Shown here in pieces: positions 1 to 64,000 of a stretch of 64,000 nt of DNA. Source of the DNA: Bradymonadia bacterium (lineage in GTDB: Bacteria; Myxococcota_A; Bradymonadia; UBA7976; UBA1532); the NCBI GenBank assembly GCA_046290225.1, contig JBKAGE010000036.1:386979-450978 (forward strand). The letters run 5' to 3'. The position numbers and the translations under genes are program-made. Each line of letters opens with the position of its first letter. Within the stretch, counting starts at the first letter, position 1. The notes below the pieces were generated by a model that made no database searches, was not told the DNA's origin, and worked only from the letters and a program-made list of their open reading frames with translations.

Positions 1-1
1 G

Positions 2-463
2 CTGTGGGGGCGACTTCAGCGTGGTGGCCAGCATCGTTGGTGGGGGCCCCTGCTCGCAGCCGGTGTCACCCTCGCCGGGGTGAGCGCGGGCCTCAACGCA
101 GGTCGGCCCGCCCCCCCGGCGCCAGAGCTCTGGTCCCCCTGGTCTCACGAGGCCGTGGCCACCACACGGGCGGAGGGCAGACCCGTCTTCGTGAACTTCA
201 CCGCAGACTGGTGCATCAGCTGCAAAGTCAACGAGTCGGTGGTCTTCGAAGACGCCGACGTAAAGGCTGCCTTCGCCGAAGCCGGTGTCGTGGCCCTCAA
301 GGCCGACTGGACCCGCAAAGACGACGTCATCGCCGCCGCCCTCGCTCGACATGGCCGTGAAGGCGTGCCGCTTTATCTCTACTATGCCCCCGGCGCCTCG
401 ACGCCGGAGGTGCTGCCCCAGATCCTGACCCCGGGGCAGATCCTGAAACACGTTCGACCCTGA
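2..463 (+). CDS. dsbD: 3' part of DsbD-like thiol:disulfide interchange protein (last TM segment + C-terminal thioredoxin domain); truncated by window start
   Basis: Frame open from base 2; hydrophobic segment then GRPVFVNFTADWCISCKVNE (CxxC), ADWT, GVPLY typical of DsbD gamma domain. Confidence 0.8.
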   Translation: MWGRLQRGGQHRWWGPLLAAGVTLAGVSAGLNAGRPAPPAPELWSPWSHEAVATTRAEGRPVFVNFTADWCISCKVNESVVFEDADVKAAFAEAGVVALKADWTRKDDVIAAALARHGREGVPLYLYYAPGASTPEVLPQILTPGQILKHVRP

Positions 464-485
464 ACCCCTCTCGAAAGGACGCTTC

Positions 486-1109
486 ATGTCCATCACACGC
501 AGCTTTCGCACCCTCGCACTGGCAGCCCTCGCCCTGACAGCGCTCACCGTCAGCGCCGAGGCCGTGGAGGTGGGCAAGGCCGCCCCGGCCTTCAGCGCCA
601 CCGACCACGCCGGCACCACCCACACGCAGGAGACCCACAAGGGCAAGTACGTGGTGGTAGAGTGGCTCAACCACGGCTGCCCCTACGTGCGAAAGCACTA
701 CGACAGCAAGAACATGCAGGCCCTGCAGGCAAAGTGGACCGCCAAGGGTGTGGTCTGGCTCTCGGTGATCTCCTCGGCTCCGGGGAAGCAAGGCCACAGC
801 GACGCCGCCAAGGCCAAGAGCGACTACGACGCCAAGGAGGCCAAGGCCACGGCAGTCCTGCTCGACCCCGAGGGCAAGATGGGGAAGGCCTACGGCGCCC
901 GGACCACCCCGCAGATGGTCATCATCGACCCGCAAGGCAAAGTCATCTACAGTGGTGGGATCGACAGCACGGCTTCTGCTGACCCCGCTGACATCGCTCA
1001 GTCGACCAACTACGTCGACCAGGCGCTCACCGAGGCCATGGCCGGCAAGGCGGTTTCCATGCCGAAGACCCAGCCGTATGGGTGCTCGGTCAAGTACGCG
1101 GCCCAATGA
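486..1109 (+). CDS. Secreted redoxin (AhpC/TSA, thioredoxin fold)
   Basis: Signal peptide, APAFSATD, VVVEWLNHGCPYV, YGARTTP, C-terminal GCSVKY; SD AAGGA upstream; follows dsbD. Confidence 0.85.
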   Translation: MSITRSFRTLALAALALTALTVSAEAVEVGKAAPAFSATDHAGTTHTQETHKGKYVVVEWLNHGCPYVRKHYDSKNMQALQAKWTAKGVVWLSVISSAPGKQGHSDAAKAKSDYDAKEAKATAVLLDPEGKMGKAYGARTTPQMVIIDPQGKVIYSGGIDSTASADPADIAQSTNYVDQALTEAMAGKAVSMPKTQPYGCSVKYAAQ

Positions 1110-1164
1110 GGTCCCCTGCCCCTCGACACGCTGAGGCAGGCACAATCAAGCAAGGGAGACGGCG

Positions 1165-2268
1165 GTGAAGGCCCCTGGACGCAATGAGCTCTGCCCCTGT
1201 GGCAGCGGCAAGAAGTACAAGCACTGTCACGGGCGGACCCCGGAGCTGGTGGCAGAGCTGGCGGCGATGCTCGAGGGTGGCGCCAAGACCGCGAGCGCGG
1301 GTGCACTCCCCGGGCTGCCCCAGAAGAAGGCCCCTACGGTCCTTCCCGGGCGCCTGAGCCCACCGAGAGAGGTGCCACCAGAGATTCCTCGGCCCGAGTA
1401 CGCCGAGTCGGGCACACCGACACGCTCGCCCCGCCGCACTCACGTGAAGAACGCCGACGAAATCGCCCGGATGCGAGCGGCGGGGGCCGTGGCCCGAGAG
1501 GTGCTCGACATCGTGCTCGCCGCGGTGAAGCCCGGCATCACCACCGACGCCCTCGACGCCATCGCCCACGCTGAGACGATCAAGCGAGGGGCCTACCCCA
1601 GTCCCCTCAACTATCACGGGTTCCCCCGCTCGCTGTGCACCTCGGTGAACGAGGTCATCTGCCACGGCATCCCTGACGATCGCGTGCTCAAAGAAGGCGA
1701 GATCATCAACTGTGATGTGACGGTCTACTACCAGGGCATGCACGGTGACTGCTCCGAGACGGCTTTCGTCGGCCGCCCCGATCCGGTGACCCGCAAACTG
1801 GTGGAGGTCACCTACGACTGCATGATGCTGGGCATCGGCGCCGTGAAGCCCGGGGTGCGCATCAACGCCATCGGCAAGGCGATTCAGCAGCACGCCCACA
1901 AGCACGACTTCACCGTGGTCCGCGACTTCAGCGGCCACGGCATCGGGGAGCGGTTCCATATGCCCCCCAACGTGCTCCACTACTACGATCGCATGGCCCG
2001 AACCCGCATCGAAGCGGGCATGACCTTCACGGTAGAACCCATGATCAACGTCGGTCGCCCCGACTGTCGTGTCTGGGCCTCCGACGGCTGGACCGCCGTG
2101 ACCATCGATCTCGAGCGCAGCGCCCAGTTCGAGCACACCCTGCTCGTGACCCGCGACGGCACCGAGCTGCTCACCGGCGGCGGCACCCCATGGTTCAAGC
2201 GGCAGCTCGAGGCCTTCGACGCAGAATCTGCTTCAGGGCAGAGCGGCGCGAGTTCCTCACCCGCCTAA
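1165..2268 (+). CDS. map: Type I methionine aminopeptidase with N-terminal SEC-C zinc-binding motif
   Basis: GRNELCPCGSGKKYKHCHG; CTSVNEVICHGIP, DVTV, HGDCSET, GHGIG, TVEPM, SAQFEHT. Confidence 0.93.
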   Translation: MKAPGRNELCPCGSGKKYKHCHGRTPELVAELAAMLEGGAKTASAGALPGLPQKKAPTVLPGRLSPPREVPPEIPRPEYAESGTPTRSPRRTHVKNADEIARMRAAGAVAREVLDIVLAAVKPGITTDALDAIAHAETIKRGAYPSPLNYHGFPRSLCTSVNEVICHGIPDDRVLKEGEIINCDVTVYYQGMHGDCSETAFVGRPDPVTRKLVEVTYDCMMLGIGAVKPGVRINAIGKAIQQHAHKHDFTVVRDFSGHGIGERFHMPPNVLHYYDRMARTRIEAGMTFTVEPMINVGRPDCRVWASDGWTAVTIDLERSAQFEHTLLVTRDGTELLTGGGTPWFKRQLEAFDAESASGQSGASSSPA

Positions 2269-2451
2269 ACACTCTGAACCCCAGCAGAAATCTCCCACCC
2301 AGCCCCCCCTGAGCAGAAAAAATCCTCGGCGACGCCTTCCCAAGGCAGGTGTCCTCTGGTTAGTTATCACGCCCTGAACTGCGGTGGTCCCTGCTCCGCT
2401 GAGCCAGAGGGTGCCCCGGTCTCACACCGAGGACCTTCGAGGAGAAGAACA

Positions 2452-5259
2452 ATCAGCAAGCCACTCGTCATTGTGGAGTCTCCGGCCAAGGCCAAGACCA
2501 TCGGTAAGTACCTCGGTGACGGTTTCCACGTGGAAGCCTCCGTGGGTCACGTCCGTGATCTCCCCGAGACCGCTCGGGACATCCCCGAGTCCGTCAAGAA
2601 GGAGAAGTGGGCCCGGACCGGCGTCAACGTCGAGAAGGACTTCGACCCGCTCTATGTGCTCACGACCCGAGGTCGGGAGACCATCAAGAAGCTCAAGCCG
2701 CTGGTGAAGCAGGCCCCTGAGATCTACCTCGCCACCGATGAAGATCGCGAAGGTGAGGCCATCGCCTGGCATCTGTTCGAGGTGCTCAAGCCCAAGGTGC
2801 CCGTGAAGCGGATGGTGTTCCACGAGATCACCCCCCGGGCCATCAAGGCTGCCATGGCAGCCCCCCGCACCCTGGATATGCAACTCGTACGGGCCCAGGA
2901 GACGCGGCGCATCATCGACCGCCTCTTCGGATACAACGTGTCGCCCGTGCTCTGGCGCAAGGTGCGGCCCAAGCTCTCCGCGGGTCGGGTGCAGTCTGTC
3001 GCTGTGCGCCTCATCGTGGCCCGGGAGCGGGCCCGGCTGAAGTTCGTCGCCGCCAGCTGGTGGGATCTCGACGCGAAGTTCACCACGGACAAGGGCCCCT
3101 ACCAGGGCACGCTCACCGAGCTCGGTGGCCAGCGCCTCGCTCAGGGCCGGGACTTCGACCCGGACACAGGCAAGCTCAAGAGCAGCGGCGACAACGCCCC
3201 CTTGATCCTCGACGAGGCCACGGCCACAGCCATCGCCAAGGCCCTCGAAGGTGTCACGGGCGCCGTGAGCGAGGTCACCCGCACCCCCTTCAAGGAGCGG
3301 CCCTCGCCCCCCTTCACCACCTCGACGCTTCAACAAGAGGCCAACCGCAAGCTGCGGTGGTCGGCGCGGCGCACCATGAATGCCGCGCAGAGGCTGTACG
3401 AGAACGGGTGGATCACCTACATGCGTACGGACTCCACCCACTTGTCTCCCGAGGCCATCAACCTGGCCCGGAACACGATCACCAGTCGGTACGGCGCGCA
3501 GTTCCTGCCGCCGTCTCCGCGGTACTACAAGACCTCGGCCAAGGGTGCTCAGGAAGCACACGAGGCGATCCGCCCTGCAGGGGACACCATCAAGGATCCG
3601 AGTGCATGTGCTCGGGATCTCGGCGATGACGAGGCCCGGCTCTACAGCCTCATCGTCAAGCGCACGCTCGCCTGCCAGATGGCCGACGCCACCGGGGTGC
3701 GCATGACCCTCGACACCGAGGTGCCCACCCCCACCCACGGCGCGGCGCGGTTCCGCGCCACGGGCAAGAGCTACACCTTCCAGGGCTTCCGTCGGGCGTA
3801 CATCGAGGGCAACGACGACGGCGCAGAGGGTGGCGAAGTCGACAGCAAGGGCGCCAGCAACGAGCGCCTGCTCCCCGACCTGAACGAGGGTGATGCCTCG
3901 ACGGTGAGCAGCTCCGACGCCAAGGGTCACACCACTCAGCCCCCTTCCCGGCTCACCGACGCCTCTCTCGTGAAGGAGCTGGAGTCCCGGGGCATTGGCC
4001 GGCCGAGTACCTACGCCTCGATCATCGAGACCATCGAGCGACGCAAGTACGTCTTCAAGCGCGGCACCGCCCTGATCCCCACCTGGACGGCCTTCGCGGT
4101 GACCAATCTGCTCGAGCAGCACTTCGATCACCTCGTGAACTACCAGTTCACTGCGCAGCTTGAGAGCGGCCTCGACAACATCGCCGAGGGCGAGCGCGAT
4201 CCAGTGGCGTACATGCGGGCCTTCTACGAGGGTGCCGGCGGTGAGGCCGCAGATCATAGCCGCGTAGGTCTCGTCGCTCTCATCGACAAGGCCCAGGAGG
4301 AGGCAGATCCTCGGGCGATTTGTTCGATCCCCATCGGCAACGTCGAAGGGGTAGACATCGTGGCCCGTGTGGGCCGCTACGGGCCCTTCATCGAGCACAA
4401 TGGGGTCACCGTCTCGCTCCCTGACGATCTCGCCCCAGATGAGCTGACCATGGGCAAGGCCCAGGAGCTCATCCAGGCCGCCGCTGAGGGGCCGAGGGTG
4501 CTGGGTCAGGATCCGGCGACGGGCCTCAACGTCACCGTACAGATCGGTCGATTCGGCCACTATGTACAGCTCGGTGAGACCGAAGAAGGCAAGAAGACCA
4601 AGCCCAAGCGGGAGAGTCTGCTCAAGGGCATGGACCCCGCCACCATCGATCTCGAGACCGCGCTCAAGCTGCTGTCGCTCCCCCGAGAGCTGGGCAACGA
4701 CAAAGAGGGCAACCCCATCCACGCCCTCAACGGCCGCTACGGGGCCTACATCAAAGCCGGCAAGGAGTCCCGCAGCCTGCCTGACGGCGTCACCCCTCTC
4801 GACGTGACGTTGGAGCAGGCCCTCGAGCTGCTGGCCAAGCCCTCCGGGCGCCGGGCCGCAGCGGCGGTGCTGGCCGAGCTGGGTCAGGATCCAGAGGGCG
4901 CAGCCATCGTGGTGAAGAGCGGTCGCTATGGCCCCTATGTCACCGACGGCACGGTGAACGCCACGTTGCCCAAGGGCACTGATCCCGCAGCACTGTCCCT
5001 CGCGGACGCCCTGGCCCTCATCGAGAAGAAGCGCGCCTCGGCACCGGCCAAAAAGGGTCGCAGGAAGACTGCAGCGAAGAAGCCCGCCGCAAAGAAAGCA
5101 CCCGCCAAGAAGCCCGCAGCCAAGAAGACGACTGCGAAGAAGACGACCGTGAAGAAGCCTGCAGCCAAGAAGACGGCGGCCAAAAAGCCTGCAGCGAAGA
5201 AGCCCGCTGCGAAGAAAGCACCCGCCAAGAAGCCCGCAGCCCCCGACGACGCTTCCTGA
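2452..5259 (+). CDS. topA: DNA topoisomerase I with C-terminal repeats and Lys/Ala-rich tail; probable ATC start at 2452 (ORF track start 2473)
   Basis: SKPLVIVESPAKAKTI, ATDEDREGE, SAGRVQS, catalytic ITYMRTDS, AQEAHEAIRP, GIGRPSTY, four GR(Y/F)G repeats. Confidence 0.96.
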   Translation: MSKPLVIVESPAKAKTIGKYLGDGFHVEASVGHVRDLPETARDIPESVKKEKWARTGVNVEKDFDPLYVLTTRGRETIKKLKPLVKQAPEIYLATDEDREGEAIAWHLFEVLKPKVPVKRMVFHEITPRAIKAAMAAPRTLDMQLVRAQETRRIIDRLFGYNVSPVLWRKVRPKLSAGRVQSVAVRLIVARERARLKFVAASWWDLDAKFTTDKGPYQGTLTELGGQRLAQGRDFDPDTGKLKSSGDNAPLILDEATATAIAKALEGVTGAVSEVTRTPFKERPSPPFTTSTLQQEANRKLRWSARRTMNAAQRLYENGWITYMRTDSTHLSPEAINLARNTITSRYGAQFLPPSPRYYKTSAKGAQEAHEAIRPAGDTIKDPSACARDLGDDEARLYSLIVKRTLACQMADATGVRMTLDTEVPTPTHGAARFRATGKSYTFQGFRRAYIEGNDDGAEGGEVDSKGASNERLLPDLNEGDASTVSSSDAKGHTTQPPSRLTDASLVKELESRGIGRPSTYASIIETIERRKYVFKRGTALIPTWTAFAVTNLLEQHFDHLVNYQFTAQLESGLDNIAEGERDPVAYMRAFYEGAGGEAADHSRVGLVALIDKAQEEADPRAICSIPIGNVEGVDIVARVGRYGPFIEHNGVTVSLPDDLAPDELTMGKAQELIQAAAEGPRVLGQDPATGLNVTVQIGRFGHYVQLGETEEGKKTKPKRESLLKGMDPATIDLETALKLLSLPRELGNDKEGNPIHALNGRYGAYIKAGKESRSLPDGVTPLDVTLEQALELLAKPSGRRAAAAVLAELGQDPEGAAIVVKSGRYGPYVTDGTVNATLPKGTDPAALSLADALALIEKKRASAPAKKGRRKTAAKKPAAKKAPAKKPAAKKTTAKKTTVKKPAAKKTAAKKPAAKKPAAKKAPAKKPAAPDDAS
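5050..5240 (+). repeat. Imperfect tandem repeats encoding KK(P/T/A)(A/T/P)(A/V) units (histone H1-like tail of TopA)
   Basis: Recurrent aagaagcccgc/aagaagacg units of about 15 nt. Confidence 0.85.
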
Positions 5260-5277
5260 GCCGGACGTGGCCCCACG

Positions 5278-6792
5278 TCAGGGGCCGTCTACAGCCTTCT
5301 CACCTGCATCAGGGGCCATGTCTGGCACCACCGGAGCTTCGAGCTCGACAGGCTCGGGCTTCGGTGCCAGCAACCTCAGCTCCGCCGCACCCCCAGCAAC
5401 CCCTCGACTGTTCACAGCCATGACCTGGACCGTGACATCCTGCCCTTCCGGGAGGTCGAGCGTGTAAGCAGGCTCGGGGCCTTCTTGCGCCACAGTGCCG
5501 TTCACCCTGATCTCGAAATGATCAAAGTTCGGCGTGAACGTGCCCAAGATCAGCTTCAATTGTCCCTTCGAGGTGCTCTCGAAGGCCATCGTCACGCTGT
5601 TCACCGCCCAGTACATATCCGCGAGGCGGTCCGTGGCCACGACATCATTGAGCCGGGACCATTTCCCGGTCCCGTCGGTGGGCAGCGTCAGGGCGAGGCC
5701 TCGGCCAGGGTGGCCCATGGGGTACGTGTGGCTCAGGAAATCGCTGCGCATGGGGATGGCATAGGAGAAGTATTGCTCGATCCCCCGCTTGGTGGGGCTG
5801 CCGATGGCCCAGCGGTGTTTGATCTCGTCGGTGGCCCCAGGACCCCAGCGCATCACCACCTGATCCACGGGCTCCAGATGCGCCCGGGTGAAGTCGAAGA
5901 ACGTACGATGCTCGAGGTGGTAGGGCGCGTTGTGGGTACGGGTGTCTTCTTGATGCGTAGCCCAGAGGTGCTGGTCGTACGCCCACTTCACCTGACGGGC
6001 GAGCCAGGCCACCTCGTAGGTGCTCAGTGGCTGGCCGTTCACGGTGTAGATCATGTTGTAGTCAGTATCGACGAGGATCCACTTCTGGAAAGTCGGCGAC
6101 CACACCTCAGCCACCCCATGGGTGGGCTGCTCACCAGATGAAGAGACTGCGATGAGCCGTGCCTGATGGCCCAGGGCCAGAGCGGACTGCACGAAGAGCA
6201 GGGAGTACGTGTGACAATAGAGCGTACCCCCGGCATCGACCATGTCGAGCAGCTCGAGAGCACCCTCTGCAGGGGAAGCATCAGGAAAGGCCTCAGTATG
6301 ACCCGCGAGGCCACGAATCAACCCGCTGAGCCGCAGGAAGTAGTCGAGCTCGTGCTCACCCGCTGCAGGCCGTTGCCCGATGCGCTCGGAGAGCTTGAGG
6401 CGAGCGTCGAGATCTCTAAGGCCCTCCTCGGCGAGGTCTTGATACAAAAACGGGTACCGGCTCACTTGCCGCGGCCCCTGCCGAAGGCTGGCGATCTGGT
6501 GGGGACTGCCAGCAGCCTCAAGCGCCTGCTTCAGCGTGTCGACGTCGACACGTTCGATGGCACCTTCTGGCAAGGGCGGTCCAAAGGCCTTCGGGCCATC
6601 GCTGCTCACCGCCCATTCCATCACCGGACCGAGCAGTGTGCGGGCCGCGCGCCGTAAAGCACCAGGCTCGTGCTGGTTGAAGGTGTTGAGCAGGATCAGG
6701 AGCGCTGTGGTGCTCCCGAGGGCCGTCAGTGAGACGAGAAGAACGAGCAGCTTCCGCAGGCGGGATCTACGGGGAGAGGCAAGTGTGGTCAT
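5278..6792 (-). CDS. Membrane-anchored transglutaminase-like protein
   Basis: N-terminal TM; Cys-His-Asp order LYCHTYSLLF, THGVAEVW, WILVDTD. Confidence 0.6.
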   Translation of the reverse strand: MTTLASPRRSRLRKLLVLLVSLTALGSTTALLILLNTFNQHEPGALRRAARTLLGPVMEWAVSSDGPKAFGPPLPEGAIERVDVDTLKQALEAAGSPHQIASLRQGPRQVSRYPFLYQDLAEEGLRDLDARLKLSERIGQRPAAGEHELDYFLRLSGLIRGLAGHTEAFPDASPAEGALELLDMVDAGGTLYCHTYSLLFVQSALALGHQARLIAVSSSGEQPTHGVAEVWSPTFQKWILVDTDYNMIYTVNGQPLSTYEVAWLARQVKWAYDQHLWATHQEDTRTHNAPYHLEHRTFFDFTRAHLEPVDQVVMRWGPGATDEIKHRWAIGSPTKRGIEQYFSYAIPMRSDFLSHTYPMGHPGRGLALTLPTDGTGKWSRLNDVVATDRLADMYWAVNSVTMAFESTSKGQLKLILGTFTPNFDHFEIRVNGTVAQEGPEPAYTLDLPEGQDVTVQVMAVNSRGVAGGAAELRLLAPKPEPVELEAPVVPDMAPDAGEKAVDGP

Positions 6793-8879
6793 ATGTGTTC
6801 ACAAACATAATCCAGACACACCTTGTACCACATCTTGATGTTCGCAGGCCGGTTTATCCAGTGCCCCTCGTCAGGGAAGATCATCAGCTCTGAGGGCACG
6901 CCTCGCCGCTGCAACGCTTCGAAGAGCATGATGCTCTCGCCGATGGGCACTCGATAGTCTTTCTCCCCGTGGGTGATCAGCGTCGGCGTCTTCCAGTGTT
7001 CGATGGCGGTGTGAGGCGAATATGAGACCTCTGGACGCGCGCCGTCGGGCGCGCCGCCAATCTGCAAGGCGAACCAGCCCGGCTCGTCGGTCATGCCGCC
7101 AAATGCGCTGAAGCGATAGATGCCTGCATGGCTCACGAGGCAGCAGAACCGATCGGTGTGACCTCCGATCCAGTTGGCCATGTACCCGCCGAAGGATCCG
7201 CCGAGCACGGCGATCTTCTGGGGATCAACACCCTCGAGCGCCTCGGTGTGATCGGCCACGGCCATGACATCGGTGTAGCACGCCTCACCCCACGCATTGT
7301 GCCAGATGTCTTCGATGAAAGTCTGACCGTAACCCGTGGAGCCTCGGGGATTGGGCAACACCACAGTGCAGCCCGTGTGCAACGCGCCGATCAGCGCGTT
7401 CCACCGCCAGTGCCAGCCGTCGGCGTGGTGGGCGATGGGGCCCCCGTGAATCCAAATCATGGCGCCCCGACCCGTCTTGGGCACCTTGGGGCTGACCACC
7501 AGCATCTCCACGGGCGTTCCACCCGCCCCAGAAGCATGATGGCGGGCCACTGTGATCTCTTCACCGATCGAAGGGTCGAAACCGCTCATCCGCGCCAACA
7601 CCCGTGGGCTGCCACCAGCGACGCAGATGAAAGGCTCTGGTGGTTGGATCAACGTCGAACGCACCCCGACGAGGGTGAGCACGTCAGTGCCAGGCAACAG
7701 CTCGATGCTGGTATGGCTGCCCCCGTGCTCCGATGAGATCAACCGTTCCGGTGCCCCATGCACGGGGATCTTGAAGGCTGTCACGGTGGCCTCGACGTCG
7801 GCAGTGACCAGCACCCCGTCACCCTCTGGGCTCCAGCAGAGCAACTGAGGCCAGAGATCACAGGCCTCACCGAGGGGCACACCTTCTGAGTCGCTGCCAT
7901 CGCTGGCGTATCGCCACAGGGTGGGCTTGCCTACAGCGTCGATGTGACGCTCATGACGCACAGTGGCGATAGAGCGGCCGTCAGGGCTGAAACACACGCC
8001 TACATGATCGACACGCTCTGAGTGCCCGACAATGCGCCACTCACATTCTGGCAGCGTGGCCAGGGCGATCGTGCGATCGCGTACGCCATCGGCTCCCCTG
8101 CGGTTCACAGTCACCGCGATCCGGGTGCCGTCGCGGGAAAGATCGTAATCCGCCTCTCTCAACGCATCAGCAGGCCATGGGCCTTCGATGATCTGACGCT
8201 GCTCTCCTTCTCCGTCGCACACCACCAGCCGGCTCTCCGAAGCACCGAGCCAGTGATCCCAGAACCTCACTGTCATCTCGGTGTAGCGCAGTGCGCTGCT
8301 GCCGTGCTTCTGGCGTTCGCGCCATGTGGAATGCTGCTCACTCTCGGGCACACCAGGCAAATGGGGACACAACAACACCAGGTGCCCGCCACGGACGATG
8401 AAGCCCGACACCCCGAGGGGCTCGTGGGTCAACGGTCTGGGCTCTCCACCCTGGGCAGGCAACACCCACACTTGCTGTCGGGTGTCTTCTCCACTCTTGC
8501 CTTCTTTGAGATCGCGATTGCTGAGGAACAGCACTGCGCCATCAGCCCGAAAGCTGGGGCTGTGGTCACGGCTGCTGCCCCAGGTCAAGGGCACCGGGTC
8601 ACCACCATTGATCTCCACCCGCCAGAGGTCGTGGGTGTATTTCCCCTTCTCCTGATCGAGGGTACTTACTTCGCACACCAACCACTGGCCATCCGGGGCC
8701 ACTCGAGTCTTGCCGACTCGGGTGAGGGCGACGAAGTCGTCGATGGTGAATCTCGACTGCGGATCGCTCGCAGGTTCTACTGTCTTTCGATCTGCGGATG
8801 CCGCTTTTATGCCCACAATAAATCCGTAGAGTGAGAGATGTACATGCAGGTGCGCACTTGTGCCTCCTGGTGCTGGCAC
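6789..8879 (-). CDS. S9 family peptidase (dipeptidyl aminopeptidase/acylaminoacyl peptidase); start may be further downstream
   Basis: Propeller repeats (SPDG), IHGGP, NPRGSTGYG, GGSFGG, HGEKDYRVP, DEGH. Confidence 0.92.
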   Translation of the reverse strand: MPAPGGTSAHLHVHLSLYGFIVGIKAASADRKTVEPASDPQSRFTIDDFVALTRVGKTRVAPDGQWLVCEVSTLDQEKGKYTHDLWRVEINGGDPVPLTWGSSRDHSPSFRADGAVLFLSNRDLKEGKSGEDTRQQVWVLPAQGGEPRPLTHEPLGVSGFIVRGGHLVLLCPHLPGVPESEQHSTWRERQKHGSSALRYTEMTVRFWDHWLGASESRLVVCDGEGEQRQIIEGPWPADALREADYDLSRDGTRIAVTVNRRGADGVRDRTIALATLPECEWRIVGHSERVDHVGVCFSPDGRSIATVRHERHIDAVGKPTLWRYASDGSDSEGVPLGEACDLWPQLLCWSPEGDGVLVTADVEATVTAFKIPVHGAPERLISSEHGGSHTSIELLPGTDVLTLVGVRSTLIQPPEPFICVAGGSPRVLARMSGFDPSIGEEITVARHHASGAGGTPVEMLVVSPKVPKTGRGAMIWIHGGPIAHHADGWHWRWNALIGALHTGCTVVLPNPRGSTGYGQTFIEDIWHNAWGEACYTDVMAVADHTEALEGVDPQKIAVLGGSFGGYMANWIGGHTDRFCCLVSHAGIYRFSAFGGMTDEPGWFALQIGGAPDGARPEVSYSPHTAIEHWKTPTLITHGEKDYRVPIGESIMLFEALQRRGVPSELMIFPDEGHWINRPANIKMWYKVCLDYVCEHI

Positions 8880-8930
8880 GTTATGGACTTCGTCCTCAGG
8901 AGTCCACTTGTATTCGGGAAGGTGTCGACC

Positions 8931-9473
8931 ATGTTGAGAGGCCTCCTTCTGCTCTACCTCGGTCTCGGCGTACTGGGGTGTGATGATTTAGGCGAAGACG
9001 ACCCTCTTGCCGGGGGTGATCCGTGTATGGCCCGCGAGATGGTGGCCTGCGGCAACACCGAAGGTGAGATCAATGTGTCCCAGGGACAGCCCCTCGCAGG
9101 CTTTGTCGGCCGCCAGCCCTGGTTCTGGGTGCAAGGCCATGTGCAGTTGCTCGATACCGAAGACGATCCGGCGTTCATCGCCTATCTCTTCGACACGGAG
9201 TATGTTCCGTGTAACAACGACTTCCCCATGGGGGTGAGTCACATCCTTGCAGATCTGCCCCTGTCGACCGGGTCATATACACTCTCTGGTCAGCGAAACC
9301 TCACCTTCGTCACCTATGATGCCGAAGGTCAGCTGACAGGCAATGTCATGGCGCTGAGCGGCGATCTGATCATCGAGGAGATCACCTCGGAGCAGGTCAC
9401 GGGAGCGCTCTACAGTCGCGCGAGCGATGGTCACGAGCTCAACGGCCGCTTCTCTCTGACGGTGTGCCCCTGA
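8931..9473 (+). CDS. Hypothetical lipoprotein
   Basis: MLRGLLLLYLGLGVLGC lipobox; ATG 8931 avoids overlap with the divergent peptidase. Confidence 0.65.
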   Translation: MLRGLLLLYLGLGVLGCDDLGEDDPLAGGDPCMAREMVACGNTEGEINVSQGQPLAGFVGRQPWFWVQGHVQLLDTEDDPAFIAYLFDTEYVPCNNDFPMGVSHILADLPLSTGSYTLSGQRNLTFVTYDAEGQLTGNVMALSGDLIIEEITSEQVTGALYSRASDGHELNGRFSLTVCP

Positions 9474-9506
9474 TCGGGGCAGGATGAAGGCTGGGAATCA
9501 CTTGGA

Positions 9507-12254
9507 ATGATCACGCCCGACGCACTCTATGTTCGACGTCCAGCAGACTTTCAGCTGCCCAATGCCCTGGGCAAAGGCAGGCTGTGCGCAGTGGTGGGCC
9601 CCCGACAGGTGGGCAAGTCCAGCCTGCTGAGCCGCTCGATGCAGACACTGCAGAGCAAGGGTCGTCGATGTGCCTTCGTCGATCTCGGCAGCCTCGGACA
9701 CTCGGAGACGTCTGAGCAAGACTGGTTCTACGGATTGTTGCTCGAGGTGGCGGGGCAACTCTCTCCAGAGACACCGCAGCGAGGGGCCGAGCTGTGGGCC
9801 GCAAACGAAGGCCTGAGCCCGATCCACCGCTGGACCAGAGCCCTCTGTGGTCCCTTGCTCGAAGGCGCTGAGGCTCCAGTCACTTTGTTCTTCGACAACC
9901 TCGACCCACAGCATCTACCGACGACGGCCCTCGATGGCCTGCTGTCCTCGATTCACAGCGTCTACGACGCGCGCTTGCGCCAGCCTGCGCTGCGACAGTT
10001 GAGCGTGGCCATCGCTGGGCCGACCTCGCCTCATCGCCTCGCCGCCACCGGGCACCCTGCCTTGCCTGAAGGGCTGGTGTTGTCCGTCGCCGACTTCACC
10101 GTGATGGACGCCCGTGAGCTCAAGGGCAGTCTCAGTGGCCTGGGTTTTGATCCCGAGAGCCTGCTCGATGCGATCATGGCCTGGACCGACGGCCACCCCA
10201 GCCTGACCATCAAGCTCTGCCGCGCTCTGCGCGAGGCACCTCCAGGCCTCGCAGCCTCGGCAGAAGAGTGGGTCGGTGAAGCCGTGCAGCGCACCTGCCT
10301 CGATGGCGGCCGAGAAGGCATTCCTGAGCTTGCAGAGGCCCGCCAGAGGCTGCTCGCCCCCCCTCACCCCCAACGTCGAGTGCAGGTCCTGCGGCAGCTG
10401 CTTCAGGGTGAGCCCCTGGTGTTCCAGAGCGGCGATGAGCCACAAGAGAGCCTGATCGAGGCCGGCCTGGTCAGTCAACGCCGCATCGGCGGCCAGCCTA
10501 TGCTGGTGGTCCGCAACCGCATCATCGCCACCTTGTGTGATCGTCCATGGCTCGACGGCCTCACACCAGGGGGTGTCGCTGTGGCTCGGTTCCCAGATGG
10601 GGAAGATGTCACCGATCCAAGCCTTGGTGAGGTATTCGACGGAACCGGCATCTCCGTCTTGCCTGCGACGGACACGCATGCAGAGCAGTCCGGCCCATCG
10701 ACATCGACACCGCCACCTGCCCCGAGCGCGGCTTTTGACGGCCCCGGAGAAAACCAGGGCTCCGATCTCTTGCCACCGCCCACCCCAGCACCCTCTGATG
10801 CGCTGGACGATCTCTCGGTCGAGGGTGCGCTCGACGAGATCACCCCCGCGGTCGTGCCAGACACCCCCGAGGTGAGTGCCCTGGGCAGCGCTGCGGTCAC
10901 GCCGCCCCAACCCATGGCGTCGGCCTCTCCAAGTGCGGATCCGCTCCAAAGCCCCGTGGGCTCATCCAGCCCTGCGGCCAGCCCACCGCCGAGCCCAGCC
11001 CTCGGCACGGCCCAACCACCCCCAAGCAGGCCATCGCCTGCGACGAAAGCGCCAGCCCCTGCCCGCTCCGAAGGTCGTAGCTGGTTGGGCTGGGCCGCAG
11101 CGGCGATCTTTGCCGGCGCGGTGGGGCTCGTGGCCTACACCCTGGGCAAGGGTCAGCAGGGTGACGAGGTGCAGCTCACTCAGCTGCGCACAGAAGTGGA
11201 CGAAGCACGGGCACAGGCGCAGCAGGCCAAAGCCGAAATGAACGCCCTCCGCGATCAGGCGACGGCATCGGAAAATCAGGCACAGAACGCAGCCGAGGCT
11301 GCAGCCTCTCTCGAGCAGCTCAAGGCTCAGCTCGCCGCCGCACGAAACGCCCGAGATGCTCTGCTCGAAGAGCGCAACGCAGCCCGCGAGAAGGTCAAGG
11401 CCACCGAGCAGGCCTTGCAGGCAGCTCAAACGGCCCAGGGAGAGCTGACACACACCACTGAGCAGATTCAGAGCCAGCTCGCCGAAGCTCAGGCACAGGC
11501 CAAAGCCGCTCAGCGACGGGCCGTGGCCGCTCAGGCTGCACCTCAGACAGGGGCATCACCTGCGCAGATGTCCAAGCTGAAGGCAGAAGCTGACGCCGCA
11601 CGGGCCGCCTCGAACAAGGCCCAAGCCCAGGCCAAGGCCCTCAACGCTCAGCTTCAGGCCGCTCAATCCGCTCAGGCAAAGGCGCAAGCCGAGGCCCTGA
11701 AGCGAGAGTCGGATCTCCAACGCGCCCTCGAAACTCAGAAGGCCGAGGCCGCACGCATTCAGGAAAAGCTGGCCAAAGCAGAGGCTGCCCTCGAAGGGCA
11801 GGCACCACGGACCGCCTCACGGCCCAAGCGCACAGTGCGGATCATCAAAACCAGCAATGCCACCGCCAGCCAGTCGCCCCCTGCCCCGAAGCCCAAGGCA
11901 CCGGTCAACAACACGGTCTCTGATGATGTGGCGCCTGTCGACACGGCCCCAGAGCCCACACCATCAGCGATCAAGGTCGTAGAGAAGGCGCCGGAGCCCG
12001 AAGCCCCCAAAGAGGAGGACTCTGCAAAGAAGGACACTGCAAAGGAGAACTCTGCAAAGAAGGATGTGGCTGAGCAGCCTCCTACAGCCCCAGAAGAGGC
12101 GGCGCCCGAGAAGGCACCTGTGGCCGAGGCACCCAAGCCCGCAGCCCCTGAGTCGGAGAGCCCGAAAACGGAGACGCCTCAGCCTGAAGCCAAGTCGGCG
12201 GCGCCTTCTGCAGATCTCAGCGGAGACGAGCTCGACTTCGAGTCGCCCTACTAG
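9507..12254 (+). CDS. AAA_35-like P-loop domain + Pro-rich linker + TM + coiled coil + low-complexity tail
   Basis: GPRQVGKSS Walker A, LFFDNLD Walker B, WTDGHPSLT; TM WLGWAAAAIFAGAVGLVAY; Ala/Gln coiled coil. Confidence 0.7.
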   Translation: MITPDALYVRRPADFQLPNALGKGRLCAVVGPRQVGKSSLLSRSMQTLQSKGRRCAFVDLGSLGHSETSEQDWFYGLLLEVAGQLSPETPQRGAELWAANEGLSPIHRWTRALCGPLLEGAEAPVTLFFDNLDPQHLPTTALDGLLSSIHSVYDARLRQPALRQLSVAIAGPTSPHRLAATGHPALPEGLVLSVADFTVMDARELKGSLSGLGFDPESLLDAIMAWTDGHPSLTIKLCRALREAPPGLAASAEEWVGEAVQRTCLDGGREGIPELAEARQRLLAPPHPQRRVQVLRQLLQGEPLVFQSGDEPQESLIEAGLVSQRRIGGQPMLVVRNRIIATLCDRPWLDGLTPGGVAVARFPDGEDVTDPSLGEVFDGTGISVLPATDTHAEQSGPSTSTPPPAPSAAFDGPGENQGSDLLPPPTPAPSDALDDLSVEGALDEITPAVVPDTPEVSALGSAAVTPPQPMASASPSADPLQSPVGSSSPAASPPPSPALGTAQPPPSRPSPATKAPAPARSEGRSWLGWAAAAIFAGAVGLVAYTLGKGQQGDEVQLTQLRTEVDEARAQAQQAKAEMNALRDQATASENQAQNAAEAAASLEQLKAQLAAARNARDALLEERNAAREKVKATEQALQAAQTAQGELTHTTEQIQSQLAEAQAQAKAAQRRAVAAQAAPQTGASPAQMSKLKAEADAARAASNKAQAQAKALNAQLQAAQSAQAKAQAEALKRESDLQRALETQKAEAARIQEKLAKAEAALEGQAPRTASRPKRTVRIIKTSNATASQSPPAPKPKAPVNNTVSDDVAPVDTAPEPTPSAIKVVEKAPEPEAPKEEDSAKKDTAKENSAKKDVAEQPPTAPEEAAPEKAPVAEAPKPAAPESESPKTETPQPEAKSAAPSADLSGDELDFESPY
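12018..12062 (+). repeat. Three 15-bp in-frame tandem repeats (DSAKK/DTAKE/NSAKK)
   Basis: gactctgcaaagaag gacactgcaaaggag aactctgcaaagaag. Confidence 0.8.
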
Positions 12255-12269
12255 GCCCAGTCTGGGCCT
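12253..12269. terminator. Possible hairpin between convergent genes
   Basis: AGGCCCAG-T-CTGGGCCT inverted repeat; no U-tract. Confidence 0.25.
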
Positions 12270-12275
12270 GGAGGG

Positions 12276-13712
12276 TCAGCCCACCTCTTCCGGCCGCACA
12301 TCATTGAGAATCACGCCCAACAAGCGCTCTCGACCGATTCGCTCGAGCGCACGCTCCACATCCCGCAAGTCAGTGAACTCTGCCCGCAAGACGAAGAGCA
12401 TGCCGTCGACCTTGTCGTAGATCACCAGAGCGTCGTCCTGCCCGAGCAACGGGGGGGCGTCGATGATGATGAGATCGAAGAGCTGCTGCAGATGATCAAG
12501 CATCACGTCGAACTGAGGTGAATTGAGCACCTGCAGGCTGATGTCGCTGCCGTGGCCAGCATGAAGGAAATAGAGGTTTCGATGTTCGAGCTTGCGCAGA
12601 GCCCGCTCGAGGGGCACATCTCCGCCGAGCACCTCCAAGATCCCCGGAGAGTTGCTCGGCATGCCCAGTCGACGGGCCACCGAGGGCTTCCTCAGGTGTA
12701 AATCAACGACCGCGATTTTGAGCCAGGGGTTCTCGCTCATCACCACCGCGAGGTTCATCGCGGTGGTGGTCCGGCCTTCTTGTGAACAGGTGCTCGTCAC
12801 CGCGATGGTGCGATAGTTCAGACGATCGACGGCCTGCTCGAGGTTGCGCTTCAAAATGCGGAACTGAGTCAGGAAGGGGCCATCGGGCTCAGCGAGGGCC
12901 ACCACCCGCTCGGCCACCTGGTGCACCGGCAACTCCATGATGGAGCCGTGCGTCTGCCCCACAGGGACGATCTCGTGCACGGTCTCGTTGACCATGTCTT
13001 CGTCACGTGTGCTGACCATGGGCCCCCGCTCGTCTCTGGTGACGAGTGGAGGGAGCTCGGAGCGCATCGACTCGATGAACGGCAGCGTGGCCTTCTCATC
13101 ATCTTGCTCGGGTGTCACCACCACAGGTTGATCCGATGACACCACCACAGGCTGGTGGGGCATATGGGGGACCGGGGTCCCCTGTGGATCGGGTTGCATC
13201 CTGACCTCTCCCTCTGGCGTCAAGCTCGTCAACATGTCGGTCCGGGGCACTCTCGGCCCTGGGCCCTGTCTCGGGATCGGCGTGATGATCACATCATCCA
13301 CCGTCACTGGGTTGAATGGCTCCAGCGCCTCGACTCGCTCGTCTTCTGGCACCTCGAACATGTCGCCATTGAGTGCCCTGATCGCCTGAGGGTTCGAGAG
13401 GTCTCCATCTACAGTGGAGGCCACAGGATCCACAGAGTCGTCCGCAGGGGGTGATCCGTCGACATCGAGCAAGGTGATCATATCGCGTACGGGATCGGGA
13501 CCGCTTTCAGGTACAGGTCTGCCCTGACCCTGCTCGGCCTGAGTCCTCGACGCTGACTGGCTCTGCTCAACACCCGCAGTGGACCCCTCGGAGGTCGCGC
13601 CTGGGGGCGGAGCATCTTTCTCCCTCATCCAGTCTCTCCAGCGAGCCGCAGGGTGCTCGCGTGTTGCAGCATGGCGTGCTTCCGGTGACAGAGCCCGAAT
13701 ACACGCCATCAA
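12276..13712 (-). CDS. CpsD/CapB (BY-kinase/MinD-like) domain protein with long disordered N-terminus; start uncertain
   Basis: FRILKRNL, IAVTSTCSQEGRTTTAMNLA, VVDLHLRKP, FDLIIIDAPP, LLGVILN. Confidence 0.75.
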   Translation of the reverse strand: MMACIRALSPEARHAATREHPAARWRDWMREKDAPPPGATSEGSTAGVEQSQSASRTQAEQGQGRPVPESGPDPVRDMITLLDVDGSPPADDSVDPVASTVDGDLSNPQAIRALNGDMFEVPEDERVEALEPFNPVTVDDVIITPIPRQGPGPRVPRTDMLTSLTPEGEVRMQPDPQGTPVPHMPHQPVVVSSDQPVVVTPEQDDEKATLPFIESMRSELPPLVTRDERGPMVSTRDEDMVNETVHEIVPVGQTHGSIMELPVHQVAERVVALAEPDGPFLTQFRILKRNLEQAVDRLNYRTIAVTSTCSQEGRTTTAMNLAVVMSENPWLKIAVVDLHLRKPSVARRLGMPSNSPGILEVLGGDVPLERALRKLEHRNLYFLHAGHGSDISLQVLNSPQFDVMLDHLQQLFDLIIIDAPPLLGQDDALVIYDKVDGMLFVLRAEFTDLRDVERALERIGRERLLGVILNDVRPEEVG

Positions 13713-13819
13713 AAAGTCGCTGCCCAGAGATGCCTCGCGTACACGATTTGTCTCTGCTCACCTCGCTGGCGGCGAGATTGGTGGGATGAGGGTCGTTCGT
13801 CAAGGAGGATACCCCGCGC

Positions 13820-13847
13820 TTGACACCTACATGGTAGCCATTACACT
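13820..13847 (+). promoter_or_regulatory. Putative sigma-70 promoter for the 13908 gene
   Basis: TTGACA (13820-25), 16 nt, TACACT (13842-47) in an AT-richer intergenic patch. Confidence 0.55.
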
Positions 13848-13858
13848 TACATAGACAT

Positions 13859-13879
13859 CGTGACGAATTTTCTGTCACG
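13859..13879. promoter_or_regulatory. Putative operator palindrome
   Basis: CGTGAC-GAATTTTCT-GTCACG just downstream of the predicted +1. Confidence 0.4.
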
Positions 13880-13907
13880 GTCTTCTGACTGTTCGCGAGG
13901 GAAGCCC

Positions 13908-14678
13908 ATGAGCGACTCCAACACCGCAGTTCATCACGTGCCATTCTCACGGCTCACCCTCTTCGGTGTGCTGTGCACCTTCGGCGCACTGGCATCGCCA
14001 GTTTCCGCGGCACCTGCACTGTGTATCGAAGGATTCGACACAAATGCCCCCCACCTTGAGCAGCGGCAGCAGGTGGTCTCTCACGATGTCGCCCCCGAAG
14101 GTCTGACCCTCAGCGAAGGTTGGACCCCCCAGTGGCAGTCGGTGAGTGCCCTGTGTGGCATTTCGTGGGCTGACACCTGCACCCCCCGTGAGCAGTTGAT
14201 CACGGCCATCACCGATGTGTCGTCTTCTGATCCCACAGAGAAGGTGAGCGGCCGGCCCGGGGTGTTCACCTCTGATCGCATCCTGGTGGACGACGATGGC
14301 TTCATCGTCGACCTCAACGCCGCCCACGGGGCCCGAACCTACACCTTCACGATCACCGCCCTCGACGCCTCGGGCAACCGCGCTGAAACGACGTGTGATG
14401 TACACCTCGAGTCCCTCGTGCTCCACAGCGCCACGCCCACAGCTGGGGGGCTGCAGGTGGTGTACTCGAAGTCTTTCGATGCCTGTGTGACGGTCGAGCA
14501 TGGGATGTCCGGGCCACGAGGCCCGGCGTTGTGCGCATCGGGCGAGCGCGTCACCGCTCTGGTGTCTCTGCCTGGCGAAGGTGCAGTGAAGCTCTGTCAT
14601 CAAGGCGATCGGCGCGCCTGCTCGGCGGAGGTCCCTCGCGCCCCCACCATGGCCCTGGCTCTGCCCCGCCAGCCCTGA
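13908..14678 (+). CDS. Secreted hypothetical protein with Ig/HYR-like segment and paired cysteines
   Basis: Signal peptide ending VSA; RTYTFTITALDASGN; SD GAGGG. Confidence 0.6.
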   Translation: MSDSNTAVHHVPFSRLTLFGVLCTFGALASPVSAAPALCIEGFDTNAPHLEQRQQVVSHDVAPEGLTLSEGWTPQWQSVSALCGISWADTCTPREQLITAITDVSSSDPTEKVSGRPGVFTSDRILVDDDGFIVDLNAAHGARTYTFTITALDASGNRAETTCDVHLESLVLHSATPTAGGLQVVYSKSFDACVTVEHGMSGPRGPALCASGERVTALVSLPGEGAVKLCHQGDRRACSAEVPRAPTMALALPRQP

Positions 14679-14711
14679 GGCCTGCTCAACGGCCGCGTTC
14701 CATTCCAACGC

Positions 14712-16196
14712 TCAATCTCGATGCAGCCAGAGCAGCCCGGCCCCCGTGTCGAGATCTCCGCCGTCACCCACCCACTCCTGCCAACGCTCGTCGCTGGGGA
14801 ATGCCAGCTCGGCATTCATGTAGGTCACGTAGGCTGAGGTTCGGCCGTTGTTGAGCAGATAGCCTGATCGGAAGCGGGTGATGTACCGCTTGTAGACATT
14901 GAAGTACTCCACCGGCCCTGCGAGCCCACGGCCTGCGGAGTCGAAGGTCATGTAGTACGAGTCGTTGCCCCAGGCGTGATGCACCATGATCTCGTCGCCC
15001 CCGCCATTGGCGATGGTTTCGAGTTCGTGATCCACCTGAACGAAAATCACCGGATCACCATCCATGGGCAGCCGCCAGAGCTTGTGACGACCCGCCCGGC
15101 CCGCGATGACGTGGCCCTCGTCATCGAGGGCGAAGCCCACGCTCACCTTGCGGTTGTTGAAGTCGGACCCATCTTCGGGCAGTTGCAGAGAGCCGAGATA
15201 TTCGCCCTCGAGGTTCCACTGCGGAATCATCCCATAGGCGACGTTGTCCCCGAGCAGCACTCCACGGTTGGCGTCCCAGATCAGATGGAACGGACCATAG
15301 TTGTACATGTTGTCGTAGAGGGGGTTGCCCTCGAAGTCGGTCATGGTGAAGTCCGTGAGGCGCCGACCATCTGGCCCCAACCGGATGACCTCGGCAGGCT
15401 GCTCGTTGCTGCCCCGACCGCTCACCACGAACCCGCCCCCCTGTGATTCGGGGAGGGCGATGATGTCGTGCACACCGTTCTCGGTCCCCTGGGCAAAGCG
15501 CCCGAGCCGACGCCCGTCGCTGCCATAGGCGAGGATGGCGCCAGTGCGCCCGTCACCGATGAGGACGTCGCCCCAAACGGGTATCTGAACCTCGACCCGG
15601 CCCGCACACGTGCCATCAGGGCGCAGGCCTTCCACCTGCACGGTGACCGGGCCCGTCCACCAGGGCCACTGCAGATCGCTGCCTGGGGTGTACCGAACGG
15701 TGTCACCTACAGACGTGAGGGTGCCGCCCTCCACCGCTTCGGCGACGAGCTCGAGGGTCTCGACGCCGTCAGCGCTCAGGGTGATGACCTGCCCACGATC
15801 GATGGGGCCCTCTGCATCGAGACGTACCTGAAATTCAGCAACCTCCGGGCAATCCACGAGGCCACCACCAACGCCGCCCATGCCACCACCACCGGCCTCG
15901 CCTCCAGCACCGGCGACACCGCCGCCCATACCCCCAGCGCCACCGCCAGCGCCTCCTCCCCCACCATCACCGGCGCCTCCGCCAGCGCCACCGGCGACGC
16001 CTCCACCAGCGCCACCAGCGATGCCGCCTCCAGCGCCTCCGCCACCACCGGCGACCGAAGCATCTGCAGCGCCTGCGGCGCCTCCGGAGCCAGCATCTGG
16101 GGCATCTCCAGCATCACTGACTTCCTGGCAACCCAGGAGGGCAGCCAGCGCACTCGTCATCATCAAAGGCGTGAAGGAGAGAGATCGAATCTTCAT
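14712..16196 (-). CDS. Lipoprotein with Gly-rich linker and probable beta-propeller
   Basis: LAALLGC lipobox; GGAGG repeats (about 15880-16090); beta-rich C-terminal half. Confidence 0.7.
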   Translation of the reverse strand: MKIRSLSFTPLMMTSALAALLGCQEVSDAGDAPDAGSGGAAGAADASVAGGGGGAGGGIAGGAGGGVAGGAGGGAGDGGGGGAGGGAGGMGGGVAGAGGEAGGGGMGGVGGGLVDCPEVAEFQVRLDAEGPIDRGQVITLSADGVETLELVAEAVEGGTLTSVGDTVRYTPGSDLQWPWWTGPVTVQVEGLRPDGTCAGRVEVQIPVWGDVLIGDGRTGAILAYGSDGRRLGRFAQGTENGVHDIIALPESQGGGFVVSGRGSNEQPAEVIRLGPDGRRLTDFTMTDFEGNPLYDNMYNYGPFHLIWDANRGVLLGDNVAYGMIPQWNLEGEYLGSLQLPEDGSDFNNRKVSVGFALDDEGHVIAGRAGRHKLWRLPMDGDPVIFVQVDHELETIANGGGDEIMVHHAWGNDSYYMTFDSAGRGLAGPVEYFNVYKRYITRFRSGYLLNNGRTSAYVTYMNAELAFPSDERWQEWVGDGGDLDTGAGLLWLHRD

Positions 16197-16254
16197 GGGG
16201 CACCTCGGCGTTCTGGAGGCACCTTAGCGGCTGATCTCGCCGCCGCAACTCCGC

Positions 16255-19200
16255 TCAGCGCCCTCCGATGATCAGGACATTGATCGCGGTCACTTGATCA
16301 GGGCGCTCGAGACGAGCCCATTGCGCCCGGGAAAGCTCCAGGGCCCGCAGTCCTCGAACTCGATCTCCACGCTCCAGTGCCTTGGCCCCGGCGATCAACG
16401 CCATTCGGGCGGCATCGACATCGGCGAGTGCTGTGGCCTCAAGCGCAGCCTCGGCGATGGTGAGGTGGGCGTCGAAAATCTCGGGGGCGTCGAGCAAACA
16501 CGGCAGGAGGCAGATGCGCAGGGCCGCAGTGTACTGGGCTCGCCCCTGGGCGCTGAACGCCTCGAGGGCGGCCTCGAGCAGCGGCCGGGCTTCGGCGTAC
16601 GCCGCGCGCTCGATGAGGGCCAGAGCGAGGTTGGCCTGAGGGAACACGGCGTTTCCGGAGCCCACCTCCTCGTAGCGTGTCCAGGCGAGCCGGTAGCACG
16701 CCTCGGCCTCGTCCATCTGCCCCATCAACCGCGCCAGCTCTCCCCGCTGATTGAGGCAGGCCGCTTGCCCCGCCCTGAAACCCGCGAGGGCGAACTGATG
16801 CTCTGCAGACTGAAGCCACTGCGCGGCAGCCTGATAGTTGTTGCCCCGCTTCTCCACTCGGCTCAGCCCCACCATGCACCGACCGACGGCCTGGATGTCT
16901 TCGCCGCGCTGCCCGCCTTGCAACGCTGCGCTGAACTTCACCGCGGCCTCTTCGGTCCGACCCTGGCCGAGGAGCACCCAGGCGAGCTCTTCGAGACACT
17001 TGGGTGATTTTGTCCCGTGGGCCAGGGCCGCTTCGAGCCAGCGCTCGGCACCCGGCAGATCGCCTCGATCTTTTGCCAGAGAGCCAAGCGTCAGCAGCAG
17101 ATCCACGCGCCGAGCAGACCAGGCAGGATCGTCGAGCCACGCTTCGATGGACTTCGCCCACACTTCGGCCTCATCGAGCCGGCCGAGCATGCGCAGCCAG
17201 TCGCAGCGCAGCGCCCACCCCTCGGCGAAGCGAGGATCCCCCTCGCCCAGAGCGGCACGTTGGGCGCCGAGGAACCATCCGTCGATGAGGCGCTCAGCCT
17301 CTCGGTAGGCGCTGACGCTCAGGTGGGCCCGGGCCCCTTCGGCCAGGGGCGTCAGCGCTGGGCGCCAACGGCCTGCGGCGAGCAGGTGCAGCCCCTGACG
17401 ACCCCGAAAGTGCCGCCCGGTGAGGGGCGCGAGCATCTGGGCACAGGCGGCATGTAGGGCAGGCAGCCGCCCTCGTCTGCGGGCGCGGGCTTCGAGGCTC
17501 TCTCGCAACATTCCGTGCACAAAAGCCCACCCTTCTCCCTCTTCAGGCTGGGCTAGGCCCTCTTCGACGAGTGTCTCCACCAAATCAGCGCTCGGGTGCA
17601 CTTCGAGGTGGGCCAGAGCAGAAGACCACTCTCCAGGCTCTACGATGCGACCGAGTACTGCCGCCAGCTCCAGCGCCTCGCCATCTGCAGTGGCCCGCCC
17701 CTCGAGCAGCCGGTTGATGCGGGTTGCCCAGACCTCCTGCACGTCGGAGGGCAGCGCGATGTCGGCGCCCTGGCGCAGGGCGTAGCCGTCGGGGCCCGGG
17801 ACGAGGAGCCCTCGGCGGACCCAGTCGCCGATCAGCTGCACTGCGAAGAGCGGGTTGCCCTCAGTGCGCTCGTCGAGGGCATCGATGAGCTGGCCTTCGA
17901 GGCCCAGCAATGCCGTGAGCAGCGCCGACCGCGCGTGAGACTCGAGGGCCCCCACGGAGATGGTGCGAGACATGGTGCGCTCGGCGAGGGTGCGGATCAT
18001 TTCCGCAGCCCGTGGGCGATCGTGCAGAGCATCGGTCCGCGCTGTGGCCACCACCAGCACAGGGCATCGCCCCTCGGCGCGATGTTGCCAACGATTGAGC
18101 AAGTGCTCGATCCACCCCAGTGCGTCGACACCCCACTGCACATCGTCGAGCCAGACCACCACCGGGCGCTGAGCGGCCATGGCTTCGACCCAACGCTCGA
18201 GGGCCGCCCACCCTTCTTGTGGGCTCGCGAGCCGTACGCCTTGTGCAGCCGCTTCACCCGGCAGCATCAGCGCCCCCACTGAGAGCCACTGCCGGGGCTC
18301 GACGAGGCCAAGGGCCCGGCTGCAGGCCTCCAGGCGGGAGAAAGCTTCCAGAGGCGCCAGGCCTTGGAGTCTGGCGTACCGGGCCACCATGGCCCCCAGG
18401 CCATGACGACGACCTCTCAAGGGACCGTGAGAGGCCTTGAGCGTCGTCGCCGCGCCACAGTGATGGCTCGCCTCACACAACCACTCTGCGAGTCGGCTCT
18501 TGCCATAGCCCGAAGCCCCTTCGAGGAGCACCAGCCGCGGCCGCCCTTCTTCGGCCACCTGCTTCAGGGTGGACCACAACGCGTCTCGCTCCTCGGCCCT
18601 GCCGATGACCGGCAACGCCCGGAATGGGTACAACGCCATCCCCACCCCTCTCGGGGTAATGGAGGGCGCCTCGATCATCAACGATCGCCAGTCCGACGGC
18701 ATCGGGGGCCTCGGCATCGGGGGCCCCGACATCGGGCGGTGCTCTCCCACCTCTGGAGGCAGGGTTTCGGCCACGAGGTGCGAAACGCGTGTGCGCTCAA
18801 CCTCGGTGTCGCCCCCTGAGATGGGGATATCCACTGTGGGTGCCGTGGCCAGCACACCAGGGGTGAGATCGGGGGCGCTCTCGAAGGCGCCCACGGGTAC
18901 GAGAGCGTCGCCAAGCACGTTGAGGGCAAAGGCGGCGTCGGCCGCTCGGCGAAAACGGCCGTGCAGGCTGCGACACATCATCTGCCGCACCCAAAGCTCG
19001 AGACCCTCGGGGACTGGTCTCACCGGGTGCCAGGGGGGCAAGGGATCGGTGAGATGTGCCACCATGACGTCCACTGGCGTCTGCCCGGTGAACGGCGGCC
19101 GACCACACACCAGCTCGTAGGCCATGCAGCCCAGGGCGTAGAGATCAGTCCATGGGCCAAAATCCCTCACCTGCCCTTGAATCTGCTCTGGCGCCATGTA

Positions 19201-19758
19201 GGCCGGGGTACCCTGAACCGTGCCTGTGGAGAGGCGATCGCTCACCTCGTCTTCGATGGCCTGGGCCAGCCCGAAGTCGGTGAGCTTGATCGTCTGTACG
19301 CTGCCCCCCCACAGCACGTTCTCCGGCTTGAGATCGCGATGGATCAATCCTCGGGCGTGGGCGTGAGCGAGGGCATCGAGCAGGCTGAGGAGCAGCCCCT
19401 TGATCTCTGGCCAGCCTGCCTGGGCCATGTGGCCTCTGATGGGGCCACCCTCCACCCACTCCATCACCAGGAACGGGCGCCCACCCTGGAGTGGCCCCAC
19501 GCCTCGGTGAGGCAGACGACCATAGTCGTAAATCTGCACCACGCCCGGGTGGCCGAGACCTGCCATGGCCCGGACCTCGCCCTGAAAGTCTCTCATGAAG
19601 CGCTGGTGCCCGACCCGGGGCAGGTTGAGCACTTTCACTGCCACTGGAAGCTGTTGCGGGCCATGGTGGCCGCGCCAGACCTCACCCATGCCCCCTTCAC
19701 CGATGCGGTGGTGCAGTTCGAATGGGCCCAGGCTCAGGGTGGTGAAGGTGTCAGACAT
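16255..19758 (-). CDS. Hanks-type Ser/Thr kinase + AAA ATPase + TPR protein
   Basis: IGEGGMGEV, VAVK, HRDLKPEN, DFG, APE; GASGYGKS; VVWLDD; GNPLFA; helical repeats. Confidence 0.92.
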   Translation of the reverse strand: MSDTFTTLSLGPFELHHRIGEGGMGEVWRGHHGPQQLPVAVKVLNLPRVGHQRFMRDFQGEVRAMAGLGHPGVVQIYDYGRLPHRGVGPLQGGRPFLVMEWVEGGPIRGHMAQAGWPEIKGLLLSLLDALAHAHARGLIHRDLKPENVLWGGSVQTIKLTDFGLAQAIEDEVSDRLSTGTVQGTPAYMAPEQIQGQVRDFGPWTDLYALGCMAYELVCGRPPFTGQTPVDVMVAHLTDPLPPWHPVRPVPEGLELWVRQMMCRSLHGRFRRAADAAFALNVLGDALVPVGAFESAPDLTPGVLATAPTVDIPISGGDTEVERTRVSHLVAETLPPEVGEHRPMSGPPMPRPPMPSDWRSLMIEAPSITPRGVGMALYPFRALPVIGRAEERDALWSTLKQVAEEGRPRLVLLEGASGYGKSRLAEWLCEASHHCGAATTLKASHGPLRGRRHGLGAMVARYARLQGLAPLEAFSRLEACSRALGLVEPRQWLSVGALMLPGEAAAQGVRLASPQEGWAALERWVEAMAAQRPVVVWLDDVQWGVDALGWIEHLLNRWQHRAEGRCPVLVVATARTDALHDRPRAAEMIRTLAERTMSRTISVGALESHARSALLTALLGLEGQLIDALDERTEGNPLFAVQLIGDWVRRGLLVPGPDGYALRQGADIALPSDVQEVWATRINRLLEGRATADGEALELAAVLGRIVEPGEWSSALAHLEVHPSADLVETLVEEGLAQPEEGEGWAFVHGMLRESLEARARRRGRLPALHAACAQMLAPLTGRHFRGRQGLHLLAAGRWRPALTPLAEGARAHLSVSAYREAERLIDGWFLGAQRAALGEGDPRFAEGWALRCDWLRMLGRLDEAEVWAKSIEAWLDDPAWSARRVDLLLTLGSLAKDRGDLPGAERWLEAALAHGTKSPKCLEELAWVLLGQGRTEEAAVKFSAALQGGQRGEDIQAVGRCMVGLSRVEKRGNNYQAAAQWLQSAEHQFALAGFRAGQAACLNQRGELARLMGQMDEAEACYRLAWTRYEEVGSGNAVFPQANLALALIERAAYAEARPLLEAALEAFSAQGRAQYTAALRICLLPCLLDAPEIFDAHLTIAEAALEATALADVDAARMALIAGAKALERGDRVRGLRALELSRAQWARLERPDQVTAINVLIIGGR

Positions 19759-19816
19759 CCAACCGAGAATAGCAGCAGTTTAGAGTGCAGCGCCTTGATT
19801 CACGCGCTGCAGGCCT

Positions 19817-21703
19817 TCAGGAAGCGCCCTCTTCGAGATCAGCGAGGGCGTTGTCTTCTGGTGACTCACCGTGCAAGTCGTGCTCGAGGACCGCCTCAGC
19901 GGCGGGCATCCGGAACCAGAAGATGCTGCCCTCGGGATGACCGGGCTCCACCCCCACCCGGCCCTTCATGGCCTCGACGAGGTTCTTCACGATGGACAAC
20001 CCCAGACCGGTGCCGCCCATTTCACGGGATCGTCCTTTGTCGACTCGATAGAACCGCTCGAAGACCCGCGTGCGATACTTGGCCTCGATGCCAGGGCCGT
20101 TGTCTCTCACGTCGACGCGCACCGAATCACCTTCATGGTGGGCCGTAGCGGTGATGTGACCCCCGTCGGGGGTGTACTTGATGGCGTTCTCCAGCAAATT
20201 GACCAGCACCTGCTCCAGAGCTTTGGGATCAGCCATGATGAGCAGGTCGTCGCTGATGTCGACCTCGACGGTGTGGTTTTTGGCCATGGCCTTCGGCTCC
20301 ACCGAAGCCACCGCCACCAGCACCGACTCCTGCAACATCAGCTCGGTGAGATCGAGCCGATAGCGCCCAGCCTCGATGCGAGAGATGTCGAGGAGATCGT
20401 TGATCAGCTGCGACAAACGCTCGGCATTGCGCAGGCTGGCCTCAAGGAAGCGCCGGGCGAGATCCGGCCGCTCCAACGCGCCGTCGAGCAGCGTCTCGGC
20501 GTTGGCCCGGATGACGCTGATGGGGGTACGCAGCTCATGAGAGACGTTGGCCACGAAGTCACGGCGCACGCGCTCCAGATGCCTCAGGGCTGTGACGTCC
20601 TGCATCAGGACCACGGTGCCATGGCCACCGGGCTGTCGAGTGGCCCGGGCCAGCACCCGCCGACGCGGGGTCACGGGCAGTTCGAATTCAGCGGTCAGGG
20701 TGCCGGCGCCGAGCTCGGCGCTGTCGAAGTCCCCGCCTGTGTGAGGGCTCTGCTCTGCCTCGGCCACCAGCGCCCTCAGCTCGGACACATCGGTGATCTG
20801 CTCGAGTGTGCGACCTGTGGGATCAATGGTGAAGCCCAGCAATGCTCGGGCAGCAGGGTTCACGAGACTCACCCGCCGCTGCCCGTCGAGGGCCATCACC
20901 GCGCCATCCATCGCTTCGAGCACAGTGCCGATGCGATCGCGCTCTGCCGTGAGGGCGATCATCTTCGCCTCCACCCGGGCGAGCAGCTGGTTGAAGGCGT
21001 CTGCGAGCACGCCCACCTCGCCCTCACCGTGTACGGTGACGCGATCGGCCTCTCCCCCTCGAATGACTTCCTCGACGTTCTGAGTGAGGGCCCGCAGCGG
21101 CCGTGAAGCCAGGTGAGAGGCCAGTGCACTCATGAAGACCGCCACCACCGTGGAGCCCAGGCCGATCAGCAAGAGCAGCCACCGCAGCTCGGTCACAGCC
21201 TCGGCGATCTCTTCCAGGGGCCTCGCCACCCGCACCACGCTCTTACGGCCGCCGAGCTCGATGGGCGTGGCCACGTACAGCATCTCCTGGCCGAGGGTGA
21301 CGCTCACACGCTCCGAGACCCCGAGGCCATTGGCGAAGGCTTGCTGAACCTCTGATCGCCCGCCGTGGTTCTCCATCTCGGCCACCCGGCTCTGGGAGAG
21401 CGCCGAGTCCGCGAGCACGCGGCCGTCGGCATCGATGAGGGTGAGCCTCGCGTCCACAGCAGCCTGCAGACGCTTCACGATGCGCTGCGCCTGCTCTGGT
21501 GAGAGCCCGGCGCCCGCGTTGCCTTTGTCGATGATCTCGATGAGGCCCTGAGCGGCCTTCACGTGATGTACCGACTCCTGCTCGATGCGGGCCTTGAGAG
21601 AGGCCGAGAGGCGGTATTCGAGGTAGATGCCGGTGGCGGTGCCGATGCTCAGGATGAGGGCCAGCGACAACCAGAACAGTTTGCCGCGGATGCCAGAAGA
21701 CAA
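19817..21703 (-). CDS. phoR: PhoR-like sensor histidine kinase (2 TM, HAMP, PAS, HisKA, HATPase)
   Basis: MENHGGRSEV periplasmic motif, DFVANVSHELRTP, NLLENAIKY, DNGPG, FERFYRVDKGRSREMGGTGLGL. Confidence 0.85.
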   Translation of the reverse strand: MSSGIRGKLFWLSLALILSIGTATGIYLEYRLSASLKARIEQESVHHVKAAQGLIEIIDKGNAGAGLSPEQAQRIVKRLQAAVDARLTLIDADGRVLADSALSQSRVAEMENHGGRSEVQQAFANGLGVSERVSVTLGQEMLYVATPIELGGRKSVVRVARPLEEIAEAVTELRWLLLLIGLGSTVVAVFMSALASHLASRPLRALTQNVEEVIRGGEADRVTVHGEGEVGVLADAFNQLLARVEAKMIALTAERDRIGTVLEAMDGAVMALDGQRRVSLVNPAARALLGFTIDPTGRTLEQITDVSELRALVAEAEQSPHTGGDFDSAELGAGTLTAEFELPVTPRRRVLARATRQPGGHGTVVLMQDVTALRHLERVRRDFVANVSHELRTPISVIRANAETLLDGALERPDLARRFLEASLRNAERLSQLINDLLDISRIEAGRYRLDLTELMLQESVLVAVASVEPKAMAKNHTVEVDISDDLLIMADPKALEQVLVNLLENAIKYTPDGGHITATAHHEGDSVRVDVRDNGPGIEAKYRTRVFERFYRVDKGRSREMGGTGLGLSIVKNLVEAMKGRVGVEPGHPEGSIFWFRMPAAEAVLEHDLHGESPEDNALADLEEGAS

Positions 21704-21706
21704 TGC

Positions 21707-22417
21707 TCAGTCCTCTTCGCCATCTGTGAAGCGATAGCCCACCCCACGGATGGTCTGGATGAACCGCCCGGCGGCGCCGATCTTCTGTCGCAGGCGCTTG
21801 ACGTGGGTATCGACTGTTCTGGTGGTGACCTCGGCGCGGATGCCCCACACATCGTCGAGCAGGCGCTCTCGGGTCTGCACCCGACCCTTGCGCTGCAAGA
21901 ATGTGTGCAACAACCTGAACTCCAGGGCGGTGAGGCTCACCTCTTCTCCAGAGATCCACACACGGTGCGCCTCCGGGTCGACCCGGAGCTCGCCATTGGT
22001 GAGGACCGCTCCGCCTTTCTCAGAGGTCTTCAAGCGACGCAGGACCGCCTGAATGCGCAAGAGCAGCTCTCTCACGCTGAAGGGCTTGGTCACATAGTCG
22101 TCTGCCCCCACCTCGAAGCCCACAACGCGGTCGATCTCCTCACTCTTGGCGGTGAGCATGATCACGGGCACGCCTCGAGTGCGCTCTTCTTGTCTGATCT
22201 GTCGACACACTTCGGTGCCAGCGAGATCGGGCAGCATGAGATCGAGCAGCACCAGCTCTGGAAGAGGATCGATGTTCAGCCGGGCAAGCCCGGCAGCCCC
22301 GGTGGGGGCATGGAAGGTGTCGTAGCCCTCACGCTGGAGGTTGTATTCCAGCGTAGAGGCCAGATCAGGTTCGTCTTCGATGATCAGGATGAGCGCTGAC
22401 ATACGTAAGGTGCTCAA
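21707..22417 (-). CDS. phoB: PhoB/OmpR-family response regulator (start possibly ATG 22402)
   Basis: IEDE, LLDLMLP, MLTAK, GADDYVTKPF, RTVDTHVKRLRQK, IQTIRGVGY. Confidence 0.85.
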   Translation of the reverse strand: MSTLRMSALILIIEDEPDLASTLEYNLQREGYDTFHAPTGAAGLARLNIDPLPELVLLDLMLPDLAGTEVCRQIRQEERTRGVPVIMLTAKSEEIDRVVGFEVGADDYVTKPFSVRELLLRIQAVLRRLKTSEKGGAVLTNGELRVDPEAHRVWISGEEVSLTALEFRLLHTFLQRKGRVQTRERLLDDVWGIRAEVTTRTVDTHVKRLRQKIGAAGRFIQTIRGVGYRFTDGEED

Positions 22418-22634
22418 GCCCTTCAGTGGTCCATAGCCGAGCGATCAAATATCATGTCGATGAAGCCAAAGCGACCGTAAATCCTCCTCATAGTCAGGCG
22501 TGATGATGCATACATCTCACCCTCCAGGCTCAAGGCACGGAGCTGAAAGACCGACTGAGCAGTCAGGGCGAGTGGCGATGACCACATGAGGCCCCCGGCC
22601 CTGGTGCCGGTGTTGAGGTAGGGAGCAAGCGACA

Positions 22635-23852
22635 GTGCCACACGAGCAAGCACAACCCAGCAGCGCCTGGTCCACAGCGATGCAGGTCGTGAAGGCCCCC
22701 ATCGCGGTCTTCACCCGGCAAGGTGGCCAGAGAGAGATGGCCAGTGGAGCATTTGCGGCGAGCCTCGAGAGCTTGAAGAGCCTGCATCAGCTCAACATCT
22801 CTCCCCCCCAGCCCGGCGCATCGATTCAATGTACCTACCAGGGCCGGGATCTGAGCCTCCATGGTCAGACGCACCAGGTCGTCGTCGAGATCGAGCCACC
22901 TCGCATCGATGCCTTTGTCGACGAGATCAGCGCAGCCCTGCAAGAGGGTCTTCAGGCCCTGGAGAGCGCTCTGGCCGAGGCCGTACACGACTCCAACGGG
23001 TGCCTCTTACAGACCGGGACCGACATCGAGGCCATCCTCAGGGTGGCCAGCGGTCATGCTGAGCAGGTGGAGCGGTTCCGTTCGCTTCAGCGCGACAGGG
23101 GATCGGACGTCACCGACGAGCTCTGCGCCAATATGCGAGAGAGCTTGTCCAACCTGCACAGTCTGGCCACCCAGCAGGCAGACACCGCCCAGGAATCTCT
23201 TGAGTTCACCAACAGCATCATCGGCACCAGCAGGAAGATGTCTTCGGTGAGCAGCGCCGCCCGAATCCTCGGACTCAACGCCCAGATCGAGGGGGTCCGG
23301 GCGGGCGAAGCCGGTGTGGGCTTCGTCGTCGTCGCCGAAGAGATGGGCTCCCTCGTGGATCGGCTCATGACCCTCAACGACGCCATCGCGGATCTGGGCA
23401 AGAAGATGGAATCGCATCTGCCTGAGATCTCTTCAGCGGCCCACGAGCTGGTGCAGACCTCCAACGAACGGATCGGCGCCCTCGATCAGAGCATACGTGA
23501 GTTCGCCGAGCGCACCCAGTCCTCGACGCATCGCGCCGAGACGTTGTTGTCGGCCGCACAGGACGGCGCCCTTGAGATCAACGACCGCATCAACAATGTG
23601 CTCATCAACCTGCAGTTCCAGGATCGACTCGTACAGCGTCTCGCCAGCATTATGGAGGCCACTCAGGCGCTGGCCTCGAGCCCTGCGAGAGCGCTGAACG
23701 AGATCCAGGACGGCGGCCTCGACGTCGGCCGCTTCGCCGCGCGGTTGCGACAGATTCACGCCAACGACTGTGTCCCTACTTTCTCCACCGTCTGCAACAG
23801 CGCCAGCCCCTCGCAAGACGAGGCCGAGACTGGCGAAGTCGAGTTTTTCTGA
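22635..23852 (+). CDS. Soluble MCP-like chemoreceptor
   Basis: ILGLNAQIEGVRAGEAGVGFVVVAEEM hairpin tip; LQFQDRLVQRL; C-terminal GEVEFF; no TM seen. Confidence 0.75.
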   Translation: MPHEQAQPSSAWSTAMQVVKAPIAVFTRQGGQREMASGAFAASLESLKSLHQLNISPPQPGASIQCTYQGRDLSLHGQTHQVVVEIEPPRIDAFVDEISAALQEGLQALESALAEAVHDSNGCLLQTGTDIEAILRVASGHAEQVERFRSLQRDRGSDVTDELCANMRESLSNLHSLATQQADTAQESLEFTNSIIGTSRKMSSVSSAARILGLNAQIEGVRAGEAGVGFVVVAEEMGSLVDRLMTLNDAIADLGKKMESHLPEISSAAHELVQTSNERIGALDQSIREFAERTQSSTHRAETLLSAAQDGALEINDRINNVLINLQFQDRLVQRLASIMEATQALASSPARALNEIQDGGLDVGRFAARLRQIHANDCVPTFSTVCNSASPSQDEAETGEVEFF

Positions 23853-23855
23853 GCC

Positions 23856-24224
23856 ATGATGACCCGAATTCTCACCGTAGACGACTCCCCTACGATCCGG
23901 CAGCAGCTGCGGATCTTTCTCGAAACCCAGGGCTTCTCCGTGGCTGAAGCCGAGAGCGGTGAAGCGGGGCTCTCCGCAGCGAGATCGGGTCGGTTTGACT
24001 TGATCATCGCCGACGTCAACATGCCGGGGATCAATGGCCTAGAGATGGTGACCGAGCTGAGGCAGATCATGGGGTACGACAAGACCCCCATCTTCATGCT
24101 CACCACCCAGGCACACAGAGAGATGAAAGCACAGGGGCGCAAGGCAGGGGCCACGGCGTGGATCGTCAAACCCTTCAAACCCAAAGTGCTGCTCGCAGGG
24201 ATTCAAAAAGCGCTCGGGCGATGA
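23856..24224 (+). CDS. cheY: Single-domain response regulator CheY
   Basis: ILTVDDS, ADVNMP, MLTT, GATAWIVKPF. Confidence 0.88.
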   Translation: MMTRILTVDDSPTIRQQLRIFLETQGFSVAEAESGEAGLSAARSGRFDLIIADVNMPGINGLEMVTELRQIMGYDKTPIFMLTTQAHREMKAQGRKAGATAWIVKPFKPKVLLAGIQKALGR

Positions 24225-24236
24225 AGGGGGGCTCTC

Positions 24237-27035
24237 ATGGCACAGGCATCTGCGCTCGATGCGCTTCCTGCAATGACGCTGGAGCTGCTCGGGCAACAAC
24301 CATTCGCAGTGGCGCTGGTCGATCCCGACTCTCTCGCCATCGTCTATTGCAATCCGCTCTTCTACGCATGGAGTGAAGGATCAGAGGCCGAGCCTCCTGC
24401 CTCTCTCAGGGCAGCGCTGCCCACCCTCGATCCCGACAAGCTCGCCAAACGCATGGGCCGTCGGGGTGCATTCAAGCACGCCGACACCGCCCGCATCGAG
24501 AACGAGGCTCGTCGATTTCCGGTGGAGTACACCTTCGCCTGGTTCGAGTACGGCGATCAGAAGTGGCTCAACGTCACCGGCCACGATCGTAGCCCGGTAC
24601 ACGCCAAGGAGCTGATGCTCCAGTCGTACAGCACCATCATTGAGAAGCACACCCGCACCGTGGAGCGCCAGAAACGCGCCCTCGCCGAGCTGCTCGACAA
24701 CATGCGACAGGGCATCTTCACCGTTGATGATGCATGGTGGATTCAGGGACCAGTCTCCCGATACAGCGACGCCCTCTTCGGGACGACGCTCGAGGGCAAG
24801 AACCTCTGGGAGACCTTGCTCAAGGACATCGATCCCAACTCGGACCTCAGCGCCACCATCGATACGGTGATGACTGTGGCCATCGGGGAAGACGAGCTGC
24901 AGTGGATGCTGGTGAGTGAAGAGCTCCCGACACACATCATGTGGCGTGATCCTGATGGAGATCTCCGGAAGCTCAAGGTGGCCTGGTGCCCCATCTGGGA
25001 CGAAGAGGGGTTGCTTAAGCGCATCATGCTGGTGGTGGAAGACGTCACCGAGGTGGAGCGCCTGGAGGCGACGCTCAAAGCCGAGCGTGAAGCCCAGGAT
25101 CGACGGTTGGAGCTGCTGCAGGAGCTGGCTGATCTCGATCGCTCCATGCTCGAAGGTTTCTTCCCTGCGGCGGCAGAGGCCCTCAAGCGGGGGCGCCAGG
25201 CCATCGAGGCACACTGGCCTCCGACGGCGGAGACCATCAACCGGCTCTTTCGCGAGCTGCACACGCTCAAGGGCAATGCCAAGGCGTTGCAACTCTCGGC
25301 CATCGCCACAGCAGCCCACGAGGCTGAAGGCATCGCGGCCCGCGTCAGAGACGGCGAGACCCATCGAGATCTGCTGGATAAGTTGCGGGAGGGCATGCAA
25401 GGGCTCGAACGCACCATCGGCGAATACAACGCCCTCGCGCTGCGCGTCTTCGGGATCCACGATGCCTTCCAGGAGACCCTCGCAGACGAGATCCATGTCA
25501 GGGCCATCAAGCTCTCTGCGGCGCTTCAACGGCGCAACGACTCAGAAGCCCTCGGTCTCGCCACGAGCCTGCAGGAGATGCTCCGCGGCATGGGAGAATC
25601 GGAGACCGCCCGCGAGCACCTGGGCGCTGTCGTGGATCAACTCCGAGAAGAGATCCCCAAGCCCGCTCGCCTGACGCTCTGCGCTCGGAGCGCCTTGCAC
25701 CACGTGATGCGCTTCTCGCTCAAACCCCGCCATCAGCTGGTCCCTGAAGGCCGGTCGTGGAGCGGGCTGCATCGCGCACTGCTCAATTTCACCGACGCCC
25801 TCACACGAGATCCCGTGGAAGGCGCCCTGGGTGCCCACGAGCTCGGCGAGCACGCCCGCTCGCTCCAGCTGAGCCACCTGGCTCACTTGTCGACGCTCTG
25901 TGAGCAAGCCATCCGCAACGGTCAGCATGCGCTCTGGCGCGCCACCCTGTGTCGTATCTGGCGCTTCGCAGGCTGGCTCGCAGGTCTGAGAGGCTGTCAG
26001 CTCTCTCTCGAAGGGCAGACGCCTCGTCGTGCCCTGCTCGATCTCGAAATGCTCCACCCCATCGAGCAGGCGCGGTGGCTCACCCACTTCGGCCAAGCGT
26101 TGCCCGAGAGCCAGTCTCTCTCCGAGTGGCTCGCCGCGGGTGATCCGGCCACTTTCTGTGTGGGCAACGTGGAGGCGACATTGCGGGGTGAGCTCGACCC
26201 CAAGACGCTGCTTCGCGGGCTCGCCTCTGAAGCAGACACAGGCAGCGCCATCGCGCGCATCACGACACTGCTCTTGTGGGGTGAGCCCCTCGATGCCCTC
26301 GGCGAGGGCTATCTCATCAAGGCAGACGTAATCTTCCTGCTCCAACAGCTGCGACAGGCTGCTGGGCGGAGCAGCAGCCTGCCTCGGATGGTGCCGGTCA
26401 TCGAACACCACCTCAAAGCCGTCGAGCGGTGCTTGCACGAGGGCGGCGATCTGCCTCGGGCAGTCATACGCTTGTTCGAGCTGCCTGCTGGTGTGTTGTC
26501 GAGGCCCTTCTCTCCGCTGGTGAGCGACACCGCCCGCACCCTGAACAAGGATGTGAGCTTCGACTTCATCGGCGCAGATGTCGCCATCCACCGCGATCGC
26601 ATGGGCCCTTTGCAAGATGCCCTCGTGCATCTGCTGCGCAACGCTGTCGATCACGGCATCGAAGACTCGGAAACGCGCAAGCTGAGGGGTAAACCCAGCC
26701 AGGGCGCCATCACGCTGAAGTTCTCCCGAACGCCATCCGACCTGCACGTCGAGGTGCACGACGACGGTGGTGGTGTAGATGCAGAGCAGCTGAAGGCCCG
26801 CTCGGTGGCCCGGGGCCTGCTCAGTGCCGAAGACGCCATCTCCATCGACGAAGAGGCCCTGCTGGCCCTGGTCTTCGCTGCGGGTGTGAGCACTGCGGAG
26901 CAGGTGAGCGAGGTCTCGGGCCGGGGTGTGGGCCTCGACGTGGCGCTGTCGAACATCAAGCAGCTCGGGGGCGACATCTCGATCAAGAGCGCTCCCGGTC
27001 AGGGCACGACTTTTTCCATCAGCTTGCCTGCATGA
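24237..27035 (+). CDS. CheA-like histidine kinase (PAS-like N-terminus, internal Hpt, HATPase) lacking CheW domain
   Basis: FRELHTLKGNA; LVHLLRNAVDHGIE; DDGGG; SGRGVGL; stops right after GTTFSISLPA. Confidence 0.85.
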   Translation: MAQASALDALPAMTLELLGQQPFAVALVDPDSLAIVYCNPLFYAWSEGSEAEPPASLRAALPTLDPDKLAKRMGRRGAFKHADTARIENEARRFPVEYTFAWFEYGDQKWLNVTGHDRSPVHAKELMLQSYSTIIEKHTRTVERQKRALAELLDNMRQGIFTVDDAWWIQGPVSRYSDALFGTTLEGKNLWETLLKDIDPNSDLSATIDTVMTVAIGEDELQWMLVSEELPTHIMWRDPDGDLRKLKVAWCPIWDEEGLLKRIMLVVEDVTEVERLEATLKAEREAQDRRLELLQELADLDRSMLEGFFPAAAEALKRGRQAIEAHWPPTAETINRLFRELHTLKGNAKALQLSAIATAAHEAEGIAARVRDGETHRDLLDKLREGMQGLERTIGEYNALALRVFGIHDAFQETLADEIHVRAIKLSAALQRRNDSEALGLATSLQEMLRGMGESETAREHLGAVVDQLREEIPKPARLTLCARSALHHVMRFSLKPRHQLVPEGRSWSGLHRALLNFTDALTRDPVEGALGAHELGEHARSLQLSHLAHLSTLCEQAIRNGQHALWRATLCRIWRFAGWLAGLRGCQLSLEGQTPRRALLDLEMLHPIEQARWLTHFGQALPESQSLSEWLAAGDPATFCVGNVEATLRGELDPKTLLRGLASEADTGSAIARITTLLLWGEPLDALGEGYLIKADVIFLLQQLRQAAGRSSSLPRMVPVIEHHLKAVERCLHEGGDLPRAVIRLFELPAGVLSRPFSPLVSDTARTLNKDVSFDFIGADVAIHRDRMGPLQDALVHLLRNAVDHGIEDSETRKLRGKPSQGAITLKFSRTPSDLHVEVHDDGGGVDAEQLKARSVARGLLSAEDAISIDEEALLALVFAAGVSTAEQVSEVSGRGVGLDVALSNIKQLGGDISIKSAPGQGTTFSISLPA

Positions 27036-27112
27036 TTTGCCGATGACTTCCCCAAGACCGCAACACGGCATCTCTGCTGCGGTCGCTCACCATGCCCTCG
27101 GGGGAAGCACAC

Positions 27113-27469
27113 ATGTCCCAATCGCTCTATGAGAAGTACGGCGGCTTTGCCACCATCAGCGCCGTCGTTCACGACTTCTACGACAAGATCCTGGCCTCTG
27201 ACACGCTGAAGCCCTGGTTCGAGGGTGTCGAGATGTCCCGCCTCATCGACCACCAGACCAAGTTCTTATGCTCTGTGCTCGGTGGCCCGGAGCAGTACAC
27301 AGGTCGGCAACTCGCCGCAGCACACAGACGCCTGTCCATCACCCCCGAGGCCTTCGATGAGGTGGCCGAGCTGCTTGTCGAAGCCCTTGAGGACGCTGGC
27401 GTAGAGGATGCCGACATCCAGACCATCGCCGGCGTAGTCACCGGCGCCAAGGGTGACGTCGTCTCCTGA
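27113..27469 (+). CDS. glbN: Group 1 truncated hemoglobin
   Basis: SLYEKYGG, FY, HQTKFL, GGPEQYTGRQLAAAH (proximal His). Confidence 0.88.
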   Translation: MSQSLYEKYGGFATISAVVHDFYDKILASDTLKPWFEGVEMSRLIDHQTKFLCSVLGGPEQYTGRQLAAAHRRLSITPEAFDEVAELLVEALEDAGVEDADIQTIAGVVTGAKGDVVS

Positions 27470-27610
27470 ACCGCAGAGATCCCCCCACCTCCTTTTTCAG
27501 CCATTTTCAAAACCCACACATCAAACCCAGCTGGCGGCAAGCCGATGAGTTGTTCATCGGGGCGAACGCATCTATTTCACTCGACGTTCTGGTTGAAATG
27601 GGAGGTCGAC

Positions 27611-29293
27611 ATGTTCTCCACCATCAGAAGCAAACTGATGTTGATCACTGCGCTGGGCACAGTGACTGTCTTCTTGACACTCGGGCTGGGCATGTACGCC
27701 CTCCGGGACAGCATCGTCAGCGAACGATTGCTCGCCGTCGAGCAACTCATCGACGTAGGCCATGGGCTCATCGTCGACGCGCATCGCCGAGTCGAAGCGG
27801 GCGAGCTGACCCGAGAAGCGGCCATGAAGCGCGTCGAGGGCGAGCTGAAGCAAATGCGCTTTGGCGACAACGGATACTTCTTCGTCTATGGCTACGATGG
27901 CACCAACCTGATCCACGTGGCCAAGCCCCAGCTCCAAGGCAAAAACCTCTACGACTTCAAGGATCCCAGCGGAAAGCTGTTGATCCAGGCCTTGATCAAG
28001 GCGGCTCAGAGTGAATCGGGCCGAGGCACGGTGGAGTACATGTGGCCCAAGGCCAAGGGTGAAGAGCCCGTGGCCAAGGTGGGCCACGCTCGAGGCTTCG
28101 CGCCGTGGAAGCTCTTCATCGGCACTGGTGCCTACGTCGACGACATCAACAGCGTGGCGTTTGGGCAGATGGCCTTCTTTGGTGGCATCGTATTGTTGCT
28201 TTGTGGCTTTGGCTTCGTCTTCAGCTGGCGGATCGCTGGGCGGCTCAGCGATCGGCTCTGCGCCCTTCGGAGGACCATGGGCCAGCTCGCCGAAGGCTCC
28301 ACGCACATCGAGCTCGACACCTCGGAGGCGGGTGAGCTGGGAGAGATGGCCCGCTCCGTAGATGTCTTCCGCCAGCATGCCGAAGCGCGGACCCGCCTTG
28401 AGGCTGAGCAGGACCGCATCAAAGCTGAGGCTGAAACCGCACGGCAGGCATCGATCCGTCAAATCGCTGATGACCTTGAGACCCGACTCGGTCAGGTGGC
28501 CTCGGAGATGAAGCACATGTCCGGGCAGCTTAACCAGCAAGTCCAGATGCTCAACGACTCTTCTCACCGCACTCATGACTTCGCTCAGACTGTGAGCAGC
28601 GCGTCGCAGATGGCCACGGACAATGTGGAGATGGTGGCCGCCGCTACGCAAGAGCTCGACGCCTCAAGCCGGGAGATCAATGGCCAGATGGAGCGCTCGG
28701 CTCAGCTGGCCGAGCAGGCCGCCCAGAGCGCCGAAGCCGCTGGTGGACATCTGACGGCGCTCTCCGAAGCCACTCGAAGTGTCGGCGAGATCACGGATGT
28801 CATCGGGGAGGTGGCGGAGCAGACGAACCTGCTGGCGCTCAACGCCACCATCGAGGCCGCACGGGCCGGTGACGCGGGCAAGGGTTTCGCCGTCGTCGCC
28901 GACGAGGTCAAGAGCCTCGCTGGCCAGACTCAAAGCGCGATCAACAACATCGGCTCTCAAATCTCGGCCACTCAGACCACAGCCCGACAGACCGTCTCCT
29001 CAATGGGCGAGATCTCAGGCCACATCTATGAGGTGCGTGACGCATCGACCACTGTGGCCGCGGCGGTCACAGAGCAGAGCAGCGCCATCTCGGAGATCAG
29101 CCGCAACATCGAAGCGGTGACCCAGGCCACGCGAGGCATCAACGGCACCATCAGTCAGCTGGTGGAGGAGATGAGTCAAAGCCAGGGTGCCCTCACTGAT
29201 GTGGGTCAGGTCAGTGAGCAAGTAAGATCTGTAGCCATTCAGCTCGAGCAGGCAGTACAGCAAGTCGTCTCGGGCCTGCGCGCCTCTGCCTGA
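27611..29293 (+). CDS. Methyl-accepting chemotaxis protein with sCache_2 sensor and HAMP
   Basis: [67 protein letters not shown]. Confidence 0.93.
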
Positions 29294-29321
29294 TGTCGTT
29301 CGAGTCAGGAGAGACTGACGC

Positions 29322-30596
29322 TCAGGCCAGAATCTTCCCCACGTGCTCCGCGAGCTGTTTGGGCGTCAACGCCGCCACGAACCAGCCACACCCTGCCAGC
29401 TTCTTGGCATGATCTTCGTTGAACACCGGCTTGCACGACGTGTCGAGGGCAGAGAGCCCGATGCAGGTCACCCCAGCCTCGACCAGCTCGTGGGCCAGTG
29501 CCAGCAAGGGCTTCTCGGGCACACAGATGTACCAGTCGCTGATGGTGACGAAGATGGTCTTTGTGGGCTCGGTGATGAGGCCGGCGCAGTAACGCATGGC
29601 CCCGATGTCGTCGTTGCCGCCGCCGAGCTGGCAGCTCATGAGCACCTCGAGGGGATCATCGGCCACATGGCTGAAGTCGACGATGCGGGTGTCCCACATC
29701 ACCAGGCTCACGCTCACTGAAGGCAGCGCCGAGAAGATGGCCGCCATGAGGGCGCTGTGCACGAGGTTGTCGAGCATGGAGCCCGACTGATCAACGGAGA
29801 CCACGATGTGCCAACCGCTCTTCTTCCGCTCTTTGTGCTTGTAGAAGATGCGATCAGCGATGAGGCGCTCGCGCTCGGTGTCCCAGTTCTTCAGGTTCCG
29901 CTGGATCGTTTTGCGCCAGTCGGTGTTGTTGAACGTGCGCTTCGGCGGCGGGCCATCGGGGTCGATGGCGCCGTGCAGAGCAGAGAAGCACTCCTTCATG
30001 AGCTTCTCGGCAAGCTGATCGACCACCTCTTTGACGATGCGCCGCGCCTCGTTGAGCACTGGGCCCTTCATCAGGTGTTTGAACTGCAAAATCGCGTGCA
30101 TCAGCGACTCGGAAGGCTCGGCCTTCTTCAAGATCTCGGGATCGCTGATCAGCTCGGTGAGGCCATACCGGGAGAGCGCATCTTGCTCCATGATCTCCAC
30201 GGCCTCTTTCGGAAAGAGGTTGCGCACGTTCTTGAGCCACATGGGCACGCTCAGGCCACTGCTGCCGCCACGGCCCACGTTGCGGTGGGATCGGGCGGCG
30301 AACTCGCGGTCATAGATGTACTGCAGCTGGCCGTCCATCTGTCGCGACTCACCGAGCATGCCTGCGAGATCGGAGCCCTCGCCGAGCGTCCCTGGCGCAC
30401 CAGGTGCCCCTGTCCCCTGGCCCTCCTGGCCAAGGGCTTCTTCGAGTCGGTCGTACCCCAACCGATCATCGGCGAAGCCGCCGAGGATCAACCGCCAGCG
30501 CATGGCCTGCTCGACGCGCGCTTCGTCAACGGTTTCAGTGGTGTCGAGGGCTGCGAGATCTACCGGATCTGTGCTGGAGCTGTTGGCCGTGCTCAT
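29322..30596 (-). CDS. VWA domain protein (YehP/CoxE-like)
   Basis: RWRLILG, DWRKTIQRNLK, MIDAS VDQSGSM, LGGGND, ISD. Confidence 0.85.
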   Translation of the reverse strand: MSTANSSSTDPVDLAALDTTETVDEARVEQAMRWRLILGGFADDRLGYDRLEEALGQEGQGTGAPGAPGTLGEGSDLAGMLGESRQMDGQLQYIYDREFAARSHRNVGRGGSSGLSVPMWLKNVRNLFPKEAVEIMEQDALSRYGLTELISDPEILKKAEPSESLMHAILQFKHLMKGPVLNEARRIVKEVVDQLAEKLMKECFSALHGAIDPDGPPPKRTFNNTDWRKTIQRNLKNWDTERERLIADRIFYKHKERKKSGWHIVVSVDQSGSMLDNLVHSALMAAIFSALPSVSVSLVMWDTRIVDFSHVADDPLEVLMSCQLGGGNDDIGAMRYCAGLITEPTKTIFVTISDWYICVPEKPLLALAHELVEAGVTCIGLSALDTSCKPVFNEDHAKKLAGCGWFVAALTPKQLAEHVGKILA

Positions 30597-30832
30597 GATC
30601 GCTCTCCGACGTCGTTGCGAGATGAGCAGCACACTACTGCACAGACTTTCAGTCGTCCAACCCATCTCGTCGATGCTGCGCGGCCACCCTACCCCCTCCC
30701 CGTCCCGACCGCCACAGGGCGGTGCAGTTCATCGAATCTGAATCGGACCTGTAAAAAGTTCGTATGCCTTTGGATCGACAGACCCTCACCTTCGTTGGTC
30801 TGTGTACGACCACGACACGCCGGGACGCCTTG

Positions 30833-31660
30833 ATGCAGCAGCTTCTCCTGTTCTCCCTTCTCTTCTCCTTCTCGTGGGCGTGCAGCGCCAGCACCACCCT
30901 GCCCGGCCACACGGGGCCTGAGTTGAAGGTGGCCACCTTCAACGTGAACTTCGGCCTGCGGGGTGATCTCGAGACCGCGATGGCCCTGGGCACTGACGTG
31001 GACGTCGTCTGCTTTCAGGAGACCAACCCCACATGGGAGAGGCGCTTGCTCGAAGTCCATGGTAACCGGTTGAGCCATCACAGCTTCGTTCATCGAGCCG
31101 CTGCCGGTGGGCTCGGGGTCATGTCCCGCTACCCCATCGAGGAGGCGGAGATCCTCGAGGGTGTGGGCTGGTTCCCCGCCATGCGGATCGTGGTGCAGGC
31201 GCCCCTCGGCCCGGTGCAGATTCTCAACGTGCACCTGCGGCCTCCGGTGAGCGACGACGGCAGCTTCGTCACTGGGTATTTCACCACCGGCTCGGTCCGT
31301 GAGGAGGAGATGCAGGCCTTCGCCGAACACCTCGCTCCCGATCTGCCCACGCTGATCATGGGTGACTTCAACGAAGAGTCTGGCGGTGACGCAGTGGAGT
31401 GGCTGTCGGAGTCACGTCAGATGCGAGACACCCTCGACGCCCTGGACAATGACGATCATACCTGGCGCTGGACCACGCGCTGGGGGGTCAAGCTCACCGG
31501 CACGCTGGATCACATCCTCTTCGACGAGCGGCTGGTCCCTGTACGGGGCAAGGTGATCGACGCCGGCCGCTCAGACCATTTGCCCGTGGTGGCCACCTTC
31601 GCCCGCCCGGTGATCACCATGAAGGCTCCACCAAGAGATCGGGGCTCCTTGTCGTTCTGA
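30833..31660 (+). CDS. Exported endonuclease/exonuclease/phosphatase family protein
   Basis: KVATFNV, DVVCFQE, NVHL, GDFN, LDHIL, SDHLPV. Confidence 0.9.
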   Translation: MQQLLLFSLLFSFSWACSASTTLPGHTGPELKVATFNVNFGLRGDLETAMALGTDVDVVCFQETNPTWERRLLEVHGNRLSHHSFVHRAAAGGLGVMSRYPIEEAEILEGVGWFPAMRIVVQAPLGPVQILNVHLRPPVSDDGSFVTGYFTTGSVREEEMQAFAEHLAPDLPTLIMGDFNEESGGDAVEWLSESRQMRDTLDALDNDDHTWRWTTRWGVKLTGTLDHILFDERLVPVRGKVIDAGRSDHLPVVATFARPVITMKAPPRDRGSLSF

Positions 31661-31670
31661 AGTGACGGAC

Positions 31671-32045
31671 TCAGTCCACCTTCGACGGGCCTGGCTGGTC
31701 TGCTTTTGCGTAGGCCGCCTGAGTGCGCGCCTCGGCCTCGGCTCTGGCCACTCGGCCCGTGTGTCGGTTGAACACGAAGATGTTCGCCAATGTGAGGGGC
31801 ACCAGGAAGAGGAGCACCCAGAACGCCGTCTTCATGCCTGGGCCGGTGTCCAACAGACCCGAGTCTCCAATCGAGTCGCTGAACCGCAACCACAGCACAT
31901 AGTCGAAGAGATAGGCGCACGCCCACAGCGTGGCGATCTGCGAGATCACCAGGGTGATGATGAGCAACTTCCAGCGTCTGGGCATCGTGCGAATATCGTA
32001 GTCGGGCTGTGCGGGCGTGTCTTCGGCCATGCAAGCATCTCTCAT
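31671..32045 (-). CDS. Small two-TM membrane protein, unknown function
   Basis: Two hydrophobic segments; fills the gap between convergent and divergent genes. Confidence 0.55.
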   Translation of the reverse strand: MRDACMAEDTPAQPDYDIRTMPRRWKLLIITLVISQIATLWACAYLFDYVLWLRFSDSIGDSGLLDTGPGMKTAFWVLLFLVPLTLANIFVFNRHTGRVARAEAEARTQAAYAKADQPGPSKVD

Positions 32046-32201
32046 GGTGGTTGTTCACTTGCACTCTAGAGGCTCAGGTGTGTGGAGGGAATGCATCAGA
32101 TGCATCCCCACTGGGTGGATCCCCGAAAAAGGACATGGCGATGTGCCTGCTTGAGGCCGTAGAGTCCAGGCCGCCAGAGCCACTGCTTCGCCGAGGTCGA
32201 G

Positions 32202-33923
32202 ATGTCCCGCGTCACCCACCTGTACAGTATGCCTTTCCGTTTCATGGCATCCCTGGGGCTCGCCTCGGTGCTCATACTGCCTACAGCGTGTCAGTCCGAA
32301 GATGATGGTGAGGGCCCTGAAGTCGAGGCCCAGATCGATGCAGCCCCCTCGGAGTTCGACGGACGCCTCGAGCCTGATGTGGGGCCCAGCGTGATTGATG
32401 TGGGCGTCGAACCTGATCAGATGCTCTCCCCTGATATGCAGGTAGACGCCACACCAGAAGCCCCTGACGGAGAGGTTGCGGATGAGCTCGATGGCGGGTT
32501 GCCTGATGCCTCTCCGGATGATGCCACCCTCGATGCTCGAGTGCCTGATATGGGAGCTCAGCCTGACGCCATGCCGCCGACCTTCGAGGGGCCCCGTGAG
32601 GTCATCGTGCACCTCTTCGAGTGGCGCTGGGACGCCATCGCCGACGAATGCGAGATGGTGCTCGGGCCTGGAGGGTACCGCGCGGTTCAGGTCTCTCCGC
32701 CTCAGGAGTACGGCCTCATCGAGGGGCATCCGTGGTGGGAGCGCTACCAGCCCGTGAGCTACCAGCTCGCTGGCCGAAGTGGTGACGCCGATGCCTTCGA
32801 CGACATGGTCCGCCGCTGCGCCGATGCAGGGGTGGAGATCATGGTCGACGCGGTGATCAATCACATGGCCTTCTCTCAGGGCCCAGGTGTCGCCGGCACC
32901 GAGTTCGAGCGCTATCGGTACCCGGGCCTGTACGAGGACGAGCACTTTCATCAATGCCGGCGGGGCATCGAGAACTGGGGTGACCGGTTCGAGATTCATC
33001 ACTGTGAGCTGGCCACCCTGCCCGATCTCGCCACTGGGCACCCACACGTCCGCCAGCAGCTGACCGCCTACCTGCAGGATCTCCTCGATCGTGGGGTGGC
33101 GGGCTTTCGTGTAGACGCCGCCAAGCACATGCCCGCCGTCGACCTCGCCGCCATCTTCGACGCCGTCGATGGTGATCCCTACGTGTTCCAGGAGGTCGTC
33201 GACACCCATGACGGCGAGGTCGTCACTGCAGAGGAATACTTCGGCATCGGTCGGATCACCGAGTTCCGCTATGGCCTCGAGATCACGCGAGTGTTCACTG
33301 AGGGCCAGCTGTCCTGGCTGTCGGGCTTCGGCGAAGCATGGGGCATGGTGCCCAGCGAGCAGGCCGTCGTCTTCATCGACAACCACGACACCCAGCGGGG
33401 CCACGGCGTCGGCGATCCGATCACCCATCGAGTGCCTGATCTGTACCGTGTGGCCAATGTCTTCATGCTGGCGTGGCCCTATGGCCACCCCAAGGTCATG
33501 TCGAGCTACGCCATTCGAGGGGGTGATCACGGCCCGCCCCGGGATGCTGAGGGCGCCACGACGCGCCCGCCACGTGGCGGTGACTGCAGTGATGGCTGGA
33601 TCTGTGAGCATCGGTGGCCCGACGTCATGGCCATGGTGCGGTTCCGCAGTGCCACCACAGGGGCTCCGGTGAGTCGATGGTGGAGCAACGGCAACGATCA
33701 AATCGCCTTCGCCCGGGAAGGCCGCGGCTATGTGATCATCAACCGCGAAGAGGCGCCCACGATCACGCGCTTCTTTGACACCGGCCTGGCTCCTGGGCGC
33801 TACTGCGACGTGCTCGCCGACAGCTGTGATGTGCCCATCGAGGTGAACGGAGATGGTTGGGCGGAGATCACCATCGGCCCCCTCGACGCAGTGGCTCTGC
33901 ACGTAGAAGCCATGGCCCCTTAA
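32202..33923 (+). CDS. Lipoprotein alpha-amylase (GH13, animal/actinobacterial-like)
   Basis: LPTAC lipobox, Asp/Ala/Pro linker, VIVHLFEWRW, WWERYQPVSY, DAVINH, GFRVDAAKH, FQEV, FIDNHD, WICEHRW. Confidence 0.92.
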   Translation: MSRVTHLYSMPFRFMASLGLASVLILPTACQSEDDGEGPEVEAQIDAAPSEFDGRLEPDVGPSVIDVGVEPDQMLSPDMQVDATPEAPDGEVADELDGGLPDASPDDATLDARVPDMGAQPDAMPPTFEGPREVIVHLFEWRWDAIADECEMVLGPGGYRAVQVSPPQEYGLIEGHPWWERYQPVSYQLAGRSGDADAFDDMVRRCADAGVEIMVDAVINHMAFSQGPGVAGTEFERYRYPGLYEDEHFHQCRRGIENWGDRFEIHHCELATLPDLATGHPHVRQQLTAYLQDLLDRGVAGFRVDAAKHMPAVDLAAIFDAVDGDPYVFQEVVDTHDGEVVTAEEYFGIGRITEFRYGLEITRVFTEGQLSWLSGFGEAWGMVPSEQAVVFIDNHDTQRGHGVGDPITHRVPDLYRVANVFMLAWPYGHPKVMSSYAIRGGDHGPPRDAEGATTRPPRGGDCSDGWICEHRWPDVMAMVRFRSATTGAPVSRWWSNGNDQIAFAREGRGYVIINREEAPTITRFFDTGLAPGRYCDVLADSCDVPIEVNGDGWAEITIGPLDAVALHVEAMAP

Positions 33924-33961
33924 GAGACGCTGCACAGCCTCCACATTTCAGAGAGTTGACC

Positions 33962-35707
33962 ATGCCTTCACCCAACCGTTTGTCTGTGCGGTGTGCGACA
34001 GCCTGCATGGCGCAGTTGCTCACGCTTCCGATGCTCTTCGGGTGCGGTGCGCCCCCCACCTCTCGAGGGCAGGTGGAACCAGATGCCTCGACGGATACCG
34101 TCCCCTCTGCAGCCACACGACCCATCCCCCCACCTCTGCGGCCACACCTCGTGGACGTCCAGGCTGGCTCATATGTGATGGGATCACCCGAGGATGAACA
34201 TGGACGCGCTTCGAGAGGAGAAGAGCAGGTCTCCGTCACCCTCACCCTCGGCTTCGCCGTGACCTCCACAGAGGTCACTCAGGCGCACTATGACGCAGTC
34301 CTGGGCAGGCTGCCGGAGGGCCAGGACAGAATGAGCGCGTCCTTGCCTGTCCTGGCCTCCTGGTTCGAAGCCACTGACTACGCCAACGCGCTCTCTCGAG
34401 CGGAGGGCCTGGAGCGTTGCTACACAGGCAATCGGCTCACATCCCTGCGTTGCGCAGGCTATCGGCTGCCTACAGAGGCAGAGTGGGAATATCTGGCTCG
34501 AGCCGGTGAGGTCCGGGCCACACCTTCTGGTGACCTCACCGGCCAGGAGGCACAGGACGCCGCCCGCGTCGATCCCCACGGCTGGTCACAGCACAACAGT
34601 GGCCCTGACGGCTCCGCCTGTGGACCGGGCTCGCCGTGCCAGCTGCATCTGGTCGGACAAAAGCAGCCGAACAGCTGGGGGATCTACGACACGCTGGGCA
34701 ATGCCCCGGAGTGGGTGCACGACTGGAGACATGCCCGCGCCACCACACCTCAGACTGATCCTGTGGGGCCAACACAGGACGACGCACACCGTGTCGTACG
34801 CGGAGGCGGGGTCACCAGTCCCGCGGTGCATCTCAGACTCGCCAGCGTCAGCAACGCGCACCCCACGTCACGGATGGGCTTTCGTGTCGTGCGCAGCACC
34901 GTGTCGGTCGTGCGCAGTGACCTGTCGAAGGTACCCCACGGCCCCACGCCAACGGTGAAGCCGCACGCTCAACCCGCAGAGCAGACCACGGCACATCGGC
35001 CAGCGCTCGTTCGACTGGAGCCCGGCACATTCAGCCAGGGGGGTGGTGATGACGCCCCCTCTCATGGTGTGACGCTGACCCGGCCCTTTTGGATCATGTC
35101 GACGGAAGTGACCCAGGGGCAATACGCCGCCCTCGTAGGGCACAACCCCGCCTTCTTCGATCAATGTGGCGACACCTGCCCTGTAGACTCGGTCAACTGG
35201 TTCGACGCCATGCGCTTCGCCGATCTGCTCTCAGCCTCGGAAGGGCTGCCTCAGTGCCACCGTGAAGGCCAGCCTGCAGCGCCTGACTGCACAGGGTATC
35301 GACTGCCCACCGAAGCCGAGTGGGAGTATGCCGCTCGCGCCACCAGCACAGGGGACACCTACGGCTATGTGCCCAACGTGGAGATCGCGTGGTTCAGGGA
35401 CAACTCGGAGAAGCGCCCCCACCCCGTGGGACAAAAGAAAGCCAATGAGTGGCAGCTCTTCGACATGGTGGGCAACGTCGCCGAGTGGACTGCCGATGCA
35501 TACGACACCTACCCCAAAGGGCCAGTGACCGATCCGTTCAAGAAAGAGGCCCCTGCCGCAGGCCGAGTCACCCGGGGCGGCCACTGGTCCACCAGCGAAA
35601 TCGGCCGCGCCCTCAGCACGTGGAAGCGCACTGCCCGCGAGCCTGTGGAGCGGCGCTACGACTTGGGATTCCGTCTCGTACGCTCGGCGCAGCCCAAGGC
35701 GCCCTGA
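33962..35707 (+). CDS. Lipoprotein with two tandem FGE-sulfatase (SUMF1-like) domains
   Basis: LFGC lipobox; twice TEVTQ, YRLPTEAEWEY, N.W..(Y/F)D..GN..EW, RGG, GFR.VR. Confidence 0.88.
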   Translation: MPSPNRLSVRCATACMAQLLTLPMLFGCGAPPTSRGQVEPDASTDTVPSAATRPIPPPLRPHLVDVQAGSYVMGSPEDEHGRASRGEEQVSVTLTLGFAVTSTEVTQAHYDAVLGRLPEGQDRMSASLPVLASWFEATDYANALSRAEGLERCYTGNRLTSLRCAGYRLPTEAEWEYLARAGEVRATPSGDLTGQEAQDAARVDPHGWSQHNSGPDGSACGPGSPCQLHLVGQKQPNSWGIYDTLGNAPEWVHDWRHARATTPQTDPVGPTQDDAHRVVRGGGVTSPAVHLRLASVSNAHPTSRMGFRVVRSTVSVVRSDLSKVPHGPTPTVKPHAQPAEQTTAHRPALVRLEPGTFSQGGGDDAPSHGVTLTRPFWIMSTEVTQGQYAALVGHNPAFFDQCGDTCPVDSVNWFDAMRFADLLSASEGLPQCHREGQPAAPDCTGYRLPTEAEWEYAARATSTGDTYGYVPNVEIAWFRDNSEKRPHPVGQKKANEWQLFDMVGNVAEWTADAYDTYPKGPVTDPFKKEAPAAGRVTRGGHWSTSEIGRALSTWKRTAREPVERRYDLGFRLVRSAQPKAP

Positions 35708-35729
35708 GCAGGCTCAGAGATCCTCTCGA

Positions 35730-36727
35730 TCAGCCCTTCACGGCGTGACAGGCCACCTGATGGCCTTCGCCGATCTGCACGAGCTGTGGCTCTTCGGAGA
35801 CGCACTTGTCGGCGATGTCGGGGCGCTCACGGCGCAGCGGACAGCGGGTGTGGAACCGACAACCCGAGGGCGGGTTGATGGGGCTGGGCACGTCACCCTC
35901 GAGCACCACTCGGGTGCGTTTGGCCTCGATCTCCGGATCAGGGATCGGCACGGCGGAGATGAGGGCCTGGGTATACGGGTGACTCGGCCGCTCGTAGAGG
36001 GCGGCGTAGTCGGCCAGCTCGACGATACGACCGAGATACATCACCGCGATGCGATCACTGATGTGACGGACCGCAGCGAGATCGTGGGCGATGAAGAGAT
36101 AGGTCAGCCCCATCTCCTGCTGCAGATCCTGCAGCAGATTCATGATCTGCGCCTGAATCGACACGTCGAGGGCAGAGATGGGCTCGTCGCACACGATGAA
36201 CTTCGGGTGAGTGGCCAGCGCCCGGGCGATGCCGATGCGCTGACGCTGACCACCGGAGAACTCGTGGGGGTAGCGCCGCACGTACTGCGGGTTGAGGCCA
36301 CACTTCACCATGAGGGCCTGCACCCGCGCCTGCAGCTCGGGGCCCTTCTTCTCGAGGCTGTGGGTCACCAGGGGCTCGCCGATGATGTCACCCACGGTCA
36401 TGCGCGGGTTCAAACACGCATATGGATCCTGGAAGATCATCTGCATGTGCCGGCGATACGGGAACAGCGCCTTGTCGCTCACCTCGGTGAGATCGACGCC
36501 ATTGAAGATCACCTTGCCCGCCGTGGGCCGGTACAGCTGCAGAATCGCTCGACCGGTGGTGCTCTTACCGCAGCCGGACTCGCCCACCAGGCCGAGGGTC
36601 TCCCCGGGCTTCACCTCGAAGCTCAGGCCGTCCACGGCCTTCACCGCCCCCACCTGACGGCGGAGCATCGCCCCCTTGAAGATGGGGAAGTGCATCTTCA
36701 GATCATCGATCTTGAGCAGGGCTTCAC

Positions 36728-36731
<4 letters not shown>
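35730..36731 (-). CDS. oppF: Oligopeptide ABC transporter ATP-binding subunit
   Basis: [26 protein letters not shown]-terminal Cys-rich domain. Confidence 0.93.
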
Positions 36732-37720
<989 letters not shown>

Positions 37721-37721
37721 G

Positions 37722-39089
37722 TCAGTCCTTGCGCACTTGAGGATCGAGGGCGTCGCGCAGCCCGTCGCCGAGGAAGTTCAACGCCAGCAACGTGATGGCC
37801 AGGGCGGCGCCGGGGAAGGCGATCTGCCAGGGGTACTCCTGGAAGGATTTGGCCCCCTCTGCGGCGAGGCTGCCCCACGAGGCGTAAGGGTCCTGAACCC
37901 CGAGGCCGAGGAACGACAAGAACGCCTCTTCGATCATCACCGCGGGCACCGTGAGGGTGGAGTACACGATGATGGGCCCCAGGGCGTTGGGGATCAGGTG
38001 GCGGGTGATGATCTTGCGGTTGCTCACGCCGATGGCCCGGGCGGCCTCGACGAACTCGCGCTTCTTCAACGAGATCACCTGCCCGCGGACGATCCGGCTC
38101 ATGGTGAGCCACTGGATCGCCCCCAAAGCCATGAACAACAAATAGAGTTTCTTGTCGCCGGGGATCTCCTGGAAGATCACCATCAGCAGGATGACCAGGA
38201 ACATGAAGGGCAGGCCGTACATCACGTCGACGAAGCGCATCATCAGGTTGTCGACGCGGCCTCCGAGGTAGCCCGCCGTGGCCCCCCAGAGCACCCCGAT
38301 CAAGAAGCTGACCAGGGTGGCGATGAAGCCCACGGCGAGGCTCACGCGGGCGCCCTGCACCACCCGGGTGGCGAGATCACGCCCCAGGGCGTCGGTGCCG
38401 AAGTGGTGCACCTCGGGCTCGGGCACACCGTGATACTCATCTTGAGTGAGCGAGCTGCGTTTTTTGTCCATGCCCTCGGCAGGATCGCCCCCTGGGGCGA
38501 AATGCCGGGCGCGGATGAAGTTCGCCGCCTCGTCGTCGGGGAAGATGTTGGTGAGCACCGCGGACTCTTCGAGGCTGAGCAGTCCGTCTTCGTCGGCGTC
38601 GTGCAGCAACACGGTCTCGTTACCGCTGTCCTTGAACAGCCGAACAGGGGCCTCCTCCACCTCGACGACGTCGAGGAAGCCGTCGCCGTTCTGGTCGAGC
38701 TGCTTGAACTCGTCGGCCATCACCCACTTCGACAGTTCGATGGCCTCGATCTCACCGTTCTTGTTGATGTCGACGGCGTCGAACTGCTCTGCGGTGCCCG
38801 GCATGTAGTCGAAGTGGAACTCCGGTACCGAGCGGGCCCCCACGGGCATATCGGCCCGGGCCACGTGCTGCTCTTGGAAGGCGAACTGAGTGATGTGGGC
38901 ACTGATGAGTTCGAAGCTCAGGGCACACACCACCATGAAGGCCACCACCACGGCCCCCACGAGGGCGGCGCGGTTCTTCAGAAGCCGGCGCCAGGCGTCT
39001 GCCCAGAGGCTGCTGCCCTTCTCGAGACCAGCATGCTCGGCGCCCTCGGGGCTCTGTTGGGGGATCGCCCCGGACGTTGGCTCAGTCAT
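37722..39089 (-). CDS. oppC: Oligopeptide ABC permease with EF-hand-containing insertion
   Basis: SLWADAWRRL, HHFGTDALGRD, EFVEAARAIG; three DxxxxG-type 12-residue loops after TM1. Confidence 0.92.
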   Translation of the reverse strand: MTEPTSGAIPQQSPEGAEHAGLEKGSSLWADAWRRLLKNRAALVGAVVVAFMVVCALSFELISAHITQFAFQEQHVARADMPVGARSVPEFHFDYMPGTAEQFDAVDINKNGEIEAIELSKWVMADEFKQLDQNGDGFLDVVEVEEAPVRLFKDSGNETVLLHDADEDGLLSLEESAVLTNIFPDDEAANFIRARHFAPGGDPAEGMDKKRSSLTQDEYHGVPEPEVHHFGTDALGRDLATRVVQGARVSLAVGFIATLVSFLIGVLWGATAGYLGGRVDNLMMRFVDVMYGLPFMFLVILLMVIFQEIPGDKKLYLLFMALGAIQWLTMSRIVRGQVISLKKREFVEAARAIGVSNRKIITRHLIPNALGPIIVYSTLTVPAVMIEEAFLSFLGLGVQDPYASWGSLAAEGAKSFQEYPWQIAFPGAALAITLLALNFLGDGLRDALDPQVRKD

Positions 39090-40035
39090 AGCTCACCCGG
39101 GGATCGAGCAGGGTGTAGAAGATGTCCACGATCAGGTTCAGGAACACCAGCAAGGTGGAGTAGAGCACGATGGTGCCCAACACCAGGGGGTAGTCGCGGT
39201 TGAAGGCCGACTCGACGAAGTGCGTGCCCAACCCGGGGATGTTGAAGATCTTCTCCACCACCACCGAGCCCGTGAGCATGCGGGCGAAGGCGGGACCGAG
39301 GTAGCTCACCACGGGCAACAGCGCCCCACGAAGCATGTGGCCCATGACCACCGCCCGCTCGCCGAGGCCCTTGGCCCGGGCGGTGCGCACGTAATCCTGA
39401 CGTACCACCTCCAACATGCCCGAGCGGGTGAGCCGAGCGATGTAGGCGGCGTAGACCAGCCCCAGGGTGAGGCTGGGCAGGAAGCTACAGCGGATGTGAT
39501 CGCCGAGGGTGAAGTTCGGATCCCAGAAGGGTTTCCAGCCGCCTGGATCGAACCAGTTCACCTGCACCGCGAAGTAGTAGATGAGCAGTGGTCCCAACAC
39601 GAGGCTGGGCACCGAGACTCCCACCATGGCCGCAGTCATGGTGGTGTAGTCCTGCCATTTGTTTTGCTTGAAACCCGCGAACAAACCCGCCGCCAGACCC
39701 ACCAGCAGGGCGATGACCAGCGCCTGGGCGCCGAGCATCATGCTCGTGGGCAGCCCTTCGGCGAGGATCTCGTTCACCGTGCGATCGGGGTACTTCATCG
39801 AAGGCCCGAAGTCGGCGTGCAGCACGATGGACTTCATCTGCAGTAGGTATTGCTCCAGCAGAGGCTTGTCCATGTTGTACTTGGCTTTGAGGTTGGCCTC
39901 GATCTCCGGCGGCAGCTTGCGCTCGGAGTCGAAGGGGCCACCGGGGGCGGTCCGCATCACGAAGAACGATGCGGTGATGATCACCAGGATCACCGCGATG
40001 GAGCTGAGCAGGCGCTTGATGATGTATTGGACCAA
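39082..40035 (-). CDS. oppB: Oligopeptide ABC permease
   Basis: YIIKRL, APGGPF, DYVRTARAKGL, NRDYP, LDPRV. Confidence 0.93.
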   Translation of the reverse strand: MVQYIIKRLLSSIAVILVIITASFFVMRTAPGGPFDSERKLPPEIEANLKAKYNMDKPLLEQYLLQMKSIVLHADFGPSMKYPDRTVNEILAEGLPTSMMLGAQALVIALLVGLAAGLFAGFKQNKWQDYTTMTAAMVGVSVPSLVLGPLLIYYFAVQVNWFDPGGWKPFWDPNFTLGDHIRCSFLPSLTLGLVYAAYIARLTRSGMLEVVRQDYVRTARAKGLGERAVVMGHMLRGALLPVVSYLGPAFARMLTGSVVVEKIFNIPGLGTHFVESAFNRDYPLVLGTIVLYSTLLVFLNLIVDIFYTLLDPRVSYD

Positions 40036-40124
40036 AGGCCCGGCCTCCAGAAGCTATGCGGTGGGGGGCTGTGCGGGGGGCTGAGCCTCGAGATCGAGCG
40101 AGCCCCGCCCCGGGCCCGGGCAGG

Positions 40125-41828
40125 TTACTGCTCGATCTTGAAGTAGCGGGACAAGTGCACGCCCTGCAGGTGAGTGTTGTAGCCTTTGAGCCACGGCTTC
40201 ACCATGTCGTACTTCATGTAATAGTAGATGGGCAGGCTGGGCAGGTTCTCGACGTACATCGCCTCGGCCTTGTTGAGGGCGGCGTAGCGGGCCTCCACCG
40301 TGGTGGCCTTGCGGGCCTCGTCGATGATCTTGTCGTACTCGGCGCTGGACCACCCGGTGCGGTTGTTGGTGTTGGTGGTCTCCCACAGGTCGAGGAAGGT
40401 CATGGGATCGAGGTAGTCGCCGATCCAGGCCAGACGGCTGATGTCGTAGTCCTTCTCGTTCTGCTTCTTGATGAGGACCTTCCACTCCATGTTCTCGAGG
40501 TCGATCTCCACGCCGAGGTTCTTGCGCCACTGCTCCTGGATGTACTGGGCGATGAGCTTGTGGCCCTCGAGGGTGTTGTAGCTGAGCTTCAGTCGGGGGA
40601 AGCCCTTACCGTCGGGGTAGCCGGCCTCGGCGAGCAGCTTGCGGGCCTTCTCGGGGTTGTACCCCTCACCCTGGGCCTTCTTGTAGCCGAGATCTTCGAG
40701 GGCGGGGTGCACGATGCTCGAAGCAGGCTCCTGCTGCCCCTTCACCACGTACTTGCCGATCTGCCCCTTGTCGATGGCCAGGTTCAGCGCCTGACGCACC
40801 TTCAGGCTGTCCAGAGGCTTCTTCTCTACATTGAAGAGGAAGTAGTACACCCCCACGTAGGGCGAGATCTTGAGATCGGGCTGCTTCTCCTGGATGTACC
40901 GGGGCAGCACCGCCGGGGGCACGCGGCTCTCGAGGAAGTCGATGTCGTGGGCCAGGAAGGCGTTGTGGGCGGGCTCGCTCTCCTGGACGATGTGGTAGAT
41001 GATTTTGTCGAAGGGCACCGCGGGCTTGTCCCAGTAGTGGGGGTTGGCCTCGAGGGTGATGCGCTGCTTGCTCTTCCACTCCGTGGTCATCCAGGGCCCG
41101 TTGGAGACGATGTTCTCCGGCCGGGACCACTTGTCGCCGTGCTGCTCCACCACGCTCTGCTTCACCGGCATGAAGGTGTAGAAGGCCGTCAGCTGGTTGA
41201 AGAACGGCAGCGGCGCCACGAGCTTCACCTCAAGGGTGTGATCGTCGACGGCCTTGATGCCCACCTTGCCGGCGAGATCGGCCCGAGTCTCCGGGGTGGA
41301 CTCGTTGTAGGCCTTAGCCCCCTCGATGACCCACAGGATGCTGGCGTAGCGCGAGGCGGTCTCGGGGTTGAGCACCCGCTTCCACGCATAGGCGAAGTCA
41401 CCGGCGGTGACGGCGCTGCCGTCGGACCACTTGGCGTTCTTGCGCAACGTAAAGGTCCAGGTAAGGCCGTCTTCGGAGATCGTGTGCCCCTCGGCCACCC
41501 CATTGGGCCAGTCTTTGTGGGTGGGGCCGTAATTGTAGAGACCCTCGAAGGTGTCGTGGGTGACGATGCCACCCTCGGACTCCGAGATCAGCCCGGGGTC
41601 GAGGTACTCCGGCTCACCGAGGCTACGGTGAAAGATGCGGGGGTTCTTCTCTTTGCGGGGGATCCCGTCGGCCGCACCCTTGGGGTCTTTGCCCGTGTCA
41701 CCGGACTTGCCGCCATCGGCCTTCTTGGCCTTTACGGCGCGCTTGGCCTTGACGGGCTCAGATCCTTTGTCGTCGCAGCCGAAGAATACACAGGACAGGA
41801 CCGCGGCGAGCATCAGGGTGCGTCTCAT
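40125..41828 (-). CDS. oppA: Oligopeptide-binding lipoprotein
   Basis: VFFGC lipobox; LDPG, FEGL, WSDG, SNGPW, WIGDY; SD GGAGG. Confidence 0.93.
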   Translation of the reverse strand: MRRTLMLAAVLSCVFFGCDDKGSEPVKAKRAVKAKKADGGKSGDTGKDPKGAADGIPRKEKNPRIFHRSLGEPEYLDPGLISESEGGIVTHDTFEGLYNYGPTHKDWPNGVAEGHTISEDGLTWTFTLRKNAKWSDGSAVTAGDFAYAWKRVLNPETASRYASILWVIEGAKAYNESTPETRADLAGKVGIKAVDDHTLEVKLVAPLPFFNQLTAFYTFMPVKQSVVEQHGDKWSRPENIVSNGPWMTTEWKSKQRITLEANPHYWDKPAVPFDKIIYHIVQESEPAHNAFLAHDIDFLESRVPPAVLPRYIQEKQPDLKISPYVGVYYFLFNVEKKPLDSLKVRQALNLAIDKGQIGKYVVKGQQEPASSIVHPALEDLGYKKAQGEGYNPEKARKLLAEAGYPDGKGFPRLKLSYNTLEGHKLIAQYIQEQWRKNLGVEIDLENMEWKVLIKKQNEKDYDISRLAWIGDYLDPMTFLDLWETTNTNNRTGWSSAEYDKIIDEARKATTVEARYAALNKAEAMYVENLPSLPIYYYMKYDMVKPWLKGYNTHLQGVHLSRYFKIEQ

Positions 41829-42013
41829 GGGCGCCTCCACGTGGAAAAGCATAAAGCATCGGGGTCTTACAACAGCCCCCAAAAGGGGTCAAGGCTGGCC
41901 CCTGCCGTGGACCACATGGGGAGAGGATAGGGTCCGCCGGAGCCGCCGTTGACTTAAACCCCACCTTATCCCACCCTTGGCCATCTGGCCCCGCTTCAGA
42001 GAAGGAAGGGTGA

Positions 42014-45000
42014 TTGAGATCAAGGTCTTCCCAGATTCCGAGCCGACTTCGACTGCTGTGCTGTGTCGGCGCCCTCTCGCTCTTTGGCTGCAGCGCGCTG
42101 CTCGATCCAGGGAACGACGACTCTGAATCCAACGGAGACGCCGGCACTGGCGGCTCCGCTGGCGGCATGGCTGGCGCCGGTGGTGGGGCCGGTGCTGGTG
42201 CACGAGGTGGAAACGGTGGCACCGGTGGTACCGGCCTCACAGGAGGTCAGCGGCCGGAGGCCGGCGAGCTGCGTGTCGTCGTCACCTCTCCTCAGGAAGA
42301 CAGCGCCACCCCAGAAGGTGAGATCACCGTCGAGGGCCGGTGGCGGAGTGAGAACACCCTCGAACGTATCCTCGTGACTGTCGGCGGCGAAGACCTCTCC
42401 ACTGAGGCCACCCTCGACACCGAGAGCGGCACATGGCAGGCCCAGCTCACCTTGCCCGAGCCTGGGACCTATACGATCAACGCCCGAGGTGAAGATGCCT
42501 CTGGTGCCGTGCACACAGATCGCCGCACCGTCACCTGGGACATGAGCCCGCCCACGGTGATCATCGCCCGACCCACGGGCAATGCGTGCTTCGCCGACGC
42601 TGAGGTCGAGGTGTGCGTCAACGCCACGGACGACCATCGAGTGAGCGAGGTGCGCATCGGTGGGCTCTTCGCCGAGCTGACCCTCGGCTCCGAATACTGC
42701 GCCATGGTGCCTGTGGGCCCAGGTGTGCAGCGTATTCCGGTCCGCGTCGCCGATGCCGCGGGCCTCGAAGCCTCGGACGAGGTCCTCTTCACCGTCGATC
42801 GTACGCCCCCTCTGGTGAACTTCTCCACCATCCCTCCAGGCACGGTGATCTCTCAGGCCGGCGATGTCATGGCCCTCGAGGGTGACGTCCGCGACAGCGG
42901 CTGCGGCCTGAGCGGTGGGGTGCTGCTGATCGACAACCTCGAGACCGAATTCAACGCTGAAGGGTTCTTCAGCACCACGGTGGCGCTCACCGAGGGCGCC
43001 CACGCCGTGCCCTGGCGCCTCACCGATGCAGCCGAGAACGTCGCCATGGGCACCTTGGAGTTCACCGTCGACCGTACGGCGCCGGTCCTCGCCCTCGACG
43101 CTGAGCCTCTGCCGCTCACTGCAGAGACGTCGGTACGCCTGACAGGTGCAGTGACCGAGGCAGGCTCTGGTCTGCTTGCCCTTACTCTCAATGGCCTGCC
43201 CCTGCCCCTCGTGGAGGCCTCTCCCGGCCTCTGGACCGTCGATCGAGCGGTGGATCTCGAGCCCGGGCAGAATCATCTTGCCCTGGTGGCCCGCGACGGC
43301 GCCGATCTCGAAGACACGCTCGAGTTCGACGTCGTGTCTGATCCGAACCCGCCCCGACTCACCATCGAAGGTGTGAACATCATCGGCGACGAGGCCCCGC
43401 GCCTCATCGCCTTCGGCACTGTAGATGACGGCGTCGAAGGATCTGGTGTGGCCACAGTGGTGGTGAACGCCGTCGAAGCAGAGCTCGATCTCGAGAACAA
43501 CCGCTGGCGCATCGAGGGTCTCGAGATCCCCATCGGTCCCCTTGAGGTGGAGGTCGTGGCCACTGACGCCCTGGGCAACCAGAGCGCCCCTCAGAGGCTC
43601 GGGCTCACTCAGGACGACTCACCGCCGGTCATCGAGCTCGCAGTGCCCGACACCCTCGTGGAGTGCCTCGCTGGCGAGGCCCGCGAGATTTGCGTGGTGG
43701 TTCGAGATGTCGAATCAGAGCTCGAGTCGGTCACCCTTGAGGGCGAGCCGATGGAAGCTCACGACGGCGATCGCTTCTGCGCCACCGCCACTCTCGAGCC
43801 GGGGCTCAACACCCTCACGGTCCAGGCGACGAACACGCTGGGGCTCGACGACGACATCGTCTTCCAAATCGAGCGCGACGACACCCCACCCGAGGTGATG
43901 TTCGACCGGCTCGACGATCTCTGGCTCGCTGGCGCCAACCCTCAGGGGGCCCTGCTCACCGGTCAGGTCACCGATGTGGGCTGTGGCGTCAGCGCCATCA
44001 CCATCGGCGAGAACGGTGAGAGCTGGCCACTCGACTTCGTGGGGCGCTTCGTTGCACCCGTAAACCTGCCTGAGGGCCCCTCCGAGCTGTTCTGGCGTGC
44101 CGTAGACGATGTGGGCAACCCCGTCGAGGGCAGAGTGGCCCTCCAGGTGGACGATCAGCGCCCTGTTCTGGAGGTGCTCTCTCCCGAGGTGTCCCCCTTC
44201 CTGCTCATCGACACCGTGGAGACTGGTGTTTTGGTACGGGTCTCCGACGTCGGGGTGGGCGTGGACACCCTCGAAGTCAACGGTCAGCCGCTCGCCTTGG
44301 AGCCTGTCCCTGGGGAAGACGGCGTGTTCCTCGCCGACGCCTCTCAGCCGCTGCTCCTCGGCCTCAACACCCTCACCTTCGTCGCCACTGATCGTTTGGG
44401 GCAATCCACAGAGCGGGTCAGCGAGATCTACATGCTCGCCGAGCCCAACCCACCGGCGGTGCTCGTGAACACCCCGGTGAACGGCGCCTGTGTCTCCGAC
44501 GAGCTCATCGAGCTCTGTGGCGACACCCTCGTGACCGCCTTTGACGTGGCCAGTGTCTCCATTGATGGTGATCCGCTGCCGCCAGCCTCGATCAACGCCC
44601 AGGGCGACTTCTGCGCTGATCTCGATCTGCCCGAAGGGCCCGCCACCTTCGACATCGAGGTCACCGACGTCCTCGATCAAAGCGCGAACTTCCCCTTCAC
44701 GCTCATCGTCGATCGAACACCACCGGCCTTCGACGCCGTGTTCCCCCCTGATGGCACTCTGGTGCCCTCTGCCCCCGAGGGGTTCAACCTCACCTTCAAC
44801 CTCGTCGAGGGTGACTGTGACTTGCCGGGCTTGTCTCAGGTGCTGGTGAATGGTGTGCCCATCAACAGCAACTTCGAGCAGCAGTACATCACCTTCATCC
44901 CTGCTGATGCTGAGGGTGAGATCGAGGTGGAGTATCAACTGCAGGATGGCGCTGCCAACACCACCACGGGCACCCTCACCTACACCCTCGATCTCGCACC

Positions 45001-48000
45001 CCCGACGGTGGAGCTTCTGTCACCGGCGCAGCTGCCTCTGAGCACCGAAGAGGGCCAGGTTCAACTCCTCGCCGACATCTCCGACACCCTGTCGCCCATC
45101 ACTGAGATCCGTCTCGACGGTGAGCCGATCCCCTTCCAGCAAGCGGATCCCACCGAGGTGGTGCGCATCGATCGCCTGCTCGACATTCCCCCTGGTGGCG
45201 CCACCTTCACCTTGCTCGTGATCGATGCCTCGGGGCAGACGACACCGACGTCGATTCAAGTCATCCGGCCCAACGACGCCGATGGTGATGGTGCTCTGGA
45301 GACGGTGGACTGTGACGACCAGGATCCCAACATCCGCCCTGGCAACCCGGAGATCCTGCGCAACGGCATCGACGATGACTGTGACGTGCTCACCATCGAC
45401 AACCCCGAGCCCGACATCCTGCTGCACGGTCCGACGCAGGACAACACCTTGAGGGAGCAGAACGAGGGCAACATGGGCCGTCTGCCGGGGCTGTACGCCC
45501 GCTTCGACGCCCCCCAGGCCACCATGCGGCCCATGATGCAGTTCGATCCGGTCACCTTCACCCCGGGGCTCATCGTAGAAGAGGCGATCCTCGAAATGAC
45601 CGTGGTGAGTGCCTCGGCAGAGTCAGATCGCACGATGTGTGTTCACCGCCTCCTTGCGCCGTGGCTCGAAGGTGAAGCGGAGGCCCTCGATGATGCCGAG
45701 CGCGCCTTCAGCGGCGCCACGTGGGGTCTGCGTGGCCCCGGTGAGCCCTGGGGCCAGCCTGGCGGCGACTTCGATCCTACGGCGCTCGACTGTCAGAGCG
45801 TAGATCGTGCTGCGGGCACCCGCGTACGCTTCGACGTCACCGAAGGGCTCTTCGGTGATGGCCCCGAGGTGCTCCATGGTTTGATCTTCATCGCCCAGGA
45901 TGGTGAGGGCCGCGAGGACATCTTCCACTCGAGAGAGTCGCCCGATGAAGGGGCACGGCCGCAGCTGCAGGTTCGAGTGGGCCTCGACCCCGACTATCCG
46001 TACAAAGACTCTGATCGCGACGGCTTCCTGCTCATCGACGACTGCAATGACAACAACCCCACCATCAACCCTGGGGTGGAAGAGATCATCAATGATGGTC
46101 GCGACAACGATTGTGATCCGACGACGCCCGATCTCGTCGATCGCGACGATGACGGCTTCACGATCGATGTGGACTGCAACGATGATGACCCCAACATCAA
46201 CCCCGACGCCGTGGAGATCCGCTTCGACCGGATAGACAACGACTGCAACCCGCTGACGGCAGATGACCCCAACGCCGACGAAGACGGCGACGGCTTTGCA
46301 GCCTTCCGCGACTGCAATGACACGGATCCCCTGGTCAACCCGGACGCCCAAGAAGTCCCTGGCGATGGCATCGACAACGACTGCAACGCCGCGACGCCCG
46401 ATCTCGTCGATGAAGACAACGACGGGTTCTTCCTGCCTGAAGACTGCGACGACACGCGCTTCTCGGTGAACCCCGACGCGGTGGAGGTGGTGTGCAACGG
46501 CCTCGATGACGACTGCAACACGCAGACCTCCGACTTCCTGCTCGACGATCCGGCCATCGGCGCGGGTGATGGTGTCGCGGCCCAGTTCGAACTGCCCGCC
46601 ACCTTCGATCTCAGCGAGGAGCAGCTGTTCTCTCTCGCAATGCCGGAGTTCCTCGTCACCACCTCCCCACAGCCGCCCCCTCTCTATGCTCAGGATCTCC
46701 CCCCTGGAGCCCAGTGGGATCCACAGCTGGACACGCTCACCTGGACCCCCGACTTCACCCAGGGGGGCGCAGATCACTCGGCGCGCTTCGTGATTCTGGA
46801 AGGCGGCTGTGAGACTGAAGCCACTGTGGTGTTCCGCGTGGCTGATGATGTGTCTCCACCTGAGCCGGAGATTGTGGAGACCCTTCGAGGGGTGGGCTAC
46901 ACCTTGCTGAGGGTGCGCCAGACCACGGACAACTGGCTGGACAGCCCGATCTTCGCCGGCCGGGGCATCGACAGCATCGTGGTGATCCCCACCTTGGGTG
47001 AAGATGATGATCCGCTGCCGGTGAACGTCCAGCTTCACGATGTGGGGGCAGATCCTGACGAGAACTTCGACGCGAATACCGACGCGGCCTTTGTGCGCAT
47101 CTCGCCGGCGGATCCCGATGACACGATGTGGTGGGGCTACAGCAGCGAGCAGACCGATCTCGGCGGCAATCCCCTCGACGCGGGTGATGCGGTGGCGCCC
47201 TATACGGCCCGTCGGGTGATTCATCTGCTGGACTGGGTGCTCGCTCAACAGCCTGAAGCCGACGCGGATCGCGTCTATCTCTCCGGCGTGGGTGCCGGTG
47301 CCACCGGCGCTGGGCTCATCGCCTCTGCCTTCGGCCGTCACTTCGCCGCCGTCGATGCCGAGAAGCCTTATCTGATCCCCACGCAATACAGCGTGGAGCG
47401 ACAAAACGCCCTGTTGTCGAAGTGGGGCACCCTCGACCAGTCTTCGATCTGGGACGCTCTCGATCTCACGGTGAGCCTGGCCAACAACGCCGAGGCCCGC
47501 GATCTCTTCTGGTTCAGCCGACACGGGAAGGACGACGCTGCGGCGCGCTTTGGGGGCGTGCCCCCGCTCATCGAAGCCCTCCAGCTCAACTTCATGGGCC
47601 ACTTCGTCGTCTGGGACGAAGGCGGCGGCCCTGGTGTGGCTGATCCGGTACTGGGCGAGGGCTGGTGGAGCAATGACTGGCACCCCATCTTCGACAGTGA
47701 GGCCTTCGTGGCCCGCGCTCACCCCTGGGCGTCTTTTGCCGACGGCTCTGCCAACGAGAACCCCGGAAACGGCGGGGGCGCGCCGGGTGATCCCGCCATC
47801 GCTGGAGACACCGGGCTCAATGGCGACATCGCCGGCGCATTCAACCGTGCCCTCCGATGGAGAGCAGACACTGTGGTCGACACCCCTGAGCGCTTCGAGA
47901 TCGCCCTCTACGTGGCCCAGGATGGCGCGGACGCCCCGGCAGAGGGCTACCCGCCCGTAGGTGATCGTGTGACCGGCGGCCCCCCTGTGACGGCGTCGGT

Positions 48001-48169
48001 GACGCTCCATCAAATTCAGCGCTTCTATGCCACCACGGATGACAGTATCGCGTGGACCTTCGGCGACCAGTCCGGTGTACTGAACGTCTCGGAACGCATC
48101 ACCATCCCTGATCTGAACCTGACCGCAGAAGAGCAAGTCTTGATCCTCGAGCGTGGACAACAACCGTGA
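42014..48169 (+). CDS. 2051-aa surface lipoprotein: Gly linker, about 11 Ig-like repeats, DNRLRE-like domain, five MopE-like Asp/Cys repeats, Ig, degenerate alpha/beta-hydrolase-like domain
   Basis: LSLFGC lipobox; D.(T/S)PP, G.N, D..GN Ig motifs; DNTL...ENMG-type domain; DxDGDG...DCND...NP...E...DNDC. Confidence 0.85.
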   Translation: MRSRSSQIPSRLRLLCCVGALSLFGCSALLDPGNDDSESNGDAGTGGSAGGMAGAGGGAGAGARGGNGGTGGTGLTGGQRPEAGELRVVVTSPQEDSATPEGEITVEGRWRSENTLERILVTVGGEDLSTEATLDTESGTWQAQLTLPEPGTYTINARGEDASGAVHTDRRTVTWDMSPPTVIIARPTGNACFADAEVEVCVNATDDHRVSEVRIGGLFAELTLGSEYCAMVPVGPGVQRIPVRVADAAGLEASDEVLFTVDRTPPLVNFSTIPPGTVISQAGDVMALEGDVRDSGCGLSGGVLLIDNLETEFNAEGFFSTTVALTEGAHAVPWRLTDAAENVAMGTLEFTVDRTAPVLALDAEPLPLTAETSVRLTGAVTEAGSGLLALTLNGLPLPLVEASPGLWTVDRAVDLEPGQNHLALVARDGADLEDTLEFDVVSDPNPPRLTIEGVNIIGDEAPRLIAFGTVDDGVEGSGVATVVVNAVEAELDLENNRWRIEGLEIPIGPLEVEVVATDALGNQSAPQRLGLTQDDSPPVIELAVPDTLVECLAGEAREICVVVRDVESELESVTLEGEPMEAHDGDRFCATATLEPGLNTLTVQATNTLGLDDDIVFQIERDDTPPEVMFDRLDDLWLAGANPQGALLTGQVTDVGCGVSAITIGENGESWPLDFVGRFVAPVNLPEGPSELFWRAVDDVGNPVEGRVALQVDDQRPVLEVLSPEVSPFLLIDTVETGVLVRVSDVGVGVDTLEVNGQPLALEPVPGEDGVFLADASQPLLLGLNTLTFVATDRLGQSTERVSEIYMLAEPNPPAVLVNTPVNGACVSDELIELCGDTLVTAFDVASVSIDGDPLPPASINAQGDFCADLDLPEGPATFDIEVTDVLDQSANFPFTLIVDRTPPAFDAVFPPDGTLVPSAPEGFNLTFNLVEGDCDLPGLSQVLVNGVPINSNFEQQYITFIPADAEGEIEVEYQLQDGAANTTTGTLTYTLDLAPPTVELLSPAQLPLSTEEGQVQLLADISDTLSPITEIRLDGEPIPFQQADPTEVVRIDRLLDIPPGGATFTLLVIDASGQTTPTSIQVIRPNDADGDGALETVDCDDQDPNIRPGNPEILRNGIDDDCDVLTIDNPEPDILLHGPTQDNTLREQNEGNMGRLPGLYARFDAPQATMRPMMQFDPVTFTPGLIVEEAILEMTVVSASAESDRTMCVHRLLAPWLEGEAEALDDAERAFSGATWGLRGPGEPWGQPGGDFDPTALDCQSVDRAAGTRVRFDVTEGLFGDGPEVLHGLIFIAQDGEGREDIFHSRESPDEGARPQLQVRVGLDPDYPYKDSDRDGFLLIDDCNDNNPTINPGVEEIINDGRDNDCDPTTPDLVDRDDDGFTIDVDCNDDDPNINPDAVEIRFDRIDNDCNPLTADDPNADEDGDGFAAFRDCNDTDPLVNPDAQEVPGDGIDNDCNAATPDLVDEDNDGFFLPEDCDDTRFSVNPDAVEVVCNGLDDDCNTQTSDFLLDDPAIGAGDGVAAQFELPATFDLSEEQLFSLAMPEFLVTTSPQPPPLYAQDLPPGAQWDPQLDTLTWTPDFTQGGADHSARFVILEGGCETEATVVFRVADDVSPPEPEIVETLRGVGYTLLRVRQTTDNWLDSPIFAGRGIDSIVVIPTLGEDDDPLPVNVQLHDVGADPDENFDANTDAAFVRISPADPDDTMWWGYSSEQTDLGGNPLDAGDAVAPYTARRVIHLLDWVLAQQPEADADRVYLSGVGAGATGAGLIASAFGRHFAAVDAEKPYLIPTQYSVERQNALLSKWGTLDQSSIWDALDLTVSLANNAEARDLFWFSRHGKDDAAARFGGVPPLIEALQLNFMGHFVVWDEGGGPGVADPVLGEGWWSNDWHPIFDSEAFVARAHPWASFADGSANENPGNGGGAPGDPAIAGDTGLNGDIAGAFNRALRWRADTVVDTPERFEIALYVAQDGADAPAEGYPPVGDRVTGGPPVTASVTLHQIQRFYATTDDSIAWTFGDQSGVLNVSERITIPDLNLTAEEQVLILERGQQP

Positions 48170-51100
48170 GCACACAGACCTTCACCTCGATCGCCAGCTT
48201 CACGCGGCGGGCTGTATGGCTGCTCGCGCTCGTCTCGCTGTCGGGCTGCAGCTTTGCTCTGGATCCGTCGAACTGTGACACCTCTGGTGACTGTGATCAG
48301 GCAGGGGCGGTGTGCCTGGACGGCATCTGTGTGGTGCTCGACCCGCCCGACGCAGATCTGAGCGATGCAGGGGCAGATCCCGCTGACGCCTCGGATGCTG
48401 ATCCAGATGCCCCCGATGCAGGTGCTGAGGACGCCCGGGTGCCCACCGATGCCCGGCCAGTCGTCAACGGTGACGGCCCCGAGCTCGCCATCCTCGTGCC
48501 CCTCGAGGGCGCCGAGGTGCCGCAAGCATCAGTGGAATTCATCGGCACCTACGAGAGCGAGGTGCCCCTGACCTCGGTGACCCTCACCCTCGTAGGCGGA
48601 GACACACCGCCGGTCGAGGCCCTGGTGAACGACATCCAGTCGCGATGGTCGGGCTCCATCGACCTCCCTGCACCGGGCACCTACGACATCGACATCGTCG
48701 CCACGGACGAAGCAGGCGGCAAAGCGCTGCTGTGGCGTCGAATCACCTGGGACGACACCCGCCCCACTGTGGCCTTCAGCACCCCCACTGCCGATGCGTG
48801 TGTGCAGGGCCTGCCGGCGCGTATCTGCGTCGACGCGTCGGATCCGGGCGGTCTGGCACCGAACGGGGTCACCATCAACGGCATGATCGCCGATGCTGAA
48901 GGGAACCTTTTCTGCGCCTCGGTCCCCCTCGGCGAGGGCATGCAGACGATCACCACCGAGGCCCGAGATCCCTCGGGGCACGTCGCCTCCGACACCCTGA
49001 CGGTTCAAGTAGATCAGCGCCCGCCAGTGCTCACGCTCCTGACCCCCACGGCGGAAGGCCCCGTGCCGGCCATCGATGGCCGGGTCGAGGTGGAAGGACT
49101 GCTGACCGACGAAGGCTGTGGCATCAGCGAGCTGCGCGTGAACGGCACCACGGTCAACCTGGACGAGACGGGCGGCTTCAGCGTCGACCTGCCCCTCGAC
49201 GCCGGGCCCCAGACGCTGTCCCTCCGAGCGGAAGATCTCGTGGGCAACCCTGTGGCCTTCGATCTACCCGTCATCGTCGACGGGGTGCCTCCGGTGGTTG
49301 AGATCACGGCCCCTGAGGCCGACATGAACCTCACCGCAGAGCCATCGATCATGTTGAGCGCCCGCGTCACAGATGGTGGCTCTGGCATCGATCGCGTCAC
49401 CCTGAACGGTATGCCCATCGAGGGTGAGCCTCTGCCCGAGGGCGGGGTGCAGATCGAGACCGAATACCCTCTGGGTCAGGGCCGCAACGTCATCCAGCTT
49501 CAGGCCATCGACCGCGCTGGTCTGCGGTCCACGGCCAACCTGGAGATCAACGCCGACAGCGTGCCGCCGAACGTCTTCATCGACGATGTCGTCGTGGTCC
49601 GCGGTCCATTGCTCACCTTGACCGTGACAGGCCGCGCCGATGACGGCCCTGAGGGGAACGAGATCACCGAAGTCACCCTCAACGGCCTGCCCGTCGACTT
49701 CGACGCCGAGACGGGTCGCTGGCGCATCGAGGGCTTCGAGGCCTTTGAGGATCCCATCACCCTCACCGCCCGCGCCACCGATGCCCTGGGCAATGTGAGC
49801 CCTCCACAGGTGCTGGTGCTCGATCGCGATCTCACCCCACCAGAGATCAGGCTCACCGACAACGCGCTGCAGCTCGAGTCGTGCACCCGTGACGCCTCGT
49901 TGGACATCTGCGCTCAGGTCACCGACAACGAGAACGATGTGGTGGAGGTGCTGGTGAACGGGGTGCCCAAGAACCTGAGCCCCCAAGGCACGTTCTGCAC
50001 CGACTTCGCCCTCGACCCCGGTGAGAACATCATCGCAATTCAGGCGAGAAACGATGTCGACCTCGAGGGCACCCTGACCCTCAGAGTGATCCGCGATCAG
50101 GTGGCCCCCGAGGTCATCTTCGACTTGCCCGAAGGCGGCTTCATCGACGGCACTTCGGGCGAGGTGACGATTTCCGGCCGGGTAGAAGACGTGGGCTGTG
50201 GCATCACCAACAGGCAAATCGTCTTCGATGGTGAGACGCTGTCCCTCGACGAGCAGAACCGCTTCAGCACCACCCTGCCGGTGGCCATTCAGGGCGTCGG
50301 TGAGGGCCCCAACCGCCTCGACTGGCGCGTGGTGGACGGCGCGGGCAACCCCGCCGCTGACCGGCTACGCCTCGTGGTCGATCTCGACCCCCCCAACCTG
50401 GAGCTGACCACGCCCGTGGCCGACGACACGGTGGCGCTCAACGTCAACCGCCTCGACCTGCTGGCCACTGTCACCGACACCTGGTCCGGCGTCGGCCAGA
50501 TCACCCTCGACGGGGTGCCTGTGGAGCTGGAGGTCCCTCCGGGGAACCAGGGCGTGGTGAACGAGGCGACGATCCGTCAGAGCCTGACGCTGTTCCCGGG
50601 CCTCAACGTCTTCACGTTGAGGCTCATCGACAGCCTGGGCATCTCCACCGAGCAGCAAATCTCGGTTCAGGTGTATCTCGACGACACCCCACCGAGCATC
50701 ACCATCGAGTCGCCGACGCCGAACACCTGCATCAGCGAAGATGCGCCCCAACTGTGCGCTCAAGTGTTGGAGGACAACGCCCCTCTGGGCACAGTCATCG
50801 CCGCCGGACAGGCCCTGGATCCGGCCATGTTCGATGGCAACGGCCGATTCTGTGTGCCCCTGCAGCCCGTCGAAGGCAACCAGACGTTCACCGTGGAGGC
50901 GGAGAACGTCGGGGGCCTCAACGCTCGGGCATCGGTGAGCTTCGAAGTAGACTTCAGCACCCCTCAAGTACAGATCGACGAGCCCGACGTGGAGAACCTC
51001 ACCCCCACTGATGCCCGAGAGGGGCTCGTGGTGAGTGGGGTGGTCACGGACCAGGGCTGTGGTCTGCCCGAAGGCGCCGTCCTCTTCCTCGGGCACCCGG

Positions 51101-52584
51101 AGCGGCTCGAGCCCATCGAGGTGCCCCTCAACCCCGGCGGTGACTTCGAGATCACGCTCGATTTCCAACGGGAAGGCCCGGTGCTGATGCCCTATGAGAT
51201 CTCCGACAACGCCGGAAACGTCTCTCTGGGGCAGCTCTCGGTGTGGCCTGACGAGTCACCACCTGACCTCAATCTGATCATCCCCGAAGCGAATGGCGCC
51301 TCGGTGGGCGCTGGCGAGGTCTCGCTGACCTTCGAGATCATCGATCTCGCTGCGTCGCCCATCACCGAAATCACCATCAACGGTGAGGGGGTGGATCTGG
51401 GCCCTGACGCCGCCACAGGTCGAGTCCTCGTCGAATCCATCCAACCCCTCTCCGTGGGTGAGAACCGGTTCACGATCACCGCGACGGATCAGCTGAACTT
51501 CACCAGCGCCAACGAGATCACCGTGCACTACGATCCGAGTCCTGGTGAGCTCGAGCCCCGGCCCAACCTGCTCAACCCCATCCTCCTTCAGGAAGTAGAG
51601 CGACCCGACTTCTCCCTCTTCGACGCTGTGGCCGTAAGCCCCAACCGGTTGCACGTCGCCGCTGCGTACAAATTCGTAGAAGACGCCGAATATGGCCGCA
51701 GCCGACTGGGCCTCTGGCGACGGGACACCGGCGCCGAGGTCTGGCGCTCTGCAGCCATGGTCTGGAGCGAGGGCTGCGATTTCGTCCCCAACCGGGACGT
51801 CATCATCTGCGCCCATGTGGACTACCCGGACTTGCAAGCCTTCAGCATGTTGGCCTTTGAGACTGAAAACGGCACCGTGATCCACGATGAGCCGGTGCGC
51901 ATCAACCTCGGCGCCACTGAGACACCGCAAATCTTCGACGGCTTCTCGGCACGGGTCTCTCCCGACGGCCAGTGGGCTGCTGCCGCAGCCAGTGGCCCCG
52001 ACGGCTCTCAAGTGATGCTCTTCGCCATCGACTTCCTCGGACGGCCGCGATTCGACGAGTCGCTGCGCTTCGAATTCCTAGGCAACCGCGCCATCGACGA
52101 GGTGGCCTTCGACGCCACCAGCGAGGTGCTCTACGCTACGGACTTCACCGGCCTGGCGATCCACCGCTTCGCCATCGAAGACGGCGTCTGGACCCGGTCG
52201 AACTCCCTGCCTACGGGGGGTCAGGCAGTGGCGGGGCTGGACGTAGATGGCGAAGGCCGCGTCATCGCCAGTGGCTACTTCGCCCAGGCGGTGTACGTCG
52301 TGACCCCTGATCCGGAAGACTTCTCGCAGAGCGCGATCACCACCATCAACGTCACGGGCAAGGGCTACGATCTCTGCGCCGATCGACGCCCAGGGGCTCA
52401 CTGGGCGTGGGCGGTGAGCCAGGATGCCGGAGAAACGCAGGCCATCGACACGGCCACCGGTGAGGTCCTCGCCACCGGTCAGATCACCCCCCACCACACC
52501 GACGGCCTCAGCTACGCCTGTGATCCCATCACCGGCCAGCCCTTCGCCGTCAGCCGCGGCAGCCTCTGGACCTGGGCGCCCTGA
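48166..52584 (+). CDS. 1472-aa surface lipoprotein: Cys-rich N-terminus, Ig-like repeats collinear with the upstream paralog, C-terminal beta-propeller
   Basis: LSGC lipobox; GTGA overlap with upstream stop; AVSPN/SPDG propeller blades. Confidence 0.85.
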   Translation: MSTQTFTSIASFTRRAVWLLALVSLSGCSFALDPSNCDTSGDCDQAGAVCLDGICVVLDPPDADLSDAGADPADASDADPDAPDAGAEDARVPTDARPVVNGDGPELAILVPLEGAEVPQASVEFIGTYESEVPLTSVTLTLVGGDTPPVEALVNDIQSRWSGSIDLPAPGTYDIDIVATDEAGGKALLWRRITWDDTRPTVAFSTPTADACVQGLPARICVDASDPGGLAPNGVTINGMIADAEGNLFCASVPLGEGMQTITTEARDPSGHVASDTLTVQVDQRPPVLTLLTPTAEGPVPAIDGRVEVEGLLTDEGCGISELRVNGTTVNLDETGGFSVDLPLDAGPQTLSLRAEDLVGNPVAFDLPVIVDGVPPVVEITAPEADMNLTAEPSIMLSARVTDGGSGIDRVTLNGMPIEGEPLPEGGVQIETEYPLGQGRNVIQLQAIDRAGLRSTANLEINADSVPPNVFIDDVVVVRGPLLTLTVTGRADDGPEGNEITEVTLNGLPVDFDAETGRWRIEGFEAFEDPITLTARATDALGNVSPPQVLVLDRDLTPPEIRLTDNALQLESCTRDASLDICAQVTDNENDVVEVLVNGVPKNLSPQGTFCTDFALDPGENIIAIQARNDVDLEGTLTLRVIRDQVAPEVIFDLPEGGFIDGTSGEVTISGRVEDVGCGITNRQIVFDGETLSLDEQNRFSTTLPVAIQGVGEGPNRLDWRVVDGAGNPAADRLRLVVDLDPPNLELTTPVADDTVALNVNRLDLLATVTDTWSGVGQITLDGVPVELEVPPGNQGVVNEATIRQSLTLFPGLNVFTLRLIDSLGISTEQQISVQVYLDDTPPSITIESPTPNTCISEDAPQLCAQVLEDNAPLGTVIAAGQALDPAMFDGNGRFCVPLQPVEGNQTFTVEAENVGGLNARASVSFEVDFSTPQVQIDEPDVENLTPTDAREGLVVSGVVTDQGCGLPEGAVLFLGHPERLEPIEVPLNPGGDFEITLDFQREGPVLMPYEISDNAGNVSLGQLSVWPDESPPDLNLIIPEANGASVGAGEVSLTFEIIDLAASPITEITINGEGVDLGPDAATGRVLVESIQPLSVGENRFTITATDQLNFTSANEITVHYDPSPGELEPRPNLLNPILLQEVERPDFSLFDAVAVSPNRLHVAAAYKFVEDAEYGRSRLGLWRRDTGAEVWRSAAMVWSEGCDFVPNRDVIICAHVDYPDLQAFSMLAFETENGTVIHDEPVRINLGATETPQIFDGFSARVSPDGQWAAAAASGPDGSQVMLFAIDFLGRPRFDESLRFEFLGNRAIDEVAFDATSEVLYATDFTGLAIHRFAIEDGVWTRSNSLPTGGQAVAGLDVDGEGRVIASGYFAQAVYVVTPDPEDFSQSAITTINVTGKGYDLCADRRPGAHWAWAVSQDAGETQAIDTATGEVLATGQITPHHTDGLSYACDPITGQPFAVSRGSLWTWAP
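52399..52584 (+). repeat. 186-bp direct repeat copy 1 (3' end of propeller gene)
   Basis: Matches 62696-62881 with 9 mismatches by manual alignment. Confidence 0.9.
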
Positions 52585-52664
52585 AGTCCTCGCAGATGCA
52601 CATCCTGCAGATCTCGCAGGCCCCCTCTGCGGAATCCGCAGAGACTTCTCTGCAATCTTCGCAG
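52581..52664. promoter_or_regulatory. Four phased palindromes CTGC-N7-GCAG, putative upstream activator sites
   Basis: 52581 CTGAagtcctcGCAG, 52605 CTGCagatctcGCAG, 52627 CTGCggaatccGCAG, 52650 CTGCaatcttcGCAG; spacing 24/22/23. Confidence 0.7.
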
Positions 52665-52723
52665 GCATGTTTCGAGAACACGGAGTTGTGGTCGTTTCCC
52701 GTTCTTCGCCTGAGCGACAGAAG

Positions 52724-52739
52724 TGGTACGGTGGTTGCT
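52724..52739 (+). promoter_or_regulatory. Sigma-54 (-24/-12) promoter of the RRE/ATP-grasp operon
   Basis: TGGTAC-GGTGG-TTGCT, exact GG-N10-GC spacing, 46 nt before ATG 52786. Confidence 0.75.
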
Positions 52740-52785
52740 AGGAAGCATCAGTGAAGCCGAATATGGAATATGAGGAGACCCGCTG

Positions 52786-53058
52786 ATGAACCCCACACCT
52801 GCCGAAAGCCCCTGGGGGCACCTGGCATTGAGCGACAACGGGTTTCTGCTCGACACCCGCACCGGCCGCACCTTCACGTTGAGCAAGACCGGCACCTTCT
52901 TGATGAAGTCGCTGATCAATGGCGCCCCACCTGATCAGCTGCCCGGAGACCTGCTCGCCCACTACGAGGTGGACCAGGAGACTGCGAGTCGCGATGTGGA
53001 GCGGTTCATGTTCCGGGTGAAAGATCTCGGCTTGAGCGCGGCCCGGGAGGAGGGCTGA
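52786..53058 (+). CDS. Stand-alone PqqD-family protein (RiPP recognition element)
   Basis: 90 aa; GFLLDTRTGRTFTLSKTG, L..HYEVD...ASRDVERF...KDLGL; SD GAGGAG. Confidence 0.85.
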   Translation: MNPTPAESPWGHLALSDNGFLLDTRTGRTFTLSKTGTFLMKSLINGAPPDQLPGDLLAHYEVDQETASRDVERFMFRVKDLGLSAAREEG

Positions 53059-54188
53059 TGCTCATGCAGACTGAATCTCTCACCGTCGCCGTCACGGGGC
53101 TCAACGCCACCGACAACCCGGGGCCAGGGGTCCCGGTCCTCCGTGCCCTGCGGGATGGCGCCCGCGAGGTGGTGCCCCTCACCCTCGTGGGCCTCGCCTA
53201 CGACAGCCTGGATCCGGGCTGTTATCTCTCCGACGTCGCGGAGCATGTCTACCTGATGCCCTACCCCTCTCAAGGGGCCGAGGTGCTGTACCAGAGACTG
53301 CTCGACGTCCATCGGCGTACGCCCATCGATGTGTTGATCCCCACCCTCGACGCCGAGCTGCCTGCGTATTTGAAGATCGCCGATCGACTCGCAGCTCTGG
53401 GCATTCACACCTGCCTGCCCACCGAGGCCCAGCTCCAGGCCCGAAGCAAGGCCCAGCTCGCCGATCTGTGCGCCGCCGCTGGTGTTGCCACCCCCAGAAC
53501 GACGACGTTGCTCACCGCCCGGGAGATCGCCGATCTCGATCTCGAATACCCGGTCATGGTGAAGGGCCAGTTCTACGACGCGTACATGGCCTACAGCCCA
53601 GCAGAGGTGACGGGGCACTTCAACCGCATCGCTGCGAAGTGGGGGGTGCCGGTGGTGGTTCAGGAATACGTCGCTGGCCAGGAATTCGACGTTGCCGCCG
53701 TGGGCGATGGCGAAGGTGGCCTTCTCGGTGCAGTGCCCATGCGCAAGATGCAGCTCACGGACAAGGGCAAGGCCTGGGGTGGCATGACCATCGCCGACGC
53801 AGAGCTCGACACCTTCGTCGCCGAGGTCATGGCCACTCTGAAGTGGCGTGGCCCGTGTGAGCTGGAGATTCTGCGCAGCGGCGAGGATGGCACTCTTCAC
53901 CTCATCGAGATCAACCCACGTTGCCCTGCCTGGATCTACCTCAGCGCTGGCGCGAACCGGAACCTGCCCTGGCTGGTGGTGCAGATGGCCCTGGGCTTGA
54001 GCCCTGCCCCCCTTCCCCCGGCCCCACCAGGGGTCATGTTCCTGCGCTACTCCATGGACCAGATCTGTGCGCTGCCCGACTACGCGGCCATGACGACGTA
54101 CGGAGAGCTGCATCGGGGCCCTCTGAGCCGAGCCGACGCCCCAGATCTGCCCACGCCACCCACGCCTGGCGATCACCTGAGGAACTGA
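53058..54188 (+). CDS. ATP-grasp ligase (CarB-like single module)
   Basis: IDVLIPTLDAEL, RSKA, YPVMVKG, VVVQEYVAGQEF, LIEINPR; TGATG overlap with the RRE gene. Confidence 0.88.
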   Translation: MLMQTESLTVAVTGLNATDNPGPGVPVLRALRDGAREVVPLTLVGLAYDSLDPGCYLSDVAEHVYLMPYPSQGAEVLYQRLLDVHRRTPIDVLIPTLDAELPAYLKIADRLAALGIHTCLPTEAQLQARSKAQLADLCAAAGVATPRTTTLLTAREIADLDLEYPVMVKGQFYDAYMAYSPAEVTGHFNRIAAKWGVPVVVQEYVAGQEFDVAAVGDGEGGLLGAVPMRKMQLTDKGKAWGGMTIADAELDTFVAEVMATLKWRGPCELEILRSGEDGTLHLIEINPRCPAWIYLSAGANRNLPWLVVQMALGLSPAPLPPAPPGVMFLRYSMDQICALPDYAAMTTYGELHRGPLSRADAPDLPTPPTPGDHLRN

Positions 54189-54192
54189 GACG

Positions 54193-55542
54193 ATGAGCCG
54201 CAACGCATATGTGCCCCCGACCATCATCGAGCATCAGCGCGGGCTGGCGAACAAGTTCGGTCAGGGCCCCAGCCGCCGCAGTCTGCCCCGCATCGACGGG
54301 ATCGAGGTGGAGGGCCTGCTCGAGCAGTATGGCAGCCCCCTCTTCGTCTTCTCGGAGCACCGGCTGCGCCAGACGTATCGCGAGATCCACCGGGCCTTCG
54401 CGATCCGATATCCCAAGGTGCAATTCGGCTGGTCGTACAAGACCAACTACCTGGACGCGGTCTGTAAAATCTTCCACGAGGAGGGCGCCTGGGCCGAGGT
54501 GGTTTCGGAGGTGGAGTACGGCATGGCCCGACGCCTCGGCGTGCCCGGCGATCAGATCCTGTTCAATGGGCCCTACAAGCCCGAAGAAGCGCTGCGCACG
54601 GCCATTGCCGAAGGGGCCCACATCCACATCGATCATTTCGATGAGCTCTACATGATGGAGCGTCTCGCCGCGGAGGCGGGGCGGGTGGTGCCGGTGACGC
54701 TGCGCCTCAACATGGACACAGGTGTCGTCCCCCGCTGGGATCGATTCGGCTTCAACGCCGACAATGGCGAGGCCATGGACGCCATCCGCAGACTCTACAG
54801 CGGCGGCCACCTGGTGCTCGAGGGGCTGCACAGCCACATCGGCACCTTCATGCTCGACCCCCATGCGTATGGTCGGGCGGCAGCGAAGATCGCGGCCCTG
54901 GCCCTGAAGGCCAGGGCCGCAGTAGGGGCGCGCATCAAGTACATCGATCTCGGGGGCGGCATCGCCTCCCGGGCCACGCTCCACGCTCAGTATGCTCCAG
55001 GGACCGATACCACCCCGCCGGTGGACGACTACGCCGAGTCGATCTGCAGCGCCCTCCTCGCCGCGGGCTTCTCCCACGACGAGTTGCCCACCCTGGTCCT
55101 CGAGACCGGCCGGGCCATGGTGGACGAGGCAGGCTTCCTCATCACTCGAGTGGTGGGCAACAAGCGGCTCTCCACTGGGGCTCGAGCTGTGGTGATCGAT
55201 GCCGGGGTCAATGTGCTCTTCACCTCGTTCTGGTATCGACACGATGTGCTCCCGGTCATCGATCGGGGCGGCATGCTCGAAGAGGCGGTGGTCTATGGGC
55301 CGCTGTGCATGAACATCGACGTGGTGCGCCCCTCTGTGATGTTGCCCCCACTCGAGGCGGGTGATCCGCTGGTGATCCGGCCGGTGGGGGCTTACAACCT
55401 GACTCAGTCCATGCAGTTCATCCGGCTCCGGCCGGCGGCTGTGCTCATCGGTCAGCGCGGTGAGATCGACTTGATTCGGGCGGCAGAAGTCATCGATGAC
55501 GTCAAAGGCCCAGAGCGACTCCCAGCCCGCTTCACTCAGTGA
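54193..55542 (+). CDS. Fold-type III PLP decarboxylase (LysA/ODC-like) with N-terminal extension
   Basis: YGSPLFVF, SYKTN (PLP Lys), FNGP, RFG, HSHIGT, DLGGG, ETGR, GPLC, GAY. Confidence 0.88.
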   Translation: MSRNAYVPPTIIEHQRGLANKFGQGPSRRSLPRIDGIEVEGLLEQYGSPLFVFSEHRLRQTYREIHRAFAIRYPKVQFGWSYKTNYLDAVCKIFHEEGAWAEVVSEVEYGMARRLGVPGDQILFNGPYKPEEALRTAIAEGAHIHIDHFDELYMMERLAAEAGRVVPVTLRLNMDTGVVPRWDRFGFNADNGEAMDAIRRLYSGGHLVLEGLHSHIGTFMLDPHAYGRAAAKIAALALKARAAVGARIKYIDLGGGIASRATLHAQYAPGTDTTPPVDDYAESICSALLAAGFSHDELPTLVLETGRAMVDEAGFLITRVVGNKRLSTGARAVVIDAGVNVLFTSFWYRHDVLPVIDRGGMLEEAVVYGPLCMNIDVVRPSVMLPPLEAGDPLVIRPVGAYNLTQSMQFIRLRPAAVLIGQRGEIDLIRAAEVIDDVKGPERLPARFTQ

Positions 55543-55663
55543 GGCGGGGCCTGGGGCCGTCGGTGGGACCGCCCTCGCAACTGCGCCCGTGGTCGCTGAC
55601 GCCACGGCGCATCGAGGCGCTCTGTCATCGCGCATCAAAGGGCCGCTGACCTTCAAGGGGCCG

Positions 55664-57754
55664 ATGGACACATTGCTCAAGCCCTACGCCCAGGTGCTCT
55701 TCGGCGACAGCCGCTGGGGCGCCATCGTGGCGGTGCTGGCGACGTTCGTGACCCCCACTCACGGCCTCCTGGGGCTGCTGTGTGTCGCGCTCACCGTGGG
55801 ATGGGCCCGTCTGCTGGGCCGAACCGCCGAGGAGATCAAGGCCACGGCCTATGGGGTCAATGGCCTGCTCGTGGGTCTCGCCCTCGGGGTGTACTACCCC
55901 TTGTCCGGTGCCTTGGTGATCCTCACGGTGCTGATCACCCTGCTCACCGCCATCCTCACGGCGGTGCTCACGGGCCGGGCCGCCCGTGGTGTAGGGGTGC
56001 CGATCCTGAGTCTGCCCTTCGTGCTGGCCACCTGGGCTGCGCTGCTCGCCGCTCGCCGGTTGAGCGCCCTCGAGCTCAAAGCCCTCGACGTCACGACGCC
56101 GCTTCTCCACTGGCCGGGCCTCTTCGAGGGTCATGACGTGATCTCGATCTATGTGAAGGCCATGGGGGCTTGCTTCTTTCAGGTGGAGGCGCTCTCTGGC
56201 CTGCTCGTGGTGGTAGCCCTCTTGCTCATCTCCCGCTGGTCATTCCTGCTGTCGATCCTCGGCTTCGCCACTGGCTGGCTGACATACGACATACTCGGCG
56301 GCGCCCCAGGTGATCTCACCACCCAGATGATCGGGTTCAACTTCATCCTCGCGGCCATCGCCACCGGCGGGGTGTACACCCTGCTCAGCCCGGCGAGTCT
56401 GGGTCTCGCGGCAGTGAGCGGGGCCCTGGCGGCGATGTTGAGCGCCGCGGTGCTGTCGATGCTGGCCCCCATCGGCCTGCCGCCTCTGGCCTTGCCCTTC
56501 ATTCTGGCCACACAGCTGCTGGTCTTCGCCTTGATCACCGCGGTGGCTCTGGGGCCTCTGAGGCGCACTCAAGGGGTACCCTCGACACCGGAGCGCAACC
56601 TCACCCGAGCCCAGGCAAAGGCCCGCCGCTACCCCGATCCGGCGCTGCCTCTGGTGCAGCTGCCGGTCATGGGCCGCTGGCGGGTGAGCCAGGGACATCA
56701 CGGCCCTCACACCCACCAGGGCCTGTGGGCCCATGCCTGGGATTTCGAAGTGGTGGATCACCCCACCTTCAATGCGCCGGTGGTGGCCCCCATGGCCGGA
56801 CAGGTGGTGAAGGTGGTGGACAGCGTAGAGGACAACCCCATCGGCGAAGTGAACACGGCCCAGAACTGGGGCAACCTGGTCATCCTCTGGCATCACGGGC
56901 AGGTCTATTCGGCGCTGTGTCACCTCAAGCAAGGCAGCATCACCGTCACCGAGGGGCAGTACGTCACCCGAGGGCAGACCATTGGCAAGGTGGGCAACTC
57001 GGGTCGCTCACCGGTGCCCCATCTGCACCTGCAACTCCAGAGTCGCCCTGAGGTGGGCGCCCCCACCCTCTATGGTGAGCTGTTGCATTATGTCGTCGAG
57101 GCTGAAGATGGCGCTCCGCGATATGAGACCTATGGGGTGCCCGAAGAAGGCTGTGTACTCAGCGCCCTGCAGGTGAGCGCCGAGGTCAGAGAGGCCCTCA
57201 CGCTGGCCCCGGACCTCACTTTTCACTGGGCCATCTCGGGGCCGGGCCTCTCACCTCGGGAAGAACGGTGGCGCTCCATCATCGATCCCCTCGGCGCCCG
57301 ACGTCTCGAGCAAGTAGAGGGTGAAGCAGTGCTGGCCACCGCGGGCTTCTTCGCTGACGAGCAATATTTGACGTTCCTCGACTATGACGGTGACGGCGAT
57401 GCGCTGTTGGGATGGTTGTCCCTCGGCTGTCCTCGGGTGCCGTACACCGCGCAGCGTGATCTGACCTGGTCCGATCGCCCCGAGGCGAGCCCGTGGATGG
57501 GCCTGCCGGGGCGCCTGGCCCATGAGTTGATGATGCCCTTCGCCGACGTCGGTGGTGTGCACACCTCCAGCCGCTCCAGCACCCGTATGGGCGAAGTCGT
57601 CGTCACCACCACGCTCCAATGGCCCCGTGGCGTGGCGAAGAGCGGACGACGCCCTGATGAAATCGAGGTGGTGTGGACCACCGGTCAGGGCCCTACAGCC
57701 ATCACGCTCCGCCGCGACGGCGCCGTGGTGCTCGAAGGGGTGAGACGATCATGA
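55664..57754 (+). CDS. Urea-transporter-family membrane domain fused to M23 peptidase-like domain and unknown C-terminal domain
   Basis: Two-fold repeat QVLF/GVNG/LPF and ACFF/GFN/LPF; then HAWDF, PVVAP..G.V, GNLV...H, HLK, GNSGRS..PHLHLQ. Confidence 0.82.
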   Translation: MDTLLKPYAQVLFGDSRWGAIVAVLATFVTPTHGLLGLLCVALTVGWARLLGRTAEEIKATAYGVNGLLVGLALGVYYPLSGALVILTVLITLLTAILTAVLTGRAARGVGVPILSLPFVLATWAALLAARRLSALELKALDVTTPLLHWPGLFEGHDVISIYVKAMGACFFQVEALSGLLVVVALLLISRWSFLLSILGFATGWLTYDILGGAPGDLTTQMIGFNFILAAIATGGVYTLLSPASLGLAAVSGALAAMLSAAVLSMLAPIGLPPLALPFILATQLLVFALITAVALGPLRRTQGVPSTPERNLTRAQAKARRYPDPALPLVQLPVMGRWRVSQGHHGPHTHQGLWAHAWDFEVVDHPTFNAPVVAPMAGQVVKVVDSVEDNPIGEVNTAQNWGNLVILWHHGQVYSALCHLKQGSITVTEGQYVTRGQTIGKVGNSGRSPVPHLHLQLQSRPEVGAPTLYGELLHYVVEAEDGAPRYETYGVPEEGCVLSALQVSAEVREALTLAPDLTFHWAISGPGLSPREERWRSIIDPLGARRLEQVEGEAVLATAGFFADEQYLTFLDYDGDGDALLGWLSLGCPRVPYTAQRDLTWSDRPEASPWMGLPGRLAHELMMPFADVGGVHTSSRSSTRMGEVVVTTTLQWPRGVAKSGRRPDEIEVVWTTGQGPTAITLRRDGAVVLEGVRRS

Positions 57755-59130
57755 CGTGGCCCTTGATGACCGCCCTCGTGCTGATGCTGGCCCCCAACCC
57801 TACCCATGAATCAGTGTGGCAGAAGAGCGTTGCCATGGAGACTCAAGGGGACTTCGCCGGTGCCTTGAAGCTCATTGAGGCGCGCTGGCTGGCAGAGCCC
57901 ACCCTCCCCCTGGCCCTGCGCCGTGGCTGGCTGTTGATGAAACTCGAACAGCCCGCTCAGGCGGTTCGAGCGTATGGCGACGCTCTGACCCTGGCGCCCA
58001 CCTCTGAAGATGCGCTCTTGGGTCTCCAGTGGGCCCACTTGAGCCAGTCGGACTGGTCTGGCGCCGCCCAGGCAGGGCGTCAGGCCTTGGAAGTCGCACC
58101 CATGAACGCCTGGGCTACCGGGCGCCAGGGGCTCGCGCTCTTCATGCTCGGGGACTACGACGAGGCGCGCACGCTCTATGTAAAGGCCCTCGCCGCCCAA
58201 CCAGACAATGGAGAGTTTCACCTGGGCATGGGGTTCACGCTCAAGGCCCTCGGTGAAGTCGAGGCGAGCGCCACGGCCTGCAATCACGCCCGCCGGTTGA
58301 TGCCCGAGGATCCCCGGATCCCCGAATGCCTCGCCTCAACGCCCGAGGGCCCTCAGGTCTGGGGCGCTGCCTCGAGTTCGGTGTTGTTCTACAGCGGAGC
58401 ACTGGTCGGTGAAGAGCTCGTGGCCTATACCGTGAGCGCCGGCGCGGCGCTGAGCCCCAATTGGCTCATCTGGGCTGGGGGCAACGCGAGCACCCTCGCC
58501 CGAAGCGAAGACTCTGGGGGTGAGCCCTACAACCAGGTGGCGCCCATCGCAGGCATCGGCTGGCGAGACGACGGATGGCGCGCAGGTGTTTCGGTGGTGC
58601 CTTACATCTTCGCCAATGAAGAGGAGGTCGAAGGCACCAACGTGTTTCTCGGCCACGTGGGCCGGGCCCCAGCGCGACCTGGCGCTCTCGGTGCAGATCT
58701 CGACGTCGCATGGACCCGTAGCCCTGGCGACGATGTCATCCAGCTCGATCCCATGCTCCATTGGGCCGTCACCTCCCGCCTCACCCTGGGTCTTGGTCCC
58801 GAGATCCAGCTGTTTCCAGAAGAAAGCGGAGGGGTGGCCATACTGCTCAGCGGACACCTCGACCTCGACTGGCGACTCCACCCCCAATTTGGCGTCGGGC
58901 TCCTGGGCTATGCAGGCCCTCGCCGCTACCCCGTGACCGCCGATGGCCTCTCCATCTGGACCGGGGGCGAGCGATTCACCGCAGGGGTCAACGCTCGACT
59001 GAGCTGGCAGCCACTGCCCTGGCTCGAGGCTCGGCTGGCCATCGTCCATGACACAGGCGACGAACAATATGGCGTCGACGAAGCGTTCAGCATCACGGGG
59101 GGTACCCTCGGGCTGAGCGTGAGCTGGTAA
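57751..59130 (+). CDS. Exported TPR protein with C-terminal outer-membrane beta-barrel
   Basis: ATGA overlap; signal-like N-terminus; TPR helices; amphipathic strands ending GLSVSW. Confidence 0.7.
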   Translation: MTWPLMTALVLMLAPNPTHESVWQKSVAMETQGDFAGALKLIEARWLAEPTLPLALRRGWLLMKLEQPAQAVRAYGDALTLAPTSEDALLGLQWAHLSQSDWSGAAQAGRQALEVAPMNAWATGRQGLALFMLGDYDEARTLYVKALAAQPDNGEFHLGMGFTLKALGEVEASATACNHARRLMPEDPRIPECLASTPEGPQVWGAASSSVLFYSGALVGEELVAYTVSAGAALSPNWLIWAGGNASTLARSEDSGGEPYNQVAPIAGIGWRDDGWRAGVSVVPYIFANEEEVEGTNVFLGHVGRAPARPGALGADLDVAWTRSPGDDVIQLDPMLHWAVTSRLTLGLGPEIQLFPEESGGVAILLSGHLDLDWRLHPQFGVGLLGYAGPRRYPVTADGLSIWTGGERFTAGVNARLSWQPLPWLEARLAIVHDTGDEQYGVDEAFSITGGTLGLSVSW

Positions 59131-59179
59131 GGTGATGGCCATGTGCACAGATCAGACAGTTCTCAAAAGGATGCCCAAC

Positions 59180-59818
59180 ATGCGTACGACCACAGCCTTT
59201 CTCTCTGCAATGTGGGTGAGCATCTTCGCCTTGGCCGCCCACAGCGCCCCACCCAAAGACACCGGCACGCTCTTCTCCACCTCGTTCACCAAAGAAGCTC
59301 AGGGCCGAATTGACGATGCAGTGCGGCCCATGCTCAAGGTGATCAAACAAGATCCCAAGCACTACGTGGCCCACTTGAGGGCAGGCTGGCTCTACTATCA
59401 CGGCAATCGCTATGACGAGTCGGTGAGATACTACGAGAAGGCCGTCGCCCTCTCTCCCAAGGCCCTCGAGCCCAAGCTCGGCCTGATGCTGCCCCTGATG
59501 GCCGCCAAACGCTGGAAGGCCGCAGAGCGTGTCGGGCAGCAGATTCTGAAGGTGGCGCCTCATCAGTACACCGCCTTGAGCCGGCTGGCCTATGTGGCCT
59601 TCTTGCAAGGGCGGTACACCGAAGCCGAGAAGCGCTACAAGATGGTGCTGGAGAACTACCCCAGCGACATCGAGATGATGTTGGGCCTCGCCTGGACATA
59701 TACCCGCCAGGGGCGTAAGGGAGAGGCCCGTACGATGTTTGAGAACGTGCTGGCCATACGTCCTGAAAACGGCTCGGCAAAATCGGGTCTGTCCACCCTC
59801 GGCAACGGCCCCAGTTGA
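59180..59818 (+). CDS. Secreted TPR protein
   Basis: Signal peptide ending AHS-A; TPR repeats (LRAGWLYY, YEKAVALSP, LGLAWTY). Confidence 0.8.
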   Translation: MRTTTAFLSAMWVSIFALAAHSAPPKDTGTLFSTSFTKEAQGRIDDAVRPMLKVIKQDPKHYVAHLRAGWLYYHGNRYDESVRYYEKAVALSPKALEPKLGLMLPLMAAKRWKAAERVGQQILKVAPHQYTALSRLAYVAFLQGRYTEAEKRYKMVLENYPSDIEMMLGLAWTYTRQGRKGEARTMFENVLAIRPENGSAKSGLSTLGNGPS

Positions 59819-59867
59819 CCGCGCCCAGCCCCTCAGCCTAGAAGCATCCACAGATAAAGAACATACA

Positions 59868-59886
59868 TAGGCACACATTTTGCCTA
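59868..59886 (+). promoter_or_regulatory. Possible sigma-54 promoter and/or palindrome upstream of the 59924 gene
   Basis: AGGCAC-ACATT-TTGCC (GG-N10-GC); also TAGGCA-N7-TGCCTA. Confidence 0.45.
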
Positions 59887-59923
59887 CGTCTCCCCGCATC
59901 CTACTGCGCATCAGGAGTCGTGT

Positions 59924-62881
59924 ATGTTCTCCCGCTCGCTGGGCATTGTATGCCTGGCGCTCTCTCCAGCCTCGTCGTTCGCACAATCTGAGGATCCACC
60001 AGACCTTGTTCTGGAAGCCTCTGCGGACAGCACGTTGATGCCCGAAGCAGAGATCAACCTTGGCCTCGATCCGGTGCTCGATGCCACGCTGGGGCCTAAC
60101 GGCAACGGTCGGCGGCCGATCGTGCAGTTCCCGGCATGGTCGCCTCCTGAAGGACTCGGGGTCGCCGAGGCCACGCTGAGTCTGTTCTACAGTCAAGCAG
60201 CATATGGAGAAGGCGAGCGCACCTTGTGTGTGCATCGTGTGCTCGAGCCGTGGGACGAGGGCCTCGGCCGGCATCGCTGGGACGCCGTAGGCGGCGCTCA
60301 AGGTGTTTCATGGATTCGGAACACTACTGACACAGAGTGGAACACCCCCGGTGGTGACATCGATCCCCAGCCCGCATCGTGCCGACTGATTTCCTCGGAC
60401 GACGCAGGGCAGCGCATCGACTTTGACGTCACTGACGCGAGGGAGGCGCCATATGGCTATGTGTTGATCGCCAGCGACATGGCCTACCGCAGCGATCGGT
60501 TCGCCACCCGAGAGCACGCCGATCCCAACGCTCGGCCACAGCTCACGCTCCGGTGGGGACCTTTCGTGGAGGAGCCTCCTCCTGATCCCGGCGATGGCGA
60601 CGATGATGATCCGACTGATCCACCAGAGCTCGGACCTGGCGATCTGCTGGTGGTGGCAGCGGCTGCGGACACCACGCTGCGCAACGGCAACGAGATCAAC
60701 ATGGGGGCCGCGGCGCTTCTGTACACCGAGGCCCGCAACGGCGACGCGCCTCAGCGCCCTCTCGTCACCTTCGAGGCGTGGTCTGTACCCGAGACGCTCG
60801 CCGTGTCATCCGCACAGATCTCACTGTTTCATCTGGCGAGCGCCTATGGCGACGCCGAGCGGACGCTCTGTCTGCACCGCGTGTTGGAGCCCTGGGTAGA
60901 GGGCGAAGGTCAGCATCACTGGGATCGGATCCTCGGCGACACAGGCACTTCGTGGTTGCGCACTGACACCGACACCCTCTGGAGCACCCCTGGTGGAGCC
61001 TTCGACGAGCAGGCGACGGCCTGTGCGGTACTCGACGCCGAGGGCGGCCGCCGTGTCACCTTTGATGTCTCCTCAGACGTCTACTGGGCCGAGTACGGCT
61101 ACATCGTCCTTGCTCAAGGCAGCCCCTACCGTCAGGACCAGCTCGTCGCCCGAGACCATCCCGACGCCACACTACACCCCCAGCTCGAGCTCACGCTCGC
61201 CGACGCAGGCGAAGTGACGACCCCCGAGCCACCTGAAGGGCCACCAGATCCTCCAGCTGAGGAGGATGATCCTGACCTCATCGTCGTGGATGTATCCGCA
61301 GACACCACGCTGCATGCTGGCAACGAGATCAACAATGGCCTCGATGGTGAGCTGAGGCTCGATTACCAGAATGGCCTGAGCAACCGTCGGCCCATTTTGA
61401 GTGCAGGCCTCTGGCCTGACTCGGAGCGTAACCTCGAGCAGGTCACTCTCGAGGTCTTTCATACACAGGTGTCGTATGCCGACGACCCGCGGACTGTGTG
61501 TGTCTACACGGTCCAATCCTCGTGGGTAGAGGGTCTCGGCACGCACATCTGGGACAGCATTCAAGGTCACACGGGCGCCACCTGGCTCCGACGAGACGAG
61601 GGCCTGCTCTGGGCAACACCAGGGGGAGAGCTCGCAGCAGAGCCTCTCGACTGCGCTGTCGTCGATGTGCCCGGCGAATGGATCAGCTTCGACGTCACCA
61701 CCGATCCCAACCGCGGCGAGTTTGGCTATGCCCTCGTAGCCCTCGACGTGCCCTACCGCCACGATCGCTTCACCAGCAAAGACGGCACTGCAACTCAGCG
61801 ACCCCAGCTGGCCTTCCAGTACACCCCTGAGGATGACGCCAGAGATCCTGGCCCTCTTGCTCCGCGCACCGCCTTTCAGGGGCCTCTGGCGCTCGGCGAC
61901 GATCCCGCACAGAGCCTCATGTGGCACGACGCCCTCGCCGTGAGCCCCGACGGGATACACGTCGCAGTGGCAGCGAAAGATGTTCAGGGTGGCAGCGTGG
62001 GCGCGCTCTCGCTCTGGCATCGGGAGACGGGCGCTCTGGTGTGGCGTTCGGATACGCCGGTCTGGAGTGAGGGCTGCGACTTCACCCCCGAAGGCGCCTT
62101 CATCCTCTGCGCACATGTGGACTACCCTGATCTCTCGGCCTTCAGCTTGCTGATCTTCTCCGCCGCTGACGGCAGCCTCACCTCATCAGTCGATGTGACC
62201 CCTGTGGTGGGCACCTTCGGCTCTGTGAATCGATGGGATGGCTTCGCCGCTTCGGCCTCTGGTGATGGTCAGTGGGCAGCATCCGTTGTCACAGGCCCTG
62301 AAGGCGGAGAGCTCATGATCTTCAGCCTCGATGGTCAGGGCCAGGGCGTGCTCCGCCCGGAGGATCGGATAGTCCTCCCAGGGAACCGCCTGTTGGACGA
62401 GGTGGCCTTCAGCCCCGACAGCCAGAGCCTCTACGCCTCCGACTTCGTGGGCAGCTCAGTCCTGCGCTTCGATCTCGTAGAGGGTATGTGGCAGCTCGCT
62501 GGGGAGCGGGCCATGCCGAGCGCCATGGCCGGTCTCGACGTCGACGGAGATGGTCGAGTCGTCGTGAGCGGATACTTCGACAGATCGGTGCACGTACTCA
62601 CCCCTGACGCCGACGATTTCACCCAGAGCGCGCTGCTCTCTATCGCCGTGACGGGCAAGAGCTACGATGTCTGCGCAGATTCACGCCCTGGAGCCCACTG
62701 GGCGTGGGCGGTGAGCCAGGATGCAGGAGAGACGCAGGCCATCGACACGGCCACCGGCGAGGTCCTCGCCAACGGTCAGATCACCCCCCACCACACCGAT
62801 GGCCTCAGCTACGCCTGTGATCCCATCACCGGCCAGCCCTTCGCCGTCAGCCGCGGCAACCTCTGGACCTGGCTCCCCTGA
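59924..62881 (+). CDS. Secreted protein with three DNRLRE-like domains and C-terminal beta-propeller
   Basis: Signal peptide SFA-Q; three D(S/T)TL...EIN.G...RP...C...W.EG...W.TPGG...C...FDV...GY...YR.D repeats; propeller paralogous to 48166 gene. Confidence 0.85.
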   Translation: MFSRSLGIVCLALSPASSFAQSEDPPDLVLEASADSTLMPEAEINLGLDPVLDATLGPNGNGRRPIVQFPAWSPPEGLGVAEATLSLFYSQAAYGEGERTLCVHRVLEPWDEGLGRHRWDAVGGAQGVSWIRNTTDTEWNTPGGDIDPQPASCRLISSDDAGQRIDFDVTDAREAPYGYVLIASDMAYRSDRFATREHADPNARPQLTLRWGPFVEEPPPDPGDGDDDDPTDPPELGPGDLLVVAAAADTTLRNGNEINMGAAALLYTEARNGDAPQRPLVTFEAWSVPETLAVSSAQISLFHLASAYGDAERTLCLHRVLEPWVEGEGQHHWDRILGDTGTSWLRTDTDTLWSTPGGAFDEQATACAVLDAEGGRRVTFDVSSDVYWAEYGYIVLAQGSPYRQDQLVARDHPDATLHPQLELTLADAGEVTTPEPPEGPPDPPAEEDDPDLIVVDVSADTTLHAGNEINNGLDGELRLDYQNGLSNRRPILSAGLWPDSERNLEQVTLEVFHTQVSYADDPRTVCVYTVQSSWVEGLGTHIWDSIQGHTGATWLRRDEGLLWATPGGELAAEPLDCAVVDVPGEWISFDVTTDPNRGEFGYALVALDVPYRHDRFTSKDGTATQRPQLAFQYTPEDDARDPGPLAPRTAFQGPLALGDDPAQSLMWHDALAVSPDGIHVAVAAKDVQGGSVGALSLWHRETGALVWRSDTPVWSEGCDFTPEGAFILCAHVDYPDLSAFSLLIFSAADGSLTSSVDVTPVVGTFGSVNRWDGFAASASGDGQWAASVVTGPEGGELMIFSLDGQGQGVLRPEDRIVLPGNRLLDEVAFSPDSQSLYASDFVGSSVLRFDLVEGMWQLAGERAMPSAMAGLDVDGDGRVVVSGYFDRSVHVLTPDADDFTQSALLSIAVTGKSYDVCADSRPGAHWAWAVSQDAGETQAIDTATGEVLANGQITPHHTDGLSYACDPITGQPFAVSRGNLWTWLP
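62696..62881 (+). repeat. 186-bp direct repeat copy 2
   Basis: About 95% identical to 52399-52584. Confidence 0.9.
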
Positions 62882-63068
62882 TACCTCTCCTCACCCCCTG
62901 AGGCCCCCCTCCGAGGTCAATCGAGACACCAGACTGTCACCATAAATGCGATTGACGTAGACCTCTCTACACCTCATCCTTCATCTGATTACATTTCCGG
63001 TGACGCAGCCCCGCTGCGGACACCGTACCCCCTTTATTTTGCTCGCCTTTTCCCCGGAGGACTCTTCC

Positions 63069-64000
63069 ATGACCCTGCTCACCCGATGGCTGAGCGGAGC
63101 CTTGCTCCTCGGTCTCTGCAGCGGTGCGTCGGCTCAGGCCGACCAACAACGCTTCTCTGTAGACGCGCGCCAAGACAACACACTGCGGCGCACTTCAGAG
63201 ATCAACATGGGTCAGATGTCCCAATTGCATCTGGGTTTCAACGGGGGCGTCGGCGACTTTCGGCCGATCATCCAGTTCGACGACTGGCTGCTGCCTCAGA
63301 ACGGCCGGCTCGAACGTGTAACGCTCGACCTGTTCTACGAGCAGGTGGCCTATGGTGATGGTGCCCGCGAGGTGTGTGTGCACCGGGTCTTGAGCCCATG
63401 GGCCGAAGGCAACGCCACCCACTTCTGGGACAACGTCCAGGGCAACACGGGCTCTTCATGGCTGCGGCGCACAGCGGACACCCTGTGGAATACGGCCGGT
63501 GGCGACCACGAGGCCATGCCCACGGACTGCATCCAACTCGACGCAGCCCAGATCGGCGAGCGGATCAGCTTTGACGTGAGCAGCACGGTACAAGAGGCTG
63601 AGTATGGCTACATCGTCATCGCTCAGGCACAGGACTACCGCAAAGACCGCTTTGCCTCTCTGCAAAGCGAAGTCCCTGAGCTCAGGCCCACCCTCACGGT
63701 GACATATGAGTTGTTGCTCGACGTGGATGGTGACGGGTTCACCAGCGATGTCGACTGCAATGACAATGACGCTGACGTCAACCCGGGGGCGAGCGAGATC
63801 CTCGATGACGGCGTCGACAACGACTGCAACCCGGCCACAGCAGATATGTCCCCTGGTCGTCGTACTCTCACGGTGCAGACGGCCATCGACAACACGATCC
63901 GGGCCGAGTCTGAGGTGAACATGGGGCTCGACTCCATGTTGTACATTTCTTTCGACAACAGAGGTGGCTACCGGCCCTTGGTTCAGTTTGAGTCATGGTC
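63069..64000 (+). CDS. 5' part of a secreted DNRLRE-like + MopE-like repeat protein (missing from ORF track, runs off window)
   Basis: SD GGAGG 63056-60; MTLLTRWLSGALLLGLCSGASAQA signal; DNTLRRTSEINMG domain; DVDGDGFTSDVDCNDND...DNDC; second DNTIRAESEVNMG; no stop to end. Confidence 0.85.
   Translation, partial: MTLLTRWLSGALLLGLCSGASAQADQQRFSVDARQDNTLRRTSEINMGQMSQLHLGFNGGVGDFRPIIQFDDWLLPQNGRLERVTLDLFYEQVAYGDGAREVCVHRVLSPWAEGNATHFWDNVQGNTGSSWLRRTADTLWNTAGGDHEAMPTDCIQLDAAQIGERISFDVSSTVQEAEYGYIVIAQAQDYRKDRFASLQSEVPELRPTLTVTYELLLDVDGDGFTSDVDCNDNDADVNPGASEILDDGVDNDCNPATADMSPGRRTLTVQTAIDNTIRAESEVNMGLDSMLYISFDNRGGYRPLVQFESW

Follow-up and report, generated by a model that had tools for sequence, protein, structure and literature searches.

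Gene content and organization of the locus

The window, i.e. the whole stretch of 64,000 nucleotides that was analyzed, contains a cassette of closely spaced genes, all on the same (+) strand, encoding an RRE, an ATP-grasp ligase, a decarboxylase, a urea transporter-M23 protein and two TPR proteins. The RRE (52786..53058) is a discrete protein of the PqqD family resembling lasso B1 proteins (PF05402, E 1e-10); it has D70 and F74, and Ser replaces the Asn of the family at position 33. The following gene (53058..54188) encodes a PRK12767/2pn1-like ATP-grasp ligase with the catalytic residues K131, K169, E270, E284, N286 and R288 and an N-terminal loop containing D19. Four bases after its stop codon, and with an AGGA about 10 bases upstream, the ATG at 54193 starts the 449-residue ORF of a fold-type III PLP decarboxylase related to FslC/FigC (54193..55542; PF02784 and PF00278), with the PLP lysine K83 and with H215, R307 and C372. 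A wrong start codon was ruled out for this gene, since the homologous start recurs among loci. The encoded N-terminus is MSRNAYVPPTIIEHQRGLANKFGQG. Its residues 1-30 (54193..54282) form a tail comprising a candidate RRE recognition motif, Y6-x-x-P9-x-I11, and a second conserved block, G17-x-x-N20-K21-F22-G23 (54241..54261), whose lysine codon is at 54253-54255, exactly 15 residues past the Tyr. The initial annotation had read YVPPTI at 54208-54225 in the enzyme N-terminus, and both coordinates and reading frame agree. Downstream lies a urea-transporter-family membrane domain fused to an M23 peptidase (55664..57754; PF03253, E 8e-50, and PF01551, E 2.5e-16). Its ORF opens at 55496, the start codon at 55664 being uncertain, and the M23 domain has H352, D361, H421, H454 and H456. 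Two genes with TPR Pfam matches, both conserved among loci, complete the cassette: the first, conserved in position (57751..59130), encodes a protein whose C-terminal region looks like an outer-membrane barrel, and the product of the second (59132..59818, probable start 59180) is probably exported.

The cassette is flanked by large genes at 48166-52584 and 59924-62881, which both end in a near-identical propeller-like stretch of about 65 residues. The cassette may thus have been inserted between two paralogous ends or duplicated together with the flanking genes. The genes at 42014-48169 and 48166-52584 encode two very large acidic proteins, probably exported; the former product has repeated Cys/Asp-rich motifs and the latter many Ig-like repeats (Pfam).

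A GTDB genome scan returned at least 600 stretches, of which 574 are relatives, and the best 80 of these at least 574 relatives were taken. They are distributed over Bacteroidota (55), Myxococcota (13) and five other phyla (6), with 6 unplaced. ATP-grasp and fold-III decarboxylase genes are neighbours in 79 of these best 80 loci, the exception being cut by a contig end, and regulator-like ORF families recur upstream of the cassette in 10-21 of the 80. In some loci (L148:141-2613 and others) a sigma-54 response regulator and a histidine kinase are encoded upstream. Among 301 genomes of the window's phylum, 36 (its own included) match with E < 1e-125, the next matches being at 1e-50, and the family was found in 16 of 401 and 5 of 251 genomes of two more samples of this phylum. 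The cassette is widespread, occurring in Myxococcota, Bacteroidota, Spirochaetota and others.

Identity of the decarboxylase

Databases name these tail-bearing decarboxylases LysA, and the initial annotation spoke of a LysA-like enzyme. This description holds for the fold and for the residues K83, H215, R307 and C372, which are retained in 133-134 of 134 decarboxylases, but not for an identity as LysA. The score against TIGR01048 (LysA) is 211 for a cutoff of 297.9, and C372 is followed by M373 (133/134), giving a Cys-Met after GPL as in FslC, versus Cys-Glu in LysA. On these grounds, and with another LysA-like domain present in the window's genome (within an 867-residue ORF that is probably an aspartate kinase fusion), a LysA role was ruled out. 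By sequence and fold, the closest solved decarboxylase is FslC (PDB 7kh2, E 3e-56), and the score against the FslC model NF041039 is 203 for a cutoff of 500. According to the portion of PMC7857480 that was consulted, a substrate loop sets specificity in this decarboxylase family, and relatives use conjugates, namely citryl-ornithine, a microcin C intermediate and carrier-bound glutamate. The loop sequence of the present enzyme points to a conjugated substrate. Another group of fold-III decarboxylases was also encountered (L192, L193, L228 and L229; P0095, P0108, P0113, P0135, P0142 and P0147). Its N-terminal extension, 40-55 residues long and both basic and hydrophobic, differs from the tail described here; L229 has an ATP-grasp neighbour and no RRE match.

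The N-terminal tail and its conserved motif

Homology to decarboxylases starts at residue 64 for Pfam, at residue 34 for TIGR01048 and at residue 28 for the best PDB match. An AlphaFold monomer model based on 100 homologues gave mean pLDDT values of 72, 49 and 65 for residues 1-10, 11-20 and 21-30, with residues 14-21 below 50, and values of 97-98 from residue 31 onward. The low pLDDT of the tail versus that of the core and the start of homology at residues 28-34 place these approximately 30 residues outside the decarboxylase fold, in line with the extension ahead of a LysA-like core recognized in the initial annotation; the possibility that the tail is part of the fold is ruled out for the monomer by the pLDDT values.

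The motif [YWF]xxPx[ILVM] is found within the first 30 residues of all 81 proteins formed by the best 80 of at least 574 relatives plus the window, with Tyr and Ile/Leu at their positions in 77 of the 81. An RRE is encoded upstream in 77 of these best 80 loci, and in the three others the DNA ends 44-1,121 bases before the gene. Further loci comprised 30 from the 301 genomes of the window's phylum and, from 557 metagenome relatives retrieved with a divergent query, the best 80; six loci were refetched at greater length. Neither the window's own locus nor the ten outgroup loci are counted in the 195-locus set, which includes some repeats of one genome. Conservation among homologous clusters had been set beforehand as a refuting test for the initial annotation, and the motif, as [YWF]xx[PM]x[ILVMFR], was found in 192 of the 195 loci versus none of 12 distant decarboxylase loci, i.e. 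ten ordinary LysA-like loci and two nearer outgroups, which have neither the motif nor an RRE match. An RRE is located upstream in 168 of the 192 motif loci; for the remaining 24, the upstream DNA extends over no more than 1,830 bases. In the two further phylum samples the motif is present in 18 of 19 family loci (one cut by a contig end), with an RRE within a 1.5-kb flank in 14 of the 19; three of these 19 loci repeat earlier ones.

Removal of sequences more than 80% identical left 133 non-redundant loci. The first motif position is Tyr in 121 of them, Phe in 8 and Trp in 4, Pro is found in 131 and Ile/Leu in 129. Counted from the Tyr without any gap, Gly is at +11 in 104, Asn at +14 in 91 and Lys at +15 in 118 of the 133 loci. 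The conservation of Y6 (0.89) and P9 (0.95) is at the level of the top 16-21% of core columns, and the mean for the linker of residues 24-33 is only 0.25. As background, 269 of 11,487 short ORFs (2.3%) contain the motif, and other cassette proteins carry it at background level (0-7 of 112-136 per protein). As judged from these alignments, the YxxPxI motif of the decarboxylase tail is real and under selection.

The RRE and its putative ligand

The RRE gene encodes a stand-alone PqqD-family protein of about 90 residues (PF05402, 42.3 bits for a cutoff of 23.4), with TbiB1, TfuB1, PbaB1, LppB and PqqD as PDB matches. Its sequence is closest to discrete lasso-type B1 proteins. Lasso PqqD models score below cutoff on the window RRE, and neither a B2 transglutaminase-like protease nor an asparagine-synthetase-like cyclase was found among the six cassette proteins or among the ORF families common to the best 80 of at least 574 relatives. 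W/Y/LxxP motifs are common to lasso, PQQ and sactipeptide RREs in the consulted portion of PMC12710340, so that the motif alone does not make a lasso cluster.

In the LppB-leader crystal structure, the leader Tyr makes a hydrogen bond to D70, N33 holds the kink at the Pro, on which F74 packs, and an N33A change nearly abolishes leader binding (PMC13381572, consulted in part). The profile of the present RRE family aligns gap-free to LppB (9x8z) at D70, N33 and F74, for which we infer an offset of 18 in the numbering of the PDB chain, and conservation in the family is 0.91 for D70, 0.83 for N33 and 0.89 for F74. Position 33 is Asn in 133 and Ser in 17 of 153 RREs, and the window's own RRE has Ser33. 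When RRE and tail were paired by locus and mutual information was computed over 2,442 pairs, the highest-ranking inter-protein pair was Y6 of the tail and D70 of the RRE (z 4.8). Asp70 is found in 136 of 138 Tyr loci versus 2 of 14 Phe/Trp loci, and it is lost with all nine Phe tails. These raw counts are inflated by kinship among the loci: with correction for the tree there are six independent contrasts, of which 3-4 agree and none is opposed (sign test p 0.125-0.25, not significant). What gives this pair its weight is that the top covarying pair is a contact known from crystals. The first strand of the RRE (A14, S16, D17 and G19) covaries with tail residues K21-G23. A covariation between ligase and RRE (N16 with S16/A14, z 5.1-5.4) was discounted, being probably due to shared descent of divergent subtypes.

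The motif-less loci among the 195 are L158, L118 and L119. L158 (5753-7308) has a frameshift between tail and core, with the tail present in another frame, which is either a sequencing error or an inactivation. In L118 (with 6 kb upstream and 7 kb downstream) and L119, motif, RRE, ligase and channel are all missing, and the common neighbours of the two loci indicate that this was probably a single loss event. Their decarboxylases (L118:5749-7185 and L119:3646-4419) derive from the cassette and have no tail; they are located near MoaA and NAD kinase genes, with an M20 peptidase near that of L119 and the queuosine genes queA-tgt-queF near that of L118. A tree of 115 rows places the motif in one clade of 37 rows (support 86, not starred), apart from 3 of the 78 rows outside; 14 of the 27 database representatives inside the clade have it. 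Among the 13 representatives without the motif as called, one (P0018) is a late start call, as it is 64-68% identical to loci having the motif just upstream of the called start. The presence and absence of motif and RRE thus go together, which supports the pairing of RRE and tail. We consider it very probable, on these comparative grounds, that the discrete RRE binds the motif of the decarboxylase tail.

A second PqqD-like gene in the window's genome (G000:C35:371557-371844) is unrelated to the cassette. In L171 (1493-3733) and L146 (2060-3835) a long open frame (747 residues in L171) has the RRE domain at its C-terminus, corresponding either to a true fusion or to a late start.

Search for a separate precursor

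FzmZ, a YxxP precursor of 21-22 residues, was missed by standard tools (PMC13622209, consulted in part). The present screening covered some 2 to 8 kb on either side of the cassette. A motif scan of 11,487 short ORFs revealed no separate conserved precursor. With a profile of the tail, the only matches under E 0.2 among 79,489 locus ORFs of at least 12 residues were decarboxylases and the frameshifted tail of L158, and the window's genome has no other match under E 0.7. All-against-all clustering, which extends down to the 21-22 residues of FzmZ, was applied to 6,478 short ORFs lying no more than 2 kb from the cassette in 130 loci and gave no conserved family, the largest one spanning 6 loci and being without the motif. 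A separate conserved precursor, named at the outset as an observation that would count against the initial annotation, was thus not found in the locus flanks or in the window's genome. The proposal that the missing precursor is the enzyme's own N-terminus appears well supported by the conservation of the tail, its joint gain and loss with the RRE, the retained Tyr/Pro pocket residues D70 and F74, the Asp70-Tyr6 covariation and this absence of a separate precursor.

Comparison with known systems

The lasso RREs TfuB1/FusB1 (6jx3), TbiB1 (5v1u) and PbaB1 (9x90), as well as LppB (9x8z), share with the present protein the RRE family, the size and the pocket residues corresponding to D70 and F74, and they recognize leaders of the same motif type ([Y/W]xxPx[L/V/I]). 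In contrast to these systems, the motif here is the tail of a 449-residue enzyme and not part of a short precursor, and the conserved ORFs include no B2 protease, lasso cyclase or precursor gene. In the butirosin pathway BtrJ is the ATP-grasp partner. The BtrI/BtrJ/BtrK system likewise has an ATP-grasp protein beside a fold-III decarboxylase, BtrK, which is among the matches of our decarboxylase and uses carrier-tethered glutamate (PMC7857480, consulted in part). However, no acyl carrier protein and no small conserved protein besides the RRE is found among the conserved ORFs of the cassette. RRE and enzyme tail would replace the carrier, and the channel-fused hydrolase and the barrel have no counterpart in that pathway. 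With the rhizoferrin enzymes FslA/FslC (FigA/FigC) the cassette shares the Cys-Met substrate loop, the closest solved fold and a ligate-then-decarboxylate logic. It differs by its ligase, an ATP-grasp protein and not an NIS synthetase (none in the cassette), and by the FslC model score given above; no RRE partner of FslC is described in the consulted portion of PMC7857480. Fosfazinomycin biosynthesis (FzmZ/FzmA/FzmT) also combines a YxxP scaffold peptide of 21-22 residues, a discrete RRE and an ATP-grasp enzyme, but FzmZ is a separate peptide that is modified at its C-terminus and consumed, as reported in the part of PMC13622209 consulted. The ATP-grasp protein of the cassette has, among the PDB matches listed, 2pn1, carbamoyl-phosphate synthetase, biotin carboxylases and (L-)amino acid ligases as nearest relatives, and no RimK or graspetide model is among its Pfam/NCBIfam matches. 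In borosins, precursor and methyltransferase form one chain, the C-terminal core being modified by the fused enzyme and cut off; to our knowledge, no RRE is involved. The present decarboxylase resembles borosins in combining a precursor-like part and an enzyme in one chain, this part being N-terminal here and accompanied by an RRE. Tested by its sequence features, the cassette is not a lasso cluster, a graspetide/RimK system, a LysA or FslC locus, a BtrI/J/K-type carrier system or, within the flanks screened, a RiPP cluster with a separate precursor.

In a full-text literature search, mostly of non-subscription journals, neither the cassette nor the binding of an RRE to the tail of an enzyme was found described. 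The main text of the RRE-Finder papers, as far as consulted (PMC7470986 and PMC12710340), contains neither 'decarboxylase' nor 'urea', and one supplementary file of PMC12710340 gave no match; the large data sets of both papers may list these RREs. PMC12579266 proved a false lead as a description of the cassette. The recognition code is known, and this search gave no published instance of a working enzyme that carries it on its tail. RREs serve as a class-independent handle for RiPP clusters, with the assumption that a small precursor is nearby. If the present interpretation is true, an enzyme-tail ligand would explain part of the orphan RREs, recognition motifs should also be sought on neighbouring enzymes, and an RRE-leader pair would serve as a docking or carrier device. 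A cassette now labelled lysA plus urea transporter can be re-read in this light.

Possible roles of the proposed RRE docking

The initial annotation had left two uses for the RRE: docking the ATP-grasp enzyme to modify the tail, e.g. near NKFG, or acting as an adaptor for a ligase-decarboxylase complex. Its interpretation is upheld in part, the N-terminus being the probable ligand of the RRE, and the evidence leans slightly towards presentation of the NKFG block to the ligase. In the scheme that we tentatively favour, short of an even chance, the RRE would present the tail to the ligase, and an acyl group on Lys21 would be decarboxylated, cut off and exported. The cleft between beta3 and alpha3 of the RRE would, in all probability, grip Y6-x-x-P9-x-I11 as lasso B1 proteins grip leaders, with Asp70 hydrogen-bonded to Tyr6. 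The NKFG block, at its fixed distance of 15 residues, would thereby be positioned at the ATP-grasp enzyme, which may acylate the Lys21 amine with an amino acid via the side-chain carboxyl. By analogy with BtrK and FslC, the tethered amino acid could then move to the PLP site and lose its alpha-carboxyl. Cleavage of the product from the tail may be the task of the amide-cleaving domain that the channel protein would bear at its cytoplasmic end (M23, or a sirtuin in the second subtype), and would free the tail for the next round. The small product would exit via the channel and the TPR/barrel proteins. In this scheme the tail would be a reusable carrier and not a consumed RiPP precursor. That the cassette represents a new kind of assembly line, with a leader and a one-lysine carrier within the N-terminus of a working enzyme, a channel-fused hydrolase releasing into export and a recycled tail, is possible but doubtful.

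A modified lysine is supported by the Lys at exactly +15 in 118 of 133 loci, without gaps and in a flexible stretch, and also by the channel partner: in 13 of 133 loci the channel carries SIR2 (sirtuin) instead of M23. Sirtuins are acyl-lysine deacylases that need NAD and cannot cut a peptide backbone, and urea transporters end in the cytoplasm, which would put the hydrolase in the compartment of the ligase. The substrate of the channel-fused hydrolase is probably the amide made by the ligase. The full set of M23 zinc ligands is present in 82 of 89 cases, most of the others appearing to be cut short. The SIR2-subtype loci are L111, L113, L116, L125, L129, L146, L155, L171 and five more; 7 of the 13 have two ATP-grasp domains, and in this subtype the ATP-grasp domains are fused or split (one being degenerate in L129) and a large TPR gene is located upstream. 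Residue 19 of the ATP-grasp loop is Asp in 138 of 140 Lys-bearing loci versus 1 of 13 Lys-less loci. The D19-K21 score (z 4.2 among 11,385 pairs) is near chance expectation, the covariation not being significant because the lysine changes just three times on the tree (two to three independent contrasts, p 0.5-1). K21 is regarded as a candidate acylation site or ligase contact. A natural ATP-grasp-decarboxylase fusion exists in L154 (487-3123) and P0006, which are 60% identical over 864 residues. Its linker of about 80 residues is of low complexity, the internal YxxPxI is kept and an RRE is encoded upstream, although tethering is redundant there, which speaks for the carrier function. No channel gene is found in the 7 kb downstream of the L154 fusion, where Ser/Thr kinases are encoded instead. 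Several observations speak against the favoured scheme: the lysine is absent in 12 of 133 loci, which rules out a universal modified lysine; distant members retain YxxP but show drift in the NKFG block; the fusion proteins have Arg at +15; the window RRE has Ser33 where Asn is nearly essential in LppB; and L117 has the motif without ligase or RRE in 1.5 kb upstream.

The main rival to this scheme, which we regard as unlikely but serious, is that the RRE only serves to hold tail and ligase, thereby building or activating a complex of ligase and decarboxylase that acts on free small molecules, ligation preceding decarboxylation as for FigA/FigC, with NKFG as a second docking patch that is never modified. 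All the evidence for RRE-tail docking applies here too, and loci without the lysine but with intact enzymes, the greater persistence of YxxP, the existence of a ligase-decarboxylase fusion and the affinity of the ligase to small-molecule ATP-grasps (2pn1, biotin carboxylase, L-amino acid ligases) fit well, as does a contact role for the RRE first strand covarying with K21-G23. Such an adaptor leaves unexplained the channel-fused amide hydrolase, especially the sirtuin, and the gap-free spacing to K21, and the fusion would not need its RRE and motif (one lineage). Two unrelated amide-cleaving domains in the same channel slot could also reflect a switch, in which the RRE-guided ligase sets a regulatory acyl mark on the tail, the decarboxylase uses a free substrate, and the M23 or sirtuin domain erases the mark in response to urea, ammonia or an amine sensed by the channel. 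Enzyme-fused ammonium channels are indeed known as sensors, and the lysine and covariation evidence would count here as for a carrier. Nevertheless such a switch seems quite improbable to us, considering the decarboxylase loop, which points to a conjugated substrate that the ligase would supply, the TPR/barrel genes suggesting export, and the lysine-less loci.

Two further explanations concern the ligand itself. It is very unlikely that the RRE binds something else, a precursor located elsewhere or the ligase only, with the tail motif serving, for example, a decarboxylase oligomer. The screen reached the stated flanks, the AlphaFold model is a monomer and 13 of 27 clade representatives have no motif as called, all of which leaves room for such a ligand, but no short-ORF family is conserved, the tail profile matches no non-decarboxylase in the loci (bar L158) or the genome at the thresholds given, and Asp70 covaries with Tyr6. 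A true RiPP, with the tail modified, cleaved from the enzyme by M23 and exported as a peptide, is least to be expected. The tail up to NKFG has about 22 residues, the size of the YxxP precursor FzmZ (PMC13622209, consulted in part), and a peptidase and an export route are present in the cassette; yet one product would be obtained per 449-residue enzyme, the motif is kept when internal to the fusion, a sirtuin, unable to cut the backbone, replaces M23, and residues 24-33 are poorly conserved.

A natural control for the carrier scheme is provided by the lysine-less clade (L124, L145 and others). The lysine-less loci keep the ATP-grasp catalytic residues in 11 of 11 and the M23 zinc ligands in 6 of 7 scorable cases. 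The clade comprises L124, L127, L133, L138, L145, L151, L168 and L172, and its ligase loop reads H-x-G-E/D-N-P-Q-P-G.
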